From positions 24,635 through 88,634 of the forward strand of contig JAYZAY010000056.1 of NCBI GenBank assembly GCA_036339465.1: a DNA stretch of 64,000 nt, read 5' to 3'. The first letter of the stretch is position 1, and each line of letters starts with the position of its first letter. This DNA comes from Myxococcota bacterium (GTDB taxonomy: Bacteria > Myxococcota > XYA12-FULL-58-9 > JABJBS01). A program made the translations under genes and the position numbers. The notes below the pieces were generated by a model. It was not told the origin of the DNA and made no database searches. It was given only the letters and a program-made list of their open reading frames with translations. Positions 1 through 64,000 of this stretch are shown in pieces.

Positions 1-378
1 CCTGGTTATCACGAACCAGAGTTGGCGGACGAACGCTATCCGGTGATGTTTTTTCTCCATGGACAGGGCATGAAGCATTCGATGTTGAAGGCGGCTGCCT
101 TCGCTTTTCATTCATTTATGGCAGAGGAATATCAGGGCAACGAGACGCCCTGGACAAAATTCATCATCATTTTGCCCGATGGAAACTGTAAGCAGGGTGT
201 GTGTGGTTCCGGGAATTTCTGGACGGATTTTTCAACAGGCGAGGAGAGTCATCGATATCGACAGGATTTCTACGAGCTCCTTGAGCATGTGGATAGGGAT
301 TTTCGCACATTGAGCGGCTCTCCGGTCGATAGCACAGTAGCTCATGGCGGCCTCACGAGAGTTGGAAGTGTTGAATAA
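1..378 (+). CDS. C-terminal part of an esterase-like alpha/beta-hydrolase (5'-partial)
   Basis: Frame is open from base 1 (PGYHEPELADERYPVMFFLHGQG...FIIILPDG...DRDFRT), typical of putative esterase family; no GxSxG in the visible part. Confidence 0.6.
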   Translation, partial: PGYHEPELADERYPVMFFLHGQGMKHSMLKAAAFAFHSFMAEEYQGNETPWTKFIIILPDGNCKQGVCGSGNFWTDFSTGEESHRYRQDFYELLEHVDRDFRTLSGSPVDSTVAHGGLTRVGSVE

Positions 379-497
379 GGCATCGCTAGACGACATGTCA
401 CTGAGCGTTCCTATGACGTATTCTGCGAAACTCCGAACGTAGAACCGGTGGTTCCTAGTCTCTTGGCAGCTCAATCACGTTGTCAGGCGTTAAGTCT

Positions 498-692
498 TTA
501 TCCGCCAGATCCGGGATGGGAAAAGTGGTTATGGATGGATTTTGCGCGAATGCGGGTGGCCCTTTTGGTGCATCTAGTTGTGATTTTGTTTTTGGGAGCA
601 CCGGGGGTAGTTTTTTTTGCATCCGAGTTGGTAGAATTTTTAAGTGACGAAGAGTTTAACTGTGGTTTATGTGTGTTGATTGAATCCATCAT
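498..692 (-). CDS. Possible small basic peptide (64 aa)
   Basis: ATG-started ORF divergent from 765 gene; Ser/Thr/Lys-rich; no family recognised. Confidence 0.3.
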   Translation of the reverse strand: MMDSINTHKPQLNSSSLKNSTNSDAKKTTPGAPKNKITTRCTKRATRIRAKSIHNHFSHPGSGG

Positions 693-764
693 GGGTTTCT
701 GATTCTATGGCGTGTTATTGGGCGAGGGCTGGCTAATTGTTTTCGATGGGGGTAAACCACCACC

Positions 765-1085
765 ATGACCGTCCTCATCTTTTCGTTTTTTATTGCTTTG
801 ACGTTGGGCGTTTTTGGTTGGCGACTGAGTCGCTTGTGGCTAGAAAAACGCACTTGGGAAAAGCGTGATGGTAATCGGTCAACCCGCCCGCTCTCCATTC
901 GTCGCTTTGATGAAATGGAGGCTCATATGAGGGCTTCACCCTGCGCTTGTGGGGGGATGTTTGTGCTTCGTTCGGAAGGTTCTCGAAATTTAGGTGGTCA
1001 GCGGATCCGGGTGGTGCATGCGGAGTGTACCCGCTGCGAGCGAGAGGTGGATTTTTTCTTTCGGATGGACCAGATGCTGAACTAG
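765..1085 (+). CDS. Membrane-anchored hypothetical protein with Zn-ribbon-like Cys pairs
   Basis: N-terminal hydrophobic helix, CACGG and CTRC motifs; GGGGG RBS-like run upstream. Confidence 0.7.
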   Translation: MTVLIFSFFIALTLGVFGWRLSRLWLEKRTWEKRDGNRSTRPLSIRRFDEMEAHMRASPCACGGMFVLRSEGSRNLGGQRIRVVHAECTRCEREVDFFFRMDQMLN

Positions 1086-1410
1086 CGCCTTGAGCCTATG
1101 GCTTTTGGATACTACCGTCCCTCCCCCCATGGTAGAGGCCGTGGCAGGGGCCGTGGCAGAAAATATTGAAAACGCGAGAACTCGCGCTGGATTGATGTGA
1201 GAGCCCCATGGGTGTTATCGGTGGGTGGTTTTATCGGTTCATATAAGAGTGTGGGTGTGGGTTAATACACCGAAAATCATTCAACGGTGTTTAGGGGATA
1301 TTCGAGGTCTTTTCGGGAAGGATGGTTGTTGCCGATGGATGATGAATTGTAGGTGTTTGGGGGCAGTGTGCTTTTTGAAAAAGCGATGTTGGTTGTAAAT
1401 ATGAGAGAGC

Positions 1411-2463
1411 TTAGGGGGTGGTCGAAAGGGCTGCGAGGAGGGTCATAAAGCAAAAGGATGTTCCTAGGATCAAGGCAGTGAGTAACCAGCCATTTCCTTG
1501 AGCGGGTTGTAGAACCACCGACCTGGATGGGGTGGCCACAGCGGTCGTGTTTTGTATGATTGGGCCCAAAACGAGATTTCCTATCACTGATCCGTAAAAT
1601 GGTGTTAGCAAAGTTACTGCCATGGCCGGTCCGAGGGTAGACAGGTTATCGAGATTTTGGAGAATCTTCACACATCCGATGAAAAATCCCATGGCTCCTA
1701 AACCCAGGGCTAAAAGTTTAGAGGTGGATAGAATGGTTTGATCTTTGATGGCTCTGTTTTTGCCCGTCGCTTTGGGTTTTATGCCGTTTTTGATGGCTCC
1801 CCACAGGTCAGTGGGAGAGTGATTGGCCAAAGTAAAGGTGAGGATTCCTCCAACCACCAAAAGGATGCTCGGTGCATCAATGTAGCGAAAAATGTTTGCC
1901 AGACTGGACATGACTCCAACGAGGACGGCGATTCCCAGGATGGAGAAGAGGATGGTGCGGTTTGTTTGGGGTTGGCCACGGCTAGAATTGTCTTGTTCTA
2001 TGTGGGGTGGAGGGGGATCGTCGTTTAAGTCATGGGCACCCTTGACGACCATACGATTCACCAAAGGTCCGATGATGATTTCAGCGAGAATGATGCCGTA
2101 GAGGGAGCTGAGCAAGGCGACGGCCATGGCCGGTCCAATGGTGGACGGATCTTCGAGGTTTGCCAGCATGGTGATTAAGCCTATGAACATGCCGGTCATC
2201 CCCGTGTAGAGTGCTAGGTTTCGCATCGTCGACATGACGGCTATGTGCTTGAGAATTCCTTCTGCAGAGCAGGGGTCGTTGTTCAAAGATATTCTTAATG
2301 CCTCGACAACGTTTTGGACTGAATGCGAAGCCAAGGTGAAGAACATTGTTCCTCCCACCACTACAGCGATACTTGGTAGGTTGATAAATGCTGCGACTGT
2401 GCCATCCATCCAAATGGCGCCAATGATGAGTGAAAGACCGAGTAGTGCGAAAAGTAGTCGCAT
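1411..2463 (-). CDS. Tandem-duplicated MotA/PomA (MotA/TolQ/ExbB) family protein
   Basis: Two copies of 'F(Y)I(N/D)xPSIxxVVGG' and 'IGxxxxLxNLxxxSTxGPAMAVxLLxxxYG'; start set at ATG 2463 after GGGAGGG. Confidence 0.85.
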   Translation of the reverse strand: MRLLFALLGLSLIIGAIWMDGTVAAFINLPSIAVVVGGTMFFTLASHSVQNVVEALRISLNNDPCSAEGILKHIAVMSTMRNLALYTGMTGMFIGLITMLANLEDPSTIGPAMAVALLSSLYGIILAEIIIGPLVNRMVVKGAHDLNDDPPPPHIEQDNSSRGQPQTNRTILFSILGIAVLVGVMSSLANIFRYIDAPSILLVVGGILTFTLANHSPTDLWGAIKNGIKPKATGKNRAIKDQTILSTSKLLALGLGAMGFFIGCVKILQNLDNLSTLGPAMAVTLLTPFYGSVIGNLVLGPIIQNTTAVATPSRSVVLQPAQGNGWLLTALILGTSFCFMTLLAALSTTP

Positions 2464-2715
2464 TTTTCCCTCCCTGTAGTTGATTACGCGAGACCCTGTT
2501 ACGTGAGATAAGCTCACTCCTGCCGTTGCACGCCTTCTTAGAGCATAGTGACCCTGTCATGTTGGCAACAAGAGAAATCGTTTGAGGCTGTGTGGTCGGT
2601 CGTTCTGATGACCATTTTATTAGGGGTGAGATTCAATCTCGTGATTTGACTTCATTGCCATACATGGGATCTTGAGGATTTTTTCGAACTCTCAATCCTT
2701 GATGGTTTCGTTGTC

Positions 2716-3174
2716 CTAAAGTGGGATGTCGGTTTTTTTCTTGACGGTTCGAAGGGCAAAGTTGGACTGAACTCGAACCACTCCAGGAAGTCGAGTTAGG
2801 TGTTTGGTGTGAAGTCGTTCGTAGTCTGCGATGTCTTCTACAATAACCCTTACGAGATAATCGGAGGTCCCCGACATCAAGTAACATTCCATAATCTCGG
2901 GGACACCTCGTACCGCTTGTTCAAATTTCTCCAGTTCTTCTTGGGTTTGACGTTCCAAGGTAATTTGGACAAATACGTTTCCTGGTCGACCGGTCCCTGC
3001 TTGGTCCACGAGCATGACATAGCGATCGATCACGCCGCTGCGTTCGAGTTGCTTTACTCGCCTTAGACATGCGGATTCAGACAGGCCGACATCTTCGGCG
3101 AGCATCACATTGCTCAATCGCCCATTGGCTTGAAGGGCGATGAGGATGGCTCGGTCAATCGCGTCTAGCTTCAT
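2716..3174 (-). CDS. Lrp/AsnC family regulator (AldR-like)
   Basis: LDAIDRAIL...GLSESACLRRVKQLE HTH plus AsnC ligand domain; divergent from ald. Confidence 0.95.
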   Translation of the reverse strand: MKLDAIDRAILIALQANGRLSNVMLAEDVGLSESACLRRVKQLERSGVIDRYVMLVDQAGTGRPGNVFVQITLERQTQEELEKFEQAVRGVPEIMECYLMSGTSDYLVRVIVEDIADYERLHTKHLTRLPGVVRVQSNFALRTVKKKTDIPL

Positions 3175-3178
3175 TTTT

Positions 3179-3263
3179 CGTAGATCCTTGCGTGGCTTTA
3201 CTATTAATTGACCAAAGCTTGCTTAGTCTTAGCGATCTTTGATGAGATTCGCAAGGACATGCG
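3179..3263. promoter_or_regulatory. Two inverted candidate Lrp/AldR operator boxes
   Basis: CGTAGATCCTTGCG (3179-3192) and CGCAAGGACATGCG (3250-3263) share TCCTTGCG/CGCAAGGA in inverted orientation. Confidence 0.45.
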
Positions 3264-3346
3264 CCGGGCTTTTCAGATAAGTAGATGAGTCAGAATGGAG
3301 TGGGGAAAGCGCCCCCCCCCTCGCGACAACGCAGGAGAGCTAAATA

Positions 3347-4432
3347 ATGAAAATCGGTGTTCCAAAGGAAATCAAGAATCATGAGTATCGCGTAGGTTTG
3401 GTGCCTTCGAGTGTGCAAGATTTGGTCGCGAATGGGCATGAGGTCTTGGTGGAAACCACTGCGGGTGAGGGGGTTGGTTTTTCTGATGAAGAGTATTGCC
3501 AAGTGGGTGCCACGATTGTCAGTGATGCGAAGTCGGTCTTCGATCAGGCTGTGCTGATTGTGAAAGTCAAGGAGCCGCAGTTGCATGAATGTGCGATGCT
3601 TAAGTCGCACCAGACCCTTTTTACTTACCTCCACTTGGCGGCGGACAAGGCTCAAGCTGAGGCTTTGCAGGCATCGGGCGCCACGGCGATTGCCTATGAA
3701 ACCGTGACATCCGACCATGGCAGACTTCCACTTCTCACGCCCATGAGTGAGGTGGCAGGGCGTATGTCTGTGCAGGTTGGTGCCTATGCCTTACAGAAGG
3801 CATCGGGGGGAGCTGGTGTGCTTCTCGGTGGTGTTTCTGGAGTGGAACCGGCGAAAGTGGTGGTTCTTGGTGGCGGCGTGGCCGGAACCAATGCTGCGGA
3901 AATGGCTGTGGGGCTCAAGGCTGATGTCGTCGTTTTGGATAAATCAGTGGACAGGCTTCGTGAATTACAATTCGCATTTGGCAACACCATTAAGGCGGTT
4001 TACTCGAATGCTCAGGCCCTCGAAAAACACGTGGTTGATGCGGATTTGGTGATTGGATCCGTGCTGATTCCCGGTGCAGCTGCGCCGAAGCTGGTCACGC
4101 GCGCGATGGTTTCTAGAATGCGAAAAGGTTCCGCCATGGTCGATATATCTATTGATCAGGGTGGATGTTTTGAAACCAGTAAACCCACCACCCATGCCGA
4201 ACCCACTTATGTTGTTGATGGTGTGGTTCACTATTGTGTCACGAATATGCCTGGGGCGGTGGCAAGGACTGCCGCTGTGGCTCTCAATAATGTCACCTTG
4301 CGATATGTTAAAAACTTAGCCAATATGGGAACCGCTCAAGCCATTGAGGAGGATATCCATCTTCGGGCTGGGGTGAATGTCGAGGGTGGGAAAATCACGC
4401 ATGCTGCCGTTGCCGAAGCTTTAAATCTCTAA
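3347..4432 (+). CDS. ald: Alanine dehydrogenase
   Basis: MKIGVPKEIKNHEYRV, KVKEP, YLHLA, PMSEVAGR, IDQGGCFETS, NMPGAV; AGGAG RBS. Confidence 0.98.
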   Translation: MKIGVPKEIKNHEYRVGLVPSSVQDLVANGHEVLVETTAGEGVGFSDEEYCQVGATIVSDAKSVFDQAVLIVKVKEPQLHECAMLKSHQTLFTYLHLAADKAQAEALQASGATAIAYETVTSDHGRLPLLTPMSEVAGRMSVQVGAYALQKASGGAGVLLGGVSGVEPAKVVVLGGGVAGTNAAEMAVGLKADVVVLDKSVDRLRELQFAFGNTIKAVYSNAQALEKHVVDADLVIGSVLIPGAAAPKLVTRAMVSRMRKGSAMVDISIDQGGCFETSKPTTHAEPTYVVDGVVHYCVTNMPGAVARTAAVALNNVTLRYVKNLANMGTAQAIEEDIHLRAGVNVEGGKITHAAVAEALNL

Positions 4433-4623
4433 TCCTTTGACTGTATTGGGACGGTGACTATGGGTTTATAAGTTGACCCTCAATCCCACACCAGCCGATG
4501 GTCTGATAATTTTATGGGTGATTTATTTGTGATTTCTCCAAGGCAGCCGATATCCCTGCGCGTCCCATTGGTTGTGTAGGCGGCCGTAGAAGCATGAGGT
4601 TTTGAGGAGGAGAGCATCGATAG

Positions 4624-5325
4624 CTATTTTTTGGGTGCCGGAGGCACAAAGTCTTTGAGGTCGTCATTGAGCGTGGCCCGAATGTGCTCCACGGTTTTGT
4701 CTCTGAGTCGCTTTTTCGTGGCGTTAAAGGCGCCCGAATCCATGGCGCCTAGTTTAGCGGCTTTGGCGATGGAGACATCGAGCACCTGGTCATGATCGAC
4801 TACCCGATCTAGGTAGCCTACGTCTAGTGCTTGGATTGGGGCATAAATTTGAGCGAGGAGTGTGGCTTCTGTCACAAAGGAGGGGCGGAGTCGTTCGCGG
4901 GCCAAATCCAAGGCAAAAATGGGAAGAGGCATGCCCAGGGCAACTTCATTTAATCCGATTTTGAACTCGCCTTCTGCCCCGATGCGATAGTCGCCGGTGC
5001 AGAGCATGACGGCTCCACCGGCCACGGCGTGTCCAGTGCAAGCGAGAACCAAAGGTTTGGGGAATGAATAGAGGCGAAGGTAGAGCTCCACGCCGGTCTT
5101 GAGTAAAGAGACGGCGCTTTGGGCACTGGCCATCATGAGTTTAAGGTCGAAACCCGCTGAAAACCGACCTTCCCGACCGGCGAGCACCACGGTTTCGCAT
5201 TCGGCTTCGGCCCGGTTGAGGGTTTCCATGAGTCCGCCAATGAGGGCTGGGGTGAGGGCATTGGCTTTGCCATCGTCCATTTGAATCAAGCCCACTCCAT
5301 TGTCTCGTTTTTCATAATTCAGCAT
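4624..5325 (-). CDS. Enoyl-CoA hydratase/isomerase (crotonase) family
   Basis: MDDGKANAL, FSAGFDL, GHAVAGG, IGLNEV; start ATG 5325 after AAGGAG. Confidence 0.92.
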   Translation of the reverse strand: MLNYEKRDNGVGLIQMDDGKANALTPALIGGLMETLNRAEAECETVVLAGREGRFSAGFDLKLMMASAQSAVSLLKTGVELYLRLYSFPKPLVLACTGHAVAGGAVMLCTGDYRIGAEGEFKIGLNEVALGMPLPIFALDLARERLRPSFVTEATLLAQIYAPIQALDVGYLDRVVDHDQVLDVSIAKAAKLGAMDSGAFNATKKRLRDKTVEHIRATLNDDLKDFVPPAPKK

Positions 5326-5405
5326 GCTTGCTCCTTTTGGGGTATCCCCCCTAGATAAACTCCTGTTTGCAACCACCCAGGAGCTAGACTACCCTAACTC
5401 ACATT

Positions 5406-6500
5406 ATGACGAAAGACTATCGACATTTTGGCTGGGAGTGTTCCCCATATTCCAGTAAGACGAGGGCCTATTTTCGTTTCAAGGGGATCCCGCATGAGGA
5501 CATCTATCCTAATATTATTCAATTGAAACGCGTGGTTGAGAAGAGGGTCGGTTTCATTGTGATGCCCACGGTAATCACCCCAGAGAATCAGATGCTTCAA
5601 GACAGTAGCGAAATTATCGACATCTTGGAAAAACGCCACCCAGAGCCCAACATTCGCCCTCCAGGTCCTTGTCTGCAGATGGCTTCATTGTTGCTCGAAT
5701 TATTTGCCGATGAATGGATGCCAATTATCTCAATGCACACCCGGTGGAATCTGCCTGAAAATACGAATTTCGCAAAAACGGATTTTGGTTTCAATGCGGT
5801 TCCGTGGTTGCCGGCCTTTGTGCGGAAACAAGTGGGGGGAGTTCTTGCAAAGAAAATGCAGGGTTATTTGCCTATATTGGGGATTACTCCGAAAACGCAA
5901 CCAGCCATTGAGACTTGGATGAATGAGCTCTTCGATGCTCTCGATGCACATTTACAGAAATACATGTATTTATTTGGAGGGCGTCCCTGCTTGGGGGACT
6001 TTGCGCTATACGGACCTATTTTTGCCCATGTTCGGCGGGATCCAGGTTCAAGGCATCAAATAACGAGTCGAACGCATCTGAATGCCTGGGTGCTGCGATT
6101 GAGGAATCCGACCGGTGTGCATGGAGAATTTATGATGGACGACGAGGTGCCGGCCACCCTGGACTCCGTTTTTCGGAGACTGTTTTTAGAGCAATTTCCT
6201 CTTTTACATGAAACCGTGGCGCGCGTTTCTCAGTGGAGGCAGGAGCATCCGGATGAGGTTCGATTTCCCCGTTCTTTGGGGGATGTTGAATTTAAGCTGG
6301 GGGATGTTTCCGAGACTCGGCGATTGACGACTTTCCCCCTTTGGATGTTTCAGCGACCCTTGGGGTATTACCGGTCGATTTCGTCTGAGGAGCGCAGTGG
6401 TGTTGATGCATTCTTACGAAGGGTAGGGGGATACGAGGCGATGCAAATTGAGTTGCCCCTCCGTTTGACACGAAAGAACTTTCGAGTGGTTGTCGCTTAG
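5406..6500 (+). CDS. Glutathione S-transferase family protein
   Basis: SPYSSKTRAYFRFK, LQDSSEII, ELFADEW, YLFGGRPCLGDFALYG. Confidence 0.9.
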   Translation: MTKDYRHFGWECSPYSSKTRAYFRFKGIPHEDIYPNIIQLKRVVEKRVGFIVMPTVITPENQMLQDSSEIIDILEKRHPEPNIRPPGPCLQMASLLLELFADEWMPIISMHTRWNLPENTNFAKTDFGFNAVPWLPAFVRKQVGGVLAKKMQGYLPILGITPKTQPAIETWMNELFDALDAHLQKYMYLFGGRPCLGDFALYGPIFAHVRRDPGSRHQITSRTHLNAWVLRLRNPTGVHGEFMMDDEVPATLDSVFRRLFLEQFPLLHETVARVSQWRQEHPDEVRFPRSLGDVEFKLGDVSETRRLTTFPLWMFQRPLGYYRSISSEERSGVDAFLRRVGGYEAMQIELPLRLTRKNFRVVVA

Positions 6501-6517
6501 ATTTGAAAGGAGGCAGC

Positions 6518-6997
6518 TCAGCTCTTGATAACACCTTGTTGGATTTGCATTTGAGCCAGTAGATCTTGGGCTGATATTTTCTCGGCGCAATCCTTGTCTT
6601 CCTGTGCATTGGCACGATTGATATTAAGGCTTTGCACGGCGTTTTTGAGGGTGTCATCTTTTTGGTCGAGGAACTTCTGGCCTGATTCACCCCGATCTTG
6701 TTGGGTATCGGCCACCTCGGCGCAATCCTTGTTCGGTTCGGTGGTTTTGGTGGGGTCGATGCCCTCGGTGGCTTGAGGATCTTGTAGGTCGGTAGGGTTT
6801 GGTTCTGGCTGCGCATTGGCAGGGACACCGTTTCCGGTTTTTGTGTCCATTTCAGCGGGATCGTCACCCTTGGCTCTAACTTTTTCTGCTGTTTTTACAA
6901 CGTCTTCGAGAATCACTTCGTTGTTTTGTTGGGCTTCAAATTGCCGAAGCATTTCGCTTACGTCTAATTTTCCACCGCCGCCACCAATTGAGCTCAT
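6518..6997 (-). CDS. Hypothetical acidic low-complexity protein
   Basis: ATG with GAGG RBS; MSSIGGGGG start; internal repeat KDCAE x2. Confidence 0.7.
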   Translation of the reverse strand: MSSIGGGGGKLDVSEMLRQFEAQQNNEVILEDVVKTAEKVRAKGDDPAEMDTKTGNGVPANAQPEPNPTDLQDPQATEGIDPTKTTEPNKDCAEVADTQQDRGESGQKFLDQKDDTLKNAVQSLNINRANAQEDKDCAEKISAQDLLAQMQIQQGVIKS

Positions 6998-7349
6998 GAC
7001 CTAACCTCGCGTTTTTTCTTCAGCTTCCGATAAAAAGGGACGCCAACTTAAATTCTAATGGGTTCTTGGTGCCGGAGTCTACAGTAAAGAGGGCACCTAA
7101 GCACGCTCCTCGATGATTACACGCAGAAAACCAAGTGGGCGAGTAAACCTGGGTTCGGAAATCTATGTTTTGTCACCAGTTTTCCTCTCGGGGGTAGCCA
7201 AGGAAGTGTTTCTTTTATGGGAGAGTGTGTGTTTTGGTGGAAGTGGCGATTGAATCTATTTCCGTGGTGTGGGCATCTTCAACGTGGCCTGTGCATAGGG
7301 CCAGATCGTGAAGGTCACGACGCCACAGGGCCGTTACGCCATCGTGTGA

Positions 7350-8525
7350 TTACTGGTTGGCCTTTCTGAAATTTTTCTGCAACCATTCTTGGAAGAGAGG
7401 AGAGTCTAGGGTGAGCTCAAGATCGTTATGGGAGTTCCCCTGGTAATTGCTGTTGAGTTCTAAGATATCGCCGCTGCTCTTCACATTTTCAAACTGCTGG
7501 TCTTTATGATCAGCGACGGTGAGCTTGGGACCTTTGGTGGCATCAAGGTAATATTGGGTAGATAGTCGGTTGGCACAAAAAAACCAGGTTAGGCCGTAAA
7601 TAATGGCTCCAAGGGTGTTTTTGAGAAGCCTGATGCGTGACTTTACCATGGATCCTGCGGCATCGGGTAAGCTTCGAAAGCCGCGGTCGCAGACGAGGCT
7701 CATGTTGGGGTGATTGGAGGCGAGATAGGCGGCGTGGCTTGCCCCGAGAGACCGCCCGTGAACCAAAATATCGCTGTCTTCGATGCCTTTTTCTCTTTTG
7801 AGCCATGCGCAGATGGATTCCATATCTCTGAGTGTGCGTTGGGGGGTGGGAACTCCTTGGCTATCGCCAAAGCCACGGTAGTTGAAGAGGAGAACATTAT
7901 ATCCCATTTTCTCTGTGTAAAACTTGGCAAGGGTATTATTTGTCTCGTAATGGTCTGCATTGGGGCAGCAAAAGAGGACGGTTTTTGCAGTGGGGTGGTC
8001 CGTTGATTTCAAGTAAACACCGTCTAGATTGATTGTCTTGATGGGATTTTGAATGGGGCCGTAGAGATATGCCCTGACCGGAATTGATACGTGTTCAGAA
8101 TCGTTGGCGGCGAGCAGGGTTTGCCGGAAAATACGTCGGTTTTTTTGGGGCGTTATTTTTTCATTCGTGCTCCATCCTGGGTATGTCACGGCATCCACGA
8201 TTCGGCCGATGGGGAGCACAAGATTGATGAGTTGGCCGGTCAACCTTATGGGACTGAGAAGGATTTCAGTGGTGATTCGAAGTACCTTTTGTCCCCATGA
8301 CGGGTCATCCTTATGGGTGAGGTTTTCTCGTTGTGAGGAGACCGCGTACTGTGGAGCCCGCGCGAGGACATCGGTGGGGGAAATTGCCATGGGCGACATC
8401 GCCACCTCTTGGTCTGTTGGGCTGGATGGGCGAGGGATTGGCTCAATGGGCCAAAGCGTTGTTATTTGAGGTCGGTGGATGGTTTGGATGGGCACGACGT
8501 TTCCTTGGCGAATATCTTTTTTCAA
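7350..8525 (-). CDS. Alpha/beta hydrolase (ABHD-like) with long N-terminal extension
   Basis: FNYRGFGDSQG, GRSLG nucleophile elbow, DRGF, SHN; true start may be downstream. Confidence 0.85.
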   Translation of the reverse strand: MKKDIRQGNVVPIQTIHRPQITTLWPIEPIPRPSSPTDQEVAMSPMAISPTDVLARAPQYAVSSQRENLTHKDDPSWGQKVLRITTEILLSPIRLTGQLINLVLPIGRIVDAVTYPGWSTNEKITPQKNRRIFRQTLLAANDSEHVSIPVRAYLYGPIQNPIKTINLDGVYLKSTDHPTAKTVLFCCPNADHYETNNTLAKFYTEKMGYNVLLFNYRGFGDSQGVPTPQRTLRDMESICAWLKREKGIEDSDILVHGRSLGASHAAYLASNHPNMSLVCDRGFRSLPDAAGSMVKSRIRLLKNTLGAIIYGLTWFFCANRLSTQYYLDATKGPKLTVADHKDQQFENVKSSGDILELNSNYQGNSHNDLELTLDSPLFQEWLQKNFRKANQ

Positions 8526-8550
8526 TTACCTTTTTCAATGGCTGTAAGGA

Positions 8551-8578
8551 TTATCGAAATGCGGATGGGTTTGTTGCG
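8551..8578 (-). promoter_or_regulatory. Candidate sigma-28-like promoter CGCAAC-N16-CGATAA
   Basis: Plus strand TTATCG-N16-GTTGCG; same motif and spacing at 26528-26555. Confidence 0.55.
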
Positions 8579-8703
8579 CTTTTGCATGTGTAAGTGACTG
8601 ATATTAGCGACTATTCACCGATGGACCAGGCGCTGGCTTAAATTTGCATCTCGGCACCGAACTCGATACCAATCAGCAACTCGCCAAAGCAGGAGGCTAG
8701 GCT

Positions 8704-10020
8704 TTGAATTCGGCAATAGGACCTGTGGGAAAGAAAGAGATTTTTGGTTGGGCGATGTATGATTTTGCCAATTCCAGTTTTGTGACTGTGATTATCACCG
8801 CCATTTATTCTGGTTTTTTCACCGAATACATCGTTCCCAAAGATTCTGCATTTAAAAATAGCTATTGGTCCATGGCCATTGTCATTGCCACGGTCTTAGC
8901 GCTTCTTTTATCGCCTTTGGTTGGCGCGGTTTGCGACGTTACGGGGGCGAAGAAAAAAGCTTTGGGGCTAAGTACCTTGGTCTGCGTTTTGTCGTCTTTG
9001 GGATTGATGTTTGTGGAACCCGGGGACGTGGGCCTCGGTGTTTTGTTTGTCGGGGTTGGGTTTGCGGGTTTTATGCTGGGGGAGAGTTTCTGCGCCAGTT
9101 TTCTAAGCGACTTAGCGACACCCAAGAATATGGGCATGGTTTCCGGTATCGGGTGGGGAATTGGCTATTTTGGTGGTATTGGAAGCTTGGTGTTGGTGTT
9201 GATGATTGTCACAGCCAAGCCCGACGTGGATCTCGCTCTTTTTATTGAACAAAACCAATGGGCTGCCGCATCGGTTGGGATCTTTTTCTTCGTGGCGGCA
9301 ATGCCCACATTTTTATGGTTAAAAAATCGCTCCAAGCCATTACCTGGTTATGAGAACATGTCTTTGGTGGCGCAATTTCGATCGGGTTTTGGGCGCTTGA
9401 TGGAGACCAAACGGCAAGCCCATAAGCACCAAAAACTCTTCTCTTTTCTAAAGGCCTTCTTATTTTACTACGCAGGGATGTCGGCATGTATTACCTTTGC
9501 GGGTATCTTTGCCCGGGCGGAACTAAAATTTGAAACGACCGAACTCAGTATTATGTTTTTGCTGATTCAGTTCAGCTCGGCTCTTGGGGCGTTGGGTTTT
9601 GGTTATTTGGATACGAAATGGGGCCCCAAAAAGACGGTCTTGATCACCATTGCCATGTGGATTGTGGGTGTCCTAATCCTTTTTGGCCTAGACAGTATTG
9701 CAGGGGTTTTGGGGGTGACACCACAGCAACTTTTTTATGGCGATAGTCTCATAATAGGAACGGGTATGGGGGCCATGCAATCCTCTAGTCGCGCCATTGT
9801 GGGGGTGCTTTCGCCCCGAGAGAGGAGCACGGAACTCTTTGGGTTTTGGGGATTGTTTTCCCGGGCGGCATCGCTTTTGGCCATGCTTTTGGGGCCATTG
9901 TCTGATTTCGTAGGCTCTATTCAGCGTGCTTCGCTTCTACTGGTTTTTTTCTTTGTGGTGGGTGGTGTGATGCTGTGGCGAATTGATATCCATGTTGAGG
10001 AGGATGGGGCGCCTGCTTAG
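8704..10020 (+). CDS. MFS transporter, UMF1/Atg22-like
   Basis: WAMYDFANS motif, about 12 hydrophobic segments, QSSSRA; AGGAGG RBS. Confidence 0.92.
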   Translation: MNSAIGPVGKKEIFGWAMYDFANSSFVTVIITAIYSGFFTEYIVPKDSAFKNSYWSMAIVIATVLALLLSPLVGAVCDVTGAKKKALGLSTLVCVLSSLGLMFVEPGDVGLGVLFVGVGFAGFMLGESFCASFLSDLATPKNMGMVSGIGWGIGYFGGIGSLVLVLMIVTAKPDVDLALFIEQNQWAAASVGIFFFVAAMPTFLWLKNRSKPLPGYENMSLVAQFRSGFGRLMETKRQAHKHQKLFSFLKAFLFYYAGMSACITFAGIFARAELKFETTELSIMFLLIQFSSALGALGFGYLDTKWGPKKTVLITIAMWIVGVLILFGLDSIAGVLGVTPQQLFYGDSLIIGTGMGAMQSSSRAIVGVLSPRERSTELFGFWGLFSRAASLLAMLLGPLSDFVGSIQRASLLLVFFFVVGGVMLWRIDIHVEEDGAPA

Positions 10021-10964
10021 CTCTCTCGCTTTTGTTGAAGGCTGTCTGTTAAATTGCAGCCCAAGACCTGAAGGGAGCCGAGCACATTGGTCAAATCCGT
10101 GGGCATGATGACGGTTTTGGCGCTGGGAGCTGCGGCCACATCAGCCAGTGCTTGAATCTGTCTTTTCATCAACTCAAATTGGATGGCGGCGTCGCCATTT
10201 TCGGTGATGGCTGCGGCCATCAGGCGCGTCTGCTCTGCGTTTGCTTCGGCGGTGATGCGGGTGGCATAGGCGTTTGCATCGGCGCTGATGCGCATGGCTT
10301 CAGCGTCTCGTTTGGACTCGAAGAGTTTGGCTTCGGAGGCCAGTTCGATGGAGCGTTTTTCACCCTCGGCCCGGGCGATGGCGGCCCGACGTTCCCGTTC
10401 GGCATTGAGTTGCTGTCGTTGGGAATCTTTGGTTTGTTCGTCCACAAGGACGTCGGTTATTTCGGTTCGGGTAATCTCAATTCCCCATGCAGTGGCCGCT
10501 TCCTGGAGATTGGTGGCGATTTCCCCGTTCATCGCTTCCCGGCTGGATTGAAGGGCGTCTAGTTCAAATTTCCCCACGGCGGAGCGCACGATAGAAGTAG
10601 CAGCGGTATCGATGGCTGCTTCGATGTTTTGAATCCGGTAGATAGAGGCGCCCGCATCGATGATCTGATAGAAAACCGTGGCGGCAAGTTTGACTTCGAC
10701 GTTGTCTCTGGTGATGCCGGGAACCTGAAATTCCGCAAGTTGTTTTTCTCGGACCGATATTTTGTGGGCGACGACATCTAAAAACGGGGTGATTAAATTG
10801 AGTCCTGATTTCAGGGTTCGTTGATATTTGCTGAATCGCTCAATGACGTATACTTGGGATTCGGGGACGATTTTGACGGCCTTGTAGATGAGTATTAAAA
10901 CCAAAATGCCGCCACAAAGGCCGAAGATGAGTCCCGGGGTAAGAAAGGTCATAAAGGTCTCCAT
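10017..10964 (-). CDS. SPFH/band 7 protein (QmcA/paraslipin-like)
   Basis: TM then KIVP...VIERF, ITRDNV, WGIEITRTEI, AERERRA..AEG. Confidence 0.93.
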   Translation of the reverse strand: METFMTFLTPGLIFGLCGGILVLILIYKAVKIVPESQVYVIERFSKYQRTLKSGLNLITPFLDVVAHKISVREKQLAEFQVPGITRDNVEVKLAATVFYQIIDAGASIYRIQNIEAAIDTAATSIVRSAVGKFELDALQSSREAMNGEIATNLQEAATAWGIEITRTEITDVLVDEQTKDSQRQQLNAERERRAAIARAEGEKRSIELASEAKLFESKRDAEAMRISADANAYATRITAEANAEQTRLMAAAITENGDAAIQFELMKRQIQALADVAAAPSAKTVIMPTDLTNVLGSLQVLGCNLTDSLQQKRES

Positions 10965-11064
10965 TTTTCTTTTTTTGAGGAATCAATGGAGGGGAATTTA
11001 CTGTTTTCAACGGTCGATGGCCAGAAATCGACCCATTTCTTTGATTTACAAAAAAGGGGGAGCG

Positions 11065-11538
11065 GTGCAGAAAATGGCGATCTTTGTCGATGTGCAAAAC
11101 ATCTATTACACCACGCGCGATGTTTATGGACGGCAATTCAATTACAGGAAATTGTGGGAACGTGTTTCGGCTGAAGGCGAGATTGTTTCGGCCACAGCCT
11201 ATGCGATCGACTCTGGTGATGACAAACAGCGAAAATTCCAGAAAGCCCTCCAGCACATTGGATTTAGGATTAAATTGAAACCGTTTATTCAGCGGCGTGA
11301 CGGTTCGGCCAAGGGCGATTGGGACGTGGGTATCACCATTGATGTCTTGGAGGCGGTGGCAAGTGTCGATAAGGTGATTCTCCTTTCCGGGGATGGAGAT
11401 TTCGATCTCTTGCTCGAAAAGGTACGGGGTCAGGGTGGGATTTTGGCCGATGTGTATGGCGTTCCAGGCTTAACGGCAAACTCCCTGATCGCAGCGGCGA
11501 GTTCCTTTTATCCCATTGACCAAGATTTGTTGCTTTGA
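11065..11538 (+). CDS. NYN domain protein (LabA/DUF88)
   Basis: AIFVDVQNIYY, KGDWDVGITID, SGDGDF; start GTG 11065 or ATG 11074 after GGGGGAG. Confidence 0.92.
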   Translation: MQKMAIFVDVQNIYYTTRDVYGRQFNYRKLWERVSAEGEIVSATAYAIDSGDDKQRKFQKALQHIGFRIKLKPFIQRRDGSAKGDWDVGITIDVLEAVASVDKVILLSGDGDFDLLLEKVRGQGGILADVYGVPGLTANSLIAAASSFYPIDQDLLL

Positions 11539-11801
11539 GTGGTGATTGAATATTCGGTTTTTTTCTTTTCTTTGGCGAGAGAAATGCCCCGAAAACACTG
11601 AAAAAAAGACCATCTTGGGCGGCAGATCATGGGGAATCCGTGCTTATGGCTGCTATTGGCTGGACAGACCACGGTGATGTGCTAAAGCTTCGCTTCGTCG
11701 AGGGGAGTGCCTTTTGCTAAATTGTTGCTCTTTTCTCGATGTTGCGCGAATGTTGCGCGAATTAAATGGCTGGAAGTGATCTGGCGCATTAGGAGAGATA
11801 A

Positions 11802-12128
<327 letters not shown>

Positions 12129-12153
12129 GCTTTGCGTCGTGCGTTAAGTCACG

Positions 12154-13140
12154 GTGACTCAATTTATGGAGGTTTCCGAGGAAGAGAAACTTACCCTTAG
12201 GGCAGTTCTTCGCGAGTTTGGGTTGTCGAACACCCAGCTTAAGCGGGCCGTCTCCTGTGGTAAAGTTCTAATTCGCGGCGTGCCTACCGCAGACACCGGA
12301 CGAATGGTTAGAAGACCCGAGGTAAGTTATGTGCCAGATGCACGGAGGCTTACACCGGGTCGTGACCTATGTATTCTCTACAAAGATCCTGATCTCGTGG
12401 TTGTTTGGAAGCCCAGTGGTTGGTTGAGTGTTAGAGCACCAGGCCGATCTCGGGATTCCGATGTGGTTTCCTATGTGGGAAAACTTTATGGTGGATCCTT
12501 TGTGGTGCATCGTCTCGATGAAGGCACTTCGGGAGCCATGATGGTGGCCCTCAACGAAGCCACCCAATTTAAAATCAAAGCCCTCCTAGAAAAACACGAT
12601 ATCGAACGGCGTTACCTAGCCCTGGTACGAGGACGTCCCGAAAAGGACCGATGGACCATGGAGACCCATTTCGTGAGAAATCGGGGCGATGGCTTGCGGG
12701 GTTCTGGCGAAGCTGGCCCCGAGGCGAAACATGCGGTGACCCATTTCGAAGTGGTTCAGCGATTGGAGACGGGGGTGGCCTTGGTGCGGGCTACCCTTGA
12801 GTCGGGACGGACCCATCAAGTGCGGATTCACTTGGCCGAATCCGGGCATCCAGTATTAGGAGATAAGCTTTACGCCGATTCCGGCTCGGCCCGTCGTTTT
12901 CCCCGGGTGGCCCTGCATGCGGCGGTCTTGGGATTTAAGCATCCGTCTACGGGCGAATCAAAATACTTCGATATTCCGCTGGCCGATGACCTGGAGCAGT
13001 TTCGTCGTGGCGCGGCCACCAAGAAGCCCCTGGAGCCTGGTTCGAGGCGGGAGGAGAAGCGTAAATCGAAACGGCTTTCTCCGGTGGCCAAGAGAGGGGC
13101 CAAGGTGAAGGCGAAAAAGGTCAGGAAAAAGGGAAGATAA
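12154..13140 (+). CDS. RluA-family pseudouridine synthase
   Basis: KPSG, VHRLDEGTSG, SGRTHQVR, GDKLY, LHA; basic C-terminal tail. Confidence 0.95.
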   Translation: MTQFMEVSEEEKLTLRAVLREFGLSNTQLKRAVSCGKVLIRGVPTADTGRMVRRPEVSYVPDARRLTPGRDLCILYKDPDLVVVWKPSGWLSVRAPGRSRDSDVVSYVGKLYGGSFVVHRLDEGTSGAMMVALNEATQFKIKALLEKHDIERRYLALVRGRPEKDRWTMETHFVRNRGDGLRGSGEAGPEAKHAVTHFEVVQRLETGVALVRATLESGRTHQVRIHLAESGHPVLGDKLYADSGSARRFPRVALHAAVLGFKHPSTGESKYFDIPLADDLEQFRRGAATKKPLEPGSRREEKRKSKRLSPVAKRGAKVKAKKVRKKGR

Positions 13141-13408
13141 ATGATTTTTTTCCCGTGTTGACCGCTTCTTGACTTGGTTGATTTTGGGAACGGGTGTTCG
13201 TTTATGGACACGAGGTAAGCCTCACGATGCCCACAACCCTCCTTCTTGAGGCAGAAATCATGCTCTCGGTTGTTCCACGCTCAGAGAAGGTCGTCGCCTG
13301 TCCAATGGCCACTGGTTTTTGATGAAGGTAACGCAGAAAAAGGACTGTGACCCTTGCCGGAATGGAATTGCTTGCTTAAAAAACGGGCAACCATAGGGGA
13401 GCCTCATC

Positions 13409-15583
13409 ATGTCTGTTATCGATGTACCTTCGCTTTCGCCCGTTCGTGATCAAGTCGGCCGCACTGTCACGATCCTGGTGCTTTTGGTCGTGGCGCTGAG
13501 CAACAGCAGTTGCGCGAAGGAGGTGCCACACTTGACCGCCAAAGAAACCGCCCGGCAGGCCTACTGCGGTGCCAATTACGCCGACATCGAGCAGCACATC
13601 GACGAAACCCTCGCCAAAATGACCCTCGAGGACAAAGCCCAATTGATGCACGGAAACCTTCTGATCCCCGATCCGGAAACCGGCACTTGGAACACCGCCG
13701 GTTTCGAAGAGTTGGGGATCCCTGGTTTCCACATGCTGGACGGCCCGAGGGGGCTCAGCCGCTTCTCCGGACAAAAGGGTGCAGCCTTTCCCGTGGCCAT
13801 GGCCCGTGGCGCCACTTGGTCGGAGTCCCTGGAACGGCGGGTGGGCGAGGTTATTGGCGCCGAACTGCGGCTTGCCGGCGCCGATGTCTTGTTGGCCCCC
13901 ACAGTGAACGTGCTCCGCCATCCCCGGTGGGGACGGGCCCAGGAAACCTACGGCGAGGACCCTTTTCATATCGGTGCCCTGGGCACGGCTTTCGTGCTCG
14001 GCGCTCAAAAATACGTCATGGCCGTCGCCAAGCATTTCGCCCTCAACTCCATCGAAAACACCCGCCTCGAAGTGAACGTCAACGTCGACGAGCGGACCCT
14101 CCGGGAAATCTATTTGCCCCATTTTGAGAGGATCGTGCACGAGGGGCAGGTGGCGGGCATTATGACCAGCTACAACCGCATCAATGGCCAATGGGGCTCC
14201 GAGCAGAGTCACCTTATCGCGGATATTCTTCGGGGGGAGTGGCTCTTCCAAGGCTTTACAGTTTCCGATTGGCTTTGGGGCACCCACGAGACAGTTCCCG
14301 CTTTGGAAGCTGGTCTCGATGTTGAAATGCAAATTCCCCAAATCTACGGCGAGGCGGTGGTGGAGGCGGTGAATCAGAAAGTTGTGGCTGAGGCCTTGGT
14401 GGACCGAGCTGTTCGCAATATCTTGCGGGCCCAGTGGTGCTTCGCCCAAAAGACCGTGGCTCCTACCATCACCGAATTGGAGGGGGACGAGGCCCTCGAA
14501 TTGGTCAAAGAAGTGGCCGTGCGGTCCATGGTTCTTCTGGAAAATCGCAACAATACGCTACCCATTGATCGGCGAGTACTGCCCACCATCGTCGTGGTGG
14601 GGTCTTTGGCTGATGAAGCCAACACCGGCGATCGTGGCAGTAGCCACGTGGAATCGAGTTCGGTGACCACCATGCTGGCGGGACTTATGGCCGAGGGTCA
14701 AGGTGCTACTGTGAAGCATGTCGTTGGTGACCTTACGGCCCCCACCGATCAAGAGGCGGTGAAAATTGCCGACGTGGTGGTGGCGGTGGTGGGTTATTCC
14801 GCCGATGAGGAGGGTGAGGGGCAAATCGCGGCGGGTGACCGGGGGGCTATGACTCTACCGGCCGATGATTTGGCGGTGATCAAGTTGGTCACCGAGCTGA
14901 ATGACCGGGTGGTGGTGGTGGTGGTGGGCGGCTCTTCCATTGACATTGGCAGTTGGCGTGAGAGTGCCGAGGCCATTGTAATGGCTTGGTATTCGGGGGC
15001 CAAGGGGGGGGATGCCCTCGCAGATTTACTTTACGGCAATGCCAACTTCAGTGGGCGACTGCCCATTACCTTTGCCGCCTCCCAACAACATCTCCCCACC
15101 TTCGACAACGTCTCTTTGGATGTGACTTACGATTATTTTCACGGCTACCGGCGCCTGCAGCGGGATGGCCATAAAGCCCTCTATCCCTTCGGTTTCGGGC
15201 GAAGTTATACGGATTTTAAAATGGATAATTTCAAGGTTTCGCAAACGGGGAATGCCGTGGTGGTCGAACTTAGCGTGAGCAACACCGGTGCCATGGCGGG
15301 ACTTCAAACCGTGCAGCTCTACGTGGGCGGGCCTGGCGCCGCCGAAGGGCGGGCGCCGCGGGATTTGAAGGCCTTTGCACAGATAGATCTGGAACCGGGT
15401 GCCACGGAGGCCGTACGCCTCGAAGTGCCGATGGAGCGACTACGGGTGTGGGATGATAAGCGTGCCGCTTGGATACTGATTTCAGGGGACTACCGCTTTG
15501 AGGTGGGCACCGACGTGGAGACGCTGACCCTCAACGAAACCATTACTTTGAACAATTCATCCTATTCTTCACCAGGGAAATAA
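13409..15583 (+). CDS. GH3 beta-glucosidase, likely exported lipoprotein
   Basis: DGPRG, GRAQETYGEDP, KHFA, TVSDW nucleophile, YPFGFG, Fn3-like tail; hydrophobic N-region ending SSC. Confidence 0.95.
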   Translation: MSVIDVPSLSPVRDQVGRTVTILVLLVVALSNSSCAKEVPHLTAKETARQAYCGANYADIEQHIDETLAKMTLEDKAQLMHGNLLIPDPETGTWNTAGFEELGIPGFHMLDGPRGLSRFSGQKGAAFPVAMARGATWSESLERRVGEVIGAELRLAGADVLLAPTVNVLRHPRWGRAQETYGEDPFHIGALGTAFVLGAQKYVMAVAKHFALNSIENTRLEVNVNVDERTLREIYLPHFERIVHEGQVAGIMTSYNRINGQWGSEQSHLIADILRGEWLFQGFTVSDWLWGTHETVPALEAGLDVEMQIPQIYGEAVVEAVNQKVVAEALVDRAVRNILRAQWCFAQKTVAPTITELEGDEALELVKEVAVRSMVLLENRNNTLPIDRRVLPTIVVVGSLADEANTGDRGSSHVESSSVTTMLAGLMAEGQGATVKHVVGDLTAPTDQEAVKIADVVVAVVGYSADEEGEGQIAAGDRGAMTLPADDLAVIKLVTELNDRVVVVVVGGSSIDIGSWRESAEAIVMAWYSGAKGGDALADLLYGNANFSGRLPITFAASQQHLPTFDNVSLDVTYDYFHGYRRLQRDGHKALYPFGFGRSYTDFKMDNFKVSQTGNAVVVELSVSNTGAMAGLQTVQLYVGGPGAAEGRAPRDLKAFAQIDLEPGATEAVRLEVPMERLRVWDDKRAAWILISGDYRFEVGTDVETLTLNETITLNNSSYSSPGK

Positions 15584-15811
15584 ATTGTGCCGGTGATGTT
15601 TTTGGCCGTTTCACTTTCTTTATTGGTTTTCCCCTTATGAATCAGTTGCCGGGTCTGCGACATAGAGTATGAGTCGCGCTATCGCACGGGAATACAGGAA
15701 TAAAGAGTGCAGTATATGCATAGATTTAGTGGATATGTTCCTGGGGATTTAGGAGACTCGGTTTAGGTTATATTTGTTCAGGGCAAGGCCGAAACCTCGG
15801 AGAGACCGCCC

Positions 15812-15842
15812 CTGAAATTAAAAGTCTGAAATTAAAAGTCTG
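15812..15842. repeat. 14-bp tandem duplication covering the nadE stop codon
   Basis: CTGAAATTAAAAGT x2 followed by CTG. Confidence 0.9.
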
Positions 15843-17475
15843 GGGTACGTTTGGCGATGGGCATGCGCCACCCCATACCGAAGGCTCGGTCGGTGATTTT
15901 GAGGCCGGGGGCGGCCTGGCGTCGTTTGAATTCCGCAATATTCACCAGTCTGGCCACCCGCTTCACTGTGGCTTCATCGAAACCCCGGGCCACCACTTGG
16001 GCGACGGTTTCGTGTTCCTCCACGTAGTGCATCAGGAGGGTATCTAGGGTGTCGTAATCGGGAAGGCTATCGGTGTCTTTTTGGTCCGGCCGAAGTTCTG
16101 CGGAGGGTGGCTTATCCAGGGTGTTTTGCGGGATCTTCTCGCCGTCGCGATTGGCATAATGGGATAAATCGTAGACCAGGGTTTTTGGGGCGTCGGAAAT
16201 GACCGCCAATCCGCCGGACATATCGCCATAGATGGTGCAGTACCCCACCGAGAGTTCCGACTTGTTACCGGTGGTGAGCAGTACGGCCCGGTATTTATTG
16301 GACATGGCCATGAGCAGATTACCGCGAATTCGCGACTGGATATTTTCTTCGGTGGTGTCGGTATCCATGCCCGCAAAGGGGGTAGCCAAGGCCTTTTCAA
16401 AACTGCTCATGAGGTCGCCGATGGGCAGGGTGAAGGCGCGAATGCCTAGGTTTTTTACCAGGGCTTGGGCATCGGTGATGCTGCCTTCGGAGGAGTAGGG
16501 AGAGGGCATGAGTACCCCGATGACATTTTCTGGGCCTGCGGCTTCGGCGGCGATGGCGGCGGTGAGGGCTGAGTCGATACCTCCGGAGAGTCCCAAGAGG
16601 CATTGTTTAAACCCGGTCTTATGCATGTAATCGCGAACCCCGAGGACCAGGGCATCCCAGGCTTCCGCTACCTTATGGGTTTCGGTGGGTTGGACTTTTG
16701 GGGATGTGGCGTCCCAGTCTAGGATTAGGATGTCCTCAGAAAAGGCTTGGGCTTGTTGTAGGGATTGTCCCTGGGCACCGAAAAAGCAGCTTCGGCCATC
16801 GAAGATCAACTCATCGTTGCCGCCAATTTGGTTGCAATAGGCTACGGGAATACCGTGCTTGGTGGCGATATTCTGTAGGAGCTCTTTTCGGAGAATGTGT
16901 TTTTCGAGACTGAAGGGCGAGGCCGAGATATTGATGAGTCCATGGATTTGAAGCGTACCTAAATTCGCGAGGGGGTCTAGGGTATATTTTTCTGAAATCG
17001 AAAATTCCGGTTGATTCCAGATGTCTTCGCAGATGGTCACAGCGATCCGTTTGCCATGGATTTCGAGAATGGTTTGGCCTTCGGCGCAGCGAAAATAGCG
17101 GGCTTCGTCGAAGACATCGTAGGTGGGGAGAAGGGTCTTGCGAAAACTTTCTTTGATTTCTCCATTCTCTAAAAGAAGTGCTGTGTTGTAGAGGCCTTTA
17201 CCTTGATCATCGTCAATGCTCTCCACGGTTCCGAGAAGGGTTTGGGCTTGGTCTTTGAGGGCTGTGGCGATGGTGGAGTTTAATTCGAGACAATGCTCGA
17301 TAAATCCCTTGTTTAAAAGAAGATCTCTTGGTGGATACCCCCAGACGGCGAGTTCGCTGGTGACGCACAAGTCTGCGCCTTGGGCGGTTGCGTCTTTGAC
17401 GGCGTCGATGATTTTTTGGGCATTTCCGTCCAAATCGCCGACGGTGAAATTGAGTTGTAGTAGTGCGACTTTCAT
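15832..17475 (-). CDS. nadE: Glutamine-dependent NAD+ synthetase
   Basis: Nitrilase domain (E, K, ICEDIW) plus LSGGIDS, TGNKSE, PPSAEL, EFKRRQ. Confidence 0.97.
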   Translation of the reverse strand: MKVALLQLNFTVGDLDGNAQKIIDAVKDATAQGADLCVTSELAVWGYPPRDLLLNKGFIEHCLELNSTIATALKDQAQTLLGTVESIDDDQGKGLYNTALLLENGEIKESFRKTLLPTYDVFDEARYFRCAEGQTILEIHGKRIAVTICEDIWNQPEFSISEKYTLDPLANLGTLQIHGLINISASPFSLEKHILRKELLQNIATKHGIPVAYCNQIGGNDELIFDGRSCFFGAQGQSLQQAQAFSEDILILDWDATSPKVQPTETHKVAEAWDALVLGVRDYMHKTGFKQCLLGLSGGIDSALTAAIAAEAAGPENVIGVLMPSPYSSEGSITDAQALVKNLGIRAFTLPIGDLMSSFEKALATPFAGMDTDTTEENIQSRIRGNLLMAMSNKYRAVLLTTGNKSELSVGYCTIYGDMSGGLAVISDAPKTLVYDLSHYANRDGEKIPQNTLDKPPSAELRPDQKDTDSLPDYDTLDTLLMHYVEEHETVAQVVARGFDEATVKRVARLVNIAEFKRRQAAPGLKITDRAFGMGWRMPIAKRTPDF

Positions 17476-17727
17476 CCCGGGCTCACTAGATTAATCGTTT
17501 GGAACACCTTGGAGCTATAGGGCGCTCCATGGGGGTTTTCAAACGAATTTTGTAGAAAGTTTCGGAAATATCTCCCTAACACCAAGTTGGGGCTAAGGTT
17601 TTTATTCTACGTCGAGGCCGTCCGTTGGTGGCTGGATTGTTGAGGTGGAGGTCTTGGGGTGAACGTTTTTGTTAAGTCCGTTGCCAACTTAGATGCTCTT
17701 AAGTAATTAAAAATTCAGGATAAATCT

Positions 17728-18830
17728 ATGAGGATTTTTCTCCCGGGTTTTTAGTTCCACCTTCATTCGGGGTGCTTTGAGGCTCTTAGGTGCATAGGTG
17801 CTATGGGCATGAGGTTTATACCATTCCCAAGGGCGCAGATCTGAAGCAACAGTGTGGGCATTTTACCAAGGCCATTCAGAACTTTCGCCCGGATTTTGTA
17901 CTCTCCATTAATCTCATTGGCTTCGATACCGGAGGGGTTATCTCAGATCTCTTGGAGCGTTTAGAGTTGCCTTGGGCGGTTTGGTGGGTGGACAGTTCGT
18001 TGGCGGTTTTGGTGCAGAGTCAAAGACCACTCACACCCAGCACCCAGCAATTTTCATGGGACGGGGAAATCCTATTGATGCTTCGTCGCATGGGGTCTGG
18101 TGATTCTGAATTTCTATCCCTAGCCACCAGTCCTAAGCTCATGACGAGATGCAAGTTTTGCGACGATGCTCGGGTGGGGTTTGTGGGCGCCTCCATGGGT
18201 TCTGAAGCGGTTCTGAGTCTCAGTAATTTGCCCCTTCAGCTGAGATCTACGGTTCGCGCCGTGGCCTATGAGTTGCGTCATATCAAGATGAATCCCACAC
18301 CCATCACGAGACCTATGCTTTGGCAAGAGATTTACCTAGATTGTCCTGTGGCGGTTTTGGCGTGTTCCTATCGCCGTGGCCTGGTGGCGGGGAGTTCTTG
18401 CCATATCGATGTTTTTGGAGAGAAGTATTGGTCTGTCTACCTCAAACCGGGACAGTATGATGGTAAGGTCCTGTATGGTACAGCACTGGCTGGTGTCTAT
18501 GGTCGATACGGAATCAACCTAAACAATACCGGTGCCCAGATGCTCACGGGCGTCAATCAACGGGTCTTCGACGTGCCCGCTTGTGGACAATTTATCTTGA
18601 CGGAGCACCAATCGGATTTAGATGGGGTTTTTGAGATAGGTGAAGAAGTGGTGGACTTCACTTCTACTACTCAAGAGGATGAGCTCATCGAATATTATCT
18701 GAAGCGACTTAGGGTTGGTTCGGTAGAGGATTGCCCGTAAGGGCCATGAAAGGGTGTTGGCCGAGCATACCTACGCTCATCATCTCCAGAAATTGGCGCA
18801 GATAGTGGAACGAAAATTAAGCCATAAGAG
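17728..18830 (+). pseudogene. Degraded CgeB-like glycosyltransferase
   Basis: Core WWVD, NQRVFDVPACG..LTE. The 5' end has ATG 17728 then in-frame TAG 17752 and a frame change; the expected tail RIARKGHERVLAEHTYAH lies in another frame from 18727. Confidence 0.75.
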
Positions 18831-18959
18831 TCGGTCCTTGCCGGGTTCAGGAAAAGGCGGCCCCATAGGTCTGGGGGGGTATTGCCTAGCTCCCGTGGTT
18901 GGTCTGTTGCACCTCTCCCTGATAGGAGTGAGCGCGGTCGACGATGGGTCGGGCCAAAG

Positions 18960-19164
18960 CCATTGCTTGCTGATTGAAAATACGAGACTTCCTTACACAT
19001 CTTTCTTTTCGTTTGCGATTCCGGGTGCCCTCGCCGCGACCCATTCATCGGTGGATGCGAACGCTTTTTTCACGGGGATGGCCCTTTTGCCGTGGCCCAA
19101 AATTATTTGCGGACCCATACTCGACGGAGTGACCTTCATGGGTTTGGGCGTAAAACGGTGGTGA
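18960..19164 (+). pseudogene. Possible AmpG-like MFS N-terminal remnant
   Basis: AIPGALA...ALLPW-KI..GPILD..TFMGLGVKRW resembles AmpG LPWxxK..APxxD...GRRRxW. Confidence 0.35.
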
Positions 19165-19178
19165 GCCTATTGGCCAGT

Positions 19179-20090
19179 TCATGGATTATTGTCGGTGGGT
19201 GCTTCGGCAATGTGTAAGCCGTCTAGGAGCTCTTGTCGAAAGTCTTCGGCGGTGGGCCAGGTGGCCATGAGGAGTTCGGGGTCGTTGTTGACGTTGGCAA
19301 AGACCCTGGCTTTGTTGCCGGGTAGTCCGCAGAAGCTCATGGCGTTGGCGTTTCCGTTTTCGTCACGGATCATCACTTGGATATTTTTGTCTTGGGCCAG
19401 GGCTTGCCACATGGGGTGGCCGAAGGCGGGCGCATTGGCGCCGTTACTGATGTGGAGAATACCCACTTGATGGAGGGCCTCGATGATTTGTTCGATGTGT
19501 GTATCTTCCATGGTCCCGAAGCTCTGGATATGGGTTTTAAGGCCGCTGAGGTTCAATTCTGGAAGGTTGGGGACGGCAAGGGAAAATTGGAGGCAGAGGT
19601 CGTAGGCGGTCTTGGGTAAGATTAAGGGGGCTTGGGTGGTGTTCTTTTTCCCCAGGAGATTTTGGCAGAATGTCGAGGCCCAGTCCTTTTTTGGCATGGG
19701 GGAAGACATTTTCAAGCCTTCTTCTGAGAGCTGGGCTTTGACGATGGTCTCTTCATTGCCCCAATAGTGGACGCGGTCCATGGTTTCATTTTTAAAACTC
19801 ATGTTCACCACTTCTGTGCAAAAAATGGGCTGGCAGACCACCTCGAAGGCTTTGGTGTACGAGGGGTCGAAATTAGGCCCGTCGAAACCGGGAGAGACCA
19901 ATCCTCTTTCTTTGAGGGATGCCTCTCCACTGGAACTGTCGTATTCTGCGAATTTATCTGGGGTCAAAAATCCCAAAGGTGAGAAGGAATTGGGGGCGTA
20001 TTCCAGCATCTTCAAGGTGCTGATGATTTCGTTTAAGTTGAGCGAGATACCCATGGGGGAATCTTCGGGTGGGGCTGTATCTACAGACAT
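19179..20090 (-). CDS. Hypothetical protein
   Basis: 303-aa ATG ORF with AAGGA RBS; no family recognised. Confidence 0.75.
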   Translation of the reverse strand: MSVDTAPPEDSPMGISLNLNEIISTLKMLEYAPNSFSPLGFLTPDKFAEYDSSSGEASLKERGLVSPGFDGPNFDPSYTKAFEVVCQPIFCTEVVNMSFKNETMDRVHYWGNEETIVKAQLSEEGLKMSSPMPKKDWASTFCQNLLGKKNTTQAPLILPKTAYDLCLQFSLAVPNLPELNLSGLKTHIQSFGTMEDTHIEQIIEALHQVGILHISNGANAPAFGHPMWQALAQDKNIQVMIRDENGNANAMSFCGLPGNKARVFANVNNDPELLMATWPTAEDFRQELLDGLHIAEAPTDNNP

Positions 20091-20447
20091 CGTTTCATCC
20101 TTTGGGTGGATTGAGAAGTCCCTTAGAACTTGTGTCGTGGGAAGTAAAGGGGGCCCTGGGGATCTTCAGCCCCATGGATATTTGTGCTCCGTTTGGGCAG
20201 GGATGAATGCACGAAAAGCCCACAAGGCGGGTAAGGTATCCAAAAATACAATAGCAGGACCTCGGGGGACGAAATCTCCGCGCGGGCATGGCTTTCTCAA
20301 CCTCGGCGGCGATAACGTTGAGTTTCGATTAGGTGTTGGCTGAGCAGATGGCTTGGGTGGTGCCGGTAATCTACGGTGCCATCAGGATTGGCTTGGGCGC
20401 CACGGTTTGGGGCTTCGACTTTTCTATGTGCGAGGGGTGAGGGCCCC

Positions 20448-20756
20448 TCAGTTGGTCACTGAATGAGCCTCTTGAATGGAATCAAAACACTCCCAGGCTA
20501 AGAGAACGGTAAGGACGACGCCGAGGAGGCGGAGATCTAGACTAAGATTCACATTTTCATAGGGCATGAGCCAAACGAGACTGGTGACGACGCCTAAACC
20601 TGTTCCGAGTATCCGGCGCTTCTTGCTCATGGATAACTGGTGACCGCATTGGGCACACGGCCATTGGGGTGTCACCCAGGCAGAAACCCACCGCTTCATC
20701 CAGGTGACTTGATGTTTACAATTTGGGCATCTTTTGTTTCCCAAGCCACTGATCAT
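20448..20756 (-). CDS. Small CxxC-x(n)-CxxC Zn-ribbon membrane protein
   Basis: CPNC...CAQC followed by two hydrophobic helices; start set at ATG 20756. Confidence 0.6.
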   Translation of the reverse strand: MISGLGNKRCPNCKHQVTWMKRWVSAWVTPQWPCAQCGHQLSMSKKRRILGTGLGVVTSLVWLMPYENVNLSLDLRLLGVVLTVLLAWECFDSIQEAHSVTN

Positions 20757-20835
20757 TGAAGGCCCCCCTGGTTGCATCGATTTTTCGGTAATTTGGGTGA
20801 AGACGCAAGTTTTAGGTTGGTTCATAGGGAGGGAA

Positions 20836-21639
20836 TTAAGTTTCGAGTCGGATGTGGTAGCCACTGTGTTTTCTTACGTTCAAAACTCGGTTGTCGGTGA
20901 ATAAAAGATATTGGCCTTTGATACCGCTCAAAACACCTTCGATTTCAGGAAGTTTATCAAAGCTTAGGCTTTTTACTTTCTCGGGGTAGGTGGCCACTGG
21001 AAAGTTGATTGAATATTGCTCACCTGTGGAGAATCCATATTCCCGAAGTTCTGGGGGGAGTTTCTCCAGGAGCGCATCTCGACGTTGTGGGAGGTTTTCC
21101 TCCAGATCCACTTGGTTTTTGAGCATCCGCTGCCAACTGGTTCTGTCGCTGACGAATTCCTTGAGGGCGACTTCGATGGTGCCAGCGAGATGACGGTTGG
21201 GGGTTTTGGCAATGGGTATGGCTCGCACCGCTCCCTGGTCGATCCAGCGTATGGGGACCTGGGTTTCGCGGGTAACGCCCACTTTAACCCCGCTCGAAAT
21301 GGCCAAGTACACGATATGGGGTTGCATATGGTGCGCCACTTCCCAATCGGCATCGCGACCTTGCCCCTCGTGGGCCCGGCAGAGTTCGGGTTTCATGATA
21401 CATTCTGCGGTTTCTGGTGAATTCAAGAGGCATGGATAGCAATAGCCTTGGGCGAATGATTTCTTGGTTTTTCGACCGCAGCCGACGCAGGTGATTTCGT
21501 CCATAAAGCTCAAGCGCAGGGTTTTGCCTATCAATGGGTTGACGTTAAACTCCTTAACGCCGAATCGCATGTGATATTGAACGGGGTTTTGATAGTCCAC
21601 CCGCATTTTTCGCCATTGCCCCTCTTCGATTACGTTCAT
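20836..21639 (-). CDS. DUF2797 domain protein
   Basis: CVGCGRKTKKSFAQGYCYPC, HIVYLA..SGVKVGVTR, RWIDQGA, GIKGQYL. Confidence 0.9.
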   Translation of the reverse strand: MNVIEEGQWRKMRVDYQNPVQYHMRFGVKEFNVNPLIGKTLRLSFMDEITCVGCGRKTKKSFAQGYCYPCLLNSPETAECIMKPELCRAHEGQGRDADWEVAHHMQPHIVYLAISSGVKVGVTRETQVPIRWIDQGAVRAIPIAKTPNRHLAGTIEVALKEFVSDRTSWQRMLKNQVDLEENLPQRRDALLEKLPPELREYGFSTGEQYSINFPVATYPEKVKSLSFDKLPEIEGVLSGIKGQYLLFTDNRVLNVRKHSGYHIRLET

Positions 21640-21743
21640 CTTGTTCCCTGCCTTTCTGAAGCCCTCCATATTAAGATGCAGATGGCTTGGAAAGACCTAT
21701 ATGTAAGGTGAGTCGCAGGATGGGGGATAGAGGGGGGGCGCTT

Positions 21744-22115
21744 TCACCAAATATCGCCCAGCTGGGTCTCTAAGTAGGTAAAAAGAGTTTCTTCGTTGGG
21801 ACTACCTGGAAGATCGTGGAAGTTCACGGCAATGGCGCTCCAATCCACTCGGATGAGGGTGCAATTGGCTGTGAATTCTCCGTTGGGGAAGAGGAGCCGA
21901 AGAACACCTTGTTGCTTGGCCAATTTGTCGCTGAGTTCGGTCCCTTCTTCAACCTGCAGGAGGGCGCCGCTCATACTTAAATCCAAGGAATTACCAATAA
22001 AGCGATGAGAACCGACTTCGAGGGCAAAAGGAATCTTGGTGTTAGTCCTTTCTCTTCGTCGCCGCCCGGGGCCTTCGTCTTTGTTTTTTTGGAATAATTT
22101 CTTAAACCAGGACAT
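21744..22115 (-). CDS. PilZ domain protein
   Basis: RRRRER and DLSMSG c-di-GMP-binding motifs; start ATG 22115. Confidence 0.85.
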   Translation of the reverse strand: MSWFKKLFQKNKDEGPGRRRRERTNTKIPFALEVGSHRFIGNSLDLSMSGALLQVEEGTELSDKLAKQQGVLRLLFPNGEFTANCTLIRVDWSAIAVNFHDLPGSPNEETLFTYLETQLGDIW

Positions 22116-22271
22116 GGGGAAGGGGCTCCTTGTACTTCCTTGATAGATTATATCGAACCCCGCCGCAGTGGAAGAGGATAGGGGGGACATTCTTTCACAA
22201 AATTTTTTGATCGCTATGGCGTGGGGATGTAAAAAAATGGGGGGTGGCGACTTTTTGTGTTTGGGGCGGGG

Positions 22272-23111
22272 CTAGGGGCTTCGACATAAAAGGGTGTTGA
22301 CCCGCTCGAGATCCGCGCCCCAGATGAAGCTCGCACTTCCAAAGGTTAGGGAAGCGGGTGCCAAACATTGGGATGCGTCCATGGTCTCACAGGCGGGGCT
22401 TGCGTTTTCACGGGTGAGTGGATCGGTGATGGTGCAGCATTGTCCATTGAGATAATTTGGGGTTCGTCCCCATCCCACTGCCTCAGCGGTATGCTCCACA
22501 GCGGGGTACCAACCCGAATCATCAAAATCAACGGCGGCCCAGTTATCGGGGATGCCAAAGTCGGTTACTTTGCAGGCAGTGAGGTTGTTGGCGCTACACC
22601 CAGCGGCCTCGGAATCTGTGGTGGGGCCGTAGAGAACCGTGTGGCATTTCCAGTTTTTTTGGGTGATTGTTCCGTCCGAAAAAGTTGCGATAAGACCGCC
22701 GTCCCCCAATTTTGGGCTGGTTGTTTGGGTGTATTCGTAGCCAGAGTCTGTGGCGAAGTCGCTGGCGAGAATACCATAGACGGGTTGGGTGTCTTTTGGA
22801 ATTTCAAATATTACTTGAACCGCTTGATGGGGGGTGAATTTTAAGGGGTCTACAAAGACTTGTGTCCCATTGACGAACAATTCGAAGTAGTTGTCGGCAT
22901 AGATGGTGGCAGTCACTGTTTGGGTATTGGTATTGTTTGAGGTTTGGCTGGGGGTTGAGGTTGATGTGGATGTTGGCGTGGAGGACGTGAGGCCTGTGTC
23001 GGTGTTTGGGGAAGTGTTTTCCGAATCGGTGGATGACGTGTTTTCCCCGCACGCCCCGATACCAAAGATGAGCGCGAAGATAAGTAAGGTGGGGTTGCGC
23101 AGGAGCACCAT
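22272..23111 (-). CDS. Hypothetical lipoprotein with Thr-rich linker and beta-sandwich-like domain
   Basis: Lipobox-like IGAC, S/T linker, YADNYFELFVNG, GDGGLIA, FDDSGW, FIWGADL. Confidence 0.75.
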   Translation of the reverse strand: MVLLRNPTLLIFALIFGIGACGENTSSTDSENTSPNTDTGLTSSTPTSTSTSTPSQTSNNTNTQTVTATIYADNYFELFVNGTQVFVDPLKFTPHQAVQVIFEIPKDTQPVYGILASDFATDSGYEYTQTTSPKLGDGGLIATFSDGTITQKNWKCHTVLYGPTTDSEAAGCSANNLTACKVTDFGIPDNWAAVDFDDSGWYPAVEHTAEAVGWGRTPNYLNGQCCTITDPLTRENASPACETMDASQCLAPASLTFGSASFIWGADLERVNTLLCRSP

Positions 23112-23442
23112 AGGGCGTTCCAATCTTTGATGCTTAACGCTTAGGCTGTGGGGATTTTTATCTTTTCTTACTTTGACTCGGCCGACGTTTGTGCTTTGGC
23201 TGCCCAAGTGTGGCTTTTTGTGTAGGGCTACAATCCTTGAGGGTGGCAGTGGTGTTGATTTTTTTCCCCGTCTATATGCTTCGGGGAAATTCTCAATTAA
23301 TTTTGCACTCATTTTCATATTTCCCCTTTGTGGTATGACTTGTAAAGGTGATCTTATCTTGGGAATCACCGAAGGGGAAAAAAGGTGCAAGGCTTACCAG
23401 TCCCGGCATTTATTTTTTAGCGATACATGATTTTGGACGATA

Positions 23443-24159
23443 TTGATGAAGAAGTTGAATTTGGGATTTGTATTGGTGATATTGGGGGCGTCTGCTTTGG
23501 GTTTTTCCCATGAGCTCAAAAGTAATACCGCTCGGGTGGAGCTTCGGGATAATCATTTAAGGGTGATATTGAATGTGGCTCTCTTGGATTGGCTAACCCA
23601 GGTTTTGCCGGGAAAGGCAGGCGAACCCGCTTCCTTTGAGGCTTCAGATATACCAGAGCGGTTGGATTTAGGGCGGAAGGTTCTTCAGGAGCAAACCCGG
23701 CTCGTGGTGAATGGACAACGGGCCGACATCAAAATCCTTGAATTTCCCAAAGTGGATGATGTGCGGGCGGTGATGGAGGGCTTTGTCCGACTGCGAGAGG
23801 CGGCCGTGCCCTTGCCCCACGCTTTCGGTTGGTATCAAATCCATTTGGAAGGCATTCCTCAAGGTGCGATCGTTAGAGATATCTCTACATCCTTTCCGCC
23901 CTCTTTGGGGTTTATGGGTGTGACTTTGGTGGAGCCTGTTTCTAAGTGGACTCAGCCCGGTGAAATGACGTCTTTTAAGGTTGATTTAAGGGAGGATGAG
24001 GTGCCTTCTTTTGGTCCTTTGGAGTGGACGGCTCTTTTGGGTGGTGGGTGGTTTTTGGGCTTTGGGTTCCTCCTTTTTTTGGTTGGGTTGGGGTGGAGAT
24101 GGTTCGGAGTTAAGGCTTATTCGAACCCGAAACCCGATGCGAGTTCCGTCGAATCTTGA
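23443..24159 (+). CDS. Hypothetical exported protein with C-terminal TM anchor
   Basis: Signal peptide followed by HEL; C-terminal hydrophobic helix. Confidence 0.7.
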   Translation: MMKKLNLGFVLVILGASALGFSHELKSNTARVELRDNHLRVILNVALLDWLTQVLPGKAGEPASFEASDIPERLDLGRKVLQEQTRLVVNGQRADIKILEFPKVDDVRAVMEGFVRLREAAVPLPHAFGWYQIHLEGIPQGAIVRDISTSFPPSLGFMGVTLVEPVSKWTQPGEMTSFKVDLREDEVPSFGPLEWTALLGGGWFLGFGFLLFLVGLGWRWFGVKAYSNPKPDASSVES

Positions 24160-24274
24160 ACGAAGGCGAATACCCGTTTTCCCTCAAATTAGGTTCAGGC
24201 TTGAGGCTTGAGCCGGATAACTTGCGAAGCCCACCCCTTTTGCGCTTAACTTTTGTTGAGGTAGCGCGAAGACC

Positions 24275-25330
24275 ATGGGCCACAATCCCAGTAAAAAGAA
24301 AAATTCAGTTGGGAAGGTCAAACATCCGTGGGAGCTTTTGGCCGACGATGCCATCTTGAATGTTCGACTGTGTGATTTAAAGCTTAAACTCAAAGGGAGT
24401 TGGCTAGAGCGACCAGTGGAAAATCTCCGCGGGGAGTTGGCTGATCGGGAATTGGTTCTGAAGCCGCATATTTGGCTTTCCGATGACTGGTTTTGCCCAG
24501 ATGGGACGACCGGTTTCGCGGCACCCTTTTTTCTTGCCCACCCCCGTCTGATTAAGCTCGAACGAAAGCATCTTTTGGAGGCAGAGGGAAGCAATTTTCC
24601 GTGGTGCATGAAACTGCTACGCCATGAGACGGGGCATGTGTTGCAAAATGCTTATCAGCTTCATCGCCGAAAAAAATGGCGAGAATTATTTGGTAAATCC
24701 AGCCTTCCTTATCCCACGACTTATCGCCCTCGCCCCCTCAGTAAAAATTACGTTTTGAATCTTTACAACTGGTACGCCCAGAGCCATCCCGCTGAGGATT
24801 TCGCAGAAACCTTTGCTGTGTGGTTGAAGCCCGGCCGAAAATGGAAGACTCGGTATAGGGGATGGCCAGCGATTCGGAAGCTTGAATATGTGGATGAGCT
24901 TATGGCTGAGTTGATGGGTGTGGGCCCCAAGAAACGCAGTCGAGCTCAGGTCGATCCCCTTTCGAAACTGAAGAAAACCTTGGGAGAGTATTTTTCGGAG
25001 AAACAGGCGAGATATGGAACCAGTCACCCTGATATCTACGACCGAGATTTGGTTCGCCTTTTTTCGAATGATTCGGCCCATGCCTCCCATGAAACTGCTT
25101 CTGCTTTTCTGCGGAGACATCGACGGGAAATTAGAAGGCAAGTCGCAAAATGGACGGGAGAATACGCCTTCACCATCGATCAAGTTTTTAACTATATGAT
25201 TGGCCGATCCCGGGAATTGGATTTGAAGATGGTGGGGTTGGAAAAGGAGGTGAGGGTGGATTTTGCAATTCTTCTCACCGTGAGGACCATGCAGTATCTG
25301 CATACGCGTAGGGAGAGGATACCGGTATGA
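24275..25330 (+). CDS. Putative zinc-binding metallopeptidase
   Basis: HETGH (HExxH), YAQSHPAEDFAETFAVWL. Confidence 0.9.
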   Translation: MGHNPSKKKNSVGKVKHPWELLADDAILNVRLCDLKLKLKGSWLERPVENLRGELADRELVLKPHIWLSDDWFCPDGTTGFAAPFFLAHPRLIKLERKHLLEAEGSNFPWCMKLLRHETGHVLQNAYQLHRRKKWRELFGKSSLPYPTTYRPRPLSKNYVLNLYNWYAQSHPAEDFAETFAVWLKPGRKWKTRYRGWPAIRKLEYVDELMAELMGVGPKKRSRAQVDPLSKLKKTLGEYFSEKQARYGTSHPDIYDRDLVRLFSNDSAHASHETASAFLRRHRREIRRQVAKWTGEYAFTIDQVFNYMIGRSRELDLKMVGLEKEVRVDFAILLTVRTMQYLHTRRERIPV

Positions 25331-26340
25331 AGCGAGAGCGGATCATGGTCTTGATGCATGAGGATTTGGTTCCCCCAGACCATGTGGAGGGACCGCGACC
25401 CACCAATGAGCCGGAATGGCAGACGGAATATGATGTGGTTTCGACCCTTCGAAGTAACGGTCATGAGGTCTTAAAACTCGGGATCAATGAAGAAATTGCC
25501 CCCATTCGCAGGGCGATTCAGTCATGGAAACCCACCCTGGCCTTTAATTTACTCGAGGAGTTTAGGGGCTCGTGTCTCTACGACCAACATGTGGTGTCCT
25601 ATCTTGAGCTTCTGCGCATGCCGTACAGTGGTTGTAATCCCCGGGGACTGACCATCGCTCGTGATAAGGCCCTTTCTAAGAAAATCCTGAATTATCACCG
25701 TGTGGCAGTTCCTAAATTTTTTGTGGTTCCCATGGGGAGAAAAATACGACTTCCGAAACATTTGGATTTTCCCTTGATCGTGAAATCTTTGGTGGCGGAT
25801 GCCTCGCTTGGAATCGCCCAGGCTTCGGTGGTGGACAGCTTTGACAAACTCCAGGAGCGGGTTGAGTTTATTCACACCCGCTTGGAAACCGATGCGATTG
25901 TAGAGGAATATATCGATGGTCGAGAGCTCTATGTGGGGGTGATGGGGAATTCCCGTTTGACGCTGCTTCCCACTTGGGAGCTTAATCTGCAAAACCTACC
26001 TTCGGGCGCCAATCGTATTGCCACGGAAAAAGTTAAGTGGGATCCCGGTTACCGGAAAAAGCATAAGATTGTTTGGCAAAAGGCCGAACTCGATGGCGAT
26101 GTGGATAATCGCATCAAGAAATTGAGTGGACGGATCTATCGACGGTTGGGGCTAAGTGGTTATGCGCGACTCGATTTTCGGCTCTCCGCTACAGGCCACC
26201 CCTACCTCATTGAAGCCAACCCCAACCCCGACATCAGTAGGAATGGCGAGTTTGCTGAGTCAGCGGCTGTCCATGGGGTGAATTATTCCGAATTGCTGAA
26301 CCGCTTGGTGCGCAAAAGCGTGAAACGACGCGTTGTCTAA
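25327..26340 (+). CDS. ATP-grasp ligase, D-Ala-D-Ala-ligase-like
   Basis: DKALSK, FPLIVK, ASLGI, EEYIDGRE, YARLDFR, EANPNP; 4-bp overlap with the peptidase gene. Confidence 0.92.
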   Translation: MKRERIMVLMHEDLVPPDHVEGPRPTNEPEWQTEYDVVSTLRSNGHEVLKLGINEEIAPIRRAIQSWKPTLAFNLLEEFRGSCLYDQHVVSYLELLRMPYSGCNPRGLTIARDKALSKKILNYHRVAVPKFFVVPMGRKIRLPKHLDFPLIVKSLVADASLGIAQASVVDSFDKLQERVEFIHTRLETDAIVEEYIDGRELYVGVMGNSRLTLLPTWELNLQNLPSGANRIATEKVKWDPGYRKKHKIVWQKAELDGDVDNRIKKLSGRIYRRLGLSGYARLDFRLSATGHPYLIEANPNPDISRNGEFAESAAVHGVNYSELLNRLVRKSVKRRVV

Positions 26341-26527
26341 GTTCTCTTGTGGTATTAAGACGGGTTATCGGCCTGGATTTTTCTGTTTATTTATCATTTT
26401 GGTTCGTCGGTGTTTATCTCGTTTTGTTTTAACCGGTTCGAATAACAGTGCTTTATTGTTTAAGTGGCCCTCCTTGGAACTTGATTTTGCCCCGTGGTTC
26501 TAGAAATCACCCGGCCCTCTGAGTTCA

Positions 26528-26555
26528 CGCAACACCGCGGTTTTTCGGCCGATAA
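26528..26555 (+). promoter_or_regulatory. Candidate sigma-28-like promoter GCAA-N15-GCCGATAA
   Basis: Exact FliA -10 octamer GCCGATAA; motif shared with 8551-8578. Confidence 0.6.
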
Positions 26556-26592
26556 ATATCACGACTATCCCATTCCGAGGAAGCGAGAAGCC

Positions 26593-28860
26593 ATGCCAAG
26601 ATTCAATAACCAGCTTGCGAATACTACCCATCGAAACTCAAGTACCACTGGCCTTGCCTTGCCACGTCGTGAGAGCAGAGCCATTGGAGCTAAGATTTGG
26701 CCCCTAGGCGAAAATGATTCCTTTGAGAGTAACCCGCGTCGCCGTTCCATGCCTTCTCGCATTCCCGACGGTGGCCAAGTCATTCACGGCGCCTTGATTG
26801 GTGACATCCGAGCTGGAATTACCGAAAACTACGAGATCAATAACCTTGGCGATATGGATGGTGCCTTGGGCAATGACGTAGATTCCGAGATGGGTGTCTT
26901 CTCTAGTACCTTTCCTGAGGGCATTGACAATGCCAGTGACCAAACCAAGTATTCTGTTTTAATTCAAAACATCCAAGCACGATTTAAGTATGGTGGCTTC
27001 ACTTACGCCTACGACCGAGATACCGAAGGCGTGGCCGACTATTGGGCTACGCCCACTGAGACCTTAGGGGACAATGGCCGGGGTATTGATTGCGAAGATT
27101 TTGCTTTCATGGCCCAGGAATATGGTGAGCAGATGCAGGCGGAAATGGGGTTAGGGGGCGAGTTTCAGGTGCATGGTGGCTTGGTGGATGGTGATTCCAA
27201 TAGAGGCCACGCCATTTGTGTGTACCATGCTGAAGATGGCAACCAGTACGTCATTGATGGAACCTATTTTGAGTCGGGCCGTGGCGATGCCTCGCAAATT
27301 AGGACTCTTGCCGAATACACGGAAGATCGAAATTTTGAATGGTGGGAGGACCGAAATGGGAACCTCAAGGTTTTGACGACGTCCGATGATCCCGATGGTT
27401 CACGTTGGGTTTCCATTGGTCGTTATGCCCCCGACTATGACGACGAGTCTAAGCCCGTTGATGTCATCGAGGCAGAGCGTAATTTTGTGAATAAGCAACA
27501 TGCCATGGATGGCAAGGCCGATATTGAAGGTGAGTCAGTGGGTTTCAGAAATTTTGTGGGTTTCTTTACGGAGAGGCGGGAGTTTCTCGGCAATCTAACG
27601 CTGATGGAAGTGGGTGGAATTGTCGTCGGGCCGTTTACCATTCTGGCCGATGCTTTGAGCTTTAAGAGAGCCAAGAAAAAGGTTCAGAAGGACCAAGCTT
27701 TGAATGCTGCTCGAGATAAATTTGAGGTTTCCCATGGGGATGGAGACGAAAGTTATCATGGGGATAAGCGGAATATCGCGGCAACTAAGGGTATCCTAGA
27801 CACCGTGCGCTACGCGGCGTTCTTGGTGATTGTGGGTGGGGCGGGGGCTTTGGTGGCTCCGTTGGTGGCCATGGGTGTGACTGTGGTGCGTTGTGGTGTA
27901 GGCGCGGTGGAGTCCATGAAGACGGCTTTTAAGAAATTCACGCGCTACAATCGCCAAAAAAAGCAGATGTCTGCGGTGAACAAGACCATCGAAGCCTGTC
28001 CTCAGGATGCACAAAAAATTCTCAAAAGTAGAATTGACTATAAGATGAAAAAGAACTGGCTGAGCGGTTCTCGTATTTTTGGCGTTCTCAAAGCCCTCGC
28101 GTTTACTGGCTCTGGGGCCATGACTGCGGCATCCTTGGTAACGATTGCTGTGGCGAGTACGTTGGTGGTTGCCAACCCCTATCTGTTTGGGGTGACGCTT
28201 TCTTTCTTTGGGATCTTGGCCCTATTACGGTCGGGGGAGAGCATCCATAAGGGCTATTTGTTACGAAAGCATAAGGCCAGCATGATGCCCGAAAGCCAAA
28301 CCCTAATATCTCAGAGAATTGAAACCATCACCGGTTCTCAGTCTGGGGTGTTGGGTAAGATTGGGGCAGCGCTTAATCTCTTTGGTTGGGTGACGGACAT
28401 CGTAGATGATAAAACCCGTAACGCTTCATTGGTGGTGAAGGGCCTGGCTAAGACGCTCTTGGCTCCGTTCTACGCAATTGCCTACATCTTCGAGAGCAAA
28501 ACCTTTAATGAAGCGGATATTTGTCAGAGCATGAAAAGTCAATTCGAGCGGAAGGATATCTCAGAATGGGAGCGACTCTCTCTCTTGGAGACGGTAGCAA
28601 ACTACTACAAGATGACCCCTTTGGCCCTGTTGATGAAGTGGATCTCGCGAGACGAGATGAAGGAATTGTCCATTTATGCTTCGAATCAAGTGGTTCCGGA
28701 ATCGGCTGTGCCCAGAGCCTTCCTATACAATTGGAGAGCCGAGCGACAAGGAATCGGGCGCAATACGAAATTTGGCCCGAGCCAATTTCATCAATTGCGC
28801 AAATTCAAGACAGAACTGATTGATTTGTCCAAGGCAAAATTCGGTGGAGTTCCTGCCTAA
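26593..28860 (+). CDS. Transglutaminase-like Cys protease domain fused to a hydrophobic helical region
   Basis: YWATPTET...GIDCEDFA...GHAICV...YVIDG (C-H-D); several TM-like segments; no signal peptide; start ATG 26593. Confidence 0.75.
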   Translation: MPRFNNQLANTTHRNSSTTGLALPRRESRAIGAKIWPLGENDSFESNPRRRSMPSRIPDGGQVIHGALIGDIRAGITENYEINNLGDMDGALGNDVDSEMGVFSSTFPEGIDNASDQTKYSVLIQNIQARFKYGGFTYAYDRDTEGVADYWATPTETLGDNGRGIDCEDFAFMAQEYGEQMQAEMGLGGEFQVHGGLVDGDSNRGHAICVYHAEDGNQYVIDGTYFESGRGDASQIRTLAEYTEDRNFEWWEDRNGNLKVLTTSDDPDGSRWVSIGRYAPDYDDESKPVDVIEAERNFVNKQHAMDGKADIEGESVGFRNFVGFFTERREFLGNLTLMEVGGIVVGPFTILADALSFKRAKKKVQKDQALNAARDKFEVSHGDGDESYHGDKRNIAATKGILDTVRYAAFLVIVGGAGALVAPLVAMGVTVVRCGVGAVESMKTAFKKFTRYNRQKKQMSAVNKTIEACPQDAQKILKSRIDYKMKKNWLSGSRIFGVLKALAFTGSGAMTAASLVTIAVASTLVVANPYLFGVTLSFFGILALLRSGESIHKGYLLRKHKASMMPESQTLISQRIETITGSQSGVLGKIGAALNLFGWVTDIVDDKTRNASLVVKGLAKTLLAPFYAIAYIFESKTFNEADICQSMKSQFERKDISEWERLSLLETVANYYKMTPLALLMKWISRDEMKELSIYASNQVVPESAVPRAFLYNWRAERQGIGRNTKFGPSQFHQLRKFKTELIDLSKAKFGGVPA

Positions 28861-28895
28861 GGGGTTTTGTCTCAAGGTGTGGATTTGGATGAATC

Positions 28896-29603
28896 TCAGT
28901 GTAGGTTGAAATGAAGGGATTGATCTCGGACCCAGATGTTTACAATCCATTTTTCCGTTTCCGTTTGGAGTTGTGACCCTTCGTGGAGCATTCGTCGGTC
29001 AAGGTTACCTTGGCTATCTGTGTTTTTGAAGAAGAGGGCTGAACCCTTCTGAGGTTGTATGGAGATGCCCAACTCTGGAAATACCGTATCACCCGAAGAT
29101 CTGGGGAGATCATTGAGATAAACGATAAGGGTGAAGAGGCGTTGTCCACGTTGTTTCAATTTTGGGTAACGCTCGAAATCAAATGCATCGTAATGGGGTC
29201 CGTAGGCTTCGCCTTTTTGGTATCGAACCACCTGTAATCCTTCAATGTGCGACATGGGTAAACCAGTGACCACGGACGCCTTTTTCCGAATGATACTCAA
29301 CACCGGATTCAATTTGAAACCCACGAGCATGGCGCTGGACGTGGTGCGCAGGGATGCTTGCTCTGCTTTTTGCCTTTTTTCGGTGATGACCCGTGATCTT
29401 CTGAGACGTGGTTTGGCCATCCTTTTTAGGGAGGTGATGTCTGAGTCATCGAGAAAATTCTTGATGGTGACGATTTGAGGGGTCTTGGTCACAATTTCAC
29501 GACTATTTTCTTCGGAAAAACGTCGTAAGGCCTTTCGGATGGTGTAGAAACGCCATCCGAAAAAAGCACCAATCAAAAGCATTTCGACGAGAACCAGGGT
29601 CAT
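28896..29603 (-). CDS. 2OG-Fe(II) oxygenase, prolyl 4-hydroxylase-like
   Basis: LQVVRY, HYD, GQRLFTLIVYLND, LHEG, KW; N-terminal TM. Confidence 0.92.
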   Translation of the reverse strand: MTLVLVEMLLIGAFFGWRFYTIRKALRRFSEENSREIVTKTPQIVTIKNFLDDSDITSLKRMAKPRLRRSRVITEKRQKAEQASLRTTSSAMLVGFKLNPVLSIIRKKASVVTGLPMSHIEGLQVVRYQKGEAYGPHYDAFDFERYPKLKQRGQRLFTLIVYLNDLPRSSGDTVFPELGISIQPQKGSALFFKNTDSQGNLDRRMLHEGSQLQTETEKWIVNIWVRDQSLHFNLH

Positions 29604-29790
29604 TTGGGTAGGAGACTACAGCGTCGGGATGCCCGGATGCAAGGGGCTAAGGGGAAGGCAACGGTGTGACACGTTTTACGCCGGATTTCGTGAACTGGGC
29701 CAGCCTAAAAATCAAAAAAATTAGACCAACAAAAATTTTCGGAGAGAGAATGCTCTGGCTCGTAGAGGCTCCTTGGGAAGATAATTTTTC

Positions 29791-30354
29791 TTAGGGTTGA
29801 GTGGATTTTCCGTCTTGGCAGCTGGTGGGTTCGGTTGAGGGGGTGGAGGTGTTGAGTCTCAGGCTCTCAATAGCAGGGATGGGGCCGAGGCAAGTGTTTT
29901 GATGGCAGGCGATACAGTTGTTGATGGTGGCATTGAAGTATTGGGCATGATTGCTTTTGGCGCTGCGAAGGGCGTCGTAGCTACGGAGGAAATGCTTTGC
30001 CATCTTGTCATACCACGGGGTGCGGGTTCCTTCGGTGGTGGGCCAGGTGCAACGTATTTTTTCGTAGCTTCCGACAAAGGTTGGTGTGGTGTTTTGGGAA
30101 AATGAAGTTTTTGCTTGCCTGAGTTCTGTGAGCATCCGGCGCATCAAAACTGCCAGTTCGCTGCTTCCGTTGGGGTTGTAGGGAGTCTTGATGAGGTTGG
30201 TGGGACTTCCGAGAATACCGGGGGTCAAAGGTGTGCGATAGTCACAGGCGCGGTTTTGTTTGGCAGGCGCGTCGGTTGACGTGGCGCTTGTAAAGGAAGG
30301 TGTGATCAGCAAGACAAAGCAAAGAGCCGCTAGAAGAAGGCGATGATGTTTCAT
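29791..30354 (-). CDS. Exported monoheme c-type cytochrome-like protein
   Basis: Signal peptide, NPNGSSELA, CIACH near the C-terminus; AGGAGA RBS. Confidence 0.7.
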   Translation of the reverse strand: MKHHRLLLAALCFVLLITPSFTSATSTDAPAKQNRACDYRTPLTPGILGSPTNLIKTPYNPNGSSELAVLMRRMLTELRQAKTSFSQNTTPTFVGSYEKIRCTWPTTEGTRTPWYDKMAKHFLRSYDALRSAKSNHAQYFNATINNCIACHQNTCLGPIPAIESLRLNTSTPSTEPTSCQDGKSTQP

Positions 30355-30564
30355 GCTAAGTCTCCTAATTTTATTACACACCATGGTTCTCAAGTGTCTC
30401 TTTCTTCCCGAGCACCCAGGCCAGAGAGAGGACGTGCATTCTTTGTGTTTCTTTGGCCATACCCCTGCTTTTATCTCTCATTCTAAGAATAAGAAAACAA
30501 AAAAATACCTGTTTCTCAATGGGATGGCTCTAGATGCTTCTTTGAAGCGCGCAAAAAAAGTATT

Positions 30565-31302
30565 TCAGTGCCTGAGTGCCGAAAAACCACTCCAATCAAA
30601 GTCACTATTGACCTGCTTCAGGCCGGGTTGGTAGACCTTTTTGGCCAGTTGGTTTCGTAAGCTTTTGAGGGTCTCCCAGGGAGCGTCTTCGCTACCTATA
30701 TTTGCCACCCAAGATGGTACCCAACCTCCGGGATCCGCGGTGGTCTCAAAGACGATTTCAGTGCTGTTTTCAGAAAGGGCTTGGAGATGCCATTGCCCGG
30801 ATGAATTGGGAATACGAATGCAGCCATTCGCTACTGGTATGTTTTTGGGAACAGTGCTTCTGAAGCGAATCAATATGGAGTTTTGATTGGGCCTAAACAC
30901 GACTTGGTTTTGTAGATACATTTCTCGGTCGCTCACCATAAAGGATGGGCTGGCAATGCGATTGTAAACGGTAAATTTGTCTCTGGAATGGCGCTGATGA
31001 AGTCGATATTCAGTGCTCATATACAACCAGTCGACTTTGTATTGATGGTCGTAGAGAACCGCAAAGACTCGATTGATGGAGTAGGGTAGCTTGAGACGTC
31101 CGCGGAAGGTCATTGTGGAATTGTTGGGGAGAGACTTTTTCCAGACCTGGATACCATTCTCTTTTTTGATGGATATCCATCCGTCGTGGGATTGAGCATG
31201 GACGGTTTGGGCGGGTTGAGGGGTTAACTCGGCAGCATTATTGGGAGTCGTGAGGCAGAGACTCAAGACCGTTACAACGAACACCATATCCAATTGTAGC
31301 AT
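30565..31302 (-). CDS. START/SRPBCC lipid-binding domain protein
   Basis: W..IKKENGIQVW, SPSFMVSDRE, DPGGWVPSWVAN. Confidence 0.9.
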   Translation of the reverse strand: MLQLDMVFVVTVLSLCLTTPNNAAELTPQPAQTVHAQSHDGWISIKKENGIQVWKKSLPNNSTMTFRGRLKLPYSINRVFAVLYDHQYKVDWLYMSTEYRLHQRHSRDKFTVYNRIASPSFMVSDREMYLQNQVVFRPNQNSILIRFRSTVPKNIPVANGCIRIPNSSGQWHLQALSENSTEIVFETTADPGGWVPSWVANIGSEDAPWETLKSLRNQLAKKVYQPGLKQVNSDFDWSGFSALRH

Positions 31303-31846
31303 ACCGGCCTCAACATTACAGGGGTTGCTGGAGGATTATTGTCCCACTGGGGATCATCATTTGAGACTGAGAGGCCGTGTTTAAGTCGTTCTCATGCTCT
31401 TGAACCGCTTTTTTCTTGGGTTTTTGGGTGAGAAATACCAGATTGTCATGGAATGCTTCTTTGGGGGGATAAAATGGGTGGTGTAAAGATGAGGGGTTGT
31501 CTCCTTATTCTGGGAGCCCCCGCGAATGGCTCCTAGGGTGCAGAGTGAGGCCGAAAACCTCTATTTATCCATGTGGTAATTGGGACCGGTGGACTTGGAG
31601 CATTGTGAGATGACCTTTCGGAGTGGTGATATACACGGTTTTGGAAAACTGTGTTTGGAGCAGAATGCGGAGGGAGGTTGTTTGAAGGCTTTGGCGGATT
31701 CTTCTCTGAAAAATTTGAATATCAAAGAGGGAACGCGGGCGCAGGTCGATTTTTTGGCGCTGGGTTTGAGCGCAGTAAATGATGTCTAGGATGACCAACG
31801 GCAAAGAAGAAGTGGTAGGGGTGGGTTAAGTTGGGTCTCAGGAATT

Positions 31847-33304
31847 TTAGGCGCCGGTGAATTTTTCTACCCAGGGTTTAATAGATGTTTTGTAAGTGGT
31901 GAGCTGACTTTTAGGAATTGCTTTTGTTCGCGGTGCTACGTGTTTTCTGGGGTTCATATATTTACCCTTGTGCTTGAGTCGAAAATCGAGGTGTGGGCCG
32001 GTTGAGCGTCCGGTGCTGCCTACTTTTCCAATGACTGTACTTTGTGAGACGGATTGGCCTGAACGAACCAGTATTCGAGAGAGGTGGAGGTAGAGAGATT
32101 CGTAGACCCCGGTATGACGTATTTTGACCATGTTGCCTGCAGCCCCATTATTGCCTGCATAGGTAACTCGCCCCTGCGCCACAGCCTGAACGGGGGTGCC
32201 CGTGGGGGCAGCATAATCGATTCCGCCATGAAAGTGTCGCCGTCCGAGAATGGGGTGTCGGCGGTAACCAAAACCCGAGCTGATTCGGTTAAACCTTAAG
32301 GGAGATCTCAGGAATGCTCGTTGAGCCGCCTTGCCCTTTGCATCGTAGTAGCCTTGAAGGTTGGCGGATTTGTTCTCAAACCAATAGAGCCTTTTGGTGC
32401 CCACCGGACTTTCTGGCGAACCTTGATATTCTGCGGACCAAATACGTCCGTATCGTACCAATTCACCTTCAAAGGTAAATTTTTCAACCCAGAATCGGAA
32501 CTGATCCCCCTTTCGGGTGTCGTGATAAAAATCGATGTCAAATTGAAATGCTTCGGCGAGACTCATGGCGAGATTTGGAGATTCTCCCGCTTGCATGAAT
32601 GCGTCCCACATGGAGACATTAATGGTGCCATGGACTTCGATGATTTCTTTGTGGAGGTTGATTTCTTTACGCTTGGCTAGAAACTGCCCGTCATCTTCAA
32701 GATTCGTTACGAACTGTTCGTCGGGGCCCGCTTTGTAAAAAAAGCTTAATAGTGTACCGTCGGGTGTCATTTCGAGTTCATAGTGATCTCCGGGACGGCT
32801 CCGCCGAAAATCAAAGATACCCTTGAAGGAACGAATAGCTTGATCTGCTTCGAGGGCCTCACAACCGGCAGCTATCAAAATATCGGAAACAAATTGATTG
32901 CGTTTAACGCGACCGTTTACCAAACGCTTTGCGGGCGGGCCTTCCAGCTCCGGAAGTTCATCCACCCGAGCCAACGCTTCTTGGACTTGCCTCTTTTCCG
33001 TGGGTTCAATGTTTTTACCCGGTGACTGGCTGGCACCTCGGATGACAACCCGTCTGTTTTCTGCATTCTCTTGAGCCAAGCCCTTGGGTGCCGGTGGCTG
33101 ATCCGTTGGGGTCTCTCCTATTTCTTCGGCGTCTTGTGATTGGGCTTGGGAAGCAGGTGGGGCTTGTTTCTCGGAGTCGGTGGAGGAGGTCGTCAGTCCC
33201 CACGTGATGAGGCACCCAACCATAAGGCCAGCGAGAAAACCGTGGAGGTGCGTTTTTTGAGGTGTGAAGCTTCCTCTGGAGACATAACGATTACCGTGTT
33301 GCAA
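31847..33304 (-). CDS. M23 family peptidoglycan endopeptidase (MepM-like)
   Basis: HGGIDYAAP, YLHL, STGPHLDF; N-terminal TM. Confidence 0.93.
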   Translation of the reverse strand: MQHGNRYVSRGSFTPQKTHLHGFLAGLMVGCLITWGLTTSSTDSEKQAPPASQAQSQDAEEIGETPTDQPPAPKGLAQENAENRRVVIRGASQSPGKNIEPTEKRQVQEALARVDELPELEGPPAKRLVNGRVKRNQFVSDILIAAGCEALEADQAIRSFKGIFDFRRSRPGDHYELEMTPDGTLLSFFYKAGPDEQFVTNLEDDGQFLAKRKEINLHKEIIEVHGTINVSMWDAFMQAGESPNLAMSLAEAFQFDIDFYHDTRKGDQFRFWVEKFTFEGELVRYGRIWSAEYQGSPESPVGTKRLYWFENKSANLQGYYDAKGKAAQRAFLRSPLRFNRISSGFGYRRHPILGRRHFHGGIDYAAPTGTPVQAVAQGRVTYAGNNGAAGNMVKIRHTGVYESLYLHLSRILVRSGQSVSQSTVIGKVGSTGRSTGPHLDFRLKHKGKYMNPRKHVAPRTKAIPKSQLTTYKTSIKPWVEKFTGA

Positions 33305-33665
33305 CGAATGAACCCTCCGATTCGAGTATTTCTAGAATAGGTCAGGAGGGCTAGCATGCCTCACTTGAAACCGCAAACACCACCCGACGGAGGTTTCCGG
33401 TGCGGCCCATCTTTCCCATATGGGGTATTCAACATCCTTTATGGGTTGACAATGATAAATATAGACTTAGTGGTATATAATGAAGTGAAAACACGAATTG
33501 GCAGGTTTTTCGGAGTTGGCGCAGCCATCTGCGATTTTGAGTTGGTTGTTTGGGGTGGTTGTTTGGGGTGGGCACTATGTGTCGAGCCATGACTACGGCG
33601 CACGATTTATTTCGAATATGTTATGTGAATCGGAAGAAAAAAACCGTGAAAGTTTTATTTTGGGA

Positions 33666-35537
33666 CTAAAAGAATTCCATCTCAAGGGTTGCGTGACTGG
33701 CTTCTATGTCCGGAGCGAGTTCAGGGTAGTAATAGCATGCCAATTTCTTTTCTAGAGTGGTGACGGCATTGCGTTTGAGAAGATCTAGCAGCGATTTTTC
33801 ATCGATTTGATTGGACATCCTTCGAATTTCTATTAGTCGGTGCTGACTCCACTGCGTCATAACATCGTGGGCGGTAAGTGTTTGCATGATGGAAGCAATT
33901 TCGTTTTCGTGCCCATTGCTCATTTCTACCAGCTCTTTAATGAGGTCTCCGTAGGTTTCTGCTTCTCCGTATTCCAATAACCCAAGGCTTCTAAGGGTGC
34001 GGTGGGAAGCTGGGGTGAGTTTTTCATTCTCCTTGCGATGTCCAAGCAGTCGTTGGGGGGATATCTGATTGGCGACAGTGGTTGATTCTTGGATTATGTT
34101 AAACACTTTGATTCCAGCAGTGCTGATCTGAGGGGATAGGATTTCCATGATCAATCCGGAAGTGCGGAATCCTGCCATTAAGAGAAGATCTAGATTACGC
34201 TCGCTCGGGTCACTGTGATAACGGGCCTCGTAGTCAAAAAGTCGAAGTGAAGTAGCACCCTTTGTGACTCTGCCAAAGATTGGGCCTTCAAATTTTTCAA
34301 AGAGGTATTCAAGACTTTCCGGGTAGCTTTGGGCTAGAGGAGTCCGATGAGAGAATTTTATTCTAAGACACTGGAGGAGTCGTTCGGTGGCGATGAGGAG
34401 GGTAAGAGGGGGGCGATAAACCTCACGAATCGCTCCAATCAAAGCATCTCGAAGTGGCAATTCATCGGATATGTACACCCCTAAATATTCGGATGCATCG
34501 ATTATCCCTGTAAAACGTCCTGAAATTCTCGATACTTGATCAAGGGTGGTTTCTCGGGTGATGAAACATTCAGTCAACATCATTCGGATGGATGCATGTA
34601 AAAGGGGCAGGTATCTACTAAGGGGGGTGGTTATGGCGGGCTCATAAAAAAGCTCAGTGAGTGATTCCTCGAATTTTTCTGATGGTAAATCTCGGCAGTC
34701 GCTGCTCAGGGTGTAAACGTATTGGAGGTTGTCATCCACAACTTTCGAAATGGAATCCAGAGAGTTTCTAAAAACCCTGGCGACTTCGTATCTGAGTTCG
34801 GAAGTGAGGGGTAAGCAAATACTCTCGATGGTGGTGTTTTTTCCAAAATATGTTGGCATCAGCAGGTATAGTTCGTAGAGACTCAGTGGGCATGATTCAA
34901 AAATGAAGTTCTTGTCCTTGGCGAAGTCGCTACTGACGAAACTTGACCACAGTCGAAGGCCGTCACTATTGACGCATTGTAAATAGCGCCAGTTCAACCG
35001 AACGGTATCCCATTCCTCAGGGATGACATTGAGTAGACGGTCGAAATTTGCCGTCAAGGCAAGGATGCCTCTGCAGATGACTCGGCCTTCTGAACGCTGG
35101 AATCCAAGCCGACCTAGTTTGACATCAAAATTTGTGTTGGGTCGGTTTTGGTTTTGGTTTTGGCTTACGGAGCCTGTTTTTAGACTTTCCAGCATCTGTT
35201 TTATCTGCCCCGGCTTTGTGGGGTTCACCCAGCCGTGAATGCCTTGTCGTCTTGATACTTCTCTTAGGTTGGCATTGAATTCGTCGGTTGAAGCAACCAG
35301 CAAGATTTCCTTTGTGATATGCAAGTTGTAAAATTTATCTAGGAATCTCCTTAAGCTAAGACCGATCGGTTCCTCACAAAGAACGATGATGCTTGGTTTG
35401 GGAGCGGTGCGTTTTTTGAGTTCGGTGATTGGAGCGTAAGCGTTTTCCCAGGTTTTAACTTCACAGTCGTGTTCTGAGAAAGCTTTGACCAGATGTTCTC
35501 TAAATTCGTCTCTATTTTCTACAATCCACACAAGCAT
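33666..35537 (-). CDS. Multidomain signalling protein: degenerate receiver, STAS-like and helical C-terminal region
   Basis: VWIVEN..FREHL receiver-like start; LNWRYLQCVNSDGLRLW STAS-like motif. Confidence 0.6.
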   Translation of the reverse strand: MLVWIVENRDEFREHLVKAFSEHDCEVKTWENAYAPITELKKRTAPKPSIIVLCEEPIGLSLRRFLDKFYNLHITKEILLVASTDEFNANLREVSRRQGIHGWVNPTKPGQIKQMLESLKTGSVSQNQNQNRPNTNFDVKLGRLGFQRSEGRVICRGILALTANFDRLLNVIPEEWDTVRLNWRYLQCVNSDGLRLWSSFVSSDFAKDKNFIFESCPLSLYELYLLMPTYFGKNTTIESICLPLTSELRYEVARVFRNSLDSISKVVDDNLQYVYTLSSDCRDLPSEKFEESLTELFYEPAITTPLSRYLPLLHASIRMMLTECFITRETTLDQVSRISGRFTGIIDASEYLGVYISDELPLRDALIGAIREVYRPPLTLLIATERLLQCLRIKFSHRTPLAQSYPESLEYLFEKFEGPIFGRVTKGATSLRLFDYEARYHSDPSERNLDLLLMAGFRTSGLIMEILSPQISTAGIKVFNIIQESTTVANQISPQRLLGHRKENEKLTPASHRTLRSLGLLEYGEAETYGDLIKELVEMSNGHENEIASIMQTLTAHDVMTQWSQHRLIEIRRMSNQIDEKSLLDLLKRNAVTTLEKKLACYYYPELAPDIEASHATLEMEFF

Positions 35538-36024
35538 GAACGTTTGCTCACCGGCAGGTAATGTTTTCGTCTTGGGTTTCTTTGCAAATTATAGTCTGTT
35601 TCTTGAGCTCGAGGGAAATGTAGACAAAAAAAAGGACACTTTCTAGATTGTTTTTGACTCAGCGGGGAGGTTTTCAACCACTTAATTTTATCGTTGCATG
35701 TTAATTTTTGGGTGTAGGAGAGTGTGGTTCTCTCGTGTGCATGTTTTTGTAGGTGATTGTTTTTAGGGGAGGAGGCTAGAATGGATAGTCAGGTTTTTAG
35801 ATTGAAACCTCGATTCACTTGGCGTTTTTCAGTTTGCGTATAAATCCTATGAAGGGTGCGTGCTATTAAGGATATTTATAGAGCCAGAGGACCGATTGCA
35901 GTACCGGGCGGTCCCTGTCATCGATGCTGCGCAGGTTTTGCATTCAGGTGGTGATGTTTCAGTTGGATGTTGCTAGGCCCAAAGCAGTCGGCCTGTGACT
36001 CAAGCTTTCTAAATCCTTGGGTGG

Positions 36025-36411
36025 CTAGTTCTTTCTTCTTTGAAGTAGAAATGTTGTGCGCTGTGAGAGAATTTCGTGGTGAAAGACATATTGCTCTTCG
36101 AAATCAATCAGAATCCAACTGAGTTCGCTAAGGGTATTTAGGAAGGTGTGGAGGCTCGCCCCCTGCGTCCTCTTACCTTTAGGCTGTTCCCCCAGTTTAT
36201 TGGTCAGCTCCAAAATGTTGTTGGCTCTTACGGTGCGACCAGCTTCTTGCCATACCACTGAAGTATGTTGGTCTGGCGATAGGTTCCCCGATGAGACCAG
36301 TTTCAAGGTCGCAAATTCATAGAGATGATCTTGTGCGAGCCGGTGAGTACAGCCGCTGGTTGCGACGACACATAAGGTAACGAGAAAACAAGCTTTGATG
36401 GACGCAAGCAT
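36025..36411 (-). CDS. Hypothetical lipoprotein
   Basis: Signal with TSGC lipobox-like motif. Confidence 0.55.
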   Translation of the reverse strand: MLASIKACFLVTLCVVATSGCTHRLAQDHLYEFATLKLVSSGNLSPDQHTSVVWQEAGRTVRANNILELTNKLGEQPKGKRTQGASLHTFLNTLSELSWILIDFEEQYVFHHEILSQRTTFLLQRRKN

Positions 36412-36675
36412 TTTAGCCTTTCCCCGGATGGTGAAAGAGAGCTGTCGCTTATGAACGTCATTAGATGTTATTTTTGATGTTGATTCAATGCTGTCGTTGT
36501 TCTCGGGGAAGGTGAAGCTAAGTATTTATGAGGTGGCTGTTTTTTGGCCAATAAGATTCGAAGATATAGGGGGCTTTCGCTGTTTTTCCCAAAAAGAGTC
36601 CTAATCGCCCTCCCGCTAGGTCTTTCCCTTTATCCCTTGTTTTTTAGGGCCAATTGAAACGAATTGTGCGGGAGA

Positions 36676-38652
36676 CTACCGGTTTTTGGTGGGCCGATGT
36701 TTTTCCTCGTTCTTCGGTTTTTCTTTCTTAGGCACGGGGCCCCATTTTAGGATCTGGAAGACCGTTCTTCGGTTCTTTTGTCGACCTCTTTTGGTTTTAT
36801 TGGTGGCGATAGGTTGCTTTGAAGCTTTGGCACCCGTGATGATTCTCTCGGGGGCAATGCCATTTTGAATCAGATACCACCGAACCCATTTGGCGCGAAG
36901 TTTCGATACCTCGAGATTGACTTTATACCGTCCGGTTCGGTCAGTATGACCGATAACGCGCACTTGGAGAATTTCGCGGTGGTTTTTTAGGGCTGAAACC
37001 ACAGTATCTAAGACTTTCTTCGACTGTTTTAGAAGTCGGGCTCTGCCGACTTCATAGAAAACGATTTTCTTTTGCATGAGAATCTCAATTTCCGTGGACT
37101 TGACCCGAATGAGAGGTGGTCCTTCGTCGGGACAACCATCTTCGTCTTCAAAATTATTTAAAATCTCTGCTTCCAATGGGCATTTATCCACAGAATCCAC
37201 GAGGCCGTCTTGGTCTTTATCGAGTTCGGGGCAGCCGTCCTTATCGTCCACGTCGTTGATGGTTTCGGGCTCTAGGGGGCAGAGGTCTTTGGAGTCAATG
37301 ATTTTATCTTGGTCATTGTCTGGATCAGGGCAACCGTCCTCATCTTCGAATGTGTCGAAGTCTTCGGGCTTATTGGGGCACTTATCATCCTGGTCGAGGA
37401 TGCCATCCTGGTCGTTGTCGGGTTCAGGGCAGCCATCTGTGTCACTGAATCCATCCATGTCTTCGGCTTTGTTGGGACATTGGTCCACGGCATCGAGAAT
37501 GCTGTCTTGATCGTTGTCGGGTTCGGGGCAACCATCCTGGTCTTTAAAGCGGTCATAATCTTCGGGATCCATTGGGCATTGGTCATTGGCTTTATCAATG
37601 TCGTCATAGTCTTCATCACTGAAATCGTCGATATTAAATTCAATGCCGATTAAGGCTCGAAGGCTGGGAATGGTGACCCCTTTTAATAGGCTTGTTCCAA
37701 CGGTGGCTCGGAGATGGGTTCCGGGGCTCAGGTTTTGGAGTAAAATTGAGCCTAAGATTTCGCTTCGGCTTTCACCTGGGGTCGTGAAAGCCCGGCCCCC
37801 GCGGCTGCCCACATAGATTTCGGAGCCAAAGACCAGGTCGGTGTTTCCCAGGGCTTGGGGCCAAGTATAGCTGATGCCCGTGGCCAGGGTTGCCCAGTCA
37901 TCGTCTATATAGCCTTGGCCCTTCTGTTCTGCGAAAATATTTGTTTGGGGTTTTAAATCCCATTGAAACCTTCCGCCGAAATCCCAATTTCCGATTTTGC
38001 TACCGATGATGGTGAGAAAACTGAACTCTGTTTTCTCGTGCCCGAGATAGGCAAGGGCTGTGCCTGTGGGAAACCGAATCGGGAAAGCCACATGGATTTG
38101 TAGGGGGATATCCTCGAATTTCCAGATCCTGATTTCGGGCCAAACCGTGAGCATATCCAGACCAAATTTGGGGATCTCTCCGAGCTTTCTGCCGGGATAT
38201 TCCCCCTCTTGATAGAGTGCGAGGGGGAGGTGGAGGGCAATAAAACTTTGGTTGAACAATCCCATAGCAAAGGTGCCGCTGAATTGGATGCGCGAGGTCA
38301 GAAGGCTTCTGAGCAATTGGTCGGTCTCTATGTGGGATACGGTGATTGGGTGTTTTACGAATTCCAAGTGGGCTTTGGTGAAGAGTTCCAGATGCTTGAG
38401 CATTTTAGGCAGGGTGCGGCTATAAGGGCTTTGGCCGATGGGATCGGCTAAGGTGGGGTTGCCCTGGATATTTGCACGGGCGAGATCATCTACCCCGCTG
38501 TGGCCGAGAGCTGGAACCACAAGGGTGATGCCAAGTCCTAGGAGAAAACTTTTCCAGGGGCGAAATATTTTTGCCCGCACCCAAGTTGTTTTGTGATTGA
38601 GGGAAAACTTTTTCACAAAGAAATACCTAGTCGGATACGGCAGTTGTAGCAA
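36676..38652 (-). CDS. OmpA-family outer-membrane protein with thrombospondin type 3 repeats
   Basis: Barrel-like N-region, about 6 DxCPxxxEDxDxxxDxDGCP repeats, GHTD...NLEVS..RA...NRR; true start probably downstream. Confidence 0.9.
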   Translation of the reverse strand: MLQLPYPTRYFFVKKFSLNHKTTWVRAKIFRPWKSFLLGLGITLVVPALGHSGVDDLARANIQGNPTLADPIGQSPYSRTLPKMLKHLELFTKAHLEFVKHPITVSHIETDQLLRSLLTSRIQFSGTFAMGLFNQSFIALHLPLALYQEGEYPGRKLGEIPKFGLDMLTVWPEIRIWKFEDIPLQIHVAFPIRFPTGTALAYLGHEKTEFSFLTIIGSKIGNWDFGGRFQWDLKPQTNIFAEQKGQGYIDDDWATLATGISYTWPQALGNTDLVFGSEIYVGSRGGRAFTTPGESRSEILGSILLQNLSPGTHLRATVGTSLLKGVTIPSLRALIGIEFNIDDFSDEDYDDIDKANDQCPMDPEDYDRFKDQDGCPEPDNDQDSILDAVDQCPNKAEDMDGFSDTDGCPEPDNDQDGILDQDDKCPNKPEDFDTFEDEDGCPDPDNDQDKIIDSKDLCPLEPETINDVDDKDGCPELDKDQDGLVDSVDKCPLEAEILNNFEDEDGCPDEGPPLIRVKSTEIEILMQKKIVFYEVGRARLLKQSKKVLDTVVSALKNHREILQVRVIGHTDRTGRYKVNLEVSKLRAKWVRWYLIQNGIAPERIITGAKASKQPIATNKTKRGRQKNRRTVFQILKWGPVPKKEKPKNEEKHRPTKNR

Positions 38653-38691
38653 GTTCTTGATGCCAAGGCCAACCTGGCCTAGTTTCGGTCC

Positions 38692-40809
38692 ATGGACAGA
38701 ATGGTGAAGCAGTATTTATGGAAAATATCCCTCTTCTGTATGGGGATTATTACGGGATTGACAGCGTGTACAAAGCCTTGCCAATCCCCCCTTAAACCGG
38801 TGGGCGGGAGATGCGTTCAGGTGTGTGAATCTGATGGCACCTGTGGTTCTGGGAATTACTGCCATAACGAGATTTGTGAACCAGGGGTGAGGCCGGAAGT
38901 TTGGCTGGGAAGTCCCGTGGATTCGTTTTTTGCGAGCAGTATTGTGGTTCAATTGATCTTCAGCGAAACCATGGACGCAAGTGCCACAAGCGGTGCTCTC
39001 TCCATCGCCACGAACGAAACCGTATTAGAAAGGTCGATTGATTGGTCCGATGAAAACAAAGAGGCGACTTTTGTGATGGAAGCGTCATGGCTGGTTGGGA
39101 AAACCTACAAAATATCGGTAAGTACGGCCGCCACCAGCGCGGCAGGAGTTCCGTTGGCGGCGGGGTTTGAAGCGGTCTTCACGGTGGGACCTGATCCGGT
39201 TGAGGTTTTGGCCCATGTGCCGGAGGTGGATGCTCGGGAGGTTGGGGCACGTCCTTTTATTTCGGCTCAGTTCTCTAAGCCTGTGGACATGAGTAATGTG
39301 GCTCAAAAAATAAAGTTGTTTCTACTTCCCGGCGAGACGGTTGACGTGGAGGTTTTTGCGTCTAGCGATAAGCTTTCCCTGGGGATGATTCCCAAGGAGC
39401 CGCTGATACCCACGCCCAGTGGATTCTATACCGTGGATTTGACCGAAGCACGGGGGGTGGATGGAGCTCCCATTGCGGCTCAGACAGGTGTTTGGGAATT
39501 CTCGGTGGGAAATTACGACGGACCTGCGGGAGATTTATCGGTGACCATCGATGAAACCCCAAACCCATTGGGCCCCAGTGGGTTGAATGTGGATGGCAAC
39601 ACCATCACCGTGGGTGGAACTGTGGAAGGCGCTTTGCCTGAGGTTGCTCTGGACTGGGTTGCCTTGGGAGTTTTAGAGGAAGGTCAAATAGAGGGGATCC
39701 ATTGGAGCAAAGCCGTGGTAACGGGCGAGGCTTGGGGCGTGACCACCGCCCTTACAGATTTAACCAGCAACACTTCGGGGAGCCACTTTTTCAGGGTAAT
39801 GGCTGTGGATAAGGCTGGAAACTTCGTGACGGGTGAAACCACGTTCTTTGATTTAGACTTTGAAAAACCATGGGTGCCCACGCCGTTGAATGGCAGTTTC
39901 CCCACGACCCACAAGTTCAAGGAATTTAATGGGATCCTAGAGGTAGAAGAGGGTTCCACCCTATCGGTGTTTGAAAATGATGTCTTTTTAGCGAATTTTC
40001 CTCAGGTGATGACCGAGAGCACGTTTCCACTGACTCTTCCCTTGGGGGCTTTGGGCGAAACGGCGAGCTTTGCCCTAACTGCCACGGATGCGGCGGGCAA
40101 TGTTTCCGATAATCAGACGGTTTCCATCGAGCGGGTACCCTATACCTGTTTGGGGGCCGCGGGTGGGTTTCCGGTTTTTCCCGAGAGTGTGAGGGAGGAT
40201 ACCCTAACCGATGACGATATGGGCAAGGTCACCGTGGGCTATCATGGTGATTTGGATACGTGGTCCGATACCATGATTGTGGACGAGGATAATTCATCCT
40301 ATGGGATTCGGGCTTCCTTAAATCTCGAGAAAGGCACGACGTTTTATAATAGCTTTGTGCTGGCGCAGGTGGATGCGGCGATTCTCTACGGTTGTGCCTC
40401 GGTGTCGGAGGCGAAGCTACGATACCGACTGTCTGACCCATGCATTGCCACCACCGGTGGAACGAGCCCCTGTGAAAATATTGAGGCTGTAGCTTTGTCC
40501 AGGGCTTGGGTTTCGACCCATGCGACGTGGCAACAGGGCACCAGTGATGAGAACTGGTCTGAGCCGGGTTTGACTGCGGAGGATTTTGATGGGGCCAGCA
40601 TCGTGGCGGCGACCCTGGTGGAAGATGGCGGCGCCATTGAATTCGATGTGACCAGCCTTTGGGATGAGTGGCAACGAGGAACTCGTGAAAACCATGGCTT
40701 GCTGATACGCTTTTCCGGGAGCGTGGATGTGGGTCGGGTGATTCTTTTTAGTGCGGAAAAAAACGGTTTGAAACCAGAGCTCGATCTGATTCTGAACGAG
40801 GCGCCCTGA
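38692..40809 (+). CDS. Lipoprotein with Cys-rich N-terminus, Ig-like domains and DNRLRE-like C-terminal domain
   Basis: LTAC lipobox, FSETMD and FSKPVD Big_5-like motifs, ATW...W..PG, FDVT..W...NHGLLIR. Confidence 0.8.
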   Translation: MDRMVKQYLWKISLFCMGIITGLTACTKPCQSPLKPVGGRCVQVCESDGTCGSGNYCHNEICEPGVRPEVWLGSPVDSFFASSIVVQLIFSETMDASATSGALSIATNETVLERSIDWSDENKEATFVMEASWLVGKTYKISVSTAATSAAGVPLAAGFEAVFTVGPDPVEVLAHVPEVDAREVGARPFISAQFSKPVDMSNVAQKIKLFLLPGETVDVEVFASSDKLSLGMIPKEPLIPTPSGFYTVDLTEARGVDGAPIAAQTGVWEFSVGNYDGPAGDLSVTIDETPNPLGPSGLNVDGNTITVGGTVEGALPEVALDWVALGVLEEGQIEGIHWSKAVVTGEAWGVTTALTDLTSNTSGSHFFRVMAVDKAGNFVTGETTFFDLDFEKPWVPTPLNGSFPTTHKFKEFNGILEVEEGSTLSVFENDVFLANFPQVMTESTFPLTLPLGALGETASFALTATDAAGNVSDNQTVSIERVPYTCLGAAGGFPVFPESVREDTLTDDDMGKVTVGYHGDLDTWSDTMIVDEDNSSYGIRASLNLEKGTTFYNSFVLAQVDAAILYGCASVSEAKLRYRLSDPCIATTGGTSPCENIEAVALSRAWVSTHATWQQGTSDENWSEPGLTAEDFDGASIVAATLVEDGGAIEFDVTSLWDEWQRGTRENHGLLIRFSGSVDVGRVILFSAEKNGLKPELDLILNEAP

Positions 40810-40946
40810 CCGATTCTAAACCGGCACATAGGCCTAGAGCGTTGTTCGTTTGGGTTGACCGAATTTCCGGGTGAGCAAATTTGTTTAGTGCGAGGCGCAG
40901 GAGGAAGATGGGCTTGGGCTCCCCCATCAAGGAGGACAACAAAGCA

Positions 40947-43900
40947 ATGGGCAAATTCAGCAAGGGAACATTGTTCAATTCAAACCGACAACGCTCGAAG
41001 TTGGGCTTACTGCTTTTGTTGGGGGTTACAGGGGTGGTGCGGGCTTCGGGAGCGGGGGATGTCGACGGCGATGGTTTACCCGACAGTTGGGAACTCGAGA
41101 AATTTCAAACCCTGGCTTTTACGGGCAGCGGTGATCCCGATGGGGATGGGTTAGACAATCAGACCGAGCATTTAAAGCAGACCGATCCCCTAGATAGGGA
41201 TACGGATTCCGATGGTCTCGCCGATGGATTGGAGGTGGCCGCGGCCCATCGGTCTTCTCCGTTGAAAGCCGATACCGACGGCGATGGTTTGTGCGACGGT
41301 TCCCAAGCAGTCTTTGGGGCGGAAAGCTGTATTGCCGGCGAAGATTTAAACGGCAATGGGATTTGGGATCATCCCCAAAATAGTTCACTAGACGGTGCCA
41401 CCATCACCACCCCCTTCGAAACAGACCCCAGAAACCCCGACACGGATCAAGGAGGGGTGGGAGACGGAGACGAGAAGAAGGGGGGAACCGATCCCGTCCT
41501 TGATGGTACCGACGATGATCGGGATCGGGATGGTTTATCCGATGATATTGAGGATGGAGTCGTTGGGGATCTTGTGGAGGTGTGTCAGGCCATGTCTGGT
41601 GCGTTGCCGGGTGTTTGTGAGACCGTATTTTTTAAGCCGGATACCGACGGTGATGGAGTGTGCGACGGACCCAAAACCGTGACCAAAACCAATGACGACG
41701 GGTTGACCGAAACGGTCTGTGTGGGCGGAGAAATCGAGATACTGACCGTAGCTCCCTTGGTATTTGTCGTAAAGTCATTTCCCAACGCGGATGATTCCGA
41801 CGCTGATGGTTTGTGTGACGGGCCTACTGGAGATGGATGTTTGGGGGGAGATGATGCAGAATCTGCTTTGGGGAGTGACCCTTTGGTCAAAGATTCCGAT
41901 GGGGATGGCTTCGGGGATCTAGCTGAGGTGCTCATCGGCCGGAAATGTGCGTGTCTTTCGCCCACCAAGCGTGATTCCGATGATGATGGGGTCGATGACA
42001 ATCAGGAGTTTAGTTTGGGGGCACCCGTATTGGAGGTGCCAGCTGGGGGAACCTGCTTGGAAGCGCTGAGGAACTTGGGCGCGACCCTGAGTGGTGATCC
42101 CTGTAACGAGGATTCCGACGAGGACGGCTTCTTAGACATCCTCGAATTGGGGGTGGGTTCGTTGGCTCTGGATGACGCGAGTAAACCCGCCGATACCGAT
42201 GGCGATAGATTGCCCGACGTTTTTGAGACTGCTTGGCCCTCCCTCTCTCAGGAGGTCTTAGGAGGGAGCATTAACATCGCAACGGTTTTTTCCACCGGTA
42301 GCTTTATTCAGGCCAGCTTGAATTCAGATGAAGGGGATACCGATACCGATGGGATTTCCGATTTTGACGAAATTATGCGGGGGGAATTCACCGACCCTTT
42401 GAATCCCGATACCGACGGGGATGGGCTGTGTGATGGAGGGGGAAGTTCGGATGGATGTGCGGGTGGAGAAGATACCAACAACGATGGCCTTTTTTCGCAA
42501 GGCTCTGAAACCAGCGCCCTCAAGATCGATACCGACGGTGATGGCCTATGCGATGGTTCGAAGCCTTCGGTGGGAGAAGCGCCCCTTCAATTTCGTGGGG
42601 TGAGCTGTGGTCTCGGTGAAGACCGAGATGGCAATGCCCAATTTGACCCGGAAAGTGAATCCGATCCCAAGTTGGCCGATACCGATGGTGATGGGCTTAA
42701 TGATCTGAATGAAATTATCGTTGAATCCACAGATCCCTTCAATCCCGATACCGACGGTGATGGCTTGAGTGATTTCTTTGAAGTGACTATTCGGGATGGG
42801 GGAAATTGTAGCCAGAGCGAAACCTTTGATCCTATTGAGAGCGAAGGTGACCACGCAGTCTTAGATTACGACAACGATGGTTTGCCCAATGTGATCGAAT
42901 TTAATGGGGGGACCGAGCCCTGTCAGGCGGATACCGATGGGGATGGGCTCTGTGACGGCTCTGTGTTGGTGAGTGATTGTGTCGGTACGGAAGTGGGCGC
43001 AAAGACCCAACCCACCAATCCAGATTCCGATGGAGATGGGCTTTCCGACGGCGTAGAAATGACCGACGATGGGAATTGTCTCGACCCCAATAAGTCCGAT
43101 ACCGATGGTGATGGTTGGAAGGATGGGGAAGAGAAAAACATCTATGGCACCCATCCATGTTTGCCCGACACCGACGGTGATGGTTTGGAAGACCGCAGTG
43201 AATTGACGGGGCTTGGGGCTGACGATTTACCCCTATGCCTTTTTGGGCAGGCTTCTATTACCGATCCCCTCAAGGCCGATACCGACGGTGATTGTCTTTG
43301 TGATGGTCCTTTGGTGCCGGCTCAATGCGATGGCACCTCTTGTGACGACGGTTGTTGTATCGGACCGGAGTTAAACAATGACGATGGATGTTGGTTGGAG
43401 AGAGAGGAGGGGAACCCCCTCAAGGCGGATACCGACGGTGATGGTCTTTGTGATGGTCCCTTGGGGGCGGTGGATGCCAATGACTTGAAGGATTGCTTGG
43501 GGGGCGAGGATTTGGATGGTGATGGCAACAAGTCCGAAACTGAGACATCCCCGATTCTATCCGACAGCGACGGTGATGGTTTGGCAGATGGCTGCGTGAC
43601 CTCGATCTCCCCTTGTGAAGATAAGAATCGCAATGGTGCTGTGGACCCAGGGGAGACAGACCCACTTAAGTCCGATACCGATGGGGGCGGCGCCAGTGAT
43701 GGGGCTGAATTCAATGGTTTTTCCGACAATAAAGGCTTGGTCTTTCCCGTAGAGGGCATAGGACAAACCGATCCCTTGGATCCTTGTGACGACCGGCCTC
43801 TGGATAAACGCAGCGAAGATGGGTTTTGGGACAAGGACCAAGATGGGGTTCCCGATCATGTGGAGTTGAGTCTGGGACTAAATCGTGAGCACCCAGACAG

Positions 43901-44468
43901 CGATGGTGATGGCTTAGGAGACGCTACAGAGCTGACTTTTACTCGCCCAGCTTCTTTGAATCCCGGGCCTGGAGAAGAGCGCTGTTTTGCCTTTGTCAGT
44001 TTGAATACCGACATGTTGGACGAGATCGATGCTTTGGATCTAGACAGCGACAATGATGGAGTCTTGGATTCTGAGGAATGGTTTGGGTGTAATCCAGAAG
44101 AGCGATTCATATTAATGGAAGACGTGACCCTTCTTGGTGGCACGGAGAAGGTTTCTGTGTGTGTTAAAAATACCGATGTGAATGCCGATGGCATTTTTGA
44201 CCAGTGTCACTTGTCTGATTTTGACGAAGATGGAATCGCCGATGTCCGGGACCTTGATTCCGACAACGGCGATTTCCCCGACGGGGATGAAAAACGATTT
44301 CAAACCAACCGCTGTGACCCATCAGATGATGGGCGGGGGCGGTTGGAGGTCAATGGGAAGATTGGCGGGGGAAGCTGCGCTTCCATTGGCGGGGGCTATT
44401 CGCTGTGGGCCATGGTTCTTTTGTGCTTGATGGGATTCATGAGAAGACGAAAAAACGAGTTCCGATAA
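40947..44468 (+). CDS. Large Ca-binding repeat surface protein with MYXO-CTERM-like tail
   Basis: Signal peptide; over 30 DxDxDG-type repeats, many followed by LCDG; C-terminal GGGSCAS...hydrophobic...RRRK; AAGGAGG RBS. Confidence 0.85.
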   Translation: MGKFSKGTLFNSNRQRSKLGLLLLLGVTGVVRASGAGDVDGDGLPDSWELEKFQTLAFTGSGDPDGDGLDNQTEHLKQTDPLDRDTDSDGLADGLEVAAAHRSSPLKADTDGDGLCDGSQAVFGAESCIAGEDLNGNGIWDHPQNSSLDGATITTPFETDPRNPDTDQGGVGDGDEKKGGTDPVLDGTDDDRDRDGLSDDIEDGVVGDLVEVCQAMSGALPGVCETVFFKPDTDGDGVCDGPKTVTKTNDDGLTETVCVGGEIEILTVAPLVFVVKSFPNADDSDADGLCDGPTGDGCLGGDDAESALGSDPLVKDSDGDGFGDLAEVLIGRKCACLSPTKRDSDDDGVDDNQEFSLGAPVLEVPAGGTCLEALRNLGATLSGDPCNEDSDEDGFLDILELGVGSLALDDASKPADTDGDRLPDVFETAWPSLSQEVLGGSINIATVFSTGSFIQASLNSDEGDTDTDGISDFDEIMRGEFTDPLNPDTDGDGLCDGGGSSDGCAGGEDTNNDGLFSQGSETSALKIDTDGDGLCDGSKPSVGEAPLQFRGVSCGLGEDRDGNAQFDPESESDPKLADTDGDGLNDLNEIIVESTDPFNPDTDGDGLSDFFEVTIRDGGNCSQSETFDPIESEGDHAVLDYDNDGLPNVIEFNGGTEPCQADTDGDGLCDGSVLVSDCVGTEVGAKTQPTNPDSDGDGLSDGVEMTDDGNCLDPNKSDTDGDGWKDGEEKNIYGTHPCLPDTDGDGLEDRSELTGLGADDLPLCLFGQASITDPLKADTDGDCLCDGPLVPAQCDGTSCDDGCCIGPELNNDDGCWLEREEGNPLKADTDGDGLCDGPLGAVDANDLKDCLGGEDLDGDGNKSETETSPILSDSDGDGLADGCVTSISPCEDKNRNGAVDPGETDPLKSDTDGGGASDGAEFNGFSDNKGLVFPVEGIGQTDPLDPCDDRPLDKRSEDGFWDKDQDGVPDHVELSLGLNREHPDSDGDGLGDATELTFTRPASLNPGPGEERCFAFVSLNTDMLDEIDALDLDSDNDGVLDSEEWFGCNPEERFILMEDVTLLGGTEKVSVCVKNTDVNADGIFDQCHLSDFDEDGIADVRDLDSDNGDFPDGDEKRFQTNRCDPSDDGRGRLEVNGKIGGGSCASIGGGYSLWAMVLLCLMGFMRRRKNEFR

Positions 44469-44578
44469 TCGGCAACCCATGAGCGAAAAAGCTTCGAAGG
44501 CTTTGGCGCACGAGAAACAGAACTGTGTGCTTTTATGAACCCTTATTTTACGAGGCAGGAGAGCATGAAGAGAAGGGC

Positions 44579-45505
44579 TTAGTGCTCTTTTTTACGGAAG
44601 ATAAAAAGGCAAGTGATGATAATGACCGCGGAGACCAGAGTTGCTATTTGGGGATGAATCTGAGCCACTTCCACAGGCGCACGGCTCTGTCCCAAAAGCT
44701 CCTGTCCCCGGCCGATGGCGAGGCTGATGCGTCCCATCACCGTAAAGCCGAAGGATGCACCGAAGCTAATCATGAGCACCATGACCCCAAATCGGGTGAG
44801 TAGATGTTTGTAAGGGCTCAAGGTGAGGAATGGGGCCGCGGCGCAAAGCCCGAGTCCCAGACCTACGGCGATTTTACCACCCGTGCTCTCAATGGGCGCC
44901 ATGGTCAAAGCGCAAGCCATCACGAGTACGAAGGTCACGATCCCCATAGGAACCCCAAGCCGCTGACTGCGGGCATCGATTTCACTGAAGTAGAAGTGAA
45001 TGAGGCAGGCCGATAAGCCCACCACCAAAAGTGTATCGCTGATGACGCCCGCTCCGTCTGCTTCCCAATTCCAGAGACCATGCTTGTCCCAGGATTCACT
45101 CATGTTGGGAAAACTTGCACCAATTTGCCCGATGAGTTTGCCACTGGTTTCACCGGTGATTTTCACTGCGGCGTAGGCAGCCACCAAGATGGCGATGGGC
45201 ACCCGAGCCACCCAGGCGTATTTGGGGCTGATTTTGAAGAGCAGCATCACCGAGAGAACCAGGGGAATAAGATAAATCAACTGATCGGATTCTCCGGAAA
45301 ATCCTTGGCCTATTTTGTCGAAAAGGTTTGGCTTAAGCAGATTCCAATAGGCTTCCACGATGCCATAACCAGTAGCGACACCCATAAAGAGGTGCTCGGC
45401 CACCTTGTAAATCGGGTTGTCGTCGAAAAGAAATGAGAGTACGGTGAGGGTCAAAAAGATACTGACCCAAGCGCCCACGAGCTGAGCGAAAGCCATTTCT
45501 TCCAT
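44579..45505 (-). CDS. Polytopic membrane protein (GlmL-like operon)
   Basis: LTLTVLSFLFDDNPIYKVAEHLFMG, MISFGASFGFTVMGR; about 8-9 TM; start ATG 45505 after GAGGAGG. Confidence 0.85.
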   Translation of the reverse strand: MEEMAFAQLVGAWVSIFLTLTVLSFLFDDNPIYKVAEHLFMGVATGYGIVEAYWNLLKPNLFDKIGQGFSGESDQLIYLIPLVLSVMLLFKISPKYAWVARVPIAILVAAYAAVKITGETSGKLIGQIGASFPNMSESWDKHGLWNWEADGAGVISDTLLVVGLSACLIHFYFSEIDARSQRLGVPMGIVTFVLVMACALTMAPIESTGGKIAVGLGLGLCAAAPFLTLSPYKHLLTRFGVMVLMISFGASFGFTVMGRISLAIGRGQELLGQSRAPVEVAQIHPQIATLVSAVIIITCLFIFRKKEH

Positions 45506-45506
45506 C

Positions 45507-46361
45507 TTAGGCCTCCTCAATGCGGCGGGTAATGAAGAATGCGATATTACCCATGATGATTAAGACAATAATAAAAACGTGTCCAAGATTCAGAACGTCC
45601 ATGGCAGCGGTGGCCAAAAGCTTGACCCCGGGGGCCGGCTTGTCTTTCCAAACCAATTTTTCGTATTGCGCTGAGCCGGGCATCCCCATACTCAGGCCCT
45701 TGAGCTGACCGGATTTGTAAAATGGGATATAGTCGGGGCCGCCTACTGCGGTACAAACGCCCACCATATTGAGGTTGTATTGACCTTGGATCTGCAACAC
45801 GTATTCGTTTAGGCCGGGAAAGCCGGCTGAAATACTTACGATTAATGGAAAATCCTTGGCTTGGCGACGCCCTTGCATAATCGGGAGATCCGGCAGTGGC
45901 GTGCCGTCGTAATCTGTGGGGAATTGCTGAAAGATATTTTGGCCGATGTTTTTGATGACCAGCTCTTTACCTTCTTTATAACCGAGAAAGACAAAGTCTT
46001 CGCCGTATTTCTTATTGTAGGTTTTGGCGATGGCCTTAATTTCTGGAAGCACCAGTGGAATGGCCGTGGGCCACAACGTCACCAACACTGGCTTCAGGTT
46101 GCGCCGGAAGAGGTGATGGAGGTGGGTGGTAAAGAACGGGCCGATTTCTGGGACCGACGCAGGGTCAAAGTCAGCTGAAATCAAGACGGCGCTTCCCTCG
46201 GGAAGTTTTTCCACTTGCCGATAGACATCCCGCACTTCCTTGTCCACGCGAAAGGGTAATTGGAGCGGAAATACCAAGGGGATAAAAATGGCAATGGCCA
46301 TGCCCAGGAAAACCCAGCGGCGGTCCATGCGTTGAAATTTAATAAGCCATTCTAGCATCAA
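45507..46361 (-). CDS. Membrane-anchored protein with large extracytoplasmic domain (GlmL-like operon)
   Basis: N- and C-terminal TMs; YGEDFVFLGY, PFYKSGQLKGL..G..GSAQYE. Confidence 0.85.
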   Translation of the reverse strand: MMLEWLIKFQRMDRRWVFLGMAIAIFIPLVFPLQLPFRVDKEVRDVYRQVEKLPEGSAVLISADFDPASVPEIGPFFTTHLHHLFRRNLKPVLVTLWPTAIPLVLPEIKAIAKTYNKKYGEDFVFLGYKEGKELVIKNIGQNIFQQFPTDYDGTPLPDLPIMQGRRQAKDFPLIVSISAGFPGLNEYVLQIQGQYNLNMVGVCTAVGGPDYIPFYKSGQLKGLSMGMPGSAQYEKLVWKDKPAPGVKLLATAAMDVLNLGHVFIIVLIIMGNIAFFITRRIEEA

Positions 46362-46996
46362 TCACTCCCTAGGTGGCTGCGTTCGATTCCCAAAATAATA
46401 CGCACACCGGTTGCAATGGCGCCGAGAGCGGCTCCCACGAAGATGGCACGCCGGGCGGCGACGTTAGGAACATCCATCAACCAGTTTTGAAAAACAGATA
46501 AGTAACTACCAATCACCGGGATTTGTTCTCCAATGGGCACCCGCGCCAACATGACGATGCAGGCGGCGACCAGGAGAACTGTGGCTTCGGCGTTTCGGGC
46601 GCGAAAGGCGCGAAAGGCGGCGGAGGCGATATAGAATGCCAAGAGGGAGAACATAGTGGCATTGAGGGGCACCAGGAGGAAATCAAAGAGCCACTTATAG
46701 ACCATGCCGTCCTCCATTCTGGGACCGGCCTCCCAGAACCCAAAAAAGGTGGTGACCACCATGGAACCCAGCATAATTGCTTTGTAAATCCAATCGGGCT
46801 GACGTTCGAGCACACGGGGCAGGTTGACTTGAGTGAGGTTGATAACCCCCAAGAGAAAGGCGACGCCCGCGATGACGGTGCCAAATTCAAGCACCAGGGT
46901 TTTGATGTGTTGATAGTACCAATGTGGGATGAAAAATTCTCCCAGCATGAATACACCCACGATAAACGTAATAATCAAGGGAAGCGTGGTACGCAT
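46358..46996 (-). CDS. Polytopic membrane protein (GlmL-like operon)
   Basis: TMFSLLAFYIASAAFRAFRAR, AARRAIFVGAALG; about 6 TM. Confidence 0.85.
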   Translation of the reverse strand: MRTTLPLIITFIVGVFMLGEFFIPHWYYQHIKTLVLEFGTVIAGVAFLLGVINLTQVNLPRVLERQPDWIYKAIMLGSMVVTTFFGFWEAGPRMEDGMVYKWLFDFLLVPLNATMFSLLAFYIASAAFRAFRARNAEATVLLVAACIVMLARVPIGEQIPVIGSYLSVFQNWLMDVPNVAARRAIFVGAALGAIATGVRIILGIERSHLGSD

Positions 46997-46999
46997 GGC

Positions 47000-48328
47000 T
47001 TAACCTCCCGCCAGTTGGAAAAGGGGTGGAATAAAATTGAAGCCCAAACTCACAGTCACCGTGCCGATGACCAAAAGGCCCACGGTGGCAATTTTGACCC
47101 AGTCGGATGCTTTCAGGGATGAAACCAACCGGGCATCTTGGCTGAGATAAGCGGAAACCGCGAAAAGTTCTTCGCCGATAAGGGTGTAATCACAGGCGGC
47201 GATGAAGAAGGGAAGTTGGGTTGCTTCTGCGGTGCCTGCAATCTGAATGGACTGATTTACATAGCCGGTTTCTGCGAGAATAAGTGATTCGGCGAAAAAC
47301 CGGCCCAAATAAATATTGGTTGCCGGCTTCTGACGGTGCATGATCCCGTTGGTTCCCGCGCAAAATGCGAATTGGTCAGAGGCAATGAAGCGAACGCTGG
47401 TGGGGTCGAAAGCATCGGGATGCCCGGCGCGGTAATAGCCTGATTTGACCACCTCATCAGCAACCTCTCGGACGATGGGCACGCAACAGGAAACGATAAC
47501 ATCAGTTTGATATTCCGCGATGGTCTTAGATACTTCACCGAGAATCAACATGGAGGCAATGGTTTGAATATCCTCTAGAGAATCGATGCCCGGCACATAA
47601 AGTACTGGCCGGCCCATTTCCGTGGCTCGGCCAATGCCTTCTTCAATGGCGTCGATGCCGGGAATGCGGCGGATCTTAATCTCGTTGCCTTGCCGGACTT
47701 GATGGGTAAAGAAGAAAATCATACCCGTCACGGAGACAATTAAGGCCAAAAGTAACCAGATCCCAGGAATATTTTTGAACCAATGCGCGACCGTATCGCC
47801 TTCGCCGGCCACACTTCGAATGGCGGCTGCCACGATTGCATCGCCGGTGATTTCTTTGGTGACTTTGAAATCCTTGGGAAGCACGACCACGCGGTACCAG
47901 TAGTGGTCCGCTGGCGGGTTTTTGGAAACATCGTCGGTGACCTTATCGGTGTAGGTGAGTTTGTCGGGGCTAAGTCCTGTTTTGGCGATGGTCCATGGGC
48001 CGTTTGGGCTCTTGGCAGAGCGCACCACCGCAATCTTATTGTCGGCAGCGGTGGTGATGGTCCAATCCAGTTTTAAATGTAAGCCACTGCCATTATCGGG
48101 GGCTATCACCGTCAAAGTAGGGGCAACCTCTTTGAAGGCGACTTTCTCTGCGGCGGGTACGGCTTCACCTTCGGCCGCGGTTTCGCTCTCCGTTTCATCT
48201 ACAGCGGGAGCGGCTTCGGCGGCCTCTCCTGTGGGAGCATCTTGCGCGCCTGCGGGCAATGCCCACAGCAACGATGCGAACAAAAGAGGAAATGCAGGCA
48301 AAATAGGAAATGCAGGGGTTCGTTTCAT
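47000..48328 (-). CDS. DUF6754-like membrane protein with N-terminal Fn3-like domain
   Basis: Signal peptide, Fn3-like YTD...YWYRV, TM, IRRIPGIDAIEEGIGRATEMGRP, CDYTLIGEELFA. Confidence 0.8.
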   Translation of the reverse strand: MKRTPAFPILPAFPLLFASLLWALPAGAQDAPTGEAAEAAPAVDETESETAAEGEAVPAAEKVAFKEVAPTLTVIAPDNGSGLHLKLDWTITTAADNKIAVVRSAKSPNGPWTIAKTGLSPDKLTYTDKVTDDVSKNPPADHYWYRVVVLPKDFKVTKEITGDAIVAAAIRSVAGEGDTVAHWFKNIPGIWLLLALIVSVTGMIFFFTHQVRQGNEIKIRRIPGIDAIEEGIGRATEMGRPVLYVPGIDSLEDIQTIASMLILGEVSKTIAEYQTDVIVSCCVPIVREVADEVVKSGYYRAGHPDAFDPTSVRFIASDQFAFCAGTNGIMHRQKPATNIYLGRFFAESLILAETGYVNQSIQIAGTAEATQLPFFIAACDYTLIGEELFAVSAYLSQDARLVSSLKASDWVKIATVGLLVIGTVTVSLGFNFIPPLFQLAGG

Positions 48329-49452
48329 TCTTGGATACTCTCCACGTTGGCGCGGGGCAACATCGCGGTTTTGCCGTCTTTGAATTCCACTTCCATGATT
48401 CGAACTTTGGTCTCTGATTCCAGGGTCATTAAGTCTACGGGGAGAGACTTCACTCGGCCGATTTCCCCGAAATAGGGAGACCGGATGCCTCGGATGTTAT
48501 CGCCGAGCTGGATCCCTGTGGGATCGGGTGGTGTCCAACGCTCCGTGAGTGCTTCGGCGCAGTCGTCGGTGATGACCACTTCGGGCCGAATAACCCCGGC
48601 GCGGATCTGGGTGGCGCCATTGATGGAGGCCCGCTCTCCGATGTGTTCTTTGAGGAGCGCGAAGGTTGCGGGGGCCATTTGGATGTGTCCAAAGCCTTCG
48701 GTGACCACCAAGGTAAGGCCCAAGGCTTCGTTTCCTGTAATGGCCACGCCTACTTCGTAGCCTAGAAGTTCCTTTATATCGTCGTAATCAAAACCGCCGG
48801 TGACCAAGCCTGCCACCCCCACTTCCACGGCCCGGGCTAGGGCTTCGAGGGTAAGGTAGGCGCCGCCCACCACGATTTTTCCTGTCATGTCGGCACGAAT
48901 ATTTTTCGCTTCCAGCACATCGGTGGGATTTTCGACGCCCAAGACCAAATTGCCTTTGGTTTCTCCGCCGAGTCCGAAAATCCCTTGCACCAAGGCAGCC
49001 TTGGCTTGAACCACGCAACCCTCGTTTTTGTGGACTTCCACCAAATGACCATTGATATAGGCATCCACTTCCACGGGGATGGGATGGGATTGAAAAATAA
49101 CTTCGCCGGAAACCGAGGAGATGCTTTCAATGGTTCCGGACACGATGGCTGCAGACTCGGATTTAAAGAACCCAAAAATACCAGGTGTCGAAGCGATGAC
49201 CTCGCCTTCGGTGACCGTGTCGCCAGCCTTTTTTCGCATGAAATCCTTCAAGCGAGCGGCGGAAACGCCCAATTGATTGGCGACGTTGATGGGATAGATT
49301 TTACCGGGAAGCTGGGTACGGGCCACGATATCGTCCGCTGAAACCTTATCGCCAACTTTGACCAAAACCTCACCCTCGAGGGGCAGGCGCCGGTCTTTGA
49401 TGACCACCGTTTCTGCGGCCACTTTCAGGCCCGGGGTAAAAATAGCTGCCAT
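48325..49452 (-). CDS. Hypothetical protein with barrel-sandwich-hybrid-like repeats and KOW-like tail
   Basis: VLVKVGDKV..DDIVA and KAGDTV..GEVIA; VQGIFG; TQIRAGVIRPE; GDNIRGIRSPYFG. Confidence 0.85.
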   Translation of the reverse strand: MAAIFTPGLKVAAETVVIKDRRLPLEGEVLVKVGDKVSADDIVARTQLPGKIYPINVANQLGVSAARLKDFMRKKAGDTVTEGEVIASTPGIFGFFKSESAAIVSGTIESISSVSGEVIFQSHPIPVEVDAYINGHLVEVHKNEGCVVQAKAALVQGIFGLGGETKGNLVLGVENPTDVLEAKNIRADMTGKIVVGGAYLTLEALARAVEVGVAGLVTGGFDYDDIKELLGYEVGVAITGNEALGLTLVVTEGFGHIQMAPATFALLKEHIGERASINGATQIRAGVIRPEVVITDDCAEALTERWTPPDPTGIQLGDNIRGIRSPYFGEIGRVKSLPVDLMTLESETKVRIMEVEFKDGKTAMLPRANVESIQE

Positions 49453-49454
49453 GG

Positions 49455-51272
49455 CTACACGCCCTCCGCGTTAGGATACGCACCCATGCCGTTGACCCAG
49501 TCTTTGAGTAAGGGCGTGCGTTCTGATTGATTCTTGGGCAGTCGAATGGCGCGACCTCGCGTATCAAAGACCAGTCCCACCACACCACCCCGTAGTTTGC
49601 CGGTGAAGGCTTTGCCCAGTCCTTCACCGATGTCGAGATCCGGCTGGAGGGGGGTGATGGTTGCTTCGGCTTCCGTATCCGGTCCGCATTGAATGAGTTC
49701 GAGTTGGTCGGCATGGATGGTTTTATCCACAGAATCGCCACCGGGCAGTTTGAGCTGAATCCGAAGCACAGGTTTTTCGGGGCGTAAGGGTCCGATGGGG
49801 GCAACACAGGTGCCGAGGTAAATGATGCAATCTTTTTCGAAAACTTCCGTGGCCGCTTCTTCGTTCACCGTTGACAAGACGCCCAAGTGGGGCATCATGA
49901 AAATGGAGTCCACCGCGATTTCCGTAATGCCCTCAGGCGCATAGGCATCAATCATCATGTACATGGATTGTACGCGGCGCGGTGCATGGGAAAGCACACC
50001 GCCGGATCCCACGATGAGATTCAGGTTCATCATCTTCACCAATGAATTGTCTTCGCTTTGCCGAAAAGCGTCGGCGATGGTTCGTTGCTTTTGAATTCCC
50101 TTCAGGCCCACGGCAAATTCTTTGTGTTGCACGAAGGCCAGTCGAAGCGCTTCGCGGGCAATGGCTTGCTCGATCTGCAATTCCTCAAGGGATTGTGGAA
50201 TGGTGGTTGGGCGAATCATTTTATTGCCGATTCGATTTCGAAGCTGTTTTTCGTTGATATCGAATGGTACCCACCGCAGTACATTGGGAAGACCCGCTTC
50301 GGCCAAGACATTACTCACCGAATAGCTCATGCCCAGGTTGGCGGAGACAGTCCGGTTAAAGATCCCTTCGAAAACACTGAAGACGTCTGTGGTGGCACCG
50401 CCGATATCCACCCCGAGAATATTGATGCCTTTTTTCTTGGCGATGGTTTGCATAATCAAACCCACAGCACCGGGGGTGGGCATAATGGGAGCGTCGGCCC
50501 AGCCCATGAGTTTGTCGTATCCAGGTGCCTGGGCCATGACGTGTTCCATAAAGAGGTCATGGATTTTATCCCGGGCTGGCCCAAGATTTTCCCGTTCCAT
50601 TTCCGGACGGACATTTTCAATTAAATCAAGCGCCGAAACATCTTTAAGCAGAGAGTCGACGTCGTCTCGTACGTCTTGGTTGCCCGCAAAAATAATAGGT
50701 AGGTTGAAGCCGCCACCCAATCGAGTTCGAGGTCGGGCGGCGCGTATCCGTTCGGCCAAGGTGACCACATGCTTTTTGGTGCCACCGTCTACCCCACCGG
50801 CCAATAAAATCATGTCCGGTCGAAGCTGCCGAATTCGCTCGATTTGTTCGTGGGCGGGGCGATTGTCGTTGGATGCAAAAGTATCCATCACGATGGCGCC
50901 GGCGCCAAGGGCGGCTCTGGCGGCGGATTCGGCGGTCATGGATTTCACCACCCCTCCCACCACCAATTGCAGACCGCCACCGGCTGAAGAAGTCGAGATA
51001 TAAAGGTCGACGCCCTGTCCATCCACATCGGGGGTCTTGATGGAAGTGCCCTCCACGAGGGCTCGGCCCGAGAGTTCTTGGACCTCCATCGCGGCGTTAA
51101 GCACCCCTCGGGTGACGTCTTCGAAAGGTGCCTCGACGGTGGTGGGCGCTTCGCCTCGATAGGTTTGGCGCCAAGAGTCACCGATTTTCTCGATGAGAAT
51201 GGCTTTGGTTGTGGTGCTGCCACAGTCGGTGGCTAAAACACTTCGAATTTCACGGGGGGCAGCATCGGTCAT
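49455..51272 (-). CDS. GlmL/MutL (glutamate mutase L)-like actin-fold ATPase
   Basis: DCGSTTTK, SSAGGGL, LAGGVDGG, MPTPGAV, DIGGATTDV, GSGGVL. Confidence 0.9.
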   Translation of the reverse strand: MTDAAPREIRSVLATDCGSTTTKAILIEKIGDSWRQTYRGEAPTTVEAPFEDVTRGVLNAAMEVQELSGRALVEGTSIKTPDVDGQGVDLYISTSSAGGGLQLVVGGVVKSMTAESAARAALGAGAIVMDTFASNDNRPAHEQIERIRQLRPDMILLAGGVDGGTKKHVVTLAERIRAARPRTRLGGGFNLPIIFAGNQDVRDDVDSLLKDVSALDLIENVRPEMERENLGPARDKIHDLFMEHVMAQAPGYDKLMGWADAPIMPTPGAVGLIMQTIAKKKGINILGVDIGGATTDVFSVFEGIFNRTVSANLGMSYSVSNVLAEAGLPNVLRWVPFDINEKQLRNRIGNKMIRPTTIPQSLEELQIEQAIAREALRLAFVQHKEFAVGLKGIQKQRTIADAFRQSEDNSLVKMMNLNLIVGSGGVLSHAPRRVQSMYMMIDAYAPEGITEIAVDSIFMMPHLGVLSTVNEEAATEVFEKDCIIYLGTCVAPIGPLRPEKPVLRIQLKLPGGDSVDKTIHADQLELIQCGPDTEAEATITPLQPDLDIGEGLGKAFTGKLRGGVVGLVFDTRGRAIRLPKNQSERTPLLKDWVNGMGAYPNAEGV

Positions 51273-51580
51273 TGAATCACCTCCGATGGCGTTGGTGCGC
51301 TGGGCCTCGCACTTTGTTTTTCAATAGCGGTAATCACGTATTCAACACCGCGCCGGTCTTCCATGAGCTTGGCGATTTCATCCCATTGTGCGAATGGAAC
51401 AAGCCCGCCGACCACCGGAGACAAGAGGTGCATGAATTGACTGCCTACAAACGATAAAGGTCGCATGGATTCCAGGGCGAGAATGGCGGGAACCGTGAGT
51501 CCCCATTTCACAACCAGGTGCGCCATTTTTTCTACGGCCGCAGCTTGGGCCTTGTTTACTTGGAGTGGGGTTTGGCTCAT
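51269..51580 (-). CDS. Small hypothetical protein (GlmL-like operon)
   Basis: PAILALESMRPLSFVGSQ; 4-bp overlaps on both sides. Confidence 0.8.
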   Translation of the reverse strand: MSQTPLQVNKAQAAAVEKMAHLVVKWGLTVPAILALESMRPLSFVGSQFMHLLSPVVGGLVPFAQWDEIAKLMEDRRGVEYVITAIEKQSARPSAPTPSEVIQ

Positions 51581-51987
51581 TTTACTTCCTGCAGATGGCT
51601 GGCTAGAAAGGCGCCCACTTCAGCTTTGCGTTCTGGGCATCTTATCCACACATTTCTACGGCGAGCGATGAAGGGGATAGCCCCGCGTCCACTCAGAAAA
51701 TAGCCGTCATGGGTGCTTTGCCAATGTTCAAAGCGTTCCCAGGGGCGTCGGGCATGGCGGAAGATATTAAACGCTTCTACACCCTCTGGGGTGAGACGGA
51801 AGCGGGTGGGGAAGAGAGCTTCGGTGGTGGCTGTAAGGAGAATGAAGGCGGAGATGATTGCGTATATCCATCCCATGGACGAAAATGCGGCCACGGCACT
51901 TGCAATAATGAGTGCTCCTAGCGCCGCTCGGGCGGGCTTACGCTTTGCGGGCCAATGCGTCCAGGTAATCAAGTGTTGTTCTCCCAA
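51577..51987 (-). CDS. Small 2-TM protein with PH-like C-terminal region
   Basis: Two TMs then FPTRFRLTPEGV...RPW; TTG start (alternative 51972). Confidence 0.75.
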   Translation of the reverse strand: MGEQHLITWTHWPAKRKPARAALGALIIASAVAAFSSMGWIYAIISAFILLTATTEALFPTRFRLTPEGVEAFNIFRHARRPWERFEHWQSTHDGYFLSGRGAIPFIARRRNVWIRCPERKAEVGAFLASHLQEVK

Positions 51988-52198
51988 AATTAGGCGCGCC
52001 CACCTATCTAATAATAGGGTCGAAAAGCAACTGTTTGACTCCCAACTTGCGGTTTTTTAATCATTCGTTGTGCTGCTGGCTGTGACCTATTCTGCGTTTA
52101 TCGTATTGTTAACTTTAAGAGTCTTTTGAAGTAATAGGGTATAACCACCTAATAATGAATGATGTTTTCATATTTCATAGCCGGCATTTTTCTGTCAT

Positions 52199-52599
52199 CC
52201 AAGGCATGGGCCGGTTGCTAGGTAAGAACATCATAGAACTTACTGAATCCAACTCTCTCCAGCAAACACAATAAGCATGTGGCCGCGGGCCATAGTTCTT
52301 TTGGGCCTGCCGCGGCCGATGAATTCAAGTGGAGGTGCAGGATTACTTGATCCTAAGCGAGGCCTTCATCAGGGAGAAGCCGTGGTTCTTAGAGCTCTCT
52401 TCAAGCGCAGAAGACGACGTGGGTCTAAGGACGCCTACCAAGCTCACAAGAAGGTCGTAGCCTCTCTTTTGGTGGCTTACTTCGGATGAAGTAATCAACT
52501 CCCTCCAAGAAAGCGGATCGGCACCGAGCAGGCAACCAAGGCATGGGCCGGTTGCCAGGTAAACACCCCGCAGGACTCACCAAACCCAACTCTCTCCAG
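52199..52599. repeat. Two gapless 64-bp imperfect direct repeats flanking a multi-hairpin region
   Basis: 52199-52262 and 52536-52599, 52/64 identical by hand alignment. Confidence 0.85.
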
Positions 52600-52683
52600 A
52601 GAAAAACAATTGAGAATAAGAAGTACTAAATTTTGAAGGTAAAATGATACAGTGCCACCCATGTACCCGGTTGATTGCGGGTT

Positions 52684-53361
52684 CTAGGTCTCTTTAGACT
52701 CTTTGTGAAAGTAATGCGCGAATTTGCGGATGTCGGCGGCGGTGCCCACCACAGCGAGCTTGGAGCATTGGTCCAAGGGTTGCGCCGCGTTGGGGGCTGG
52801 CTTCCAGGTGTGGATGGCCTCTTCGGTGATGCAGCCGGCCACGGTAATACTAAATCTTTTGGGCCAGGAAAATTCCACAAGGGTATGCTTGCGGAGTTTT
52901 TTAGGGAGTTCCAGCTCAGCTAAAACCAAGCCATCCTTAAGCACCACGATGTCGTCCAAATTGGGACTGATGAGTTGCCGGGCCACTTCCGTCCCCGCCC
53001 GTTTCTCGGGGAAGACAATGTGATGAACCCCGAGCTTTGTTAGGATTTTGGCTTGAAGGTCGTTGGCGGCACGGGAGACGATATGGGGTATCTTCATTTC
53101 GACCAAAGCCATGGCGGTGGTGACGGCGGCCTCGAGGTTTCTTTCCCCTAGGGCCATCAAGACGCCGCGGCAATCATCAAAGCCGGCCGCTCGTAGGGCT
53201 TGTTCGTCGGTGGAATCGAGACAGACGGCGCGGGAAACATCGTCCTTGATATTTTCAACGCGACCCATTTTGACATCTGCTGCGATCACTTCCTGTCCGC
53301 AAATTCGTAGATGAGCTGCGGCCGAAGTACCGAATTGCCCTAAACCAATCACTCCATACAC
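52684..53361 (-). CDS. ktrA: TrkA/KtrA-family K+ uptake regulatory subunit
   Basis: VIGLGQFG, DSTDE, VFPE; GTG start 53361 after AAGGAG. Confidence 0.9.
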   Translation of the reverse strand: MYGVIGLGQFGTSAAAHLRICGQEVIAADVKMGRVENIKDDVSRAVCLDSTDEQALRAAGFDDCRGVLMALGERNLEAAVTTAMALVEMKIPHIVSRAANDLQAKILTKLGVHHIVFPEKRAGTEVARQLISPNLDDIVVLKDGLVLAELELPKKLRKHTLVEFSWPKRFSITVAGCITEEAIHTWKPAPNAAQPLDQCSKLAVVGTAADIRKFAHYFHKESKET

Positions 53362-53375
53362 AATACTTCTCCTTC

Positions 53376-55097
53376 TTATCCGACGTTGATTCGCCCGGTG
53401 GGGAACCGAACCGACGTAGGCGTGTTCATATTTTTTAATGCGGCGGTGGCAATGGTGAGGGGACCGAGTCTGCCAAAGAACATCAACAGACAAAGCAGTA
53501 GCTTCGCCCCCGGCCCCAATTCATGGGTGATGCCCATGGAAAGTCCCACTGTTCCCAAGGCGCTGGCGGCTTCGAAGAGCACCTTTAGGGGAGGTAAATT
53601 GGGTTCCAACCAGAGCAATAAAACGCTGCCCCCAAAAAAAGCAGTTAGTACCGCACCCAAGATGGCGAGGGCTTTGAGGACGACGGTTAGGTCGATGGCT
53701 CGATGGCGGTAGGTGACGTCTCGGCGCCCCTGGGCGAAAGATCGGATGGCAAGGGCCACCACCAGGATGGTGGTGGTTTTGATGCCCCCTCCCGTTGATC
53801 CGGGTGATGCACCGATGAGCATGAGGACCATCATTAAAACCGCGGTGGCGGGTTGAAGGTTTCCCAGAACCACGGTGTTAAAGCCCGCGGTCCGTGTGGT
53901 GGCGGATTGGAAGACGCTTATGAGCATGCTCTCACCGATTCCCTTGTCGGCGAGGGCCCCGTTGAATTCGAAAAGAAACCAAAAAACGGCGCCACCCAGG
54001 GTGAGGGCTAGGGAGGTGAGGAAGACACCGTGGGCTTGAAGCGAGAGGGAAATACGGCGGCTACTCATAACCATGCGAGCCAGGCCTGCCAATACGCCGA
54101 AGCCGAAACCGCCGATGGAGAAAAGAGCGATGATGACGGTATTGACCCGGGGATCGGATTGAAAAGTCACTAGGCTGTCGGAGAATAGGGCGAAACCAGC
54201 GTTACAAAAAGCCGAGATGCTGTGGAATAGGGCAAAACCCAAGGCCTCTGGCCAGGCCATGGTTTCTAAGAAAGAGGGTAGCAGAGCCATGGCGCCGAGG
54301 GTTTCGATGATCAGGGTGAAGGCGAGGACGCCCTTGAGGAGCCCACGGAGTTCCGCTGTGTCATTTTGGTCGAAGACATCTTCGAGGATTTTCCGTTCGA
54401 AAATCTTAAGCTTTTGTCCCAAACTCAGGCTTAGGGCACTGCCAAACACCATAATACCCAAACCACCGATTTGAATGAGGATGGTGATGACCGTGAGGCC
54501 GAAGGGGGTCCATACTTGGGCCGTGTCTACGGTGACCAACCCCGTGACGCATGTGGCACTGACCGAGGTAAACAGGGCATCGAGGGGAGACACGGTGGAG
54601 CGAAGATGACTCGACGGTAAGGAGAGTAGAATGGCGCCGGTGAATGCCACTATGGCGAAGGTGCTCACGAGGGTGCGGGCCGGACTTCGGGTCAAGAGCT
54701 GATAATATCGGAGATCTTTGGTCGTTCGATTTCGGCTATTCAGAAAGAGGAAGCCGTCGTGGAGCAGCGCCAAGACAGCGGCCAGTCGCATATTGAATCC
54801 CGCGAGTAATAGGATGAAAATGGTGGCCGCTAAGGAGAGGGCGCGGAAACTGCTTTTGCTTCGGTTTCGCCAGAGTAGTCCAAAACGGGTGAGAAAGCTC
54901 AGGATAATGATGCCTTCGATGATGTGGGTGGCGGTGCTTAATACTGGGCTTGCCCAGTCGACGGCGGGGAAAATCCCCATACCAATCTCGATGAGAATGG
55001 TCACCAGAGCCGCCAGCCATTCCGTAATATCGGCCCATTTTAGAATGCGCTTCTTGATTTGAGGTTGGGTGGGTGATTTATCGGGCGGGCCGTCCAT
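53376..55097 (-). CDS. ktrB: TrkH/KtrB-family K+ uptake membrane protein
   Basis: SATCVTGL, SAFCNAGF, TRTAGF, STGGGIK, SALGTVGLS. Confidence 0.93.
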   Translation of the reverse strand: MDGPPDKSPTQPQIKKRILKWADITEWLAALVTILIEIGMGIFPAVDWASPVLSTATHIIEGIIILSFLTRFGLLWRNRSKSSFRALSLAATIFILLLAGFNMRLAAVLALLHDGFLFLNSRNRTTKDLRYYQLLTRSPARTLVSTFAIVAFTGAILLSLPSSHLRSTVSPLDALFTSVSATCVTGLVTVDTAQVWTPFGLTVITILIQIGGLGIMVFGSALSLSLGQKLKIFERKILEDVFDQNDTAELRGLLKGVLAFTLIIETLGAMALLPSFLETMAWPEALGFALFHSISAFCNAGFALFSDSLVTFQSDPRVNTVIIALFSIGGFGFGVLAGLARMVMSSRRISLSLQAHGVFLTSLALTLGGAVFWFLFEFNGALADKGIGESMLISVFQSATTRTAGFNTVVLGNLQPATAVLMMVLMLIGASPGSTGGGIKTTTILVVALAIRSFAQGRRDVTYRHRAIDLTVVLKALAILGAVLTAFFGGSVLLLWLEPNLPPLKVLFEAASALGTVGLSMGITHELGPGAKLLLCLLMFFGRLGPLTIATAALKNMNTPTSVRFPTGRINVG

Positions 55098-55277
55098 ACC
55101 AATTCATACTCTACACTTGGGTTGAACCGCAACTTCGGGGTCGCTGCCCCAGGAATCGTTTAAGGATTGTGGATGAACGCCAGGGACAAACTGGGGTTTT
55201 AAAGTACAACCGTCTCGACATTTCCAGCTGGTACGATTAAATTTCAGAGAGTCGATGGCAATCGATATGGGGGTTCA

Positions 55278-56684
55278 ATGTCTGAACAAAGAGAAGTAGA
55301 GTTATTGCGAAATCAAGTGGAAGCCATGCTCAAGTTTCCAGACCAAAATCCCAATCCGGTTCTGAAGGTGTCTGAGTCCGGTACGCTGCTTTATGCCAAC
55401 GCTGCGGCGGATATTATTAAGGGAGCGTGGGGTATTGAAATTGATTCGGCGATGCCTACCTGGTTGGTGGAACATGCGAAGACGGCGGCGGATATTCCTG
55501 TGGAGGGGGCTGTGGGGAATCGCACCTATGCCTTTCATGTGGTCTCGGTGCCGGAATTCGGTTTTATTAACGTTTATGGCACCGATATTACAGCCATGAA
55601 AGCCATTACCAAATTCCCCAATCAGAACCCTAATCCGGTTTTGAAAATCGATATCAACGGAAAGCTACTCTATAGCAATGAAGCGGGGGGTGTCATATGT
55701 GGAGGCTGGGGCGTGATTGTGGGAGAAATTTTGCCCAAGAGTATCGTTGATTTTGCCCGTGAGTGTTCTGGGGATACCCTGGAGATTGACGTGGCGCAGA
55801 AAACCTTTTTGCTCAATATCGTGCCCGTACCGGAATTTGAGTTTATCAATATCTATGGAACCGATGTAACCGCAGCTCGGGACAACGAACGTATCTTAGG
55901 GAAACTCTCAAAGTATTTTTCACCCCAGGTTTACTCATCTATTTTTTCCGGTGACCTCGAAGTGAGAATCCAAACTCGGCGCAAAAAGCTAACGGTCTTC
56001 TTTTCTGATATTAAGGGATTCACGGAGCTTACCGAACGGCTCGAACCTGAAGTATTAACCGAATTGGTGACCGACTATTTAACGACGATGACCGAAATTG
56101 CCGTTAGGCATGGTGGAACCGTGGATAAATATATCGGGGATGCCATCATGGTGTTTTTTGGAGATCCAGAGTCAAAAGGAATCAAAGAAGATGCGGTTGC
56201 CTGTGTGAATATGGCCATGGAGATGAAATCGGCTTTGCCCGGCATTCGGAAAGCCTGGCAGGAAAAGGGGGTGGCCCATCCCTTGGATATACGTATTGGG
56301 ATCCACACGGATATTTGTACCGTGGGGAATTTTGGTTCCAATGACCGATTGGATTACACCACCATCGGCAACGGGGTGAATCTGGCATCAAGGCTCGAGT
56401 CCAACGCGCGCCCCAATCAAATTATGATTTCCGAGGATACCTATCTCCTGGTTCGTGAGCATGTTGAATGTGAAAAACTGGATCGAATCAAGGTTAAGAA
56501 CATCCAGAACCCTATTCAGCCCTACGAAGTGCGCGGGACGCACGAGCACATCGCTTCTCCTCTTAAGGTCGATGAAAAAGGCGAAGGTTTTTCGCTTTTC
56601 ATCGACCCGATGACTATCGACGGCATTCAGGAGAAAAGGGATTTATTGGAGGAAGCGCTTCGGCTCCTCGACCGGCTGGAGTAG
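55278..56684 (+). CDS. Class III adenylate/guanylate cyclase with two PAS-like repeats
   Basis: Repeat KFPxQNPNPVLK...INxYGTD x2; FSDIKGFT, DKYIGDAIM, GNFG, VNLASRLE. Confidence 0.95.
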   Translation: MSEQREVELLRNQVEAMLKFPDQNPNPVLKVSESGTLLYANAAADIIKGAWGIEIDSAMPTWLVEHAKTAADIPVEGAVGNRTYAFHVVSVPEFGFINVYGTDITAMKAITKFPNQNPNPVLKIDINGKLLYSNEAGGVICGGWGVIVGEILPKSIVDFARECSGDTLEIDVAQKTFLLNIVPVPEFEFINIYGTDVTAARDNERILGKLSKYFSPQVYSSIFSGDLEVRIQTRRKKLTVFFSDIKGFTELTERLEPEVLTELVTDYLTTMTEIAVRHGGTVDKYIGDAIMVFFGDPESKGIKEDAVACVNMAMEMKSALPGIRKAWQEKGVAHPLDIRIGIHTDICTVGNFGSNDRLDYTTIGNGVNLASRLESNARPNQIMISEDTYLLVREHVECEKLDRIKVKNIQNPIQPYEVRGTHEHIASPLKVDEKGEGFSLFIDPMTIDGIQEKRDLLEEALRLLDRLE

Positions 56685-57156
56685 CTTAAGGAAAATCCGG
56701 TTCTATGGGATGAATCGCTGGGGTCTCAGGGGTGGAATGATGCAATGTGAGAATGTCTTTGTATCTCGGCCTAGGGGAATGAAGGATATTGTCTCTACTT
56801 AGGATGCCACCGACGAGTTTACCGGTGATCTCCATGCAAAATTATTGTCTTTGATACGACTCGCCCAAGAGTTGCAAACTCAGAATGTTGGTTGAATACC
56901 CACCGTTTGAGTTTTGAGTTAGTCAGTATCCCCAAGCCGCCTTTCATGGTTTGTTTGAAGGAGGAAGCAAAAGCTCACAAAGCACACTTCACCTAAAAAG
57001 AAGAGATTTGACCTCAGCGGTTTTAATACAAGAAAAAGAGTCTGTTGAAGTGTGATGATACCCACTTTGGCACCGTCATCACGCAAATTTTTGACATGCG
57101 GGCGCCCATTGTGGCATGGATGGGCTCTTAACTTCTGGAAGGGGAATGGTTCAGGC

Positions 57157-58584
57157 ATGAATCCTGTGGCATTGAGTTTTATCTTTTTTCTGACGGGTTT
57201 TTTGGGGGTGGGGATCTTTGCCGCGACGCGTAAAAAGGATACCACCGAAGACTACCTTCTGGCGAGCCGAAATGTTAACCCGTGGTTGATGGCTTTGTCG
57301 GCAGTTGCCACCAATAACAGTGGCTTTATGTTTGTGGGTCTTATTGGGACGACCTATACGGAAGGCCTTTCATCTGTGTGGCTGATGGTGGGTTGGATCC
57401 TTGGTGATTATTTGGCCTGGCTTTCTGGTGTGCCGGAGAAATTGCGACGACGATCGGCAGAGATTGGTGCCACGAGCATTCCCTCTTTTCTGGGTAAGGG
57501 TTTGGTGGGCGGGCGCATGGTTACGGTCACGGGTGGGTTGATCACCTTGGTCTTTCTGGGGATTTATTCTGCCGCCCAATTGACAGCTGGCAGTAAAGCA
57601 CTTCATGTTCTCTTTGGGTGGAACTACGCAGTGGGGGCGGTTTTAGGCGCCTTGATTGTGGTGGCCTACTGTTTTGCGGGTGGGATTCGCGCTTCGATTT
57701 GGACCGATGCGGTTCAATCTGTGGTTATGATTGTGGCCATGGTGGGCCTATTTGCCCTGGCCCTAGGAGAAGCTGGTGGTTTGAGTGGTATGGTTGCGAA
57801 GCTTGAGGCGATCGACCCCAATTTGGTAACGACTTTTCCCCAAAATCTTCCTTGGGGTTTCGGACTCTTCTTTTTGGGCTGGTTGGCTGCTGGTCTAGGC
57901 GTGGTGGGACAGCCCCATGTTATGATTCGCGCCATGACCTTGGATGATCCGGACAACGCGGACCGAGCGCGTAGAATCTACATCGTTTGGTATGTCTTAT
58001 TTGCGGTTGCGGCTATTGGGGTGGGACTGGCTTCCCGGGTTCTTCTGCCGCCAACCGGCGGATTTGATGCAGAATTGGCTATGCCTATGCTCGCCGAGCA
58101 GTTGCTCCCCGCTGTGTTGGTGGGATTTGTTTTGGCTGGCCTTTTTGCCGCGACCATGTCTACTGCCGATTCCCAGTTACTGTCCTGTTCTGCGGCCATC
58201 ACCCAGGACATTTTTCCCCAATTTGCCGACAACTATCGCGCTGTGAAACTCGCCACTGTGGGAATAACTCTTTCCATGTTGGGGGTGGCATTGATGGGAG
58301 GCTCGGTCTTTAATTTGGTGGTGTTGGCTTGGTCGGCATTGGCTTCCGGGCTCGGTCCTTTGCTGGTGGTTCGCGTTTTTGGGAAGGACGTTTCCGGGAA
58401 TGTGGGCATCGCCATGATGTTGATGGGGGTTATTGCGGTTTTGGTGTGGCGTTATGGTTTTGGTTTTTCCGGTGCGGTTTATGATGTGTTGCCGGGAATG
58501 ACGTCTGGGTTTCTAGTGTATTTTATTTCTACCAAACTACAGAAGCAACGACCGTCGCAATCCATGCTCAACTCTGTTCCCTAG
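57157..58584 (+). CDS. Sodium:solute symporter, PutP-like
   Basis: DYLLASR, ATNNSGFMF, WTDAVQ, GQPH, MSTADSQLL; start ATG 57157. Confidence 0.9.
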   Translation: MNPVALSFIFFLTGFLGVGIFAATRKKDTTEDYLLASRNVNPWLMALSAVATNNSGFMFVGLIGTTYTEGLSSVWLMVGWILGDYLAWLSGVPEKLRRRSAEIGATSIPSFLGKGLVGGRMVTVTGGLITLVFLGIYSAAQLTAGSKALHVLFGWNYAVGAVLGALIVVAYCFAGGIRASIWTDAVQSVVMIVAMVGLFALALGEAGGLSGMVAKLEAIDPNLVTTFPQNLPWGFGLFFLGWLAAGLGVVGQPHVMIRAMTLDDPDNADRARRIYIVWYVLFAVAAIGVGLASRVLLPPTGGFDAELAMPMLAEQLLPAVLVGFVLAGLFAATMSTADSQLLSCSAAITQDIFPQFADNYRAVKLATVGITLSMLGVALMGGSVFNLVVLAWSALASGLGPLLVVRVFGKDVSGNVGIAMMLMGVIAVLVWRYGFGFSGAVYDVLPGMTSGFLVYFISTKLQKQRPSQSMLNSVP

Positions 58585-58646
58585 GCATCCACCGTCGAAA
58601 TTTTTGCACCTACGCTTTTCTCCAAAAAGTTCAGAACCAGACCCAC

Positions 58647-58758
58647 TAACCACGCTGCTTGTTTAGAATCTTGTTTAGAATCTCTAGAATCTCGCTGCTT
58701 GTTTAGAATCTAACCACGCTGCTTGTTTAGAATCTTAGAATCTGCTTGTTTAGAAGCT
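58647..58758. repeat. Seven-unit nested tandem repeat with a common right end
   Basis: Variable 5'-truncated copies of TAACCACGCTGCTTGTTTAGAATC. Confidence 0.95.
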
Positions 58759-58771
58759 CGGTTGATTGTCC

Positions 58772-59494
58772 TTATGGGGTTATGGCACTCGAAAACCTGA
58801 AGGCTACTTTTTGTCCAGCCTTGAGTCGCGCAGTCGATTCCCCCGGGTATTCAACGCTACAAACGATGCCACGGTGATTGGCTGCGATGTTTCGAAATGC
58901 TTTAACCAGCGACTGGTCGTGGTATCGATGGGCGATTGCATTTCCGGTAACTCCGCAACCCTGCTGCTTAACATAATGAACAATGGTGGCCAAGGGAGGT
59001 TTGGGGATCCCCTGAGCATCCGGGGGAAGAACGAGCATATGGGTTCCAGGCGGTAATTCCGAAAGGGAATAATCTTGTTGGTCTTCTCGTTCGATGACGA
59101 GATTCGCGCCCAATAATTGAGGGGTTACTTCGACTCCAAGTTTTTCGCTTAAGGCTTTGCAGTCGTAATTTGAAACCAGCAATAGATGCCGATGTTGTCT
59201 GACGGCCATGCCCCGGGGATAGAGACTGTATTCCCTGCCAGTGGATGGGCGTATGTGGCAGCGGTGGCGATCCCCAACAATACCTTGAGCATCGACTTCG
59301 AGTTCAGCCACCGGATGGGTGACGGAGTAATCGGCAGGGTCTGTCTTTTTGTCGTGTGTCTTTTTGTCGTGATTTATGTTGGCGGCAAAAATTTGGGAGA
59401 TAACGCCAAATTCAGGAATGTTTGCTCGGTGGAGGGTGCCGAGCCTGATCCGCTCTTTGGCGATGTAGTTCTCTAGGTTTTCATAGAATATCAT
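58772..59494 (-). CDS. MOSC-like domain protein
   Basis: GIVGDRH, RHLLLVS, LLGANLV, GC, RGIVCSV; start ATG 59494. Confidence 0.7.
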   Translation of the reverse strand: MIFYENLENYIAKERIRLGTLHRANIPEFGVISQIFAANINHDKKTHDKKTDPADYSVTHPVAELEVDAQGIVGDRHRCHIRPSTGREYSLYPRGMAVRQHRHLLLVSNYDCKALSEKLGVEVTPQLLGANLVIEREDQQDYSLSELPPGTHMLVLPPDAQGIPKPPLATIVHYVKQQGCGVTGNAIAHRYHDQSLVKAFRNIAANHRGIVCSVEYPGESTARLKAGQKVAFRFSSAITP

Positions 59495-59892
59495 CCAACA
59501 TACCTTTGCGATGCTTAAAGAAGGTCCATTTGTAACTGGAATCTCTTTTAGGTCGGCGAGGATAGAAATAATACAGTTTTTCGATGAAACGTTTGCTTCT
59601 TTGGAATAGAACTTCAAGCCTTCCAAATGTCTCCAACCACCAAGCCCATTTCAAAAAGTTTAAGAATTTTTCAGCCCCAAATTCAGCTCCTTCCTAAGGC
59701 CACCCAAACTTGGGCCTCCATCATCTTGAATTGATTTTATAAAGTAATATCGACTTGGTGTGTCATCTATAAGACCGCGAACGATGGCCAAAATATGACA
59801 ATTATACCGCTGGAGCTACGGTCGGAGATTGTTTAACATCCCAGGGCAGGGTCGTTTTCATTGGAGGGAGAATGGATAAGCCAAACAAGGAG

Positions 59893-59929
59893 AAGCAAGG
59901 ACTTCGTTATAAAGCAAGGACTTCGTTAT
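59893..59929 (+). repeat. 18-bp tandem duplication of the translation initiation region
   Basis: AAGCAAGGACTTCGTTAT at 59893 and 59912; the second copy runs into the ATG. Confidence 0.9.
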
Positions 59930-62900
59930 GAAGAAAGAACCTTTTTCGCGAATTGCAATTCTCAATCGAGGGGAAGCGGCCATTCGCTTCATGCGTGCCG
60001 CCCAAACTTATAGCGGTATTTACTCTCAGCCCCTTGAAACTGTCGCTTATTACACCACGCCCGATAGAGCGGCGCTCTTTGTTCGAATGGCAACGCACGT
60101 CTACGATTTGGGCGAGGCCCTAGTTCCTGGGCCCGATGGGAAAATGCGATCCGCCTATCTCGATATTGAACGTGTTATTCATGTAACCAAGAGCGTTGGC
60201 GCTACCGCCATTTGGCCGGGATGGGGTTTCTTAGCCGAGAGTGCCGATTTTGCTAAGGCCTGCGAAGAAAACGGAATTACGTTTATTGGACCGTCTTCGA
60301 GTGCCATTTCGCTTCTTGGAGACAAAATTCGAGCCAAGCAACTCGCCAAACAATGCAATGTTCCAGTAACCGGTTGGTCAGACTCTGATGTAAAAGACGT
60401 GGCCGAGGCTCGGGAAATCGCCGCCAAGATTGGTTACCCACTCTTAATCAAGGCGAGCGCCGGGGGTGGTGGACGAGGCATTCGAATTGTCCGCAAAGAC
60501 GATGAACTCGAAGTTGCTTTTGACTCGGCTCGAAGTGAAGCCCTTTCGGCGTTTGGTTGTGCCGATGTTTTAATGGAGCAATTGGTCGAAAAAGCTCGGC
60601 ACGTTGAAGTTCAAATTATTGGCGACACCCAAGGAACCGTTTGGGCTTTGGGAACGCGTGATTGCTCCGTTCAACGGCGTCATCAAAAACTGATTGAGGA
60701 AGCGCCAGCCCCTGATCTTGCTCCTGAGATTGAACAGGCGATGTGCGATGCGGCGATTGTCGTGGCTAAAGAGTCTAAATACGTTGGAGCAGGGACTGCC
60801 GAATTTCTTTACGAACCTGACACCAATAATTTCTACTTCTTGGAGATGAATACCCGCCTTCAAGTGGACACACACGATTACTGAAGAAATTTACGGGGTT
60901 GATTTGGCGGTTCAGCAAATTCTGGTAGCTCAAGGAGAGCCTTTACCATCAGAAGAACCTCCCAAGCGGCGGGGAACCGCCATTGAATTGAGGCTGAATG
61001 CTGAAAACCCCGATGATGAGTTTGCTCCTTCGGCGGGGGGGATTTCTCGGTTTGAAGCCCCCCAAGGCCCTGGAATTCGATTTGATTCCGGATATTCATC
61101 TGGAGACGAAATTCCAACCGAATTCGATTCAAATATTGCTAAAATCATTGCTCGTGGTGCGAATCGAGATGAAGCGTTTTCCCGTTTGAATGCGGTACTT
61201 CGGGATACCATTGTCGCCATTGCCGGTGGCCCAACGAATCGTTCTCTTTTGATGGAATTGGTTACCAACGAGGAAATTCGAAAAGGTCCCGTTACAACTC
61301 ATTGGCTTGACCATTATCTCGAAGCGCGCCCAGCTCCCGAAGACCGGCCGGGTCTTGCAATTGCGTTGGCTGCTGCTGCCTTAGGCGACCACTTACGCCA
61401 CCGCCGAGGTTCTGTTCTCAATTTTCTTCATAGTGCTCAACGGGGATTGCCTCAGCGCTCGATTGCTGCTGGGCCGTCGAAGTGGCGCTACGTTGTTGGT
61501 AAGCAAAGCTTTGATTTAACCGTTGCAAGTCTTGCTTCGGGATTGTTTAGAATCACCTGCGGTGACGGAGGTATGGATTTACGTGCCCTTAATACGGGGC
61601 AGCGAACAATGGTCCTTGAAGAGAGCAATGGAGTGCGACATACGGTGTTGCGAATTGCGACGGGCACGGCAGTCCATGTCGATATTGACGGGGTCGCTAG
61701 AACGTTAACTCGGGCCAGTGATGGTGCTATCTTGGCTCCGATTCCCGCGGCCGTGACTCGGGTGCACGTTAAGGTTGGTGATGTGGTTCAGCTTGGGGAC
61801 AAGCTGATTACCCTTGAAGTCATGAAAATGGAATCGGGGGTTGCTTCTCCTCAATCGGGGGTGGTCACCGAAGTTTTTGTTGATTCGGCCACTCGCGTAG
61901 CTGCCGGTGACTCGTTAATGACAATTGAAGAAGAAGTTTCAGACGATGATACTTCTGCGGCAGTTCAAGCATCGCCCTTTTCCAAGGAGCCAAGACCCCT
62001 GAAGGGCTTGAGCCTACTTCGAGCTGCGCTTCTCGGTTACGATGTTCATAAACGAGAGTTTGACGATGCGGTTGCTCAACTAGAGACTGGCGAATTGAGC
62101 TTTACCCGGAATGAGTTGACAGGTCTTCTCGATGTTATTCTCTTGCAAGAATCGCTCTTTGCCCGCGGCGTTTTTGATGATGCTCGCAATGATTCGGGGG
62201 AGTCTTCGGCTGACCAACTCTTACGATTTATTCGACATCCGCTTGGGGATGAAGAGGCATTGTCCGAAACATTCAAAGAACGGCTTGACCGAGTCCTGCG
62301 GCTACACAATTTGGTAGGCCGTCGTCGACGGTTCGAGTTAGAAGCGGCATTGTTGCGCTTATTCTACAGCAACCTTCAGTCTCAGCGCCTTCAACGAGTT
62401 CTTTTTCTTTTTACCCTTGTGGATGCCATTTTGGCTACTAAAGGCTGTCAGGAATCCGAGGCTGACTGCGACCATAATAGAGAACTTTTAGAGGGCTTTG
62501 CTCATTATGCTGCTGGACAAAATCGACGGTTAGCTCAATCCGTTTGGCACACCATTTTTAGACTTTATGACCACCCCCAGATGCTGCTTGCGGCTCAAGA
62601 TAAAGATGAAGAAGAAGAAGAAGAAGCAAGCAAGCTTTTGAATGCGCTTGTTAGTGGTAAGGAGAACACTACTCGTGCATCGGTTCTAGAGTTTTCCTTG
62701 GCCGCCTTGTTGCGTATTACAATTCGTCAGGAGAACTCCAATCACTCATTCCAAATTCTTAGTTTGATGATGGAGCACCTCTACGAAGGTGCTGACCTTA
62801 TTCTCAAAGAAGCTGCAGATGCCGGCCGTGTTACCGTTGCTTCATCTCGGGATGATAATCGCTGTGTGGCCGGAGCATTGATTTTGTGCGACGCGGATGT

Positions 62901-63705
62901 TGCCAAAGCGGTAGCGGCTTGTGATGGGCATAAAGAAGCGGACCTATTCTGGGGGGCCAAGCCCAAAGACTCCCAAGTAACGTCGTTGATCGCAGATCTT
63001 CATGAACTTGATCGAGTTTCGTTTATCTGGCCAGCTCCACAGACCGGCGTTCGGGTGCGAACGTTTTCTCGAATCAATGCGCAACTTCAAGAACAAACCA
63101 TCATTCGGGACATTCATCCAGCCCGACCCATGGCGGGTGATTTAGAGCGCTGGAAAGACTTTCACTTAGAGCGCTTGAATGCGCCTTCCGATATTTGCTT
63201 GGCTTTGGCGACCGCGAAAGATGGTTCAGGGGACCAGCGGCTCCTAGCCTTAGGTGAAATCGACCGCTTTGACCCAGTTCGATGTGATTCTAAGCCCGGT
63301 AGTATTAGTATTCCGGCTTTTGAGAGTATGTTCCACCATTCAATTTATTCCATCAGCCAGGCATTAACGAGTTTGGGCTTGGGGCAAACTACGAAGGGAC
63401 GAGGGAATCGCAAGCGCTTGGTTTGGAATCGAATTTCACTTTTTTACCGACCAGTGGTGCGACTAACTCGACACGAGATTGAGCACCTTGCGGCTCGATT
63501 TAGCTTGTGGGCCCCCGCTCTCGGCCTTGAGAAAGTAAATGTCCAAGCTCGGTTTGCCAATCCGAGTAAGCCGGACGCAGAGCCAAAGACCATGTGCATG
63601 GAATGGAGCGAACGGATGAAGAACACCTCAGTCTGGCACTTTGCTCAACCGGTCCACACGCCTCATAAAGTGGTTTCTAATTACGAGCAGCGCGTGGTGG
63701 GATAA
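59928..63705 (+). pseudogene. Multidomain acyl-CoA carboxylase (BC-BCCP-central), frameshifted and lacking carboxyltransferase
   Basis: NRGE, GGGGRG, RDCSVQRRHQK, EMNTRLQV; +1 base near 60869; continues to EVMKME biotin site; stops at 63705. Confidence 0.85.
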
Positions 63706-64000
63706 AAAATTAAGCAGGATGATTAGTAAGCCCAGCTCTCTTGCTTCGACTTTTCAGGGCGTTGTCGTGAGTTTCAGGCCAAACTCAGGCCAAATCACCG
63801 AGTTTCGGCAGAACTTCTGGTTTTAGGATTTCTAAAATGGGATTTTTGCGGGCCAGAGAGCAAACGAATGCATGTCCCTTAGCGCATAGAAGAGAGAATC
63901 GTATTATTTTTCATTTCAAACTATTCTAACGTGTCAGATTTACCTGAACATGGTTGGGCGCCACGCACCCGGCGGAAACTCCGGCTCGGTAAATCCTTGC

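Follow-up and report, generated by a model that had tools for sequence, protein, structure and literature searches.

An eight-gene locus of a marine bacterium that probably encodes an undescribed membrane system with a GlmL-related ATPase

Eight tightly packed genes (g1 to g8) on the minus strand of a marine bacterium, at positions 44579 to 51987 of the window (the whole 64,000-nucleotide stretch that was analyzed), probably represent one copy of a widespread and so far undescribed membrane system, and probably a new kind of membrane machine. Three sub-modules may be distinguished in it. The first would be a soluble energy unit, formed by the ATPase g3 together with g4, its obligate partner. 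The second would be an inner-membrane complex of four subunits (g5 to g8), with DUF6754 predicted to lie in the cytoplasm and with the Rossmann-like domain of g7 and a variable head (Fn3 in this copy) predicted to lie in the periplasm. The small accessory proteins g1 and g2 would make up the third.

As seen in the open reading frame listing, 4-bp overlaps join g1/g2, g2/g3, g4/g5, and g6/g7, and gaps of 2, 3, and 1 bp separate g3/g4, g5/g6, and g7/g8, respectively, confirming the eight co-oriented genes with 4-bp overlaps or 1- to 3-bp gaps of a preliminary description of this DNA. This arrangement is far beyond chance, and the same genes recur on one strand in related loci from several phyla. 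The domain calls made at that stage (a two-TM g1, ASKHA ATPase motifs, a barrel-sandwich/KOW protein, an Fn3 plus DUF6754 protein, and three membrane proteins) were likewise borne out by profiles, hydropathy, and models. The neighbors of the module in the window include trkA and trkH. No Rfam match was found in the intergenic region upstream of the module, and among 22 listed runs no RNA run matched the module, the matching runs being DNA labeled as marine or seawater metagenome.

No characterized system matching the module was found in Pfam, NCBIfam, PADLOC, the PDB, or the searchable literature, in line with the earlier view that the system is uncharacterized. The PADLOC anti-phage models returned 0 families for all eight proteins at an E value of ≤0.01, and Pfam gave no P-loop or ABC_tran domain in any of the eight. 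A literature search on DUF6754, PF13941, TIGR01319, or the combination of GlmL, ASKHA, and membrane found nothing. GlmL together with glutamate mutase was matched by one paper, on mesaconase (PMC4682846), and glutamate mutase L by one, on ThiC (PMC4389238).

The g3 ATPase and its glutamate mutase relatives

The gene g3 (positions 49455 to 51272, minus strand) encodes a predicted soluble, GlmL-related ASKHA (actin/Hsp70-fold) ATPase of 605 aa, with no TM segment by hydropathy. The protein matches the Pfam MutL family (PF13941) with 424.8 bits over profile positions 1 to 450, followed by a C-terminal extension of about 120 residues past the Pfam domain, and carries the motifs DCGSTTTK at residue 16, DIGGATTD at residue 289, and GSGG at residue 422. 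When 28 homologues from several phyla were aligned, the residues of the nucleotide-binding motifs were invariant, and the mean column identity was 72%. A PDB sequence search with g3, as a single sequence or as a profile, gave no meaningful match.

Public annotation names the homologues of g3 "glutamate mutase L," and among named families, those closest to g3 consist of accessory proteins. The methylaspartate mutase accessory protein GlmL/MutL (NF040745) and Or-4 (NF040744) share with g3 the full PF13941 domain and the ASKHA phosphate-1, phosphate-2, and adenosine motifs. However, g3 falls under the cutoffs of these families, scoring 227.1 bits against 475 for the GlmL equivalog NF040745, 213.2 bits against 600 for Or-4, and 161.9 bits against 204.05 for the GlmL subfamily TIGR01319. 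Unlike GlmL and Or-4, it also lacks a mutase partner, has the C-terminal extra of about 120 residues and g4 as an obligate partner, and is linked with a membrane complex.

The preliminary description had pointed to an ATPase without its glutamate mutase partner, and the genome as a whole agrees with this. No match to glutamate mutase E (Met_asp_mut_E, PF06368) was found in the entire genome (92.8% complete), where g3 is the sole PF13941 copy, and the five B12-binding domains of the genome all lie on contigs other than that of the module. The suggested independence from glutamate mutase also held in a co-occurrence check: among 301 genomes sampled from the same phylum, GlmE was found in 3 and none of these is among the 6 holders of the module. 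Overall, these comparisons support the view that g3 is independent of glutamate mutase.

The adaptor, the membrane subunits, and the small proteins

The next gene, g4 (positions 48325 to 49452, minus strand; 375 aa), encodes a predicted soluble adaptor of three domains. In the AF2 model (pLDDT 86.7, pTM 0.78), a barrel-sandwich hybrid, probably of the RnfC/NqrA type, is followed by a PEP-utilizer-type swiveling beta/beta/alpha domain and by a C-terminal KOW/SH3-like barrel, the latter matching NusG/Spt5/NdhS with Z scores of 8 to 9 (VIA-align). The N-terminal tail TPGLKV is conserved yet disordered in the model. Weak Pfam matches to Biotin_lipoyl and RnfC_N were seen; a Foldseek search of the PDB with the model gave domain-level matches only (TM ≤ 0.21), and the ESM Atlas returned only the family of g4 itself. 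Over 30 sequences, the mean column identity of g4 is 64%. Judging from its homologues, g4 is an obligate partner of g3, and fusion of the two is seen in the longer g4 homologues, 103 of 104 of which contain PF13941. A fusion of g4 with g5, of consistent topology, was found once (P0002), as a single sequence on one contig that may reflect an assembly or gene-calling error.

Gene g5 (positions 47000 to 48328, minus strand; 442 aa) encodes a membrane protein with Fn3 and DUF6754, the latter matching PF20539 with 334.9 bits. Its predicted order is a signal peptide or N-terminal TM segment, an acidic linker, a periplasmic Fn3 domain, a TM segment, the cytoplasmic DUF6754 core, and a C-terminal TM segment. 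The core, of about 200 aa, has 53 invariant positions with many invariant charged residues, and it is C-terminal in 119 of 120 g5 homologues. The N-terminal heads of the homologues vary, being a PQQ-type beta-propeller or Fn3, and are predicted to face outward; the N-terminal part of the g5 family profile matched titin Fn3 domains in the PDB with an E value of 1.7e-18. A PDB sequence search with the DUF6754 core gave nothing meaningful, and the ESM Atlas gave no usable match with a g5 homologue.

The remaining membrane subunits are g6 (positions 46358 to 46996; 212 aa), polytopic with about 6 TM segments; g7 (positions 45507 to 46361; 284 aa), which is bitopic; and g8 (positions 44579 to 45505; 308 aa), polytopic with 5 to 7 TM segments, all on the minus strand. 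Neither g6 nor g8 belongs to a known family or has a sequence relative in the PDB, and no consistent Pfam match at an E value of ≤1 was found for g6 (25 homologues) or for the homologue sets of g7 and g8. In g7, an invariant DRR precedes an N-terminal TM segment, a predicted periplasmic Rossmann-like domain of about 220 aa, and a C-terminal TM segment; its family comprises 5507 clusters (E ≤ 1e-3, 50%-identity library), and a PDB sequence search gave nothing meaningful. The longest open reading frame of g8 spans positions 44579 to 45520, and its start was set at the ATG at 45505 by N-terminal alignment with 22 homologues. The copy of g8 described here bears a hydrophobic insertion of 54 residues.

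Natural g7-g8 fusions occur, and g8 aligns with the C-terminal half of one of them (P0182) with an hhalign E value of 1.3e-47. A natural fusion modeled as a single unit reached a pLDDT of 81.6 and a pTM of 0.82. Foldseek found nothing in the PDB at an E value of ≤0.001 with this model, and VIA-align gave only generic alpha/beta matches on the g7 domain, in a flat list (1kjn at Z 9.6 to 9.7, TrkA/KTN at Z 8 to 9) that barely sampled the g8 part. No fold match pointing to a function of g6, g7, or g8 was found. The idea of a pseudo-symmetric complex, in which g5 and g7 would be paralogs and likewise g6 and g8, was rejected at the sequence level (hhalign probabilities of 1.3% and 0.2%).

From hydropathy and the positive-inside rule, DUF6754 is predicted to be cytoplasmic and the g7 domain to be external. 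Of the envelope-spanning machine proposed at the outset, the predicted topology supports only a complex in the inner membrane that extends into the periplasm, and the ATPase is a candidate for the motor. The membrane subunits have mean column identities of 33 to 52%, below those of g3 and g4.

At the upstream end, g1 (positions 51577 to 51987, minus strand; 136 aa, TTG start) encodes a small membrane protein, a putative accessory subunit with a hydrophobic hairpin and a C-terminal PH-like domain. Its single hydrophobic stretch of about 45 residues (about residues 17 to 62) is consistent with a two-TM hairpin, and weak bPH_6 and YcxB matches were each seen in 4 of 24 homologues (best E value, 7.6e-5). 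The protein encoded by g2 (positions 51269 to 51580, minus strand; 103 aa) belongs to no known family, its homologues giving no consistent Pfam match at an E value of ≤1; its conserved core, VPAILFLES.KPLSF.GSQ, is moderately hydrophobic, with no clear TM segment. A tblastn search of 80 related loci found g1 in 36, each time beside g2, and g2 in 70. Within 37 complete loci, g2 stands before g3 in 19 and between g4 and g5 in 18.

Synteny, co-occurrence, and an ATPase-less variant

Conserved synteny with the membrane genes, as expected from the preliminary description, was found in most of the loci long enough to be assessed. The count is limited to the 48 related loci that extend 8 kb or more past g3. 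In 37 of these, g4 to g8 lie downstream of g3 on the same strand, and all 37 also have g2; membrane genes are absent beside g3 in the other 11. The gene g6 was detected by tblastn in 48 of the 80 related loci; open reading frame calling was poor in several GC-rich loci. A 1067-aa open reading frame beside g3 in two loci (L019 and L045), considered as a fused membrane part, proved to be an inserted Eco57I/MmeI-type restriction-modification enzyme. As for the surroundings of the module, in the Marinimicrobia/Fidelibacterota-type arrangement the immediate upstream neighbor is cdsA in 20 loci and a yegS-like lipid kinase gene in 8, and Zixibacteria/Eisenbacteria-type loci are flanked by gcvT, gcvP, and lplA. 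Since no neighbor outside the module is common across phyla, no function was drawn from the neighbors.

The link was also seen at the level of whole genomes. A g3-type ATPase occurs in 6 of the 301 sampled genomes, and strong matches to DUF6754 (>330 bits) and to g7 were found together in all 6 of these and in 0 of the 295 others. In 3 of the 6 (G272, G208, and G266), the membrane genes are on contigs other than that of the ATPase, so that the link is not based on adjacency alone. Taken together, these distributions support the view that g3 and the membrane genes belong together functionally.

One genus departs from this pattern. All four of its genomes carry a divergent g5-to-g8 set and have neither a PF13941 ATPase nor g4, indicating that the membrane part can be maintained where the ATPase is missing. 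ATP may accordingly be dispensable for the work of the membrane part, and the ATPase may have a regulatory role instead of acting as a motor. The DUF6754 domain of this genus is degenerate, keeping 16 of the 53 invariant positions, as expected if the conservation of the domain serves the ATPase unit.

Energy coupling and its alternatives

We consider ATP-driven conformational coupling of g3-g4 to the membrane complex to be the best reading, with about an even chance of being correct. The two lobes of g3 would open and shut as ATP is bound and hydrolyzed, and this movement would be passed through the swivel domain of g4 to the cytoplasmic DUF6754 of g5. The membrane complex would then perform work across or outside the membrane, which could be the transport of a substrate through g6/g8 or the motion of the periplasmic domains, in a mechanotransmission of the MacB/FtsEX type. 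In this scheme, the contact between g4 and g5, the way in which energy flows, and the kind of work performed are what we infer. The role given to the swivel is a guess, since the g4 swivel has no conserved phospho-acceptor His.

Two known systems may serve as analogies for such coupling. In diol/glycerol dehydratase reactivase (DdrA/DdrB), the large subunit has both an ASKHA ATPase and a swiveling domain, and ATP is used to pry open the partner. The same two folds are offered by g3 and g4; here, however, the swivel is on a separate or C-terminally fused protein with a barrel and a KOW domain, and a membrane complex would be the client. Type VII ABC mechanotransmission systems (MacB, FtsEX, and LolCDE) likewise pair a cytoplasmic ATPase with a membrane complex whose subunits have few helices each and whose sizeable periplasmic domains differ with the task, whereas the module has other folds and no P-loop or ABC domain. 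The module might accordingly represent a new class of primary-active machine, in which an energizer of the actin/Hsp70 fold (not P-loop, P-type, or rotary) and a swivel adaptor would drive a four-subunit complex of new folds with exchangeable external heads (Fn3 or beta-propeller); we hold this wider proposal only tentatively, at somewhat short of even chances.

A self-sufficient membrane complex is less likely. Such a complex would run on an ion gradient or be a passive scaffold or channel, and g3-g4 would use ATP to act on DUF6754 as a chaperone, a gate, or a factor for assembly or repair, much as GlmL-type and diol dehydratase reactivases have been proposed to act on their enzymes. The divergent g5-to-g8 sets of the four ATPase-less genomes would fit this reading, as would the separation of g3 from the membrane genes in 3 of 6 holders, the accessory nature of the closest named relatives of g3, and the likeness of an ASKHA ATPase plus swivel to the make-up of the large reactivase subunit. 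Yet the co-occurrence of the strong-type genes is perfect (6/6), and conservation of g3 and g4 above that of the membrane subunits would be unusual for a dispensable helper. Moreover, the cytoplasmic domain has decayed in the ATPase-less variant, so this variant may do something else.

Phosphotransfer or group translocation appears improbable. Here, g3 would phosphorylate the g4 swivel, and the phosphoryl group would pass to a substrate at DUF6754 or the membrane complex, as in PTS Enzyme I, PPDK, and rifampin phosphotransferase. The PEP-utilizing mobile domain of these enzymes has the fold of g4 residues 152 to 296, which by VIA-align match the phosphohistidine domains of PTS Enzyme I (2wqd_A; Z 9.7, rmsd 2.6, 104 residues aligned) and rifampin phosphotransferase (5hv1_A; Z 8.9), and the many invariant charged residues of DUF6754 resemble an active site. 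However, the same list holds swivel proteins without phosphotransfer, RraA and aconitase X, at Z 7.6 to 8.2, and no His is invariant or nearly invariant in 30 g4 sequences. The partner ATPase is also of the ASKHA type rather than ATP-grasp, and we know of no ASKHA ATPase that is a partner of a phosphotransfer relay.

We regard an Rnf/Nqr-like ion-translocating complex, with g4 in the role of RnfC/NqrA as a peripheral cytoplasmic subunit, as very improbable. The barrel of g4 (residues ~49 to 124) does match RnfC (8ahx_C, Z 8.0) and NqrA (4u9o_A, Z 7.7) by VIA-align, over only about 60 residues of a common fold. A weak RnfC_N match accompanies this (PF13375; 16.9 bits, under the 25.6 cutoff), distant fused relatives of g4 bear PF05896 (NQRA) or PF13375, and the subunit sizes are loosely alike. 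Nevertheless, the remainder of RnfC/NqrA is missing from g4, no flavin or Fe-S motifs were seen, and energy enters through an ATPase in place of an NADH or ferredoxin module. By sequence, the membrane subunits show no relation to those of Rnf/Nqr: no Pfam match to RnfA/D/E or NqrB/D/E was found in g5 to g8 at an E value of ≤0.01, nor in 23 to 25 homologues each of g6 to g8 at an E value of ≤1. Finally, we give next to no credence to g3 simply serving, in the manner of GlmL, a B12 enzyme whose gene lies elsewhere, with unrelated membrane neighbors: PF13941 membership, the public name of the homologues, and the B12-binding domains on other contigs speak for it, but GlmE is absent here and from all 6 holder genomes, every GlmL and Or-4 cutoff is missed, and synteny, co-occurrence, and fusions all connect g3 with g4 and with the membrane genes.

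If ATP-driven coupling within one membrane system is correct, the module would be a large and very conserved protein set, undescribed so far, in many uncultured marine and sediment lineages, and an ASKHA ATPase driving a membrane complex would be a new principle of energy coupling. The widespread misannotation as "glutamate mutase L" would be corrected, and DUF6754, together with three families that have no Pfam model, would gain a context. The anatomy described here, with its three putative sub-modules, natural fusions, predicted topology, and ATPase-less variant, guides the choice of which pieces to co-express.

Organization of the operon and its surroundings

ORF calling recovered the eight co-oriented genes of the preliminary description as eight minus-strand ORFs at 44579-51987, and the tight junctions claimed for them hold throughout, with 4-bp overlaps or 1- to 3-bp gaps. 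In order of transcription, they are g1 (51577-51987, 136 aa) and g2 (51269-51580, 103 aa), encoding small accessory proteins; g3 (49455-51272, 605 aa), encoding a GlmL-related ATPase; g4 (48325-49452, 375 aa), encoding its adaptor; and the membrane protein genes g5 (47000-48328, 442 aa), g6 (46358-46996, 212 aa), g7 (45507-46361, 284 aa), and g8 (44579-45505, 308 aa), the start of g8 being placed by aligning 22 homologues. Upstream, trkA and trkH lie on the same strand beyond a spacer of approximately 700 bp, a 1195-aa repeat protein is encoded convergently downstream, and the GC content along the window shows no break at the operon. The trkA-g1 spacer harbors a 67-nt direct repeat (52196-52262 and 52533-52599; 81% identity, 337 nt apart), with two further copies on other contigs of the genome (79% and 75%); it had no match in Rfam and may represent either a short repeat dispersed in the genome or an RNA element with a regulatory role. 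Elsewhere in the window, a biotin-dependent carboxylase is seemingly encoded by two adjoining plus-strand ORFs, one (59928-60884) carrying Biotin_carb_N and an ATP-grasp domain and the other (60904-63705, 933 aa) carrying Biotin_carb_C, a BT-like region, and a biotinyl domain, the gene being either truly split or disrupted by a frameshift.

Domains of the soluble pair and the membrane subunits

Judged from its sequence, g3 is a soluble, catalytically intact ASKHA ATPase. An alignment of 28 sequences from several phyla, with a mean column identity of 72%, shows no variation in the phosphate-1, phosphate-2, and adenosine motifs; hydropathy revealed no hydrophobic segment. The nucleotide-binding motifs first noted are upheld. 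The protein matches PF13941 over its full length (424.8 bits), and it falls under the curated cut-offs for GlmL (227 versus 475) and Or-4 (213 versus 600) and under that of the GlmL family model (161.9 versus 204). For g4, Pfam gave only borderline Biotin_lipoyl and RnfC_N matches. An AlphaFold2 model built from 30 homologues (pLDDT 86.7, pTM 0.78), together with structural searches, predicts three domains: a barrel like the N-terminal one of RnfC and NqrA (residues ~49 to 124; 8ahx_C, Z 8.0; 4u9o_A, Z 7.7), a domain like the swivel domain of PEP-utilizing enzymes (residues 152 to 296; Enzyme I 2wqd_A, Z 9.7, rmsd 2.6, 104 aligned; rifampin phosphotransferase 5hv1_A, Z 8.9), and a KOW/SH3-like barrel (residues 311 to 375; NusG, Spt5, and NdhS at Z 8 to 9). 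The model thereby bears out the barrel and KOW domains suggested earlier, and no chain found by Foldseek covers the whole protein (TM <= 0.21). The first seven residues (TPGLKV) are strongly conserved and disordered in the model, and they may form a docking peptide.

As for the membrane proteins, profile searches confirmed g5 as an Fn3 plus DUF6754 protein. DUF6754 matches at 334.9 bits, and its core is preceded by a signal-like segment, an acidic linker, and the Fn3 domain (family profile against titin Fn3, E 1.7e-18). With 23 to 30 homologues each, Pfam searches relaxed to E <= 1 assigned g2, g6, g7, and g8 to no family. The g1 protein combines a hydrophobic hairpin with a weak resemblance to bacterial PH-like domains (4 of 24 homologues matched bPH_6, and 4 of 24 matched YcxB). 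Alignment-averaged hydropathy and the positive-inside rule predict that g5 has Fn3 outside, one TM segment, the DUF6754 core (~200 residues) inside, and a final TM segment, and that g7 runs from an inside N terminus (invariant DRR) through a TM segment, an outside domain of ~220 residues, and a second TM segment to an inside C terminus; about six TM segments are predicted for g6 and five to seven for g8. The g8 of the window also carries a 54-residue hydrophobic insertion (residues 183 to 236; 44798-44959), probably two extra helices, which is absent from the 22 aligned homologues and from the g7-g8 fusion P0182.

Natural fusions bear on these assignments. In the g7-g8 fusions P0182, P0184, and P0232, one TM segment is added between the halves, as expected if the C terminus of g7 is cytoplasmic and g8 begins on the outer side. 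The P0182 model, from 81 sequences, is confident overall (pLDDT 81.6, pTM 0.82) and predicts a generic Rossmann-like sandwich for the soluble g7 part, to which all of the best fold matches belong (1kjn, Z 9.6 to 9.7; TrkA/KTN domains, Z 8 to 9), in a list so flat that Z is still 7.5 at rank 50 and that points to no particular function. PF13941 is present in 103 of 104 longer g4 homologues. Fifty of these g3-g4 fusions are close relatives (38 to 67% identity, at least 90% coverage, mostly ~1000 aa), and the other 53 are more distantly related and include proteins that match NQRA or RnfC_N. The remaining protein, the g4-g5 fusion P0002, runs from the end of g4 through a signal-like segment and Fn3 into DUF6754, a single sequence consistent with the predicted topology.

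Conservation and distribution of the module

Searching the genome collection gave 589 confirmed g3 relatives, and 80 loci (g3 identity, 61 to 83%) were kept, from MAGs labeled Deltaproteobacteria, Neomarinimicrobiota/Fidelibacterota, Zixibacteria, Eisenbacteria, Sumerlaeota, and Planctomycetota. By tblastn, matches to the window proteins lay invariably on the g3 strand, in 36 (g1), 70 (g2), 80 (g3), 67 (g4), 52 (g5), 48 (g6), 45 (g7), and 44 (g8) of the 80 loci, many of which stop at a contig edge. Synteny with the membrane genes is largely conserved where at least 8 kb follow g3: 37 of these 48 loci keep g4 to g8 in a row, and the other 11 have g4 only (4 loci), none of g4 to g8 (6 loci), or g6 only (1 locus). 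The position of g2 varies (before g3 in 19 loci, between g4 and g5 in 18) and some loci carry tandem double g5-g8 sets, so that the module divides into three blocks, (g1, g2), (g3, g4), and (g5-g8). In one lineage, g2 is separated from g3 by an inserted type IIG restriction-modification gene (Eco57I/MmeI-like, 1067 to 1085 aa; L019 6771-9974 and L045 6721-9978) and a DinB-family gene, and g4 and the membrane genes are not adjacent. In loci of the Marinimicrobia/Fidelibacterota type (L037 9151-9975, L069 8434-9324, and others like them), cdsA lies immediately ahead of the module (20 loci), often with a yegS-like lipid kinase gene (8 loci), a possible lipid-related lead confined to one phylum-level group. 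Loci of the Zixibacteria/Eisenbacteria type have a glycine-cleavage context, with gcvT, gcvP, and lplA as flanking genes.

Among 301 genomes of the phylum, each at least 80% complete, six hold the g3-type ATPase, and exactly these six have DUF6754 above 330 bits and g7 at E <= 1e-105, even though the ATPase and membrane genes lie on different contigs in three of them. Synteny (37/48) and co-occurrence (6/6) thus agree with the proposed link between g3 and the membrane complex. In one holder, G266, the match to g3 is broken into several segments that change frame and include one TGA (contig C11, ~875877-877680), owing perhaps to pseudogene formation or to faulty sequence; the DUF6754 and g7 genes of this genome lie on a different contig and seem intact. 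GlmE, a subunit of B12-dependent glutamate mutase, exceeds its cut-off in three of the 301 genomes, none of them holders. It was not found in the window's own genome, whose PF13941 gene is single and whose B12-binding domains lie on other contigs only, in keeping with the reported lack of such a motif in the window and independence of g3 from glutamate mutase. Within the window's family, only one of four other genomes has the module, indicating that it is accessory and patchily distributed.

Possible coupling of the ATPase to the membrane complex

Overall, these results tie g3 to a three-domain adaptor, g4, and show that genomes retain or lose this pair jointly with a four-subunit membrane complex, which has domains in both the cytoplasm and the periplasm. 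With about even confidence, we propose that the ATP cycle of g3 would be relayed via the g4 swivel domain to DUF6754, and would there drive or gate what the membrane complex does, be it transport or a motion of its periplasmic domains. As the main rival, roughly a one-in-four prospect, g3-g4 would be a chaperone or gate for a self-sufficient membrane complex. Four genomes of one genus (84 to 97% complete) run counter to the simplest picture, having weak DUF6754 and g7 matches and neither PF13941 nor g4 (0/4). In the one locus inspected (L088; G029:C16:16000-34000, ~6627-12053, minus strand), a divergent four-gene membrane set encodes a 1056-aa g5-like protein, with a signal peptide, ~800 residues of unassigned kind, and a C-terminal DUF6754, followed by g6, g7, and g8 homologues (E 1.6e-37, 5.8e-41, and 6.3e-48). 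The membrane set is thus able to persist in genomes lacking the ATPase, and ATP may be nonessential to its core. Its cytoplasmic domain has then drifted, with 16 of 53 invariant DUF6754 positions remaining, which lends indirect support to a conserved DUF6754 face that would serve the ATPase unit.

Three further explanations fit the data less well. A phosphotransfer relay, suggested by the swivel fold, is unlikely, since the alignment of 30 g4 sequences has no invariant histidine and the domain is therefore not a classical phosphohistidine carrier. An Rnf/Nqr-like pump, to which the g4 barrel would point, is highly improbable, and a true GlmL role is the least credible of all, as GlmL/Or-4 is the nearest family by sequence but g3 fails those equivalogs on both score and context.

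Diol dehydratase reactivase combines an ASKHA ATPase and a swivel domain, an architecture that g3 plus g4 may resemble by analogy. MacB and FtsEX follow a similar logic as ATPase-driven mechanotransmission complexes, whereas g1 to g8 include no P-loop subunit. PADLOC gave no match and a literature search, with most subscription journals outside its coverage, found no description, in line with the view that no characterized system corresponds; the system is undescribed in the literature searchable here. Finally, the DUF6754 part is matched at E <= 1e-5 by 587 proteins of 775 to 2210 residues. Of the 120 that were listed, 119 have the DUF6754 core at the C terminus, and many contain Fn3 or PQQ-type beta-propeller domains. 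Such exchange of outward-facing domains on a conserved core suggests that the partners or substrates beyond the membrane differ between lineages.
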